From Pseudomonadota bacterium (GTDB lineage: Bacteria > Pseudomonadota > Gammaproteobacteria > JAIEPX01), in NCBI GenBank assembly GCA_029777855.1, contig JAKORL010000170.1, forward strand, positions 1,169 to 65,168: 64,000 nt of DNA, written 5' to 3'. The position numbers and the translations under genes were made by a program. The notes beneath the pieces were generated by a model that saw only the letters and a program-made list of their open reading frames with translations, was not told the origin of the DNA and did no database searches. Each line of letters begins with the position of its first letter. Position 1 is the stretch's first letter. Below, piece after piece: positions 1 through 64,000 of the stretch.

Positions 1-1232
1 AGCTCAAGAACTATCAGAGCGCAGTTCTCGCTCTTGACATCAATAACGGGAAGGTCAAATGGTCATTTCAGCCTAGATCATACGATGCTTGGATTCATAG
101 TTGCACACCACCAATATTTGTAGGTTTGTCTGACATTGCTCCTACAGGGTTTGATCCTGTTCCTCTCATCAATACCCTTAACTGTTTTCAAGATCCAATT
201 GGTCCTGACTATGGTTTTGGTCATAATCCATTACTTTTGAAGAATGTACGCATTAATGGTGATGATCGCGATCTCGTCGTCGCTGGCAATAAAGATGGGC
301 GGGTATTCGCGCTCGATCCAAATAATGGCAAGCTAATTTGGGTCAGGGACATCGACCCAGGCTCAGTATACGGTGGTATACAATTTGGGATGGCCAGTGA
401 TGGTAAATCCATATTTACGGGTACTGCTAACCGAATGAACGCGGGCAGAGATCGCAATGACTCCTTTGAGTCATCCGAAACTTTTATGACTCGTAACGGA
501 CTTGGTAATAGTGTTTTGCCTTACCCACTATTCTATGGGCTCAACGAAAAACCGGGGGCACCGAGTAACTTACTTGAGATCCCAGGCCCTGCTAGCTTTA
601 GATTACCATTCGTATCACCCTCTATGGCAGGCTTACCTGGCTACCCAACCACACCGTTGATGACAGGGCCTGGCAGTGGACCTCGTGAGGTATATCAAGT
701 TACTAACATGCCATCCGATGTGGCGCCTGATAATGTTAATGTTTGGTTAGACTCAGGGGGAATTGTCCAAACAACCGCCGGCATGGTTCATTCCTTAGAT
801 GCCGCAACGGGTCGTATCAACTGGGAACGACCAGCAATCGACTCCATCGCTGGTAGACTACTACCAGCCAATGTATTTAGCTCAGTAACCGTCGCCAATG
901 GTGTCGTGTTTGCAGGCTACTATGATAAGCTCGGAACTTTGGTGGGGCTGGACGCTAAGACTGGTGAAAAGTTGTTTATCTATCAAAATACAGCAACTTA
1001 TCCTGATCCTAGCAATCCCTCGATCATGAAAACGGTAAACATCGGCGGTAATGAAGCCGGACCTGCAGTCGTCAACGACTGTGTCTACTGGGGTATGGGA
1101 GCACACACCACCAGCTTGAGCGGTATGCCTTCAAAGTCATTACCTGAATTCGGTTTTGCAAATAGCACTTTAACCAGTGTCTTTCCTAATAGTGGAAATA
1201 GTGTAATTACTTTTTGTTTACCCAATAATTAA
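1..1232 (+). CDS. PQQ/BamB-type beta-propeller repeat protein, 5' end outside window
   Basis: Frame 3 is open from nt 3 (..AVLALDINNGKVKWSFQ..), so the TTG at 126 in the ORF track is internal. Repeated blade motifs are present (NKDGRVFALDPNNGKLIWVRD, MVHSLDAATGRINWERP, LVGLDAKTGEKLF). Function cannot be assigned beyond the fold. Confidence 0.6.
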   Translation, partial: LKNYQSAVLALDINNGKVKWSFQPRSYDAWIHSCTPPIFVGLSDIAPTGFDPVPLINTLNCFQDPIGPDYGFGHNPLLLKNVRINGDDRDLVVAGNKDGRVFALDPNNGKLIWVRDIDPGSVYGGIQFGMASDGKSIFTGTANRMNAGRDRNDSFESSETFMTRNGLGNSVLPYPLFYGLNEKPGAPSNLLEIPGPASFRLPFVSPSMAGLPGYPTTPLMTGPGSGPREVYQVTNMPSDVAPDNVNVWLDSGGIVQTTAGMVHSLDAATGRINWERPAIDSIAGRLLPANVFSSVTVANGVVFAGYYDKLGTLVGLDAKTGEKLFIYQNTATYPDPSNPSIMKTVNIGGNEAGPAVVNDCVYWGMGAHTTSLSGMPSKSLPEFGFANSTLTSVFPNSGNSVITFCLPNN

Positions 1233-1256
1233 ATATGGCAATTATTTTTCCCATTT

Positions 1257-1290
1257 AGAACGGCGAACTAAATTCGCCGTTCTTCTTTTG
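1257..1290 (+). terminator. Rho-independent terminator between convergent propeller gene and serC
   Basis: Perfect 11-bp stem AGAACGGCGAA/TTCGCCGTTCT with loop CTAAA, followed by TCTTTTG. Confidence 0.7.
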
Positions 1291-1362
1291 AGTAATTGTA
1301 CGCCCTAATTACGTGAGAACTTAAAAATTTGAGGAACCTCCTCTTCCATTGAAACTCCATGT

Positions 1363-2433
1363 TTATCGTCGAAAATCTTCCATAAAGTTCAACAACGCAT
1401 CCACACCCGCTTCAGGCATTGCATTGTAGATGCTGGCTCGGAGTCCACCAACGAGTTTATGGCCTTTAAGGAAGAGTAAGCCTGCTGAAGTGGCTTGAGT
1501 TAGAAACTCAGGATATAAAGATTCATCTCTGATTCGAAAAATGACATTCATTCGAGATCGATAGGGCTTGTCGACGTTGTTATAATAAAAATCGCTTTGG
1601 TCGATGTAATCATATATTTTTGCGGCTTTCCGAGCATTGATTTCACCCATCTTGGCTAGACCGCCCTGCTTTTTAAGCCATTTAAAAACAAGACTGCATA
1701 CATACCAGGAAAATGTAGGGGGAGTATTATAGAGTGATTTTTGGTCTACATGATTTTGATAATCATAGAGGCAAGGGGTAGAAGGTAATGCCTGACCAAC
1801 AAGATCTTTACGCACAACCACCACGGCCAGCCCAGCAGGCCCAATATTTTTTTGCACTCCGGCATAAAGGAGACCGTATCGACTAATCTCAATAGGTTTT
1901 GAAAGAATATTCGATGACATATCGGATACTAGAGGCACCTGCCCTGTTTCAGGAATAAACGGAAATTCCACTCCATTGACAGTCTCGTTATCAACAATAT
2001 GAACGTAGGCAGCCTCTGAACTTAGTTTCCAATCTATTTGTTTTGAAATTGAAGTAAAGCTTGAATTTTCAGCGCTAGTAACTTGATTTACATGACAATA
2101 TTTTGAGGCTTCTTTTGCTGCCATCCCAGACCACACGCCAGTATTCACATAATCTGCCGTCGTTTTACCCCGTAATAAATTCAAAGGCACCATTGAAAAC
2201 TGCCCTCGCCCACCACCTTGTACAAATAGCACATGATAATTATCAGGAATAGAAAGCAATTCTCTAAAATCTTGTTCAGATTCAGCAGCCAATTGTTGAA
2301 ATGCTTCTCCACGATGGCTAATTTCCATAACCGAAGCTCCCTGAGCATGCCAATCATAAAGCTCTTCTTTTATTTGATCTAAAACCTCGAGGGGAAGCAT
2401 GGCTGGCCCAGCACTGAAATTATATCCTCGCAT
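1363..2433 (-). CDS. serC: phosphoserine aminotransferase
   Basis: 356 aa. The N-terminus MRGYNFSAGPAMLPLEVL and the overall length are typical of SerC. It lies next to gyrA on the same strand, an adjacency I recall from other gammaproteobacteria (from memory, not checked). Confidence 0.9.
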   Translation of the reverse strand: MRGYNFSAGPAMLPLEVLDQIKEELYDWHAQGASVMEISHRGEAFQQLAAESEQDFRELLSIPDNYHVLFVQGGGRGQFSMVPLNLLRGKTTADYVNTGVWSGMAAKEASKYCHVNQVTSAENSSFTSISKQIDWKLSSEAAYVHIVDNETVNGVEFPFIPETGQVPLVSDMSSNILSKPIEISRYGLLYAGVQKNIGPAGLAVVVVRKDLVGQALPSTPCLYDYQNHVDQKSLYNTPPTFSWYVCSLVFKWLKKQGGLAKMGEINARKAAKIYDYIDQSDFYYNNVDKPYRSRMNVIFRIRDESLYPEFLTQATSAGLLFLKGHKLVGGLRASIYNAMPEAGVDALLNFMEDFRR

Positions 2434-2528
2434 GACCTGTCCTTACGTAATAGCTTAGTTTCACAGTTTAAACCAGTTCAAACAAATACCGTAAATAAGT
2501 CTTGTAGTTATACTGTCAATATTCCCCG

Positions 2529-2562
2529 CTGGACAAATTTGTCCAGTGCTCATTGGACAAAT
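2529..2562. promoter_or_regulatory. candidate operator: 18-bp perfect palindrome plus a third half-site upstream of serC
   Basis: CTGGACAAATTTGTCCAG at 2529..2546, with another TGGACAAAT at 2554..2562. A minus-strand TTGACA (2514..2519) lies just downstream towards serC. No regulator is identified. Confidence 0.3.
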
Positions 2563-2588
2563 CTGCAAATCCCAGCGCCTAGATACAT

Positions 2589-5156
2589 TTATTGTTCAGG
2601 ATTCGATCCCTCATCACTAAGGTTCGCCTCATCATTCACTTCCTCAACGCGGCGCATGGCTACCAGCTTTTCCTCTTCACTCAGACTGATGAGTCTAACA
2701 CCTTGGGTATTTCGACCCACCAGAGAAATTTCTTCGACGCGTGTGCGCACTATCGTACCTTGATCAGTAATCAACAGAATTTCATGTTGATCAGTCACGG
2801 CTTCAGCACCCACTACCTCACCGTTGCGTTCATTGACAATAATTCCGATCACGCCTTGTCCACCGCGTCCGATTCGGCGGAATTCACTCATTTCGGTTCG
2901 TTTACCGTAACCATTAGCGGTCGCCAAAAGAATGGCTTCATTGTCTTTAGCAGCCAATAATGAAATTACACGTTGCCCAGATTTGAGACGAATACCTCGC
3001 ACACCCGCGGCAGTACGCCCCATAGGTCGAACCAAGGTTTCTTCAAATCGAATCACTTTACCGGTGTTAGCAACCAACATAATGTCTTGTTTACCATCGG
3101 TAATAATGACATCCACTAGATCATCGCCTTCGCGAATATCCAGCGCAATTAAGCCGCTATTACGTGGGCGTGAAAATTGTGACAAAGACACTTTTTTCAC
3201 TGTACCATTCGCTGTAGCCATAAAGACGTAATGCCCTTCATCGAATTCGCTTATTGGCAATATGGCACTGATGCACTCACCTTCACTTAAAGGCAACAAA
3301 TTAACCACTGGACGACCTTTAGCCGCACGGCTTGCTTGAGGAATCCGATAAGCTTTCAACCAGAATAATTTTCCTTTATTCGAGAAGCACAAGAGCGTGT
3401 CATGCGCATTAGCAACCAATAAATGCTCGATATAATCTTCTTCTTTCATAGACGTTGAGGATTTGCCCTTACCACCGCGATGTTGAGCTTGATACGTTTC
3501 CAGTGGCTGAGTCTTGGCATAGCCCTCACTCGAAATTGTGACAACTAAAGTATCATTAGGAATCAGATCTTCCATTGATAATTCTTCTTCATTATCAATA
3601 ATTTCTGTTCGCCGTTCATCGCCAAATTGAGTTTTAATTTCTAATAATTCATTTCGAATGACTTGCATCAATCGATCGGCATCTGACAATATCTCAAGTA
3701 AATCTTTGATGAGATCCAATAACTGCTTGTATTCACTAAGAATTTTATCTTTCTCAAGCCCCGTTAAACGATGGAGTCTTAAATCTAAAATGGCTTGGGC
3801 TTGGTCGGGTGATAAATGATAACCTTCGGGTTTAAGCCCATATTCTTCTGGTAAATCTTCGGGTCTAGAGGCATCACTGCCTGCACGCTCGAGCATGTCT
3901 AAAACAGCCCCAGGCCGCCACACAGAAGCCACTAAACGCTCTTTGGCTTCTTGAGGTGTTTTTGATGATTTAATCATTGCAATGACTTCATCAATATTCG
4001 CCAGCGCAATCCCCAAACCTTCTAATACATGGGCACGTTCACGTGCTTTTCGTAAATCAAAAATGGTTCGGCGAGTCACGACTTCACGTCGATGACGAAT
4101 AAAAGCTTCCAGCAGATGCTTCAGCCCCATACAACGCGGACGACCCTGGTCCAGAGCGACCATATTAATACCAAAAACGACTTGTAGCTGCGTCTGAGAA
4201 TAAAGATTATTCAGTACCACTTCAGCATTTTCACCACGTCGTAGTTCAATATAAATCCGCATACCTTCTTTATCGGATTCATCACGCAATGCCGTAATGC
4301 CTTCAAGACGTTTTTCTTTCACTAATTCTGCAATTTTCTCAATCAATCGTGCTTTATTCACTTGGTAAGGTAATTCAGTGACGATAATCGCTTGTTTCTC
4401 ACCTACATCTTCAAAATTTGTTTTACCGCGGATCAATACCCGTCCACGACCGGTTTTATAGGCTTCTACAATACCCGCTCGGCCATTGATGATACCTGAG
4501 GTTGGAAAATCAGGCCCAGGGATTACTTGCATGAGATCACTGAGATCACATTCAGGGTTATCAATAATGGTAATACATCCATCGATGACTTCGCTGAGAT
4601 TGTGAGGAGGAATATTCGTTGCCATACCGACCGCGATACCCGATGAGCCATTCACTAAAAGATTAGGTACTTGGGTGGGTAAGACAGATGGCATGTGTTC
4701 AGAGCCATCATAATTGGGAACAAAATCGACTGTTTCTTTTTCGAGGTCAGCCAATAAAGAATGAGCAATTTTAGACATACGGATTTCGGTATATCGCATC
4801 GCAGCAGGCGCATCGCCATCCACAGAACCGAAGTTTCCTTGTCCGTCAACCAGCATGTACCGCAACGAGAATGGTTGGGCCATTCGAACAATGGTATCGT
4901 ACACAGCCGTATCACCATGAGGGTGGTATTTACCAATCACATCACCCACGATACGAGCGGATTTTTTATAGGGTTTATTCCAATCGTTCTTGAGCTCATT
5001 CATCGCAAACAAAACGCGCCTATGCACAGGTTTCAAACCATCGCGCACATCAGGCAATGCACGCCCTACGATTACGCTCATTGCGTAATCTAGATACGAT
5101 TGCTGAAGCTCGTCTTCTATATTGACGGCCACTATTTCCTTAGCGTGATCATGCAT
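2589..5156 (-). CDS. gyrA: DNA gyrase subunit A
   Basis: 855 aa. Contains [25 protein letters not shown], the [21 protein letters not shown], and a C-terminal beta-pinwheel region. Confidence 0.97.
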
Positions 5157-5256
5157 AAATAACCTTATCTATAGCTGCAGTTACAAAAGCGAAATTGTAA
5201 CACTTTTCCAATCTATTGGCTATTAGATTTGGGTCGCAAATTAATATCGCCAGACC

Positions 5257-8200
5257 TCATTTCTTGGTCTGGGCAGAGGTTGTATTATCCACTTCCCATA
5301 CCTCAAACAACTTTGGTTTCTGCTCAAACAATACACATGACAACACTGAACGCGGCGTAGACAAGAGCCTGGCAGCAGACACTCGTTCGGGTAGTGCTGC
5401 TAACGGTTGACACGCCACAACAGGCAGTGATTTAGCTCCGCTTGAAAATAAGCTAAGTTTTTGTTCAGAAAGATTGATAGGTCTTTCAACTTTACGCCAA
5501 CCACACTCTTCTTCAAAATCTTGGATTGAATGAATACTCATCAAACTTCGTGTGACCTGCACTTTTTGTATGACGCTAATTAATTGGACAAAGTCACTTT
5601 TATCCCATCGATATTTATAGACGATTTGTTGCAAGGTCTTAGGGTCTTTAATATACCCATTTAATAATGCACAGAATGCCATCATTCGCTTTAACCTCAT
5701 GTCTGATAACAGTCTTTCTTTAATTTGAGGCGACATATTATGACTAGAACATAAGATGTGCTCATCAAAACCAACTAGACAATAACATGATTTTGTATCC
5801 GCATGATCCCGAATTTTAGCAGCATAAAATTGTATCCCTGCCGTCGTTAATGCAGCAAATCTTATTTTATTATTTTCCAAATTACATTGAACGATGACCG
5901 CTTGAATGGGTTTAAGATATTTCACCGTTGCAGTAAATTCACTAACATCTTCGAACGGACAGAAATTTTGAACGTTTAAAAATAACTTAGGCATCTTGAA
6001 AGAACATTTTTCAAAACGAATTCTCTTAAAATCGCGTTCATCATTGAGAAAGATTGCCTGGAGTGTGTTCGCACGAGTATAAGTTTCCATCCTAAAACGA
6101 AAATCTTTTCCTACTTGTACCAAAGATTTAATACGTTGTTCTTGCTCAACTTCTCTTTCATCTTCAATTTGAGCCGTTTGTTCCTGGCAAACCTGAGCGT
6201 TTAACTCAGCACCATGCGGTTCACGCATGAGCTCAATCAATTGTTCTGTTTCATTGATTATGCGAGTAATCCGGCAAACTTGAGTAGGCGTAAAATCTGT
6301 AGCCCAGTCTAATCCAAAACGTTGACAAAGATGATCTCTATAGCGTGCCAAAACAGCTTGCGGATTATCATAAATACACTCAACTTCATATAATACATAC
6401 GGATCTATAGGATATCGTTGTTGAAGTTGCGTTTTATGTTGGCTATAGGGCACTGTGCCTTGATCAATTAATTTCCAAATTTTCCCTGCTATGATTTCAT
6501 AAATACCTTGATACGCTCGATTAATCACTTTTGTATTTAACTCATCGGCGAAATTTTCAATAAACCACTCGCTTATCTTAATAAGATCAAAATGCTCTAC
6601 CCCTGGATTAATTTGATTGTAGAGAGATTTGAAAATAATCCAAATCAGGGCTTCGCCATCTTGTTCTAAGAATGGTCTAAATCGCATAATAGCTTGAATG
6701 GTCACGGGCAAAGATTGGCCCTTACCAATCGTGATACCAGAAACATCGTTATAGGGCCTCTTAATATCAGTCCCCGTTGTTTTTATCAAATCTAAAAATA
6801 AAAACAATAACACTTTTTTAGGATCCAATCCCTGACGTTTAATCGCAGTAATAACATTGGTTCCTGGTATGGTAACGTTATTTAATTTTTTTAATTTAGA
6901 CACTAATACCATCAAATTATTTTGGAAACACTGTACTGTCTTTCGTTCATCACCCTCATCAAAAGACGCTAAGATAGCATTAGCAACTCGGGTTGGTGTC
7001 AAATCAGAAAATAATGCACCCCGCTCGAATAACGCACACAATTTTAAAAATAAATCGGGATACTTCGTTTTAATTTGATTGAACATTTCTTTAGGATCAT
7101 GAGTCATCTCTAGCATGCAATAAGCGCTATTTTTGGGATCTAACATTTTCTGAACAACTTCCGCTTCAAAGAATGCCGATTCGAAATAATGCTCTTTATC
7201 AAGGTACACTGGATAAACTTCAGGCAAGCCTGGTGTTGCAGTAAAAATAATACTTCGCGTAAATCCTGCTTGGAAATCGGCCGCAGTGGATTCAACGCGA
7301 AATTCTGGTGTCCTAATCTGTCTAAATGCATAGGTAAATAAGAAAAACTTCTGCATATCAGGCGAAAATCGGACTGTAGGGTCGTCAGATAGCGCTTTCT
7401 TAGACTCAGCTGATAAGTTATCCAGAGATATAAAACGATAGTCTTTAGGAAGTTTTGCATTGAATGATCTTTCAGCTTTAGTGATTTTCTTTGTATTCCA
7501 ACGCCTTTCCTTTAAATGTGCAGACTCAAACAGTCGGATGATTTCCAAAATATAGTCTGTAGGCTGTTCCACAGGTACGCCTGTCATCGCATAAAGCTCA
7601 ATCGTTAATGCCGCAACAAGAATCTGATCACCAAAATGTGCAGTAACATCTTTTCCATCATGCTTAGGCCCTACGGAAAGATCTTTAAAATGCACTGATT
7701 TACCAAAGTCTTTTTGATATTGGAGTGTCAGAATATGCTTTAATAATGTTTGAATTAAGGTTCTGCCTAATACAATCAGACTTGCCAATTCTCGATTATT
7801 TTGACGATATTGCTTTAACCACTCCGGTTTTTTTCGATCTTCTTGAGTATAGTACGATTTAAGTTGCGAGCGATTAACCGACGCATAACATCTAAATTCA
7901 ACAACCCTTTGCACCAGCTCTTCTTTTAATACCACAAGCTCTTTTTCCGTAACCGCTTTTTTACCTTTTTCAATAATGCCTGCTATCTCAGCAATGTGTT
8001 TTGAGTTATCTGCAACACCTAATAGAATATCAAAAAAGTCTATCAACACTTGCAGTTGTTCTGCTGGAATGCTCTGCATTTGACCATAGGTTTTGATGCT
8101 TTGCTGAAGCGGATCACTTTGAATATGCCCTTCATCTTCGAGTTTGATGGCATGTTGTTTAAAATACTCTAATATTGCTAAGGCAGCTTTTGCAACTGGT

Positions 8201-11200
8201 TCATCATTCGTGTCGTAGGCAATGCGTTTGCTACTATTGAGAGCATGCCATGTGATAGGGGTTAGCATCAACGCTTTTTTATCTTTATGCCATGATTTAA
8301 TATCAACCAGTAATTGGGTTAATTCCTCGCTCGTCCATTTATGATTTAAATCTCTATCTATGATCTCAATAAGTTGTTGTAAAGTATTGCGCAAGATGGG
8401 GGGTAATTCGTGCAAGGAAATATGATGCAGTTCATTTGTATTAAAAATTATCGGCAAATAACCCTTTTGAGCAAACCTGAAAGTCAGTAGAGGTATGAGC
8501 AACCAAGTCTTTCCACCACCCGCTTTGAATTGAAGAAGAGCATGCTTTACTTCTTCGTCGTCGACTAATTCTCCTTCAATATATCGTATTAATATGTCTA
8601 AAGGCTCATACTGATCTTCTCTAATCCATTTTTTTGACATATATTCGTAAAATAGAAATTCAGGGTAATCCGAAATTTTGAAATGTCGTTTTTTATCCAA
8701 TGTTCTAGCTAATTCTTGTAGATGATAATTCGATAATTCGGAAAATGATTTTTTATCTTTGATAATTTCAAGCGCATCATCACACAAGTTAATTATTGAC
8801 TGCAATACGGCAAAATCGGATAACTTTTTCACAATCTCATCAAGATCATTTTGATTCAGAAATACATTGGCGTGAGCAATAATATTCATATCTTGTTTCA
8901 AATATGCTTCAAAAAGCAGCGAAATTGTCATTTCTGGCACCTGCTCTGCTTGTTGCAGGGCGATATGATATGCTCCCAAAGCTCTTTGATGATTATTAAA
9001 ACCTTGCTCAGCTTGTCCATCGATAAAAGGATTTTTCTTTGCTAATTGCAGTATGTTTTCTTGCAATAACCCAGACTCTTTTATTATATCTTCGCGCTTA
9101 AAAACTAGGGCTTCTCGCAGCTTTTCAATAGGCTTAGCTGAATCTTTGAGTGCATAAACCAGTCTTATTCTGGTTTTGTTTTGCTCATGCCCTCGCTCTA
9201 GCCTCTTAATACATTCTTGCTCTAATCGCTTTCGTCGATTTTCAGATGAAAATGGAAGATTGTCTATTATAGCAATAGGTTCTCTTTTAGGTTCTTCAAA
9301 ATACTCGCCTACAAAAGACTGTAGGGGATGCAGACTTGTTGAGGTCATTTTGTAGTCAACCAAAGAGAAAACGAAGGTCCGATTAGCAGGAAAAATTCCA
9401 GGCAGTGACTCTACAGTTTGTAATAACCCCTGTTTGATTGGGCTTCGAATAAGTGGTCCCGTCACTAAAATTCTCTCATCATATAGCTTTCGCATATGGG
9501 CATAGACAGCGATCATACATTCTCGGTTAGCTTTAAATTTCCCTCGAAACTGTTGAAAATGTGCTCGATTAAGAAGAATATAATTAATAATATTCACGTA
9601 CGTATTCTGAACTTGGGCATCGTTCAGTTTGTAAGTAAGAAGAATAAGTTTTAAACGCTTTTCAACCACTGGGTTAGTATCAAGGGCAAGCGTAAATAGC
9701 GCTAGAAAATTCATTTCTAAAAGGCATTCAGCCGTATTGATCGAGGGATGGTGAACGCGATCTTTATCTAAGTAAAACTGATCCAATTCTTTGTCTACCC
9801 AATCATAATAATGTCTGAGAGCAGGTTTAAGGGGAGGATTTGAACGACATTCTAGAACAGGATGTGCTTTCACCCACTCTTCAGCCGCTTTGTTATAGCC
9901 ACGAGATACACTAACACTGTCTTTGAGAAACCAAACACCCTCTTTTTCATCATCAAACCGATCCAGCTCAATACCAAATCGGACAATTTGCAGTCCTAAT
10001 GGTTTTTCACGATAACCCCAACTGCCTACGTTTTTCATATCTTTATTGTGCTGAATTTCCTTGAGCTCATGGATAATGTCACAATCTGCATCAGACAATA
10101 AAAGATAATGAGGTATTATGGTAATCCCTTCACGTCTTTCACTAAGGCTCAGTTTATAAAACTCAAATTGTTTAATCACGTGTCTGAGAAACGATTCTGA
10201 TCTGGTAAACTTATAATACGGTCTTTCGTCCCATTTATTATTGTGACGAAACATGCGAACTGCCACATGACAATCGAAGGCGGCACCCTTAGATGATAAA
10301 TCTCCCCGTGCTAACAACATCTCGATGATTCGACCTTGGAATTCTTGATTACTTTTATGATGCTTTGTTCGATTTAAACATTGCATCGCACGAGAATAAT
10401 CACCTAAACAACGATATATTATTGAAAGATATAAATCGTCGTCTACATCATCACCCTTGAGCTCATTATTTAGATCGAGATGATATTCAAAGCATTCACT
10501 TTTCAGCACTTCATTTCTGCTCAAGAATGGCGAACTATCAAGTGCTGAATTATGAGAACCAGGGGAAGCCAGCAATTTAAATGCGGGAAACAAATAACGT
10601 CGTTCAGCCTTATCATTCTCTAACACAACTAAACACGTCAATCCTTGCAAGCAGGGCAAGCTTTTTATTGGAGTCAAAAAATAACCAGGGTGGGTTTCGC
10701 AGTCTAATTGACCATCAACGTTCAAAAAACGTAGCCCTAATAAGCCCCAATTCATTTTTTGTATCACAATTTCTTTATCATTAGTACGTTGTGCACTCGC
10801 ACTAACCGAATTAGTCCCTACTGTATTATTTAGATAAACCATCCATTTTCTTTCAATATCTGACCTTGGACAGCCTACATCTAATAGTATATACCCATCT
10901 TCACTCCATACACCTTCTGCGTTTACGGATAATCGTAACCAACCTTGTGTGGGCGTGTAATGATACGCGGTTCCGTTATAGTCTGTAGATTCGACGAAAA
11001 TCTCATTTTCATCTTCTGTATTGACCCAGTAGCTATAAATAAAATCACGACTTGCTAACGTTTCGTTTCCGAAGGGGTTCGTCAATTTTTTATTAGAAAA
11101 GTACTCTTTTTCATTTGGATTAATGTCGTCATTCCCGGTTGCAAGTAGTTGAAATCGCATCCGCTGGACATTAATCGTAATGCCTCTAAATACTTTTACA

Positions 11201-14200
11201 CAACGCGTTAATTGATACGCATGGAATTCCCAGGAATAATCCGGAGCATATACAATGTTCAAATCTAGCTTATTTTCTTTATAACCCTTTCCGTCATACA
11301 GAAGAGAAATTTTTCGATTTGCGAGATTCAATTCTCTCCAAACTCTCCAATTATAGGCATAGATTTGTGTAACATCTTCTACTTGATTGTTGTTACTAAA
11401 AAGTGCGCCATCCCTTAAAGTAAGGGTAATTTGAGGATTGATTGATGAGAGAACCCCCTCTTTATAGCTCCATTCAGATTGAATATCCGTCTCTAGTGCG
11501 CTTTTAACAACAGAGTTTATGAAGCGATCTAATTCTGTCTGTTTTAAGGATACCATTAATTGATTGATGTGTGCGTAAAACAGAGGCCATGCTTTTATCA
11601 CGTGTAAATCTAATAAACTATGACCATCATATCCTTTTTGTCGATCTAATGAAGCAATGAGCTTTGCTGATAAAATTGCCCAAAGATCTTGCTGTGAAAA
11701 TTCATTAAAGTGCTGGTAAAAAAGCAAAAGTAAAGAAGCTACTCGGGTCTTGGTTTTTCTTGCTTTGTAATTTGAATCATAACTTTTCTTAGTATCGAGT
11801 AATTGTTGTAAAATTTCTCTTGTATCAATGATTTTTAATTGCGTTGAATCGAATCCATATAAAGCCCCACACAATTTAACATAACTCAATACTTCACTTT
11901 GAAGCTCAATTAAAAAAAGCAAAGCTTCGAGTTGTTCCTTAGTACCTTCTCCTTCTAGTCTATTGATATAATATTTGATACTCAAATCGAAGAATAGATT
12001 GAACAACGGAATAACAGCATCATGTTGATGACATAATGCGTAATCTAATTTATTAATCGAAAATAAAAGACTTCGTATTCTGCTCTGGACTCCGTTATAA
12101 ACAATTTTATCCACGTGATATTGGCACCACTCCAGTAACAGTGGAATCTGCATAGATCCTGCTGTTTCTATTTGCTTAAATGCCTCATCGAGTATCTCGA
12201 GATCACTCTCATTAATATCATATCTAGACCAAGCTCCTGATTCTTTATCAAAGCTTCCTGAAAATTCATGATGATAAGGTGTAAATTCTACTAGCCTAGG
12301 ATAAGTATAGGCATCATGCGTATTTTTTAATACTCGCAATTCTTCAAGCGGATAATAAATAGCGTTTTCAGCAAAATCACCGAATGCGCCACGCACAGCT
12401 CTAGATCTTGGAGCATGCTTCATTAATGTTGTTCCGACTGCGCTCCCGTTGAAATCGCGACGAACAGATTGTTCTAAGGCATTTTGAAGGTTGAGCTGTC
12501 TGTGATAGGCGGTATTTTCAATGAAATGTAGATCAGGCGTTGCATCAAAGCGAGCGTCTCTTTTCATATCATAACTACGATCACCACCTCTATAATGGAC
12601 GACACTCGATATCTTTAACAGATGAACAAAAGAATGCCCTAGAAAATTTTCTGAAGGGAATTCCACAGTTTTTGTCCTCTCACTAAAGATAGAACTGTTA
12701 TCATAATGAGGATTAGTAATTTCACACTTTCTTGTTAAGAATACGTTCATATAATATTCATTACTCAAAGAATAGATACTGCTTTTTACTGCACCATTAT
12801 CTTTGAACGCACTCAGAGCCTTAGATTTTACATCTTTCGTTAGAATATACCGAGACATCCACTCACAAGTAAAATCTTCTGAGTTAGGCCTGACACAGTT
12901 CGAAAACACAGGTTTCTTTCCTGTCATCCTACGCTGAAAATTCAGCAGAATTTGCTTCACTGAAAAATACACTGATGCTTCAGAAAATATTTTATCTGAC
13001 ACTACATCACTCAATCCCAGAACATACTCATGATTCAGATACATATTCGGAAGACGGTGTACTAATTGTGCACAGATATCATAAGCAATAAGAGCGATTT
13101 CTATGGGTTGACACCCAGGTAACTTATTATATCTATCTAAATGCTTAACGAGTTTATGAAAACCGTCCATCAAAAGTGGAATTTGATCCTGAGGTAGCTG
13201 ATCCCAAAACGGGTCTTGCGGAAGACCCGTCGTCGATGGCAAAGCTCTCATCATCTCGTATAGATAAATCATTGAATAAATTGAGTAATGCTTTTCCAAG
13301 ATCGCATTTGTATGATTAATATGTTCTATTACATTATGAGGTGTTAGCTTAATGGGCGAGAATTCAATATAATTTTCTTTATATTCACCCTCAGTAATGA
13401 TTGTTTTTCCACTCGCTTCAGCGGGTTGAGCTGTCTTTTTTTCAACTGTGCCATAGTCTCCTGTTAAGGGAGGTAGAGTATCAACAGCACAAACTTTAGA
13501 GGCCAAGATACTCTGTGCTTGATTAAAACCTTCTCGTATTTTCCCCACTATGTCCGTACAGAATTGTATCTCATCATCATTAATTAGGCTCTCGTAATGT
13601 TTTGACATTCGTACAAAAGATTCTCGAATCGCCCAATCAAACATTTTTGCAGGACAATTCCCTTGGTGATAGGCTTTATTCCCTTCAATCAGAGAAGCTA
13701 ATTTAAGAACAAACGTCACTCGCTTAGATTGGACTTCTGAACACTGAGCCACTGTTTTTAATGAATCTGAAATAATCAGCAATGAATTCGTAACAGGACA
13801 TGTGCCCGTTCGTTGTGGTGTTACAGAGTGGGCAGATTTATTATCGGTTGCCGATAGCGGTTCCCCACAAGTCATTAGCAAAGCATACAAATCTAATTTA
13901 TCATAAGGTCTAATATTTTTTTTATTACTAGAAAATTTAATTTCGTTTGACGTTCCGTAATCATTTCTTAGTCCAACGACTTTTTCAGTTTTATCGAAAG
14001 GTCTGCGATCAATTTTTAGGCGAATAATTGACTCCAAGAAGAATAGACCAAATTCAGATTGAAAATCAATACGAAATTCATCTGAGGAATAATTTCGCTT
14101 AACTTTGCCACTATTTTTTCCTTGATGCATGGGTTGATGAAATCCAATACCATCTCCTCGATCTAAAATACTACATGCAAATTTGCTGTCTTCTAAACGT

Positions 14201-14619
14201 CTTATTCGCACCACATCAAAATGAGCTTCCCCTTCATCGTTGCACCACCCTGCGGGTAAATAACAAATACCTCCAAGGAGATCTGAATGCTCCTTAATCA
14301 CAACGAGCACTTTTTCTAAATCGATGTTTATTCCATTATTCGACAGGAATGAAGTGAAAAGCGCATAAATTTGCAATGTAGACTTTATTGCATGTTGAGG
14401 AACTTGAAGTTGTTCGTGAGTAATATTAAAAGGGATAGGGTATGCCGCTTGATCTAAATGAATAAGTTCATTGATATATTGAAGGGCCTGTTCAGCCAGC
14501 ATACCTTCCCAAGAAGAATCCCGAATGGCACTGGCATCATGTACCATGGCAAAAGCGCTGTTATTATGGGCCATTCTAGGTTTTGCATTTAATAAATCTT
14601 CGATTTTTGTTTGTTTCAT
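5257..14619 (-). CDS. giant (3120 aa) orphan protein with central P-loop NTPase-like core; effector candidate
   Basis: Uninterrupted 9.4-kb ORF. ATG at 14619 is preceded by AGAGGAAA; the ORF-track start at 14724 is a TTG with no SD. Walker-A-like AGGGKT at 8506..8523, DEGH at 8125..8136, and IIFTATPG near 7229..7252. No other domain was recognised by eye. Confidence 0.8.
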   Translation of the reverse strand: MKQTKIEDLLNAKPRMAHNNSAFAMVHDASAIRDSSWEGMLAEQALQYINELIHLDQAAYPIPFNITHEQLQVPQHAIKSTLQIYALFTSFLSNNGINIDLEKVLVVIKEHSDLLGGICYLPAGWCNDEGEAHFDVVRIRRLEDSKFACSILDRGDGIGFHQPMHQGKNSGKVKRNYSSDEFRIDFQSEFGLFFLESIIRLKIDRRPFDKTEKVVGLRNDYGTSNEIKFSSNKKNIRPYDKLDLYALLMTCGEPLSATDNKSAHSVTPQRTGTCPVTNSLLIISDSLKTVAQCSEVQSKRVTFVLKLASLIEGNKAYHQGNCPAKMFDWAIRESFVRMSKHYESLINDDEIQFCTDIVGKIREGFNQAQSILASKVCAVDTLPPLTGDYGTVEKKTAQPAEASGKTIITEGEYKENYIEFSPIKLTPHNVIEHINHTNAILEKHYSIYSMIYLYEMMRALPSTTGLPQDPFWDQLPQDQIPLLMDGFHKLVKHLDRYNKLPGCQPIEIALIAYDICAQLVHRLPNMYLNHEYVLGLSDVVSDKIFSEASVYFSVKQILLNFQRRMTGKKPVFSNCVRPNSEDFTCEWMSRYILTKDVKSKALSAFKDNGAVKSSIYSLSNEYYMNVFLTRKCEITNPHYDNSSIFSERTKTVEFPSENFLGHSFVHLLKISSVVHYRGGDRSYDMKRDARFDATPDLHFIENTAYHRQLNLQNALEQSVRRDFNGSAVGTTLMKHAPRSRAVRGAFGDFAENAIYYPLEELRVLKNTHDAYTYPRLVEFTPYHHEFSGSFDKESGAWSRYDINESDLEILDEAFKQIETAGSMQIPLLLEWCQYHVDKIVYNGVQSRIRSLLFSINKLDYALCHQHDAVIPLFNLFFDLSIKYYINRLEGEGTKEQLEALLFLIELQSEVLSYVKLCGALYGFDSTQLKIIDTREILQQLLDTKKSYDSNYKARKTKTRVASLLLLFYQHFNEFSQQDLWAILSAKLIASLDRQKGYDGHSLLDLHVIKAWPLFYAHINQLMVSLKQTELDRFINSVVKSALETDIQSEWSYKEGVLSSINPQITLTLRDGALFSNNNQVEDVTQIYAYNWRVWRELNLANRKISLLYDGKGYKENKLDLNIVYAPDYSWEFHAYQLTRCVKVFRGITINVQRMRFQLLATGNDDINPNEKEYFSNKKLTNPFGNETLASRDFIYSYWVNTEDENEIFVESTDYNGTAYHYTPTQGWLRLSVNAEGVWSEDGYILLDVGCPRSDIERKWMVYLNNTVGTNSVSASAQRTNDKEIVIQKMNWGLLGLRFLNVDGQLDCETHPGYFLTPIKSLPCLQGLTCLVVLENDKAERRYLFPAFKLLASPGSHNSALDSSPFLSRNEVLKSECFEYHLDLNNELKGDDVDDDLYLSIIYRCLGDYSRAMQCLNRTKHHKSNQEFQGRIIEMLLARGDLSSKGAAFDCHVAVRMFRHNNKWDERPYYKFTRSESFLRHVIKQFEFYKLSLSERREGITIIPHYLLLSDADCDIIHELKEIQHNKDMKNVGSWGYREKPLGLQIVRFGIELDRFDDEKEGVWFLKDSVSVSRGYNKAAEEWVKAHPVLECRSNPPLKPALRHYYDWVDKELDQFYLDKDRVHHPSINTAECLLEMNFLALFTLALDTNPVVEKRLKLILLTYKLNDAQVQNTYVNIINYILLNRAHFQQFRGKFKANRECMIAVYAHMRKLYDERILVTGPLIRSPIKQGLLQTVESLPGIFPANRTFVFSLVDYKMTSTSLHPLQSFVGEYFEEPKREPIAIIDNLPFSSENRRKRLEQECIKRLERGHEQNKTRIRLVYALKDSAKPIEKLREALVFKREDIIKESGLLQENILQLAKKNPFIDGQAEQGFNNHQRALGAYHIALQQAEQVPEMTISLLFEAYLKQDMNIIAHANVFLNQNDLDEIVKKLSDFAVLQSIINLCDDALEIIKDKKSFSELSNYHLQELARTLDKKRHFKISDYPEFLFYEYMSKKWIREDQYEPLDILIRYIEGELVDDEEVKHALLQFKAGGGKTWLLIPLLTFRFAQKGYLPIIFNTNELHHISLHELPPILRNTLQQLIEIIDRDLNHKWTSEELTQLLVDIKSWHKDKKALMLTPITWHALNSSKRIAYDTNDEPVAKAALAILEYFKQHAIKLEDEGHIQSDPLQQSIKTYGQMQSIPAEQLQVLIDFFDILLGVADNSKHIAEIAGIIEKGKKAVTEKELVVLKEELVQRVVEFRCYASVNRSQLKSYYTQEDRKKPEWLKQYRQNNRELASLIVLGRTLIQTLLKHILTLQYQKDFGKSVHFKDLSVGPKHDGKDVTAHFGDQILVAALTIELYAMTGVPVEQPTDYILEIIRLFESAHLKERRWNTKKITKAERSFNAKLPKDYRFISLDNLSAESKKALSDDPTVRFSPDMQKFFLFTYAFRQIRTPEFRVESTAADFQAGFTRSIIFTATPGLPEVYPVYLDKEHYFESAFFEAEVVQKMLDPKNSAYCMLEMTHDPKEMFNQIKTKYPDLFLKLCALFERGALFSDLTPTRVANAILASFDEGDERKTVQCFQNNLMVLVSKLKKLNNVTIPGTNVITAIKRQGLDPKKVLLFLFLDLIKTTGTDIKRPYNDVSGITIGKGQSLPVTIQAIMRFRPFLEQDGEALIWIIFKSLYNQINPGVEHFDLIKISEWFIENFADELNTKVINRAYQGIYEIIAGKIWKLIDQGTVPYSQHKTQLQQRYPIDPYVLYEVECIYDNPQAVLARYRDHLCQRFGLDWATDFTPTQVCRITRIINETEQLIELMREPHGAELNAQVCQEQTAQIEDEREVEQEQRIKSLVQVGKDFRFRMETYTRANTLQAIFLNDERDFKRIRFEKCSFKMPKLFLNVQNFCPFEDVSEFTATVKYLKPIQAVIVQCNLENNKIRFAALTTAGIQFYAAKIRDHADTKSCYCLVGFDEHILCSSHNMSPQIKERLLSDMRLKRMMAFCALLNGYIKDPKTLQQIVYKYRWDKSDFVQLISVIQKVQVTRSLMSIHSIQDFEEECGWRKVERPINLSEQKLSLFSSGAKSLPVVACQPLAALPERVSAARLLSTPRSVLSCVLFEQKPKLFEVWEVDNTTSAQTKK

Positions 14620-14804
14620 CACATTTCCTCTTGTAGCTTTCTGGTCACTATAGTCTCTATTACTGTCCCAAATCGTATCACAGTAAGATAAGGAATCACA
14701 GCTCCGAGACGCCACGCTTCCCAAATAGGCCCGAATATCTTGCGCTTTCTGATCAATTATGATATAAAATCGACGCGCTCAGAAGTAAAGAGATACACTG
14801 TGTC

Positions 14805-17800
14805 ATGATAGAACCAAAAGCAGAGAAATTAATACAATTCGAAGGGACTTTTAGCATCGAAAATCCTTCTGCTGATAATTTGGTGAAATTGACATTCAAA
14901 GACCAAGCAAGGGCAAGCGCCTTCTACAATGCTGTGGTTCAATTAATGCCTTTCATAAACACGGAATATCCGAAGCTTGTTGAGAAGGTAATTCTGCTGA
15001 CTCAAGAGCAATATTTTTTCTACCAACGATGCGCCACTGCAGAAACTGGCAAACTCACTACAGCCTATTTAGGTGAGAGTTTTTTAAAAACTTTGCGTTC
15101 CGATGAATTTGATTTTAGTCTCGCGTTTATATTAGGCATTATTCCCGGCCCCCAAAACAGGCGGCATCTCCAAAATTTGCGTCCAAAAAATCGAGAACCC
15201 GTCACAATTACTCCACAAGGTAAAATCGTACTAAGACAAGAAAAACAATCCACGCACACTTCAAAAGAAAAAGAAGGTTTTTCACAGATTCAGTCTTGTA
15301 CTCACATTGATGAAGAAGCACGCAGCGCAGCTTTTGGTCATAGTAAGGATCGGCAACTCTTTGGCATTATGACTCATATCGATGATACGTTGATTAGTCG
15401 CATGCTAATCAATGATTTTGGGACTGTTAGTCGATTATTCGATTTCTCCGACATTGAAAGCGCCACGACAAGTTCTAGCCATCAAAAATATTCAAATGGC
15501 TCTATTTTTCCGCCGTCTCTATTTAAATCATTCAAAGAAAATAATTTAAAATTTAGAAAAAATTACGGCGGCACTAATGAAGTACTAGCAAGATTACGCT
15601 TTAATCCTTATCGCTCTCTTATCGCAATTAATACTGATACTTTAGAAGCACGTTTATTAGCCAATTATTTTGCACAGGAATTGCTGCAATACTTTGCTGT
15701 TTATGCAGAAAGCCAATGCATGACATTGAATCCCCATTATAAAATACCTATTATTTTTTATGTTCCGAAATATTCACATGGATTCAGAAACTCGATCATG
15801 TCTCCTGCCCATGAATTGAAATTCTACACCTCTGCAATGCTTCAAAAAGATCGTGCTGAATCAGCATCAATATTCAAAAATAAAACACGTAGAATGGATT
15901 ATTATATACGTCAAAACTACGAATTTTTATTAGGCATGGGCGAAATAACGCCTGAAATTTTATTAGAACCCGTTGATACGATTCCACTCGCACTTGCAAT
16001 GATAAAGAATAGCAAGGTTCGTATGTTAACTCGTTTACTAGGGATAACAACACAACCTAACCTCAGCGATCAAGTATTTAATGCACTTTTAACAGAAGGC
16101 TGGATTACACAAAATGATACCATAATCGCTAAAATTATTATGGCAGAAGCCTTTGATATCGCAGATAAAATCATCCTCGCAACAATGACTATAAAAACCG
16201 CATTAACCTTGGAAAATACATTATTAATAGATCACATAGTAAGTTATGGAAACCCTCGTCATTTCAACTTTATGGGTCTTAATCAGATGTTGATCCATGC
16301 AGCCAAAAAGCGCTCATGGTTTTCAATTACACTTTGCCTTAAAGAATTCAGCCACATGGCCCATACTTTTCCACGAGAAATCATCACTGAAGCCATTAAA
16401 TCAAAGGAAGATGAAGCGATAACATTACTCAACAAGTATTACCCAAAGAGCGAAATTATAACCGACTTCGGCTATCTACTGCTCAATGCATTACAAGATC
16501 AAAAATTAAAATCGGCCAAATTCTTGTTGCAAGCTGGCGCCAAAGCAAACTGGCGTAATCAGCAAACTGAAATCAAATATCAACTATTATCTACTCTCTA
16601 TTATGCTGTTAAATTTGGTTTCAACGAACTTCTTCCTGCGCTAATTGAACATGAAAAAGAATGTCAAAACGAATTCTACCAAGCTCGACTTACATTGGCA
16701 CTTGATCTTGCCCACTGTCTACAGAACTACGAAGCAGTAACATTATTCAGTACTATTTGTAAACCAGTGCTAATAGACCCTGATAATATCCATTCCAGCA
16801 TTTGCAAGCTGATCTTAGAAGCTCTAGTTATCAGAGATAGTCAATTCGCTGAATTACGATTAATACGATATTGCCAAGAATACAACTTACTTCCAAACAC
16901 CAACTCTAACGTTTTAGATGGGATGGAAATTCTACAAGATCATTTCCCTCCAATTATCGAAAAAGAGGAAAAAATTATTTTCGCTAAAAAAATAACGCAT
17001 GAATTTAGAAGCCTTCTTTTTGATAATGAAGTCGATTTCGATAAATTTATTTCGCTACCAAATGAATCTACTTCTTTTGCAAAGAGTCTTATTGATATAC
17101 ATTATCAAAAAGCCGATATATTATATAAGGCGACCATCAGAACAGGGGATGTCAAATTCGAATTTGACACGCTCATAAAAATGAAACAATGGAAAACATT
17201 AAAACTGTTTACTCGATATAAGACCGATGCTGAAGGTAAAGTAGCTTATGGCTATGTATTACTCAAGGCTCTCGAATATCAGAAAACTGAGTTGGCAAAA
17301 TTATCATTAAAATCTGGCGCCAAAGCAAACTGGCGCAATCAGAAAACTAAACACAAATATCAGTTATTATCTACTCTATATTATGGAGTTAAATTTGGTT
17401 TCAACGAACTTCTTCCTGCGCTAATTGAACATGAAAAAGAATGTCAAAACGAATTTTACCATGCTCGAATTAGATTGGCACTTGATCTTGCTTACTGTGT
17501 AAATAATCACGTTGCTATAACATTATTAAGTACTATTTGCACCCCAGCCCTGATAGACCCTGACAATATCCATTCAAGCATTTGCAAGCTGGTGTTAGAA
17601 GCTTTAGCTATCAGAGATAGGGAAATCACTGAATTACGATTAATACAATATTGTCGCGAATACAATTTACTTCCAAACAACAACTCTAACATTCTAGATG
17701 GGATGGAAATTCTACAAGATCATTTCCCTCCGATTGTCGACAAACAGGCTAGATTTATTTTGGCTAAAATAATAACACAACAATATACAAGACCTCCTGT

Positions 17801-19796
17801 TAAAAATGATGACGATTGCTATGAATTTATTTTTATACAAGATGTATCTGCTTCACTTAGAGAGAATCTTCTTAATGAACAGTATCAAAAAGCTGATTTA
17901 CTATATAAGTTGACCATGACACCAAAAGATGTCCAGAATGAGCTGCACAAACTCATAAAAATGAATGATTGGAAAACATTAGAATTGTTTACTCGATATA
18001 AGGCCGATCCTGAAGATAAAGTAGCCTACGGTTATGTATTGCTCAAGGCTCTCGAAAATCAGAAACCCCAATTAGCAAAATTATATTTAAGAGCAGGCGC
18101 CAAATCAACATGGCGAAATTGGATGGCAAACGACGCCCACCCACTAATCTCTGCACTACTTCACGCTGTTAACCATGATTATCATGATCTCCTTCCCCAG
18201 CTAATAGAACTTGAAAAAAATACACCCGACGATCGCACACAAGCTAAACTCAGCCTAGCATTGGATCTTGCCTATGTACTCGGAAACCAAGAAGCCATTA
18301 CCTTACTGGAACAAAACAATGACACAGCGTCAACCATTGACTCTACGAATGTTGATAAAAGTATTTGTTCGCAGGTGTTTGAAGCTTTCTCGGTAGGATA
18401 TAGACAAGTCGGTGAACTGCGTCTACTTCGATATTGCCATGCCCACGCCTTAATGAGTAAAGAAAATCTTCGTGTTATTGATGGGTTAAATAGTCTTAAA
18501 ATTCATTTTCTCGATGCTCTTAAATTGCATACCCAAAACGATATCATAAGAATTCTAACAATCTTATTCGAAATACTAATAGCCGATGTAGATCCTGAGT
18601 TACTGAAATCATCACTTAATCTATTAGAATTTCATTACGATGAAGATTCTCTAGAGCCACTAAAAAAAGAAATTTATCGCGTAATTATGAAAAATCTGAC
18701 TACTGATAATTTTAACACAGTCAATGAGATCATTTCCCATCATGAATCAACAAGAAATAAGAGTTTTAAGCGAACCTGGACTGAAGTTATCCAAGAGGAA
18801 TTTTCTAAAAAAATATCTGCGTCTAAATTCAGTCAAACTCCAGACCCTATAGCTACATTACTCTATAAACTCGGAATACAGATATCCTCCCACTCATATT
18901 TTGAAGCTTTTGAGTATGCAGTAGCTACCAACAATGAAGAACTGAGCATGCTCTTAATAAATCACTCTTTAAGTGGCGACAAAGTAAAAGAAAGATCTCT
19001 CATTGATGCAATGAAGCACCATAATACACATCTCATACTATCTCTGATAACCAACACTAAATTCATCGTCACCTTAGACCTCATATCAGCCTCCATTAAA
19101 AACGATCTTTTTTTGGTATTATTATCATTACTCAAAAAAAGTGAGTTACAAAAAGATACAAATAAAAAGGAGAATTGGACTCTCTACGCTAACGTGTCAT
19201 ATACATCCCCAAAAGATCACCACTGGACCCTCTACTCCATATGGGCATACTGCACACTCACTGATGATAAGAGACGGGCTAGTTGTAAATTATTGACTCG
19301 AATATTTGGTGCCTCTAAGGTTATGCATTTTACGTTAGTGAATGTGTTGGTCATATTATCCTCGAAGTATATCACCTCAGACTCCCCTTCAATCTGGTCA
19401 AGATTAGATCAAGTCCTGGCTAGAGTATCTTCACAAGTATTGAGTTTCACAGCGTTTGAGAAGAAGCATCAATTCAAGTACGATCCAAAAGACAGTGATA
19501 CGCATAAAAAAATACTCACTTTACTCAATGAGTATTTTAGTCACGCTGATGCCATGCCAACGGAAGCTGTCATTATTAGAACCTTTAAAATAATACAAGA
19601 TCATTTTAAATTACTGTATGATAATTCTTTTCCTAATAAATTCTTCAAAATTAAGCCTCTTACACATCGTGATTATAATAAGGAAATTTATAACACTCTC
19701 AGGGATGTCGATGAGGCAATAAAGAACAGTAATACGCCTGATTTAGACCCCATTGATCAGAGCTTAGATGACAAAATGGTTTGTAACAGGCAATAA
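14805..19796 (+). CDS. 1663-aa ankyrin-like repeat protein with three 260-aa tandem units; effector candidate
   Basis: Long ORF divergent from the giant gene. The units contain LLxAGAKANWRN...STLYYAVKFGFNELLPALIEH, matching the ankyrin consensus (LL.aGA.vN ... TpLh.Av..g). The N- and C-terminal ~550 aa are orphan. Confidence 0.75.
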   Translation: MIEPKAEKLIQFEGTFSIENPSADNLVKLTFKDQARASAFYNAVVQLMPFINTEYPKLVEKVILLTQEQYFFYQRCATAETGKLTTAYLGESFLKTLRSDEFDFSLAFILGIIPGPQNRRHLQNLRPKNREPVTITPQGKIVLRQEKQSTHTSKEKEGFSQIQSCTHIDEEARSAAFGHSKDRQLFGIMTHIDDTLISRMLINDFGTVSRLFDFSDIESATTSSSHQKYSNGSIFPPSLFKSFKENNLKFRKNYGGTNEVLARLRFNPYRSLIAINTDTLEARLLANYFAQELLQYFAVYAESQCMTLNPHYKIPIIFYVPKYSHGFRNSIMSPAHELKFYTSAMLQKDRAESASIFKNKTRRMDYYIRQNYEFLLGMGEITPEILLEPVDTIPLALAMIKNSKVRMLTRLLGITTQPNLSDQVFNALLTEGWITQNDTIIAKIIMAEAFDIADKIILATMTIKTALTLENTLLIDHIVSYGNPRHFNFMGLNQMLIHAAKKRSWFSITLCLKEFSHMAHTFPREIITEAIKSKEDEAITLLNKYYPKSEIITDFGYLLLNALQDQKLKSAKFLLQAGAKANWRNQQTEIKYQLLSTLYYAVKFGFNELLPALIEHEKECQNEFYQARLTLALDLAHCLQNYEAVTLFSTICKPVLIDPDNIHSSICKLILEALVIRDSQFAELRLIRYCQEYNLLPNTNSNVLDGMEILQDHFPPIIEKEEKIIFAKKITHEFRSLLFDNEVDFDKFISLPNESTSFAKSLIDIHYQKADILYKATIRTGDVKFEFDTLIKMKQWKTLKLFTRYKTDAEGKVAYGYVLLKALEYQKTELAKLSLKSGAKANWRNQKTKHKYQLLSTLYYGVKFGFNELLPALIEHEKECQNEFYHARIRLALDLAYCVNNHVAITLLSTICTPALIDPDNIHSSICKLVLEALAIRDREITELRLIQYCREYNLLPNNNSNILDGMEILQDHFPPIVDKQARFILAKIITQQYTRPPVKNDDDCYEFIFIQDVSASLRENLLNEQYQKADLLYKLTMTPKDVQNELHKLIKMNDWKTLELFTRYKADPEDKVAYGYVLLKALENQKPQLAKLYLRAGAKSTWRNWMANDAHPLISALLHAVNHDYHDLLPQLIELEKNTPDDRTQAKLSLALDLAYVLGNQEAITLLEQNNDTASTIDSTNVDKSICSQVFEAFSVGYRQVGELRLLRYCHAHALMSKENLRVIDGLNSLKIHFLDALKLHTQNDIIRILTILFEILIADVDPELLKSSLNLLEFHYDEDSLEPLKKEIYRVIMKNLTTDNFNTVNEIISHHESTRNKSFKRTWTEVIQEEFSKKISASKFSQTPDPIATLLYKLGIQISSHSYFEAFEYAVATNNEELSMLLINHSLSGDKVKERSLIDAMKHHNTHLILSLITNTKFIVTLDLISASIKNDLFLVLLSLLKKSELQKDTNKKENWTLYANVSYTSPKDHHWTLYSIWAYCTLTDDKRRASCKLLTRIFGASKVMHFTLVNVLVILSSKYITSDSPSIWSRLDQVLARVSSQVLSFTAFEKKHQFKYDPKDSDTHKKILTLLNEYFSHADAMPTEAVIIRTFKIIQDHFKLLYDNSFPNKFFKIKPLTHRDYNKEIYNTLRDVDEAIKNSNTPDLDPIDQSLDDKMVCNRQ
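16470..18560 (+). repeat. in-frame tandem repeat, period exactly 780 bp, about 2.7 units
   Basis: GGCTAT/GGCTAT/GGTTAT unit landmarks at 16470, 17250 and 18030. Units 1 and 2 are nearly identical over long stretches (for example 16611-16680 vs 17391-17460, with 1 mismatch seen). Unit 3 is diverged. Confidence 0.85.
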
Positions 19797-19805
19797 ATTA
19801 CAGTA

Positions 19806-19875
19806 AAGGTGTCAGATCTAAGATTGATATATTCTCAAAAACTTGAGAATATATCAATCTTAGATCTGACACCTT
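19806..19875. repeat. palindromic MITE-like element, short form (perfect 33-bp arms, 4-nt loop)
   Basis: AAGGTGTCAGATCTAAGATTGATATATTCTCAA-AAAC-TTGAGAATATATCAATCTTAGATCTGACACCTT. It lies between the ankyrin gene and the mtaD-like gene. Confidence 0.9.
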
Positions 19876-19893
19876 AGCTCCAAGGACCTTGCA

Positions 19894-21213
19894 ATGCAGA
19901 ACGTTGAAATGCTGATTCATGCGCGCTGGCTGATACCCATCATTCCACGTAATTTAGTTTTGGATTATCACAGCATCGCAGTCAACCACAATAAAATAGT
20001 TTCGATTTTGCCTACATCTGAAGCTAAAAAACAGTATCATGCAGATAAAATTCACGAGCTTAATGATCATGTGGTATTACCAGGTTTTGTGAATACCCAT
20101 ACTCACAGTCCAATGACATTATTTCGAGGATTAGCGGACGATCTAAAATTAATGGATTGGCTTGAGAATCATATTTGGCCCGCTGAAGTCGCTAGTATTA
20201 ATCCTGAATTCATTCGAGATGGGATGCAGCTGGCGATGGCAGAAATGTTGTTGAGCGGAACAACGTGTTTTAACGAGCATTATTTTTACCCAGACATTAT
20301 TGCACAATGTGTTGCAGAAGCTGGAATGAGAGCCTGCGTAGGAATGCTCATCATGTCTGTCCCTACACCCTACTCTCAAACCGCTGAAGAAGCTTTTCAG
20401 AAAGCGGAGCACTGCTTAGCGAAAGGATCACCAAACTCACTGATACAATTTAGTCTAGGCCCGCATTCTCCCTACGCAACCGATGACAGCATACTACTAA
20501 AAATAAAAAAATTGTCCGAGGAAATGAACCTGCTCATTCATATGCATATCCATGAAACCGCAGATGAAGTTGAGCGAGGTTTGAAGGAATATCATAAACG
20601 CCCCCTACAAAGACTGGCAGAACTGGACTTCTTGTCTCCTCGATTACAAGCCGTGCACATGACTCAAACCTCTGATGAAGATATCAAACTGCTCCAACAA
20701 TCAGGTACTCACGTTGTTCATTGTCCTGAAGGTAATTTAAAGCTAGCTAGCGGATGCTGCCCCGTGCAAAAAATACGTCATGCGGGCATTAATATTGCTA
20801 TTGGAACCGATGGCGCTGCGAGCAATAATAATTTGGATATGTTTGGCGAAATGCGTACCGCAGCATTGCTGGGTAAAATGGTTGCGAACGATCCCACAGC
20901 CACAAGCGCCACTGACGTGCTTGAAATGGCGACCTTAGGAGGAGCCAAAGCTCTACACCTAGAACACGAAATTGGTTCATTAGAAACCGGAAAATCCGCC
21001 GATTTTATTGCTGTTAATCTCAATGAGGTGAATACACAACCTGTATACAATCCCATCTCGCAGCTTGTTTATGCTTGCCATAGCACCCAAGTGACAGATG
21101 TTTGGATCGCGGGTAAACAGCTCGTCAAAAACAAGCAGCTGCAAACGATCTATCAAAATCAGTGTCTTGCAATAGCACAGTCTTGGCAATCCAAATTGGA
21201 ATCGCACAAGTAA
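19894..21213 (+). CDS. mtaD: amidohydrolase of the TRZ/ATZ family, probable 5-methylthioadenosine/S-adenosylhomocysteine deaminase
   Basis: 439 aa. Contains the metal-binding motif GFVNTHTHSPMT, HMHIHET and a later AIGTDGAASNN. AAGGA lies 7 nt before the ATG. Confidence 0.7.
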   Translation: MQNVEMLIHARWLIPIIPRNLVLDYHSIAVNHNKIVSILPTSEAKKQYHADKIHELNDHVVLPGFVNTHTHSPMTLFRGLADDLKLMDWLENHIWPAEVASINPEFIRDGMQLAMAEMLLSGTTCFNEHYFYPDIIAQCVAEAGMRACVGMLIMSVPTPYSQTAEEAFQKAEHCLAKGSPNSLIQFSLGPHSPYATDDSILLKIKKLSEEMNLLIHMHIHETADEVERGLKEYHKRPLQRLAELDFLSPRLQAVHMTQTSDEDIKLLQQSGTHVVHCPEGNLKLASGCCPVQKIRHAGINIAIGTDGAASNNNLDMFGEMRTAALLGKMVANDPTATSATDVLEMATLGGAKALHLEHEIGSLETGKSADFIAVNLNEVNTQPVYNPISQLVYACHSTQVTDVWIAGKQLVKNKQLQTIYQNQCLAIAQSWQSKLESHK

Positions 21214-38866: not shown

Positions 38867-40075
38867 CTACAGCACTTCCGGTTGTTTCCCCACTCCCATA
38901 CTTTTCCATAGTTCTTCTGGTCGAGGTCCAGCATCGAGAAAATGATGATAAATCGCTAGAATTTCTTTTGTACATCGAACTGGATCAAACATTTTGCTGG
39001 CCAGATGACGGCCACGTTCAGCCATCACATGATATTTTTGTTGGTTATTCGCAACCTCTAAAATCGCCTCAGCTAGTAAATCAGGACGACGAATAGGAAC
39101 ATTAATTCCTGTCCGATCATGCTGCACAACTTCAGGTAGACCACCCACCTGCCCTGCAATTGTAGGTATTCCACACAACAAGGGCTCAACTACACCACCA
39201 CAATTTTCTGACAAAGGAACATGAACCGCGCAATCAAAATCAGGCCAACATAATCCTACCTCTTCTGCAGTCAATTTTCCTGGCATGAGAATCTTTCCTT
39301 TGCCTTTTTTCTCTGCTAATTCCTGCAATTTCTTTTCATACAGAGGAGATCCGGAAAATGTACCTCCAACCATGACACCCCAAATATTATCATTTTGACG
39401 CTGAGCGATGCTGATCGCTTCTATAACATCTTCATGACATTTCAACCCAACTCGATGGCCTAACAATTTCTTGGGTGGGTATATCAAATTAATATTACCC
39501 ACTACAAAAGCATGAACTGGGATATTTAATTTTTTACGAAGATAACCAGTTCTCTGATGTTTAAAGTGTGATAATTCTGTGCTGTAGTAGCTTAAAAAAA
39601 GTTTTTTCGACGGTATACCTGCGTCCAAATACAGATTATAAGTATAGCGACTGCTTGCGATCCAATAATCTAGCTTTCCAGCAGTTAAAATTTCAAAAAG
39701 TCGTGTATATTTTTGCTCTAAATGTAATGGGCCTGGCACTTGAAATAGCCGTGGAATATTAAAACGATTACCCAATGCCAATCGCAGCATGATAGTTGTT
39801 GTTACACTGTGACTATGAATTAAATCTGGGGAGATTTGCTCTACTAGCTCACGAATTTTTTTAGCTTTACCCAACATTTTCCATGGAGCTCGCACTGGCA
39901 AACTACAATCAAGAAAATGTAACTGAGCACCAGTTTGTTGCCAAGCACTGATTGCACCACCTGATGATCTGGGTAAAACAACATGAACTACTACGCCTTG
40001 TTTTATCAATTCCGCAACTTGACGCACAGCCCAAAAAGCACCATCAGATGTTTTTACAACTTGTAATATTTTCAT
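38867..40075 (-). CDS. glycosyltransferase, GT4/GT-B fold
   Basis: MKILQVVKTSDGAFW.. N-terminus. C-terminal E(x7)E-like region: PLSENCGGVVEPLLCGIPTIAGQVGGLPEVV. Start choice is uncertain (ATG 40075 vs TTG 40090). Confidence 0.75.
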   Translation of the reverse strand: MKILQVVKTSDGAFWAVRQVAELIKQGVVVHVVLPRSSGGAISAWQQTGAQLHFLDCSLPVRAPWKMLGKAKKIRELVEQISPDLIHSHSVTTTIMLRLALGNRFNIPRLFQVPGPLHLEQKYTRLFEILTAGKLDYWIASSRYTYNLYLDAGIPSKKLFLSYYSTELSHFKHQRTGYLRKKLNIPVHAFVVGNINLIYPPKKLLGHRVGLKCHEDVIEAISIAQRQNDNIWGVMVGGTFSGSPLYEKKLQELAEKKGKGKILMPGKLTAEEVGLCWPDFDCAVHVPLSENCGGVVEPLLCGIPTIAGQVGGLPEVVQHDRTGINVPIRRPDLLAEAILEVANNQQKYHVMAERGRHLASKMFDPVRCTKEILAIYHHFLDAGPRPEELWKSMGVGKQPEVL

Positions 40076-40246
40076 TTCTATAATCTTCAAACCGTGGAAA
40101 ATCCTTAATACCTGTATAATTTTTTACTACTTCAGGCCATTCATGACAACTATGATCAGTCACCGATTTCTTATGTGCCTCAAGACTATCAATTTGTGGT
40201 ATGTTAACATTCATATGTATATCCTCTGTTAAAGTGGTATAACATA

Positions 40247-42031
40247 TTATACTCCATCACCTTCAAGCTCAGCCCATCTATCATAAGCAGTCTTAATATC
40301 CGACTCAATCTGAGTGAGTTCTTGTTGAATACCAGGAAGTTCATCGCCATGATCCTTATAAAAATTAGCATCAGCTAATTTCTCGTGCAATTCTTGCTGT
40401 CTTTTTTCCATTTTTTCAATTTTTTTCGTGAGTGTGTCTAATTCACGGCGATCTTTGTAACTCATTTTAGAGGAGACATTTTCCGTCACTTCTTTTTTGG
40501 CAGGGCTTTCTTCTCGTACTGATTTTTTAGACTCATCGTAGGCTTTTTGTCGCAGCCAATCATCATAGCCACCGATGTATTCACCCACACGTCCATCACC
40601 TTCCATCACCAAAGTACTGGTTACAATATTATTCAAGAAAGCTCGATCATGACTCACCAACAATAATGTACCTTGATAATTCATTAATTGTTCTTCAAGA
40701 AGTTCTAAGGTTTCTACATCTAAATCGTTTGTAGGTTCATCCAACACTAATACGTTGCTGGGTTTTAAAAATAATTTCGCCAACATCACTCGATTTCGCT
40801 CTCCGCCCGATAATACTCTCAAGGGTGTTCTTGCCCTCTCAGGTGAAAAAAGAAAATCCTGCAAATAACTGATAATGTGTTTTTTTTGATCGCCGATTGT
40901 GACTGATTCACTACCTGATCCCACATTTTCTTGAACTGTTTTACTCCCATCCAATTCAACTTGCGTTTGATCTGAGTAGGCAATGCTAAGATTTGTACCT
41001 AATTTGATGGTTCCTTGAGACGGTGATAGACGACCCAGTAATAAATTTAATAAGGTTGATTTTCACGATCCATTAGGACCGATTATGCCAATTTTATCTC
41101 CACGCAATATCACCGTCGAAAAACTTTTAATGATATCAACAGTATCATAACTATAACTAACCTTATCAACTTCAAAAACTATTTTACCCGATTGCTCAAT
41201 GCCGTGTTGAGCGAAACTTACATTCCCCTGCCGAGTTCGTCGTTTTTTTCTTTCTTCTCGCATTTTCTCTAAAGCTCGTACTCGCCCCTCATTGCGCGTG
41301 CGTCTAGCCTTAATACCCTGGCGTATCCATATTTCTTCATTAGCCAGTTTTTTATCAAACAACGCATGGGATTTTGCTTCGGTCTGTAAAACGACTTCTT
41401 TATTCTTCAAATAATCTTCGTAACGGCCTCGCCAGCTATATAATTGCCCATTATCAATTTCAACAATATGCGTTGCTAAATTTTGCATTAAAACTCTATC
41501 GTGTGTCACAAAAATAATGGTTTGCGAGGTATTTAATAAAAATTTTTCAAGCCACATGATTGCATCGATATCAAGATGGTTGGTAGGCTCATCTAATAGT
41601 AATACATCAGGCTCAATAACTAAGGCTTGGGCTAATAGCACACGTCGTTTTAATCCGCCGGATAATTGATCAAAATTGTCATCGCGCGGTAAATTTAATT
41701 GGGTTATGACTTTTTCGATTCGATGTTGATGTTCCCAATCCTCTAAATGCAATCCTTCAAGCGCTTCTGCTACGACTTCATATACCGTTTTTTTTAAGCC
41801 TTGTGGAATTGTCTGCGATAAAAACGCTAATCTGAGCGAGCCTTCACTTTCTATTACTCCATCATCAGGTGTAATTTGACCATAAATCATTCGCATCAGC
41901 GTTGTTTTTCCCGCGCCGTTACGACCAATCAGGCAGACTCGTTCTCCGCGTTCAATAGTTAGATTACCTTTTTCAATTAAAGGCAAACCACCATGACCAA
42001 GGGTAATATTTCTTAAACTAATTTGTGGCAT
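40247..42031 (-). pseudogene. uup: ABC-F ATPase (Uup-like) interrupted by one in-frame TGA in the second Walker A
   Basis: The two ORF-track pieces (41063..42031 and 40247..40954) share a frame. The sequence across the break reads GIIGPNGS-TGA-KSTLLNLLLGRLSPSQGTIKLGT, so the stop (41063..41065) occupies the Gly codon of GxxGxGKS. Line-boundary reading was ambiguous for me, so I rely on ORF-track frame arithmetic. Confidence 0.7.
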
Positions 42032-42035
42032 AATT

Positions 42036-43154
42036 TTATGATCGTTTTTCTAGAGGCACATAAGGCCGAGAAGAAGGTCCTGTGTACTCAGCAACAGGTC
42101 GAATTAATTTTCCTAACTCACGTTGTTCGATAATATGAGCAGCCCAGCCAGCTGTACGTGAAAACACAAACAACGGCGTAAACATCAACGTTGGGACATT
42201 ACAAAAATGATAAGCGAGCGCGCTATAAAAATCTAAGTTTGGAAATAAATGTTTTTCACGTTGCATCACTTGATCGATGCGTTCAGCAATAGAAAATAAA
42301 TTCGTATCTCCCACTGAATCGGCTAATAATTTAGCCCAATTTTTAATCACGTCTGAACGAGGATCGGATGTTCGATACACTCGGTGTCCAAATCCCATCA
42401 CTAATTCTTTATGAGCTAGCATTTCAAGAACACCCTCTTCGGCTTCTTCTGGTGTTTTAAATCGTTCGATTAATTCCATCGCGGCTTCATTGGCCCCGCC
42501 GTGTAATGGTCCTCGTAAAGTGCCTATAGCCGAACAAATGGCCGAATAAAAATCTGAACCTGTGGAGGTTGTAACGCGGGCGGCAAAAGTGGAAGCATTA
42601 AATTCATGTTCAGCGTATAAAACTAATGAGACATTGATGACTTGACGCAATAAAGCTTCCGGTGTATTACCATGCAACATCTCTAGAAAATAACTGGCAA
42701 GTGATTCATTACTCAATTGCGTCTCAATACGCACGCCATCTTTATGAAAACGATACCAATAGCACAACATAGCTGGAAATAAAGCAATTAGTCGATCACA
42801 AACATCAAGCTGTGTATGCTCATGAGTTTCTGGTTCTACTGTTCCTAAAAATGAACATCCCGTTCGCAAAATATCCATGGGATTAGAGGACGCTGACATG
42901 AGTTCTAACAAAGTTTTCAGTGAATCCGGTAGACTTCTCAAACTGAGTAATTTTTTCTGATACGCAGTAAATTCTTGTTGTGTGGGTAATTTACCTCGTG
43001 TTAGTAAGTAAGCGACTTCTTCAAACGTAGCATGTTCCGCTAAAGCATTAATTGAATAACCTCGGTAATTAAGCCCCATTCCTTCTTTACCGACACTACT
43101 AATTGCTGTTTCGCCTGCAATAATTCCCGCTAATCCCGCACTTGGTGTTGACAT
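42036..43154 (-). CDS. prpC: 2-methylcitrate synthase
   Basis: 372-aa citrate-synthase family protein (..GFGHRVY.., ..LYAEHEFNAST..), immediately downstream of prpB. Confidence 0.85.
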   Translation of the reverse strand: MSTPSAGLAGIIAGETAISSVGKEGMGLNYRGYSINALAEHATFEEVAYLLTRGKLPTQQEFTAYQKKLLSLRSLPDSLKTLLELMSASSNPMDILRTGCSFLGTVEPETHEHTQLDVCDRLIALFPAMLCYWYRFHKDGVRIETQLSNESLASYFLEMLHGNTPEALLRQVINVSLVLYAEHEFNASTFAARVTTSTGSDFYSAICSAIGTLRGPLHGGANEAAMELIERFKTPEEAEEGVLEMLAHKELVMGFGHRVYRTSDPRSDVIKNWAKLLADSVGDTNLFSIAERIDQVMQREKHLFPNLDFYSALAYHFCNVPTLMFTPLFVFSRTAGWAAHIIEQRELGKLIRPVAEYTGPSSRPYVPLEKRS

Positions 43155-43167
43155 AAATGTACTCCAG

Positions 43168-44019
43168 TTAGTTCAAAACACTTTCTTGTTGACGATAACT
43201 CAAAATCTCATACAGCTCATCTCGCGTTTGCATATTTTCAACCATCGATTTCTGCGTGCCTTCTTCTCGTATTGCTGAAAATACGTTTTGTGCCGCTAAA
43301 TTCATGGCTCTAAATGCACTCAATGGATACAATGCCATACTGACACCCACTGATTTTAATTCTTGAACTGTAAATAAAGGTGTTTGCCCAAATTCAGTAA
43401 TATTGGCAAGCACAGGGACGCCCACAGCATCAACGACTAATTTATAGTCTTCTAATTTTGTGATGGCTTCAGCAAAAATCATTTCCGCACCTGCGGCAAC
43501 ATACGTTTTAGCGCGATTAATTGCCGCGTCTAATCCTTCAACATTGGCAGCATCTGTGCGTGCCATAATTACAAAAGCATGATCTGATTTTGCAGCAACT
43601 GCTGCTTGAATTCGCGCAGCCATCTCATCACTATCCACTAATTTTTTTCCAGGACGATGCCCACAGCGTTTATTTTCAGATTGATCTTCAATATGCAATC
43701 CTGCGGCACCAGCCTGAATGAGCTCTCTCACAGTTCGGCCAATACTGATGGCATTTCCCCAACCCGTGTCAGCATCGACTAAAAGTGGTAATGTGGTTGC
43801 AGCGGTTATGCGTCGCACTTCAGTGACTACATCGGTCAAATTAGTCACCGCCAAGTCCGGCAAGGCAAAATTCGCGTTTGCTACACCTGCACCTGATAAA
43901 TAAAGTGCTTTAAATCCAGCGTTTTCTGCAAGTTTTGCAGCATAGGCATTGATAACACCTACAATTTGTAATGGAGCCTCCGAAACAAGAGCTTGTCTAA
44001 AACGAGTACCTGCACTCAT
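43168..44019 (-). CDS. prpB: methylisocitrate lyase
   Basis: 283 aa of the PEP mutase/isocitrate lyase superfamily (..[10 protein letters not shown].., ..HIEDQ..KRCGH..). Confidence 0.88.
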
Positions 44020-45704
44020 ACCCCCTCCTCGTCTCTCAATACACGCCGTAAAACTTTTCCCACGTTGCTTTTAGGAAGCGTATCCCTAAAAACAATATCA
44101 TGAGGTCTCTTATAACCCGTAAGATTATCATGACAATAAGCCATAATCTCCTCTACTGTTACATCTGAATTTTTTCTAACAATATAGGCCTTAACACGTT
44201 CACCTGTGGATTTATCCGGAATTCCAATGACTGCCGCTTCAGAAATTCCTGGATGCATCGTTAAGACATCTTCCACTTCATTGGGATATACTTTAAAACC
44301 AGATACAGAAATTAATTCTTTTTTACGATCAACGAGCCTTAAATAACCTTGATTATCGAATTTTCCAAGATCACCTGTTTTTAACCAGCCTTCATCATTT
44401 AAAACATTTGCTGTTTCAGCAGGATTTTTCCAATAGCCCAACATAACTTGCGGACCTTTTACGCAGATTTCTCCGGTTTCCCCAACCGGCAAAGATTTTC
44501 CTTGATCATCTCTGATTTCAACTTGCGTTGCAGCAACAGGTTTACCGATTGTACCAGTGTAATGCTGAATAGAAATTGGATTAATCGAAACAACTGGACA
44601 AGTTTCCGTCAAACCATAGCCATCAATAATGACATGTTTTGTAACCTTTTCCCATTCTTCAGAGACCGCTTGTCGAGTCGCCATTCCGCCACCCACTGTA
44701 AAATTCAAATGAGAAAATGCCAGTGATCTAAATTCTTTGTTTGATAATAAAGCAACAAATAAGGTATTTAATCCTGTTAACATTGTGATTGGATACTGAC
44801 GAAACAGTTTAGGATAAACAGAAATATCTCGAGGATCTGTGATTAAGATCACATGCCCACCGGTTGTATAAATCGTAAAAACATTAATCATTAAGGCAAA
44901 AATATGATACAGGGGTAAAGGATTCAATGCTGTTTTACTAAACTCAAATAACTTGTCACCCGCCCAAACACGTGTTTGCCAAACGTTAGCACACATATTG
45001 GCATGAGCTAACATCGCTCCTTTTGCTACACCAGTGGTACCACCCGTGTATTGCAAAAATGCGATGTCGCTTGCAAAAACCTCGACACGATTAAACGTAG
45101 ATTTGTTACCCAATGCTAAGGCTTTTTTAAATGACACAGCATTTGGAATGCGATACGGGCGTATTAAACGTCTGATATATTTTAATACCAGATTAACGAT
45201 TGTTCCTTTCACGGAACCAAGCAAATCACCTAATTCAGTGATCACTACATTTTTAATGCTGGTTTGATTTAGCGCTTCAGATAATGTAGCTGCACTCATC
45301 GACATAATAATAATTGTTTCGCACTCAGCGTCATTGACTTGGTGTTGTAATTCCCGCGGTTTATACATAGGATTAATATTCACCGCAATAGCGCCTATTC
45401 GCAAAATAGCATGCAGCGCAACACAATATTGCAAACAATTAGGCATCATAATTGCGACACGATCACCTTTTTTAATATGAAAATTATTTTGTAAAAAGCT
45501 TGCGAATTGTGTTGATAGCTCACCTATTTCACGATAAGTGAGATCTTTCCCCATATTGGAAAGTGCGACTTTATTCGCATATTGAGTGTAACCACTTTCA
45601 AAAAGTTCAACCAACGTGAGATAAGCTCCGTTACGTTGATTGATTTTTTGCAACTCGATCCATTCTTTCACTGAAAGGCTGTCAGAAGCGTCCTTCATTG
45701 CCAT
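44016..45704 (-). CDS. AMP-dependent acyl-CoA ligase (FadD-like), first gene of the prpBC operon
   Basis: 562 aa. AMP-binding motif [14 protein letters not shown], and GYGLTE. Its stop overlaps the prpB start (ATGA at 44016..44019). Confidence 0.8.
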
Positions 45705-45888
45705 GTCCTCTCTTCACTAGATTGCATTTGGAGTAAAGTGTGTGAGAATATATGCATTTAGTGGCGTAATCAACAACAGGTGTCAACCAAAATCCACCAT
45801 TAAATATCGTAGCCAAAAGGCTTTATATTCAACGCACTAGGCTTGTGTAGTCGATGTTTGATAGTGAGTTTTGGTCAATGAGGAAAGC

Positions 45889-46674
45889 ATGGCAGCACAA
45901 TTAAAATCAGCGCAAACCCAGAAAACGGGCGCTTTTGGACTCAAAGGGAATCTTTTGACCCTCACCGTGATGCAATTGTATCAAGCTGATATTGATGCTA
46001 TCAGGCAGCAATTACAAACTACAGTCTCTAAAACACCCAAATTTTTCACAAACATGCCCATCGTGATCGATTGTCAACATTTGGTAAACCACGCGGAACC
46101 CATTGATTTTAATAGAATTATTCACCTATTGCGTGAATTTCATTTAATTCCTGTAGGGGTGAGTAATGGAACACCAGAGCAACTTGAATCGGCTAATTTG
46201 TCTGGTTTAGGCACTATGTCCCAGATAAAAAAAGAAGAGTCTATTAGCGCTGCAACAAAATCCACTGCACCAAGTACTACACAAGAGCCATCCTCTCAAA
46301 CCCGCTCCCGATCTGCATCCAAAACAGCTGAACCTTCCAGTTCAAATTCTAAAATTATTCTAAATCCGATTCGATCAGGCCAGCAGGTTTATGCAAAAGG
46401 ATCCGACTTGATTATTATAGCTCCTGTCAGTGCTGGCGCAGAAATTCTAGCCGATGGGAATATCCACATTTATGGAACATTACGTGGTCGAGCATTAGCG
46501 GGGGTACAAGGTGATAAAAATGCCCGAATTTTTTGTCATGATCTTCAAGCTGAAATTATTTCCATCGCTGGGCTTTACAAACTACAAGATGATATTGATG
46601 CAGCGAGTAGAAACACACCCGTCCAAATTTTTATTCAAGATGATCAGCTTAAAATTGCAGCGTTGTCGACCTAA
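45889..46674 (+). CDS. minC: septum site-determining protein MinC
   Basis: C-terminal beta-helix region VRSGQQVYAKGSDLIIIAPVSAGAEILADGNIHIYGTLRGRALAG. ATG at 45889 follows GAGGAA. Confidence 0.88.
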   Translation: MAAQLKSAQTQKTGAFGLKGNLLTLTVMQLYQADIDAIRQQLQTTVSKTPKFFTNMPIVIDCQHLVNHAEPIDFNRIIHLLREFHLIPVGVSNGTPEQLESANLSGLGTMSQIKKEESISAATKSTAPSTTQEPSSQTRSRSASKTAEPSSSNSKIILNPIRSGQQVYAKGSDLIIIAPVSAGAEILADGNIHIYGTLRGRALAGVQGDKNARIFCHDLQAEIISIAGLYKLQDDIDAASRNTPVQIFIQDDQLKIAALST

Positions 46675-46680
46675 TCATGG

Positions 46681-46777
46681 GATGGGATCAGCTCTCACAT
46701 TGAAACTCGCTTTTCTTTGTATCTCTTATACCACACCGCAGAAGCACCGAGTTTCAATGTGAGCCCTGACCCCATCC
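46681..46777. repeat. 97-bp inverted-repeat element with GATGGGGTCAG-type termini
   Basis: GATGGGATCAGCTCTCACATTGAAACTCG ... CGAGTTTCAATGTGAGCCCTGACCCCATC. Arms are ~29 bp and imperfect, with a 39-bp centre. Confidence 0.75.
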
Positions 46778-46785
46778 GCCATTAA

Positions 46786-47049
46786 TTAATGATGATGTCC
46801 TCCATGACCACCGCCACCCCAGTGGCCACCACTACCGCCACCCCAATGGCCGCCGCCACCACCCCAGTGGTCGCCGCCGCCACCCCAGTGGCCATGATGA
46901 TCTCCGACGTCAAAATAACCTACAGAGACACCATAACTATAAGGGTAATAATAACTATCATCATACGCATATTCATAATAGCCACCCACGCAAGCGGTTA
47001 AAGATAAAGCTAATAGACTACCGATTAGAATTTTTGATACTGTTTTCAT
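46786..47049 (-). CDS. small lipoprotein with Tyr-rich middle and Gly/His/Trp repeat tail
   Basis: GAGGAG SD lies 7 nt before the ATG at 47049. Lipobox LSLTAC. The tail reads DHHGHWGGGGDHWGGGGGHWGGGSGGHWGGGGHGGHHH. Confidence 0.6.
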   Translation of the reverse strand: MKTVSKILIGSLLALSLTACVGGYYEYAYDDSYYYPYSYGVSVGYFDVGDHHGHWGGGGDHWGGGGGHWGGGSGGHWGGGGHGGHHH

Positions 47050-47271
47050 AACACCACTCCTCATTGACTAATAAAATGCATACAAATCAAAGACTTAAAT
47101 ATGTACGCGCCTTGACAAAGTCATTTCACTTCTACAGAAATTTCTTTTTAATTATAGACCATCTATGGAATTTTTGCCGCTGGTCACTTCCTGATAAATC
47201 TGCCTCTTTTTCTTCAAAACAAAACAGTGTAAGCTCCACTTTTAATATAGTGCACACTTTTAAGGGACATC

Positions 47272-48099
47272 ATGGCTAAAATTATTGTCATCACTTCAGG
47301 AAAAGGTGGCGTCGGCAAGACCACCACCAGCGCAGCATTTGCAACGGGACTCGCCATGCGAGGTTACCGCACTGTTGTCATCGACTTTGACGTGGGCTTA
47401 CGTAATCTCGATTTAATCATGGGATGTGAGCGACGTGTTGTTTATGATTTTATCAATGTAATCAATGATGAAGCGAAATTAGCTCAAGCATTGATCAAAG
47501 ACAAAAGAGTCGAAAATCTATATATTTTACCTGCTTCTCAAACGCGCGATAAAGATGCTCTCACATTGGAAGGCGTCGAACGCGTATTAACCGATTTGAG
47601 TCGAGAATTTGATTTTATCGTTTGTGATTCTCCCGCGGGTATCGAACGAGGCGCACATCTCGCAATGTACTTTGCGGATAGCGCCATTGTCGTGACGAAT
47701 CCTGAGGTCTCATCTGTTCGAGACTCTGATCGTATATTAGGGATTTTATCAAGCAAAACTCGCCGTGCAGAAAATGGCCAAGCTTCACCCAGTGAACATT
47801 TATTGCTGACTCGCTACTCACCAGAACGGGTTGTTAAAGGTGAAATGCTCAGTGTCGACGATGTACGAGAAATACTTGCAATTCCATTATTGGGCGTTAT
47901 TCCAGAATCTCAAGCGGTTCTTCGCGCTTCAAATGCAGGCATTCCCGTCATCATCGATCAAGAAAGTGATGCAGCTCAAGCCTATTCCGATGCGGTCAGT
48001 CGTTTTCTTGGCGAAAAAACCCCGTTTCGATTTATTAACCCAGAGAAAAAGAGTTTTCTTAAACGATTATTTGGGCAAAAGGAAAGGGAGGTTGCATAA
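47272..48099 (+). CDS. minD: septum site-determining ATPase MinD
   Basis: MAKIIVITSGKGGVGKTTTSAA.. (deviant Walker A), 275 aa. Confidence 0.97.
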   Translation: MAKIIVITSGKGGVGKTTTSAAFATGLAMRGYRTVVIDFDVGLRNLDLIMGCERRVVYDFINVINDEAKLAQALIKDKRVENLYILPASQTRDKDALTLEGVERVLTDLSREFDFIVCDSPAGIERGAHLAMYFADSAIVVTNPEVSSVRDSDRILGILSSKTRRAENGQASPSEHLLLTRYSPERVVKGEMLSVDDVREILAIPLLGVIPESQAVLRASNAGIPVIIDQESDAAQAYSDAVSRFLGEKTPFRFINPEKKSFLKRLFGQKEREVA

Positions 48100-48368
48100 T
48101 GAGCTTACTGGATTTATTTCGTTCTAGAAGGGAATCTTCTGCAGCCACTGCAAAAGAACGTTTACAAATTATTGTTTCGCATGAGCGTACTCGCAAACTT
48201 CGAAACAATCCCATCAACCTACAAGAGCTCAAGCAAAAATTAGTGGGTGTTATTTCACAGTACCTACACATTGATGAAAATCAATTTAGTGTACAATTAC
48301 AGCATGATGCCGATCACTCAATTTTAGAGATGAATGTTACATTACCCGATGCGGTAGATCAGCCTTAA
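48099..48368 (+). CDS. minE: cell division topological specificity factor MinE
   Basis: MSLLDLFRSRRESSAATAKERLQIIVSHER... The TAATG overlap couples it to minD. Confidence 0.95.
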   Translation: MSLLDLFRSRRESSAATAKERLQIIVSHERTRKLRNNPINLQELKQKLVGVISQYLHIDENQFSVQLQHDADHSILEMNVTLPDAVDQP

Positions 48369-48375
48369 TCAAAAT

Positions 48376-48437
48376 AAGGGGTCAAGTCTTGAAATAATAA
48401 ATACCTCGTTATTTATTATTTCAAGACTTGACCCCTT
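48376..48437. terminator. variant palindromic element acting as probable bidirectional terminator
   Basis: AAGGGGTCAAGTCTTGAAATAATAAAT-ACCTCGT-ATTTATTATTTCAAGACTTGACCCCTT, with T-rich runs on both sides, between convergent genes. Confidence 0.65.
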
Positions 48438-48445
48438 TCATTCTC

Positions 48446-48811
48446 TTAATAAGGCCACATGCACGTCTTAGCTGTCGGGCATAATTTCTTGTGAAGATTA
48501 ACGGCTAACTCTGAATTATCAGGTGTATAATATTTTGCGCGATAGCTCCAGATTCTTCTTGTTCCATCCTTACAACTATAGTCATTAGGAGAGCATGGCA
48601 CGAGTTCGTTAAATAAATAACAATCGCCGGGAGCACAATCAGGAGAAGGCGTTAAATAAAGGTTATAGCGACGTGTATCTTGAGCATATTCTTGTCCACC
48701 GCCACCTTTACACCAACCTGTAGCACAAGCGCCATAAGGCTCTTGGTCTGCAAATGCTAGACTCGCAAAACATACCGATAATCCAAAAATCCCTAAAACG
48801 ATCTTTTTCAT
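48446..48811 (-). CDS. secreted Cys-rich small protein, orphan
   Basis: Signal peptide MKKIVLGIFGLSVCFASLAFA, then 10 Cys in ~100 aa. GAGGAGG lies upstream of the ATG. Confidence 0.6.
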   Translation of the reverse strand: MKKIVLGIFGLSVCFASLAFADQEPYGACATGWCKGGGGQEYAQDTRRYNLYLTPSPDCAPGDCYLFNELVPCSPNDYSCKDGTRRIWSYRAKYYTPDNSELAVNLHKKLCPTAKTCMWPY

Positions 48812-48865
48812 AGGTCCTCCTCATTAACCTGTTAACTAAAGTCTAGCATATGCCACCTAGCTTGG

Positions 48866-51301
48866 CTAAAACTTCTTAACCCCTCGTAATTCTGCATCTG
48901 AAAAATCATCCACGGAAACAATGGTTTCCCGAAGAACATTATACTGTCTTAAATGATCGGCTTGTGTTTTAGTTAAAATTTTCAGCTCTTCTGCGCGATC
49001 AATTCGATCTGCAAAAGTCAATCCCGATACCTCACCGGATTTAATGGCTTTGTTGAATTTAGTAAATGTTTGTTGATGTTTAGTAACTAATTTCAACGCC
49101 GTTTCTAACATCCCTGGAATATGTTTTCCATCTTCTGGCAGATATACATCTTGAATTAATTGTGAACGTAATCGATTAGGATTCATCATTATTTTTCCAA
49201 GCTGACTCACTAAACGATCACTGGGTAATTTATTCCAACGACCTAATGGAAAAATGGCACAACGTAAAATTCCACGGATAATTCTGCTTGGAAAATTACT
49301 AATAACACCATCGAGCTGCTGTTCTGCCTGAGTCATTAAATATTGGCAAGACCATTGTATTAATGGGAATTCATCCTCAGGTTCTTTGCGATCATGAAAT
49401 TGTTTTAATACGGCAGAAGCCATGTAAGTCATACTCAAAATATCGGCTAATCGCCCCGATAATTTTTCTTTGCGCTTCATCACTCCACCATAATAAATCA
49501 TACAAGCATCTGAAATTAATGCAAAGGAAGCACTGATTCGATTTAATTGGCCATAATAAATATTCACTTTACTTTTTGGTGCACCTGTAAACTTTCCATT
49601 GAATAATCCGCCCCAAAATGAACGAACCATATTACTCAATAAATAACCCATATGAGCAAATACAGCGGCTGTAAATTGCTCCAACCCTATTTTTTTATCT
49701 TCCTGAGCAACAGCGTTAATTTCATTTAAAATATGGGGGTGACAACGAACCGCACCTTGTCCAAAAATAATCATGGAGCGTGTTAAAATATTCGCTCCTT
49801 CAACAGTAATTCCGATGGGAGATTGCTGATAGCCCCTACCCAAATAATTTTTAGGGCCTAAGCAAATCCCTTTTCCTCCGTGTATATCCATCGCATCAAT
49901 AATAATTTGCCGTCCCATTTCGGTCAGATGATATTTGCTGATCGCTGAAGGTACTGCTGGGGCTTCACCCGCATCAATTGCAGCAACCGTAAAATTTCGC
50001 GTGGCATTCATGATATAACTCATGCCAGCCATACGCGCTAATCGTTCTTCGACACCACCAAATCGACCGATGGGCAATCCAAATTGCTCTCGAACACGAG
50101 AGTATGCACCACTCACAGCAACAGCCATTTGTGCCCCACCCAAAGAAATTGAGGGTAAAGAAATTGCTCGTCCAACGGCGAGACGCTCTACCAACATATT
50201 CCAACCTTTGCCGGCCATTTTAAATCCACCGATAATGGCATCAATGGGAATAAAAACATCTTTGCCTCGAACAGGCCCATTAGGAAACACTGCATTTAAA
50301 GGGAAATGTCGACGACCATGCTCTACACCTTTTGTATTTGCAGGCACTAATGCAACAGTGATACCCAGATTTTTTTTCTTACTCATCAGATTATCAGGGT
50401 CAAATAATTTAAAGGCCAATCCAATCACAGTTGCCACAGGGCCTAAGGTAATATAGCGTTTATTGAAATTCAGAGAAATTCCAATAATTTTTTCTCCGTT
50501 GACCACACGCTCACAAATTGTGCCATTATCTGGCATGCTACTTGCATCAGAACCCACATCAGGACCCGTCAACGCAAAACACGGAATTTCTTCGCCTTTT
50601 GCTAATCGAGGTAAATAATAATCCCGTTGAGCTTGTGTGCCATATTCTAATAATAATTCTGCAGGTCCTAAAGAATTAGGCACCGAAACTGTGCTTGCTA
50701 CTGAAGCGCTCAGTCCCGCAAGTTTCGATAATATCAACGCATGCGCGTAAGCAGAAAATCCTTTTCCGCCGTATTTTTTGGGAATAATTAATCCAAAAAA
50801 ACCTTCGCTTTTCATGAACTGCCAAAGCTTATCGGGAATCGTGAGCTGATGTGCTGTTAAATCCCACTCATCGATCATGCCACACAATTCTGTTACAGGC
50901 CCATCAAGAAAAGCTTGCTCGCTTTTGCTCAATTTCGCTTTTTGATACGCTAATAATTGTGTCCATTGCGGCATTCCGGCAAACAATTGACCTTCCCAAC
51001 CTACAGTGCCGGATTCCAACGCTTCTTTTTCAGTAGAAGACAGCGTCGGCATCAACTTCCCCATGTTTTTATAGACGGGGGCTAATAATTTTTGTTGCAA
51101 TTGTTTATCAAATAAAACTGCGCAACCTAACCCAAATAGCACCCAGCAAATCAACATCATGATTAAATTAATATGGCTAAGTGCGCTGAACAAAATCAGG
51201 TAAAACCCGATGCCCACAGCCAAAACCGGCCGGCTTACGCGATGATATGCCAGCACCCCCACAACAACGAAAAACAATAAAATCCATGCTATCGAATGCA
51301 T
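48866..51301 (-). CDS. fadE: large membrane-anchored acyl-CoA dehydrogenase
   Basis: ~811 aa. The N-terminal hydrophobic segment MHSIAWILLFFVVVGVLAYHR resembles E. coli FadE. An acyl-CoA dehydrogenase core and the long FadE-type C-terminal extension are present. Confidence 0.85.
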   Translation of the reverse strand: MHSIAWILLFFVVVGVLAYHRVSRPVLAVGIGFYLILFSALSHINLIMMLICWVLFGLGCAVLFDKQLQQKLLAPVYKNMGKLMPTLSSTEKEALESGTVGWEGQLFAGMPQWTQLLAYQKAKLSKSEQAFLDGPVTELCGMIDEWDLTAHQLTIPDKLWQFMKSEGFFGLIIPKKYGGKGFSAYAHALILSKLAGLSASVASTVSVPNSLGPAELLLEYGTQAQRDYYLPRLAKGEEIPCFALTGPDVGSDASSMPDNGTICERVVNGEKIIGISLNFNKRYITLGPVATVIGLAFKLFDPDNLMSKKKNLGITVALVPANTKGVEHGRRHFPLNAVFPNGPVRGKDVFIPIDAIIGGFKMAGKGWNMLVERLAVGRAISLPSISLGGAQMAVAVSGAYSRVREQFGLPIGRFGGVEERLARMAGMSYIMNATRNFTVAAIDAGEAPAVPSAISKYHLTEMGRQIIIDAMDIHGGKGICLGPKNYLGRGYQQSPIGITVEGANILTRSMIIFGQGAVRCHPHILNEINAVAQEDKKIGLEQFTAAVFAHMGYLLSNMVRSFWGGLFNGKFTGAPKSKVNIYYGQLNRISASFALISDACMIYYGGVMKRKEKLSGRLADILSMTYMASAVLKQFHDRKEPEDEFPLIQWSCQYLMTQAEQQLDGVISNFPSRIIRGILRCAIFPLGRWNKLPSDRLVSQLGKIMMNPNRLRSQLIQDVYLPEDGKHIPGMLETALKLVTKHQQTFTKFNKAIKSGEVSGLTFADRIDRAEELKILTKTQADHLRQYNVLRETIVSVDDFSDAELRGVKKF

Positions 51302-51715
51302 TGTAAATCCCTTTAGAAACTCCTGATCTATCAAGTATACCAGAATCTCTGTATCAGCCTATAGAGTTTAATGTGCTAGTATAGTTTCGTATGTGAATTG
51401 GTATATCTATCAGTTTTGGCGATGCGTCTTTGTTCAGCAAGAAATTGAAAAATATGCGCAAACGTTCATTGATTATCCTCCTTTTCAAAAAGGAGCCTCC
51501 TTTAATTTAGAAAAAATAAAAGAGGAATTGGGCGCTAAGATCAAAGCAGCGCAAGACTATGCTTATTGGAAGTAATTAGTCGTCAGTCCTATTTTATGCA
51601 TGAAGTGCGTCTGTTCCGGCTTCTTGTATAATGGATAGTAGATATAACCCAAATACCATCCCTGATATTATTTAATAAATTACAGTTATTACACTCTAGC
51701 TTTTATCGCAAATAT

Positions 51716-51743
51716 TTGAATTTTTACAAAAGTATACTATACT
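51716..51743 (+). promoter_or_regulatory. sigma70-like promoter for the 51908 gene
   Basis: TTGAAT-16 nt-TATACT. It would give a ~155-nt leader beginning with the hairpin GGGGTCTCAAAACCCC. Confidence 0.4.
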
Positions 51744-51907
51744 TTAATTATGGGGTCTCAAAACCCCGTTAGAAACGGATTTTGAAGGTGCATAAGGAGG
51801 CGGCAAGTAGTGTGGGAGGATTGGTAGCCGATGGGCTTGAATGCCCCTAGAATCTAGGATTCTGAAGAAGAAAGGGCTGTCCTCTATAGCGTAGGAGGAA
51901 ATATATT

Positions 51908-52957
51908 ATGCGTAAAGTATCTATTAAGTCTATGTTTGCGGTAGTTCTGTTGAGTGCGTGGTCGTCTTTGAGTATGGGTAGTACAATCCTCTATACAAAC
52001 GATTTTAATGGTGCTCTGAGTTATGGCATTAACGCGTTACCGAGTGGGACGGGATTGGTTGATTCAGGTTTGGTGCCCACCCCTCATCCAGAGGATTGTC
52101 TGTATATACAGGGTTTAGGCGCATTAAGTGTCGGATGTTCGAGCAACCATAATCCTGCTGCGGGGATTCCAGGAAACATTCATGCCTTACTTCCATCACC
52201 GTTTTATTTAACGGCAGACTCAAATGGAGTACCCATTAATATTTCCAGTAGTGACCCCGTCATAACAGTAGACATCACGATGACGTATTTTCATGATGTC
52301 AATGCCAAAGCTTCTAAGCAGCAGGCGAAATTTTATAATACGGATGTCAATGATTCTAGATTGGGCTGGGGGTTCTTCGCATTAACCTCTGCAGATTCAC
52401 CAGCGAACGTCTGTTTAGGTATAACAGCGAACAAGATTATTGCATTTGTAGATGGGGTATCTCAAACGTCCTCGTTAGATACTGGACCAGGTTTCAACTT
52501 TATTACCGAGAAGGAGCTTGCTGATTATGTTCCTGGTGTGCCAGTCAACATTAAAATCAGAGTGGATAAAGTTCATCATACAGGAACTTATCTGATTAAT
52601 AATGTTCCGAAATTAGTGGTTGATTTAGCAGGAGCTCTTCCTGCTAATGATTTGACACTCGTATCACAAACTGTATTGGCTCCTAGAGGGGCTCGGCCTT
52701 CATCTCTAGAAAATTGGAGCCTTGGTTGGATACCCGTATTGTCTCATTTGGATCTAGCTAGCTTAGGTTCTGCTAAAGGAAGAAATACTGCTGGCGGATT
52801 GTTAGATGCTCAATTTACGTCGACATTCTTTGGCTTAAACCAAGTCTACCCATCAATATTTGCACAACCTTTTGACAGTTGGGTAGATAATTATGCATTC
52901 GGAACTACTTATTTTACTAGTATAAATAGTATAAAAGTCTATTCCGATGGCTTGTAA
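51908..52957 (+). CDS. secreted 349-aa orphan protein
   Basis: AGGAGG SD. Signal peptide MRKVSIKSMFAVVLLSAWSSLSMG. No motif recognised. Composition looks GC-richer than its neighbours by eye. Confidence 0.6.
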   Translation: MRKVSIKSMFAVVLLSAWSSLSMGSTILYTNDFNGALSYGINALPSGTGLVDSGLVPTPHPEDCLYIQGLGALSVGCSSNHNPAAGIPGNIHALLPSPFYLTADSNGVPINISSSDPVITVDITMTYFHDVNAKASKQQAKFYNTDVNDSRLGWGFFALTSADSPANVCLGITANKIIAFVDGVSQTSSLDTGPGFNFITEKELADYVPGVPVNIKIRVDKVHHTGTYLINNVPKLVVDLAGALPANDLTLVSQTVLAPRGARPSSLENWSLGWIPVLSHLDLASLGSAKGRNTAGGLLDAQFTSTFFGLNQVYPSIFAQPFDSWVDNYAFGTTYFTSINSIKVYSDGL

Positions 52958-53068
52958 TAGTGTTAGAGATCAGGGGCTCCTAGAAGGAGCTCCTGGGTGT
53001 CAGATCTCAAATTGACGATTTGTTAATTATCATTTTTACTGAACTGAAGCATCTGTCTAAGATTAAGT

Positions 53069-53803
53069 TTAGGACAACAAATCCGGTTTGTCGCTGAAAA
53101 CAGAATCCACACCCCACTCAAAAAGTTCATGTGCGCGCCATGGCTCATTGACGGTATAAGCCAAAACATATTTTACATATTTTCTTAATTCCATGATTTT
53201 TTCGGGTGATAAAATTAAATGATTCACCGAAACCGATTGGCAGGCGTAGTCTTGCGACCAGTTTTGCCAAGGTTCATTCCATTGGTGTATCACGGTTCCC
53301 AAACATAATTCAGGTGCAATTTTATGTACAACGCTTAAACAAATTTCAGATTGTGTGGATATCATTGGAGGACTTTCTGCAACGGGCCAAAATTGTTTGA
53401 GTATTTCTATCGATTTTTCCGCAGTTTCAGCTTCTTTTCCGACGGTAGGTTTAATTTCAAGATTGATGTTTATTTTTAATTTTTTTAGTAGATTCAAAAG
53501 TTCGTGTAATGTCGGAACAGGTTCTTGAGCATATTGTTTTGCAAACCAACTACCTGCATCGAGCTGAGCGATATCATTATAAGATGTTTCGGCGACTAAA
53601 CGTTTTTTTCCGTTTGTGGTCCTTCTCAACGTATCATCATGCATAATAATAGCCTCTCCATCGGCCGTGAGCATGACATCAAATTCTACCCATTGCGCAC
53701 CCATCGCATGGGCTTTACGCATAGCAGCCAAGGTATTTTCAGGTGCGTACGCACTCGCACCTCGATGAGCGATCACGCGCGATAGATGTAAATCTTTAGA
53801 CAT
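53069..53803 (-). CDS. ugpQ: glycerophosphodiester phosphodiesterase
   Basis: VIAHRGASAYAPENTLAAMRKAHAMGAQWVEFDVMLTADGEAIIMHDDTLRRTTNG. Confidence 0.88.
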   Translation of the reverse strand: MSKDLHLSRVIAHRGASAYAPENTLAAMRKAHAMGAQWVEFDVMLTADGEAIIMHDDTLRRTTNGKKRLVAETSYNDIAQLDAGSWFAKQYAQEPVPTLHELLNLLKKLKININLEIKPTVGKEAETAEKSIEILKQFWPVAESPPMISTQSEICLSVVHKIAPELCLGTVIHQWNEPWQNWSQDYACQSVSVNHLILSPEKIMELRKYVKYVLAYTVNEPWRAHELFEWGVDSVFSDKPDLLS

Positions 53804-54096
53804 AGCTGTAGTCCTTCGTACTATTAAACTTCACATTTTATCACATTATTTAGACTGGATCGCCACGCGATGACGAAGTGGCAATGCCACCCTCACAGGT
53901 CTCACGTTAACCTCTGGAGCGAATAGGTATCTTCAATCCCGTGCTATACTTCAGTGTAAACTGCTAATGCGTAAATCTTCGGACGGCCCTGCACTTGCCA
54001 ATAGGCCTGGGTTCCGCTAAAGTGCGATCCACATGAAGTCGACAGGCAGGTATGAGGGGAATACAATGGGGGATAAGGCAAATGCCACAAGCTGTA

Positions 54097-55140
54097 ATGT
54101 CTGAACGAGACATCTTCGAATATGCCAGCTACCTCGGATTTGGCGAAATTAATATGGAAGTCGACCACTCCACTGGTATGCACGCCATCATTGCTGTTCA
54201 CAGTACTAAGCTTGGTCCGGCAATCGGGGGCACTCGTTTTGTCCATTATGTTTCCAGTAATGAAGCCATTATCGATGCGCTACGGCTTGCTGCCATGATG
54301 ACTTATAAAGCCGCAATTTGTGGTCTCAAACACGGCGGCGGCAAATCTGTGATCATGAAATCTGGCGAAATTAAAAATCGAAAAGCATTATTTGAACGTT
54401 TTGGAAAATTTGTTCATAAATTGGAAGGTCGTTATATTGCGGCTATGGATAGTGGTACTACAACCACTGACATGGATTCTATTTCTAAAAATACCGATTT
54501 TGTCACGTGTAAATCCGATGAACTTGGAGGTGGCAATCCTTCTTCGCACACTGCTCTTGGCGTTTTGCGCGGAATTCAAGCAGCTATCAAATTTAAAATG
54601 GGCCAAGATAATTTAAATAATGTACATGTTGCTATTCAAGGTGTAGGTAACGTCGGTTATTTCTTAGCAAAATTATTACATGAGCAGGGCGCTAAATTAA
54701 CGGTGTGTGATGTTAATCACGATGCGACTCGTCGATGTGTTGAAGAATTTGGCGCTAAAGAAGTTGATATTGGCGCTATTTATGACGTTGCGTGTGATGT
54801 TTTTTCACCCTGCGCTTTGGGTGAAAGTATTAACCCTAAAACAATTGATCGTTTAAAATGTAAAATTATTGCAGGGTCTGCTAATAATCAACTCTCTCAT
54901 CGTTCGCTGGGAGAAGTTTTACATCAACATAATATTCTTTTTGCGCCCGATTTTTTAATTAATTCAGGCGGATTAATTCATGTCGCTGAAGTGTATGATC
55001 ATGGAAATCACGAAGTGGCAGAACAACAAATTATTAATCTTTACAATGAAACACTTCAAATTTTTGAACGAGCTCAGGCTGAAAATAAATCAACCAATTT
55101 AATTGCGCGCACTATCGCGGAAGAACGTCTCAACGAATAA
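54097..55140 (+). CDS. leucine (branched-chain amino acid) dehydrogenase
   Basis: The N-terminus aligns with Bacillus Bcd (..AIIAVHSTKLGPAIGGTRF..). Also KHGGGKSVI and the Rossmann motif GVGNVG. The start could instead be 54082 or 54052. Confidence 0.8.
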   Translation: MSERDIFEYASYLGFGEINMEVDHSTGMHAIIAVHSTKLGPAIGGTRFVHYVSSNEAIIDALRLAAMMTYKAAICGLKHGGGKSVIMKSGEIKNRKALFERFGKFVHKLEGRYIAAMDSGTTTTDMDSISKNTDFVTCKSDELGGGNPSSHTALGVLRGIQAAIKFKMGQDNLNNVHVAIQGVGNVGYFLAKLLHEQGAKLTVCDVNHDATRRCVEEFGAKEVDIGAIYDVACDVFSPCALGESINPKTIDRLKCKIIAGSANNQLSHRSLGEVLHQHNILFAPDFLINSGGLIHVAEVYDHGNHEVAEQQIINLYNETLQIFERAQAENKSTNLIARTIAEERLNE

Positions 55141-55148
55141 GGAAGACA

Positions 55149-56219
55149 ATGAAAACCATTGCAGAATTTAGTATACAATTTCATCAATATTTAAATGAAG
55201 AGGGACAAATCGTCCAAGCATTACCTGCTTTTGCAAACGATCATGCTCATTTAATTCGACTTTATACGTCCATGCAACGTACTCGTTTATTGGATGCAAA
55301 AGCGGTGATTATGCAGAGAACGGGAAAAATGGGAACTTATCCTTCCTCTCTTGGGCAAGAAGCTGTGGCAACTGGTTTAGGTGATGCCATGAAACCCGAA
55401 GATGTTTTTTGTCCTTATTATCGTGATCAAGGTGCTATGCTTGAGCGCGGCGTTACTCTCACTGAAATTCTAAGCTATTGGGGCGGTGATGAACGCGGCG
55501 CTGATTTCCAAGTTCCTCGTGAAGATTTTCCAGTGAGCGTACCTATCGCAACACAATGTCTACACGCCTGCGGCGTCGCGTACGCTTTTAAATACCGCAA
55601 ACAACCTCGAGTAGCGGTGACTTCACTCGGTGAAGGCGGTACATCAGAAGGGGCCTTTTATGAAGCCATAAACCTTGCTGGAATGTGGAATTTGCCGGTT
55701 GTTTTTGTGATCAACAATAATCAGTGGGCCATCTCCGTCCCTAGAAATATTCAAACGCATGCCCAAACCATAGCTCAAAAAGCCATTGCAGGAGGAATTG
55801 AAGGCGTTCAAGTGGATGGCAATGATGTGATTGCCGTTCGCGAAATCGTCGGTCGCGCTGTAGAAAAAGCGCGCAGCGGAAATGGCCCCACGGTTGTTGA
55901 AGCAGTGACTTACCGTCTATCGGATCACACGACTGCAGACGATGCAAAACGCTATTGGAATGAAGAGGTAGTAAAAACAGCCTTCGCTAAAGAACCTTTA
56001 ATTCGATTACGGCGCTATTTGACTGAACAAGGCGCATGGAATGATGAAAAAGAAAAACAATTAATCGACCAACTGTCGCAAGAATTAGATCAAGCCATTA
56101 AAGATTACGCGAACAAAGCATCGCAACCTGCTGAAAATATTATGGATTTCACCTTCAAAGAACTCCCGGAAGCACTGCTCCATCAACGCGAAATTTTATT
56201 GGGAGAAAACCATGGCTGA
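55149..56219 (+). CDS. bkdA1: 2-oxoisovalerate dehydrogenase E1 alpha
   Basis: TPP-binding region GEGGTSEGAFYEAINLAGMWNLPVVFVINNNQWAIS. Lies in an operon after the Leu dehydrogenase. Confidence 0.75.
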   Translation: MKTIAEFSIQFHQYLNEEGQIVQALPAFANDHAHLIRLYTSMQRTRLLDAKAVIMQRTGKMGTYPSSLGQEAVATGLGDAMKPEDVFCPYYRDQGAMLERGVTLTEILSYWGGDERGADFQVPREDFPVSVPIATQCLHACGVAYAFKYRKQPRVAVTSLGEGGTSEGAFYEAINLAGMWNLPVVFVINNNQWAISVPRNIQTHAQTIAQKAIAGGIEGVQVDGNDVIAVREIVGRAVEKARSGNGPTVVEAVTYRLSDHTTADDAKRYWNEEVVKTAFAKEPLIRLRRYLTEQGAWNDEKEKQLIDQLSQELDQAIKDYANKASQPAENIMDFTFKELPEALLHQREILLGENHG

Positions 56220-57192
56220 GATTACATTAGCAGAAGCGATCACGCAGGCACTCGCCTATGAAATGCAAGCCGACAAAAATGTTGTGGTCTTCGGTGAAGA
56301 TGTGGCAACGAATGGCGGCGTATTCCGCACAACACTAGGACTCTTGCAGAAATTTGGACCAGACCGCGTTCTGGATACCCCCCTGGCTGAAGGCATGATT
56401 GGCGGTATGGCCATTGGTATGGCCAGCCAAGGCTTAAAACCGGTAGCAGAATTTCAATTCGAAGGGTTTATGTACCCTGCCTTCGACCAAATTGTGAGCC
56501 ACGCGAGTCGAATGAGAACCCGCACACGTGGCCGATTAACTTGCCCTGTGGTGTACAGAGCTCCTTGGGGCGGCGGCATTCATGCACCTGAGCATCATTC
56601 TGAAAGCAATGAAGCCTATTTTGCCCATATCCCCGGTATACGTGTGGTTATCCCTTCTTCACCGGCACGAGCTTATGGATTGCTTTTAGCCGCTATTCGA
56701 GATCCTGATCCCGTCGTTTTCCTCGAGCCCAAACGAATTTATAGAATGGTGAAGCAAAATGTACCCGATACAGGGGAAGCTTTGCCACTTGATCAATGTT
56801 TTGTTTTGCGCGAAGGTTCGGATATTACCTTGGTGACTTGGGGCGCTTACACCGTTGAGTCTTTACAAGCTGCTGAACAACTTGCTCAAGAAGGCATTCA
56901 AACGGAAGTGATTGACTTAGCAACAATCAGTCCTATTGATAGCGCTACAATTTTAGAATCCGTTGAAAAAACAGGGCGATTAATGATTGTGCATGAAGCC
57001 CCTAAAAATTGTGGTGTGGGCGCTGAAATTGCTGCTCTCGTCGCTGAACATGCCCTCACCTCTTTAGTTGCACCGATTCAACGTGTCACAGGTTTTGATA
57101 CTATGATGCCCTATTACAAACTTGAGAATTTTTACATGCCGAGCGTTGCGCGTATAATGGCCACCGCCAAACAATTAATGGAGTACGCATGA
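56212..57192 (+). CDS. bkdA2: 2-oxoisovalerate dehydrogenase E1 beta
   Basis: 326-aa transketolase-like E1 beta (VFGEDV..GGVFR, DTPLAE). Overlaps the E1 alpha stop by 8 nt. Confidence 0.75.
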   Translation: MAEITLAEAITQALAYEMQADKNVVVFGEDVATNGGVFRTTLGLLQKFGPDRVLDTPLAEGMIGGMAIGMASQGLKPVAEFQFEGFMYPAFDQIVSHASRMRTRTRGRLTCPVVYRAPWGGGIHAPEHHSESNEAYFAHIPGIRVVIPSSPARAYGLLLAAIRDPDPVVFLEPKRIYRMVKQNVPDTGEALPLDQCFVLREGSDITLVTWGAYTVESLQAAEQLAQEGIQTEVIDLATISPIDSATILESVEKTGRLMIVHEAPKNCGVGAEIAALVAEHALTSLVAPIQRVTGFDTMMPYYKLENFYMPSVARIMATAKQLMEYA

Positions 57193-58358
57193 AGATTTTT
57201 TACTTGCCTGACTTAGGCGAAGGTTTACATGAAGCAGAAATTCGTGAATGGTTAGTTAAAGAAGGGGATCAAGTAACAGAAGATCAACCTATCGTCTCCA
57301 TGGAAACCGCAAAAGCGTTGCTGGATGTACCCTCCCCTTTTACAGGCACCATAGAGAAATTGCATGGAAATCCAGGGGATTTAGTTAAAACCGGCGCGCC
57401 ATTAGTCAGTTTCAATGCGGATGCACAATCCAGCCATCATGTGGAACAACATAGAAAAGATGCTGGTACCGTCGTGGGGAATATTCAGGTCGGCGATACT
57501 GTCATCAATGAAAGCGCAACGGGCATCAAACCCGCTGCTGCCTCAGGTGCACGCGTTAAAGCGAGCCCTGCCGTTCGTAAAATGGCAAGCGAATTAGGCG
57601 TTGATTTAAATACTGTGACGCCAACAGGACCTGGTGAGTCTATTACTGCCGCAGATGTTAATGCTGCCGCAACAAGCAAACCATCTTCCATTCAACCAAC
57701 CACAGCCACAAACGATGTCGCTGCTCCTGAAGGTTACACAGCACTGCACGGCGTTACTCGCAGCATGGCCATCAATATGGCCCTGGCTCATCAAACTGTC
57801 GCACCAGTGACATTAGTAGATGATGCAGATATCCAACATTTTGGACCCAATGAAGATATTAGTGTGCGTATTATGCGAGCGGTACAACATGCGTGCGAAC
57901 AAGTGCCTAAATTAAATTCGCACTTCCATGGAAAATCCTTGAGCTATAAACAGATTAAAGAAATAAATTTAGCCATTGCTGTTGATACCGAAGCAGGATT
58001 ATATGCGCCTGTTATTAAAGATATTGGAAATAAAACTGATTTAGAATTACGCGAAAAAATCAATGAATTTAAAGTGCACGCCAAAAAGCAAGATTTCCCA
58101 CCTGCGGATCTTTCAGGTGCCACAATTTCACTATCCAATTTTGGTGTTTTTGTCGGTCGCTATGCGAGCCCTATTATAGTTCCACCCACCGTCGCTATTA
58201 TTGGCATTGGAAAATTACGCGAAACTGTTGTTGCTGAAAATGGTGTACCTGCTGTGCATAAAATTATGCCAGTTTCAATTACGGTTGATCATCGGCTTAT
58301 CACCGGTGGTGAAGCGGCACGATTTTTGGCAGCATTGATAAATTCGCTGCAACAGTGA
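57189..58358 (+). CDS. bkdB: branched-chain 2-oxoacid dehydrogenase E2 (lipoamide acyltransferase)
   Basis: Lipoyl domain (..SMETAKALLDVPSP..), E3/E1-binding domain (ASPAVRKMASELGVDL) and catalytic DHRLITGG. ATGA overlap with E1 beta. Confidence 0.8.
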   Translation: MKIFYLPDLGEGLHEAEIREWLVKEGDQVTEDQPIVSMETAKALLDVPSPFTGTIEKLHGNPGDLVKTGAPLVSFNADAQSSHHVEQHRKDAGTVVGNIQVGDTVINESATGIKPAAASGARVKASPAVRKMASELGVDLNTVTPTGPGESITAADVNAAATSKPSSIQPTTATNDVAAPEGYTALHGVTRSMAINMALAHQTVAPVTLVDDADIQHFGPNEDISVRIMRAVQHACEQVPKLNSHFHGKSLSYKQIKEINLAIAVDTEAGLYAPVIKDIGNKTDLELREKINEFKVHAKKQDFPPADLSGATISLSNFGVFVGRYASPIIVPPTVAIIGIGKLRETVVAENGVPAVHKIMPVSITVDHRLITGGEAARFLAALINSLQQ

Positions 58359-58386
58359 GAAGCATACTCAAGCTACTCTACTAGTT

Positions 58387-64000: not shown

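Follow-up and report, generated by a model that had tools for sequence, protein, structure and literature searches.

Thousands of giant eukaryotic genes are marked by the Pfam families DUF3638 (PF12340) and DUF3645 (PF12359), which Pfam describes as eukaryotic, and a 2025 paper still calls the mechanism of the proteins that carry them undefined (PMC12615304). Here we analyze a gene of comparable length on a bacterial contig, within a window that denotes the whole stretch of DNA studied (64,000 nucleotides). Through a predicted ATPase core its product joins the DUF3638/DUF3645 giants, and ahead of that core it carries a conserved N-terminal domain of a different kind, which it has in common with a large family of relatives.

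Gene Integrity and Selection

The minus strand of the window holds an open reading frame of 3155 codons counted from the first TTG (5257..14724), in which an ATG at 14619 gives a complete coding sequence of 3120 aa and a stop codon (5257..14619; all features given below lie on the same strand). A ribosome-binding region can be read from the sequence directly upstream (14620..14633), with GAGGAA and a 6 nt spacer preceding the ATG. The protein has no signal peptide or transmembrane segment. The 9.4-kb uninterrupted frame noticed in the first-pass annotation of this DNA is real, given that an independent Logan assembly contains an intact copy, 95% identical, in which the gene order (ankyrin-like gene, giant, gyrA, aminotransferase) is kept, and that the Nei-Gojobori dN/dS of the giant gene is low, at 0.15 overall and 0.09–0.19 in each of five segments. 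The C-terminal segment has a dN/dS of 0.14 against L002, which means that purifying selection persists there. Among 106 giants the C-terminal region following the ATPase core (residues 2721–3000, 5620..6459) is moderately conserved, and the lineage-specific tail after it (residues 3001–3120 together with the stop codon at 5257–5259, 5257..5619) has no conservation.

The source is a 65.9-kb metagenome-assembled contig, and the frame could in principle result from faulty or chimeric assembly or be a pseudogene in decay. We give this next to no credence, as it is already refuted by the independent intact copy, by the dN/dS values across all five segments and by the constant architecture of the relatives, more than 100 of which, at 2700–4260 aa, have the same arrangement; the catalytic-type residues are also all kept in the window protein. 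We conclude that an uncultured low-GC gammaproteobacterium carries the ORF as a functional gene. A recent exchange of the block comprising the giant and the ankyrin-like gene (dS of 0.17 vs. 0.91 for gyrA) was considered and dropped, because a sliding identity profile shows gyrA to be a divergent patch.

Relationship to the Eukaryotic Giants and Family Distribution

The first-pass annotation suggested that the pattern around residue 2000 is the DUF3638/DUF3645 core. The homology of the core holds up, with PF12340 matching residues 1979–2187 over 201 of 225 profile positions (E = 2.2e-6), but at 27.6 bits the match stays below the cutoff of 31, and the Pfam search gave no match to PF12359 in the window protein. 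PF12340 also matches all four close relatives (best E = 2.4e-10). A profile built from the bacterial proteins finds, in a search of 5.8 billion sequences, fungal giants that carry DUF3638, DUF3645 and DUF6606, from Mycena capillaripes (B0H19DRAFT_1113174, 3076 aa) and Pseudocyphellaria aurata (MMC07_002117, 3225 aa), with E = 8.6e-15 and 8.3e-9. It aligns to about 750 of their residues in the same order (148–162 bits), and this alignment includes motifs I–VI as well as the DUF3645 segment. The resemblance in size that had been suggested is equally borne out, at 3120 aa vs. 3076 and 3225 aa, and the core sits near residue 2000 in both, at 1921–2720 of 3120 aa in the window protein, compared with a DUF3638 domain at 2003–2224 of 3076 aa in the fungal protein P0006. 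Profile homology thus places the window protein in the DUF3638/DUF3645 giant superfamily, as a member of its bacterial branch.

The N-terminus is a separate matter. No Pfam match to DUF6606 (PF20255) was found in the window protein, and an identity between the bacterial N-terminal domain (hereafter N-domain) and the fungal DUF6606 was rejected, with an HHalign probability of 0.1% for shallow and deep alignments alike and no hmmsearch signal. A “GTC” in one fungal N-terminus is read as chance because the other fungal sequence does not have it.

With the N-domain as the query, an exhaustive search recovered 1600 cluster representatives (50% clustering) at E ≤ 1e-3 and 1032 at E ≤ 1e-10. The best 150 of the 1600 matches are mostly giants of 3000–4000 aa, and both the N-domain and the core are found in 108 of the 109 proteins that reach 2500 aa. 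All 14 gene neighborhoods inspected are bacterial, and it is on these loci and on the named relatives, which come from MAGs of Legionella sp. and Parachlamydiaceae, that the label “bacterial” for the 1600 representatives rests. Sequence identity within the family falls to 16–20%. The N-domain also occurs in other architectures (P0042, P0138, P0115, P0046), in which no Pfam domains were found. An early idea that such proteins are rare in bacteria, based on word-indexed searches that returned only 3–11 relatives, was withdrawn when the exhaustive search exposed the limit of the index. The giant protein has no NCBIfam match, and the literature searched contains no description of the bacterial giant family.

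These results bear on the origin of the gene, whose product the first-pass annotation had read as a eukaryotic giant copied in a bacterium. If a bacterium had recently acquired a fungal or protist giant by horizontal transfer, this could account for the homologous core, its similar position and the similar length, and also for a middle module that is common to a eukaryote-type member (described below). The genome does carry other eukaryote-like genes, as had been pointed out (a Ras GTPase gene and a CAP-domain gene lie in the window), and the GC content of the giant gene is 37.2% compared with 39.7% for the window. Recent acquisition nevertheless seems very improbable to us: identity to the two fungal giants over the core is only 15–16%, DUF6606 is absent and another domain stands in its place, that domain marks 1600 representatives whose best 150 are mostly giants, and the inspected loci are bacterial without exception and belong to a family as divergent as described above. 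The number of representatives, the predominance of giants among the best 150 and the wide sequence diversity instead point to an old and large bacterial radiation rather than a recent eukaryotic import, and the copy interpretation is not supported.

The ATPase Core

The predicted core (residues 1921–2720, 6460..8859), delineated with profiles, AF2 and Foldseek, consists of an SF2-type RecA1 domain, an insertion, a RecA2 domain and a long helix, and is the equivalent of DUF3638 and DUF3645 together. The AF2 model has a pLDDT of 85.9 and a pTM of 0.81. Motifs I, II, III, V and VI occur in order, are 86–100% conserved in 97 core sequences and are all present in the window protein. Upstream of Walker A lies a Q-motif-like element, WIREDQYEPL (residues 1998–2007, with R2000 and Q2003; 8599..8628), which aligns to the LRPYQ element of MDA5, PriA and RadD and whose Q2003 is 98% conserved. 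Walker A, or motif I, is AGGGKT (2033–2038, 8506..8523), where G2036 and K2037 are conserved in 100% of the 97 sequences, and Walker B, or motif II, is DEGH (2162–2165, 8125..8136), with D2162 at 98% and E2163 at 100%, at the end of a predicted strand (2157–2162). Motif III, IIFTATPG (2457–2464, 7228..7251; T2462 94%), follows a predicted strand at 2455–2460. KTTGTD (2613–2618, 6766..6783; G2616 98%, D2618 86%) forms motif V, and QAIMRFR (2642–2648, 6676..6696) forms motif VI with its arginine fingers, Q2642, R2646 and R2648 being conserved in 100% of the 97 sequences. The four motifs quoted in the first-pass annotation are thus found where it had put them, at spacings of about 31, 125 and 299 residues as it had said.

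Its view that the third of these spacings departs from canonical SF2 has to be revised, as an insertion in RecA1 accounts for the gap of 300 residues and none of motifs III, V and VI is missing. In the model the inserted domain comprises about 250 mostly helical residues between motifs II and III (2184–2435, 7315..8070; AF2 model residues 226–477), and it contains the segment equivalent to DUF3645 (about 2303–2336, 7612..7713), which aligns to residues 2339–2371 of the fungal P0006 and in which G2306, P2318 and F2329 are conserved across the family at 92%, 96% and 86%. RecA2 is followed by a 41-residue helix (2679–2719, 6463..6585; AF2 helix 721–761). As predicted, the core is therefore a complete SF2-type two-RecA ATPase with a RecA1 insertion of 250 residues.

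Comparing the core model with the PDB by Foldseek gave 28 matches at E ≤ 1e-3, all of them SF2-type motors, i.e., a tandem RecA-like fold. SecA is the top match (1tf5, 3jv2 and 6itc, E = 1e-8 to 1e-5; best E = 9.7e-9), over about 850–890 aligned columns and with a TM of about 0.4, followed by CasDinG, DinG, XPD, MDA5/LGP2, RIG-I, UvrB and Rad54. When the sequence profile of the core is run against the PDB, nine of the ten top matches are helicases, aligned at RxxQ...GxGKT. Membership of the SecA family by sequence was rejected, with an HHalign probability of 0.7% and an hmmsearch score of −0.4 bits with filters off.

The N-Terminal Domain and the Middle Module

No motif had been named in the first 2000 residues, and those around 2000–2460 had been called the only recognizable ones. 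In addition to motifs V and VI at 2613–2648, we find a conserved His/Cys domain and a TPR-like middle module outside this range. The first of these is a predicted alpha/beta domain and a putative thiol-dependent enzyme (residues 1–380, 13480..14619), defined by AF2 (pLDDT of 80–94 over residues 1–205 and 240–375) and by conservation in 131 members, and it has no Pfam family. His133 (codon at 14221..14223), in a GGH/GEAH motif on a predicted strand (132–141), is 99% conserved in these members and is a candidate general base. It is followed by a turn, LDRGDGIGFH (152–161, 14137..14166; N/D153 94%, G155 99%, G157 96%, H161 93%), and, after about 110 residues that include a disordered insert between His161 and Cys274, by QRTGTC (269–274, 13798..13815; Q269 85%, G272 98%, C274 99%). 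Cys274, the candidate nucleophile, is the first residue of a predicted helix (274–290), and one family member has Ser in its place.

In the standard papain-like arrangement a Cys at the N-terminus of a helix is accompanied by an upstream Gln, a His on a neighboring strand and an Asn/Asp. The N-domain presents the pattern expected of a Cys enzyme in its sequence and model, namely a conserved Cys that starts a helix, a Gln upstream of it and conserved His and Asn/Asp residues as its potential partners, and so looks like a putative cysteine-dependent enzyme. Profile searches with 32 N-domain sequences against Pfam and PDB sequences gave only spurious matches (FtsH, E = 0.16), and Foldseek of the 620-residue N-terminal model against the PDB gave a best E of 0.83 amid helical-repeat noise, a null that covers unpermuted folds, as Foldseek is blind to circular permutation. 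Permuted NlpC/P60 proteins (E. coli YaeF and YiiX) were tried as candidates and rejected (HHalign probability < 1%); only the order of the motifs is alike.

A different reading of the same residues is that His133, His161, Cys274 and Glu350 form a structural or catalytic metal (zinc) site in place of a thiol nucleophile and general base. Two His, a Cys and a Glu are typical zinc ligands, and neither the PDB and Pfam searches nor the YaeF/YiiX comparisons detected a cysteine-peptidase fold or family. Set against this are the papain-like features, namely a Cys that begins a helix after Gly-Thr, a Gln five residues upstream, a His on the neighboring strand and an Asn/Asp, and the Cys to Ser change in one member, which fits a nucleophile better than a metal ligand. 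A zinc site thus appears improbable to us; it concerns the N-domain only and would be compatible with either role of the motor discussed below.

The middle module (residues 1281–1480, 10180..10779), a conservation peak in the 106 giants, has a beta-rich segment followed by a TPR-like repeat, and the eukaryote-type P0011 matches it with the order preserved (iE = 1.2e-8). The repeat (about 1385–1440, 10300..10467; DDLYLSIIYRCLGDYSRAMQCL...) was assigned through profile matches to TPR: a profile of 26 sequences matches the consensus TPR with E = 1.6e-7 and TTC7B with 9e-4, and Pfam TPR_2 matches 8 of the 26 members.

Discussion

A reading that seems reasonable, and to which we attach an even measure of belief and doubt, is that this bacterial DUF3638/DUF3645 giant combines an ATP-driven motor with an N-terminal thiol enzyme and probably acts on proteins. 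The protein would be an ATP-driven machine in which the motor, aided by the TPR module and the insertion in RecA1, grips or threads a macromolecular substrate. Given the SecA-like layout and the TPR, a polypeptide would be the favored substrate. Coupled to the motor would be a thiol-dependent hydrolase or transferase in the N-domain, acting as a peptidase, an isopeptidase or an acyl-transferase. With less confidence, we consider that the giant may be a secreted effector and its substrate a protein of a (protist) host, as suggested by the Legionella and Parachlamydiaceae relatives, the structural relatives in amoeba-infecting giant viruses, the fusion or adjacency of ankyrin repeats in some members and the occurrence of the giant as a lone gene in variable neighborhoods. 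Further hints of host association are genes with Ank, U-box, TPR, HEAT and NACHT domains beside relatives, the ankyrin fusion in P0005, and the Ras GTPase and CAP-domain genes of the window.

Several observations belong beside this picture. At 3120 aa the protein is long for a secreted substrate. The window contains no secretion-system genes, and, by a crude criterion for a Dot/Icm-like E-block, Glu is not enriched family-wide in the C-terminal tails. The N-domain assignment is without homology support, and its His/His/Cys/Glu set could bind metal. As to SecA and a polypeptide substrate, the TM is about 0.4, there is no profile similarity, and nucleic-acid motors are also among the significant fold matches.

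The last of these leads to another account, in which the giant is a nucleic-acid-dependent SF2 helicase or translocase working inside the bacterium, for instance a sensor-effector immune protein whose N-terminal effector is triggered by foreign nucleic acid, as in RIG-I-like receptors and large helicase-containing anti-phage systems. In addition to the significant fold matches to CasDinG, DinG, XPD, MDA5/LGP2, RIG-I, UvrB and Rad54, the core has weak sequence-profile matches to MDA5, PriA, RadD, PcrA and XPD, and the same motor is found with varied accessory domains (the bacterial N-domain, DUF6606, a kinase attached in P0011, ankyrin repeats fused in P0005). Tandem paralogues occur in L004 and L012, and toxin-antitoxin modules adjoin two relatives, with an integrase near one of them, which fits a defense-island reading. 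SecA, however, has an E-value roughly three orders of magnitude better than any of these motors and is aligned full-length, no nuclease or nucleic-acid-binding domain was recognized, and no PADLOC-DB model matches the giant protein at E ≤ 0.01. The neighborhood in the window, with gyrA and an ankyrin-like giant, is not a defense island, and the named hosts are intracellular bacteria rich in eukaryote-like genes. On this balance we regard a nucleic-acid motor as a possible but doubtful explanation, and keep the protein-directed motor with a thiol enzyme as our working reading.

A broader conjecture would treat the bacterial, viral and eukaryotic DUF3638/DUF3645 giants as one ancient class of ATP-driven protein-handling machines, with a SecA-like polypeptide motor in place of a helicase, substrate binding by TPR and interchangeable catalytic heads, of which the bacterial one would be a cysteine hydrolase or transferase of a new fold class. 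On this view the window protein would be secreted and act as an “unfold-and-cut (or modify)” effector, and it would pass between amoeba-associated bacteria, giant viruses and their protist hosts. We consider this unlikely in its entirety; if true, it would establish a novel type of enzyme for ATP-dependent protein processing.

The present results give DUF3638/DUF3645 a predicted structural identity, that of a complete SF2 motor in a SecA-like layout, and bring to light a very large bacterial branch, undescribed in the literature searched, with an uncharacterized putative catalytic domain of its own. The family also becomes testable, as the bacterial genes are free of introns and mutations can be directed at C274 and H133 of the N-domain and at K2037 and E2163 of the motor. 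A motor that handles polypeptides would represent a novel ATP-dependent machine for processing proteins, and one that senses nucleic acids would be a giant immune sensor of a new kind, common to domains of life. The distribution so far covers bacteria that live inside amoebae (Legionella, Parachlamydiaceae), amoeba-infecting giant viruses, fungi and protists, which makes the family a promising candidate for gene exchange in the amoeba “melting pot.”

Comparison with Known Systems

The closest counterparts by homology are the eukaryote-type giants, from which the bacterial protein differs in carrying the His/Cys domain, of no detectable sequence similarity, where the fungal proteins have DUF6606 at their N-terminus, and in a Walker A of AGGGKT where eukaryote-type proteins have MG[EK]GK[ST]. 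The middle module is common to the bacterial giants and at least one eukaryote-type member (P0011).

In giant viruses the likeness is one of predicted fold. The 620-residue N-terminal model matches N-terminal pieces of Klosneuvirinae DUF3638 proteins with E = 1e-9 to 5e-4, in Harvfovirus (A0A3G5A476), Fadolivirus (A0A7D3V923), Hokovirus (A0A1V0SH35 and A0A1V0SG42), Hyperionvirus and Yasminevirus. Two of the matches bear the DUF3638 name, and some are named “ubiquitinyl hydrolase 1” in UniProt, an automatic annotation for which we found no experimental basis. Scans of IMG/VR with the bacterial and with the eukaryote-type pattern returned no relatives.

Catalytic His precedes Cys in the sequence of clan CE peptidases (Ulp1/SENP, YopJ, bacterial CE deubiquitinases), of PPPDE/DeSI proteins and of permuted NlpC/P60 proteins (LRAT/PLAAT, YaeF/YiiX). 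The N-domain resembles these thiol enzymes in the order His, Asn/Asp or His, Gln, Cys and in the placement of these residues, a beta strand carrying the His and a helix beginning with the Cys, and is unlike them in having no PDB fold match and no Pfam or PDB profile match.

With the SF2 nucleic-acid motors (DinG/XPD, CasDinG, RIG-I/MDA5/LGP2, UvrB, Rad54, PriA, RadD) the giant has in common the RecA1-RecA2 arrangement, motifs I, II, III, V and VI and the upstream R-x-x-Q, and they are weaker fold matches to its core than SecA. In the giant, neither an Fe-S domain nor a CTD nor any other domain for nucleic-acid recognition was identified, and no Pfam helicase family matched it.

SecA and the modeled core both contain two RecA domains, the first interrupted by a big insertion behind motif II and the second followed by a long helix, and their motif strings look alike (GEGKT, DEVD, GxTGT, RGTD). 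We take the PPXD of SecA to occupy the same topological point as the RecA1 insertion, and the 41-residue helix presumably resembles the scaffold helix of SecA, given the fold match. The giant departs from SecA in that its insertion is mostly helical and carries the DUF3645 motif and that its motor is embedded in a protein of 3120 aa. As modeled, it is SecA-like in architecture only and is not a member of the SecA family.

The Giant Gene and Its Chromosomal Setting

The giant gene is real. Counted from its first TTG, the uninterrupted minus-strand frame (14724 to 5257) has 3155 codons. Translation probably begins at the ATG at 14619, for a product of 3120 aa; GAGGAA lies upstream of this codon, separated from it by 6 nt. 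The four motifs quoted in the first-pass annotation are all found where it had placed them on this strand: WIREDQYEPL at residues 1998-2007, AGGGKT at residues 2033-2038 (8506..8523), DEGH at residues 2162-2165 (8125..8136) and IIFTATPG at residues 2457-2464. An independently assembled Logan contig (L002) carries an intact copy of 95% identity (P0001), and the order of ankyrin-like 1663-aa gene, giant, gyrA and aminotransferase is common to both contigs. Between the two copies dN/dS (Nei-Gojobori) is 0.15 overall, with 0.19 in the N-terminal segment, 0.16 and 0.15 in the middle, 0.09 in the core and 0.14 in the C-terminal segment, which corresponds to purifying selection throughout. The protein has no signal-peptide or membrane-helix-like hydrophobic segment, and the GC content of the gene is 37.2%, compared to 39.7% for the window.

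The window is part of a 65.9-kb NCBI contig. Ordinary bacterial chromosome genes surround the giant (gyrA, tsaD, ispG, methylcitrate-cycle genes and minCD, as well as an acyl-CoA dehydrogenase and a UDP-glucose dehydrogenase), and the window gyrA shares its 90% cluster with the DNA gyrase subunit A of a Gammaproteobacteria MAG. Interspersed with them are three eukaryote-like genes. The Ras-family GTPase (327 aa; 32252..33235, minus strand) matches the full PF00071 profile (E=1.3e-34) with an additional Roc match, and is of the eukaryote-like type, as in Legionella-like intracellular bacteria. A small CAP-domain (cysteine-rich secretory protein / SCP) protein is encoded at 36811..37332 on the plus strand (E=7e-23). 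The weakly ankyrin-like ORF (1663 aa; 14805..19796, plus strand) gives weak matches to Ank_2 (E=5.8e-5) and, in PADLOC, to PDC-M72A (E=2e-6); it is transcribed divergently from the giant, adjoins it in L002 too, and has a dN/dS of 0.32, above that of its neighbours. Five ORFs of 349-1461 aa, two on the plus strand (26796..31181 and 51908..52957) and three on the minus strand (21214..23562, 58387..60528 and 37681..38781), are without a Pfam match and are candidate orphan or effector-like genes; a PADLOC search of the 1461-aa and 782-aa members of this set gave no match.

Two local irregularities were observed in the window. A split ABC-F ATPase-like pair lies on the minus strand (40247..40954 and 41063..42031), where the upstream ORF comprises ABC_tran and ABC_tran_Xtn and the downstream ORF comprises the end of ABC_tran only (profile positions 73-137) and ABC_tran_CTD; the pair could be one gene broken by frameshift, pseudogenisation or assembly error. 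Relative to L002, gyrA (2589..5156, minus strand) forms a divergent patch with 82-85% nucleotide identity and a dS of 0.91, as opposed to 93-98% and 0.13-0.17 for the giant and ankyrin-like genes and 91-92% and 0.34 for the aminotransferase. Because gyrA differs far more than these flanks, one of the two lineages seems to have acquired a foreign gyrA allele through recombination, with a breakpoint around 4500-5200.

Assignment of the Core to DUF3638/DUF3645

The sole Pfam match of the giant is PF12340 (DUF3638), covering residues 1979-2187 (profile positions 3-203 of 225) at E=2.2e-6 and 27.6 bits, slightly under the curated cutoff of 31 bits; PF12359 (DUF3645) was not matched in the Pfam search, and an NCBIfam search of the giant returned no match. 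All close relatives are matched by PF12340, the strongest of them at E=2.4e-10. Among 5.8 billion proteins, a profile built from four bacterial homologues picks up fungal giants of Mycena capillaripes (3076 aa, E=8.6e-15) and Pseudocyphellaria aurata (3225 aa, E=8.3e-9), both of which have PF12340, PF12359 and PF20255 (DUF6606). In a local hmmsearch with the bacterial profile, ~750 residues of each are aligned colinearly at 148-162 bits, from upstream of Walker A to past motif VI. DUF3645 in the fungal protein is a 33-residue motif (2339-2371) that aligns with window residues ~2303-2336, where G2306, P2318 and F2329 are kept family-wide. The eukaryote-type relative P0011, which has the Walker A sequence LNMGEGKTS, DUF3638, DUF3645 and a C-terminal protein kinase, also matches positions 1292-1561 of the bacterial profile colinearly (iE=1.2e-8). 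The DUF3638/DUF3645 resemblance proposed in the first-pass annotation holds at the profile level and, as the additional P0011 match indicates, reaches beyond the core. By profile homology of its core, the giant belongs to this superfamily.

The Core as an SF2-Type Motor

Conservation was measured over 97 full-length core sequences, and the near-invariant residues make up a complete SF2 motif set, all of which is present in the window protein: a Q-motif-like element (R2000, Q2003), motif I (G2034, G2036, K2037), motif II (D2162, E2163), motif III (T2462), motif V (G2616, D2618) and motif VI (Q2642, R2646, R2648). The AlphaFold2 model of residues 1959-2770, computed from an 18-sequence alignment, is confident (mean pLDDT 85.9, pTM 0.81) and places RecA1 with an inserted domain, RecA2 and a 41-residue helix (2679-2719) in that order. 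The insertion lies between motifs II and III (2184-2435), comprises ~250 mostly helical residues and contains the DUF3645 segment. It accounts for the spacing of about 300 residues between motifs II and III, which had earlier been taken as non-canonical for SF2.

A Foldseek comparison of the core model with the PDB gave 28 matches at E<=1e-3, every one of them an SF2-type motor. The top matches are SecA structures (1tf5 at E=9.7e-9; 3jv2, 6itc and SecA2 at 1e-7 to 1e-5), with about 850-890 aligned columns and a TM of about 0.4, and CasDinG, DinG, XPD, LGP2/MDA5, RIG-I, UvrB and Rad54 rank after them. The PDB sequence-profile search with the core gave sub-threshold matches only; helicases make up nine of the ten best, MDA5 among them at E=0.017, and they align at the RxxQ...GxGKT element.

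A Conserved His/Cys Domain and Other Modules

The N-terminal region, in which no motif had been recognised, is in fact conserved. Invariant residues near 130-160 and 269-274 appear in the alignment of the first relatives, and when a profile of residues 1-620 was run exhaustively with HMMER on 1.84 billion cluster representatives, it matched 1600 proteins at E<=1e-3 (1032 of them at E<=1e-10 and 221 at E<=1e-30); word-indexed searches, with 3-11 matches, had far undercounted the family. Most of the best 150 of the 1600 matches are 2900-4260 aa long, and the ATPase core is present in 108 of the 109 collected proteins of at least 2500 aa that have the N-domain (residues 1-380). Over 131 members the conserved positions are H133 (99%), N/D153 (94%), G155 (99%), G157 (96%), H161 (93%), Y245 (98%), Q269 (85%), G272 (98%), C274 (99%) and E350 (86%), with C274 replaced by Ser in a single member.

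For residues 1-620, AlphaFold2 gives a model with a mean pLDDT of 71.9, rising to 80-94 over 1-205 and 240-375, in which H133 lies on a beta strand and C274 opens a helix. A Cys at a helix start together with a His on a strand is the usual thiol nucleophile/general base geometry of papain-like enzymes. C274 and H133 are candidates for nucleophile and general base, and the Gln upstream of C274 would form the oxyanion hole. The N-domain could not be placed in any known family. A 32-sequence N-domain profile had no match among Pfam or PDB sequences, and Foldseek found no PDB fold match for the N-terminal model (best E=0.83). Identity as a permuted NlpC/P60 domain (YaeF, YiiX) was negative by HHalign, and a fungal DUF6606 identity was rejected as the domain has no similarity to the fungal N-terminus. 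The model does match N-terminal pieces of DUF3638 proteins from giant viruses of the Klosneuvirinae (Harvfovirus, Fadolivirus, Hyperionvirus, Hokovirus and Yasminevirus; E=1e-9 to 5e-4), some of which are auto-named "ubiquitinyl hydrolase 1" in UniProt, a name that is not experimental evidence.

Module boundaries were drawn from conservation over 106 giants, which is found in the N-terminal module (1-380), the middle module (1281-1480) and the core (1921-2720), with weaker peaks at 441-560 and 801-880, moderate conservation from the core end to ~3000 and none in the tail (3001-3120). The middle module holds a TPR-like repeat (~1385-1440), whose profile matches a consensus TPR protein (E=1.6e-7) and TTC7B (9e-4); Pfam TPR_2 matches 8 of 26 members.

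Distribution and Genomic Context of the Family

Most family members are Logan-assembly singletons, so that taxonomic statements rest on the named carriers and the inspected loci. Every named carrier is a metagenome-assembled genome; they comprise a Legionella sp., a Parachlamydiaceae bacterium, a Pseudomonadota bacterium, one unclassified bacterium and two Gammaproteobacteria besides the window host. Each of the 14 neighbourhoods inspected is bacterial and unlike the others, with no conserved partner gene among them and a GC content of 36-44%; HEAT, NACHT-pentapeptide, ankyrin, U-box-ankyrin and TPR proteins as well as toxin-antitoxin pairs occur as neighbours.

Ankyrin repeats are fused N-terminally, ahead of the His/Cys domain, in the relative P0005 (3075 aa; 448..9675 of locus L008), and are also encoded directly downstream of another relative, P0026. 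P0011 (3717 aa, JGI) has the same motor, with the kinase domain at 3431-3692 as its C-terminal end. Tandem paralogues occur at two loci. In L004 a second DUF3638 protein (1477 aa; 15118..19551) lies two genes downstream and ends near the contig end, and in L012 a 2895-aa copy (5180..13864) is followed by a second copy in overlapping ORFs of 1563 and 1376 aa (13896..18584 and 18425..22552), possibly split by a frameshift. Distant relatives adjoin an Xre-RES toxin-antitoxin module (L015, 20874..24289) and a HigB-HTH module (L016, 4387..5013), and a phage-type integrase lies near the relative in L015; such modules and integrases are typical features of mobile or defence islands.

Proposed Mechanism and Comparison With Known Systems

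Beyond the domain architecture, purifying selection, family relationships and intact catalytic-type residues in motor and N-domain that are established here for the giant, we propose that the SF2/SecA-like motor would hydrolyse ATP in a manner coupled to a thiol-dependent N-domain reaction, whose substrate would be a macromolecule recruited or clamped by the TPR module and the RecA1 insertion. With SecA as the best fold match and a TPR in the protein, we favour a protein as the probable substrate. Host proteins seem the preferable target in view of carriers that include intracellular bacteria, relatives in giant viruses, the association with ankyrin repeats and a gene that stands alone in variable surroundings. 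The principal competing reading is a motor that depends on nucleic acid and works within the bacterium, perhaps as an immune sensor-effector. It is supported by the significant fold matches to helicases and RIG-I-like proteins, by the exchangeable accessory domains, and by the relatives' toxin-antitoxin and integrase neighbours; the lack of a PADLOC match for the giant and the first rank of SecA among the fold matches speak against it.

In the literature searched, DUF3638 is always treated as a eukaryotic domain with function unknown, and the bacterial members, the N-domain and the SF2/SecA-like nature of the core are undescribed there; the superfamily itself is known but uncharacterised. The giant differs from the eukaryotic DUF3638 giants in its N-terminus, and identities are 16-35% among bacterial members and 15-16% to the two fungal cores. 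Contrary to the earlier proposal of a bacterial copy of a eukaryotic giant, it does not reproduce the eukaryotic architecture, and this different N-terminus and the large, deeply diverged bacterial branch argue against a recent import from eukaryotes. Compared by fold alone, the Klosneuvirinae DUF3638 proteins are alike in the predicted N-terminal structure. With respect to SecA, no SecA-specific sequence signal was found in the core (HHalign probability 0.7%; hmmsearch -0.4 bits), so the likeness is architectural rather than one of family membership; in the model it consists of an insertion in the first RecA domain past motif II and a long helix behind the second RecA domain, as in SecA.
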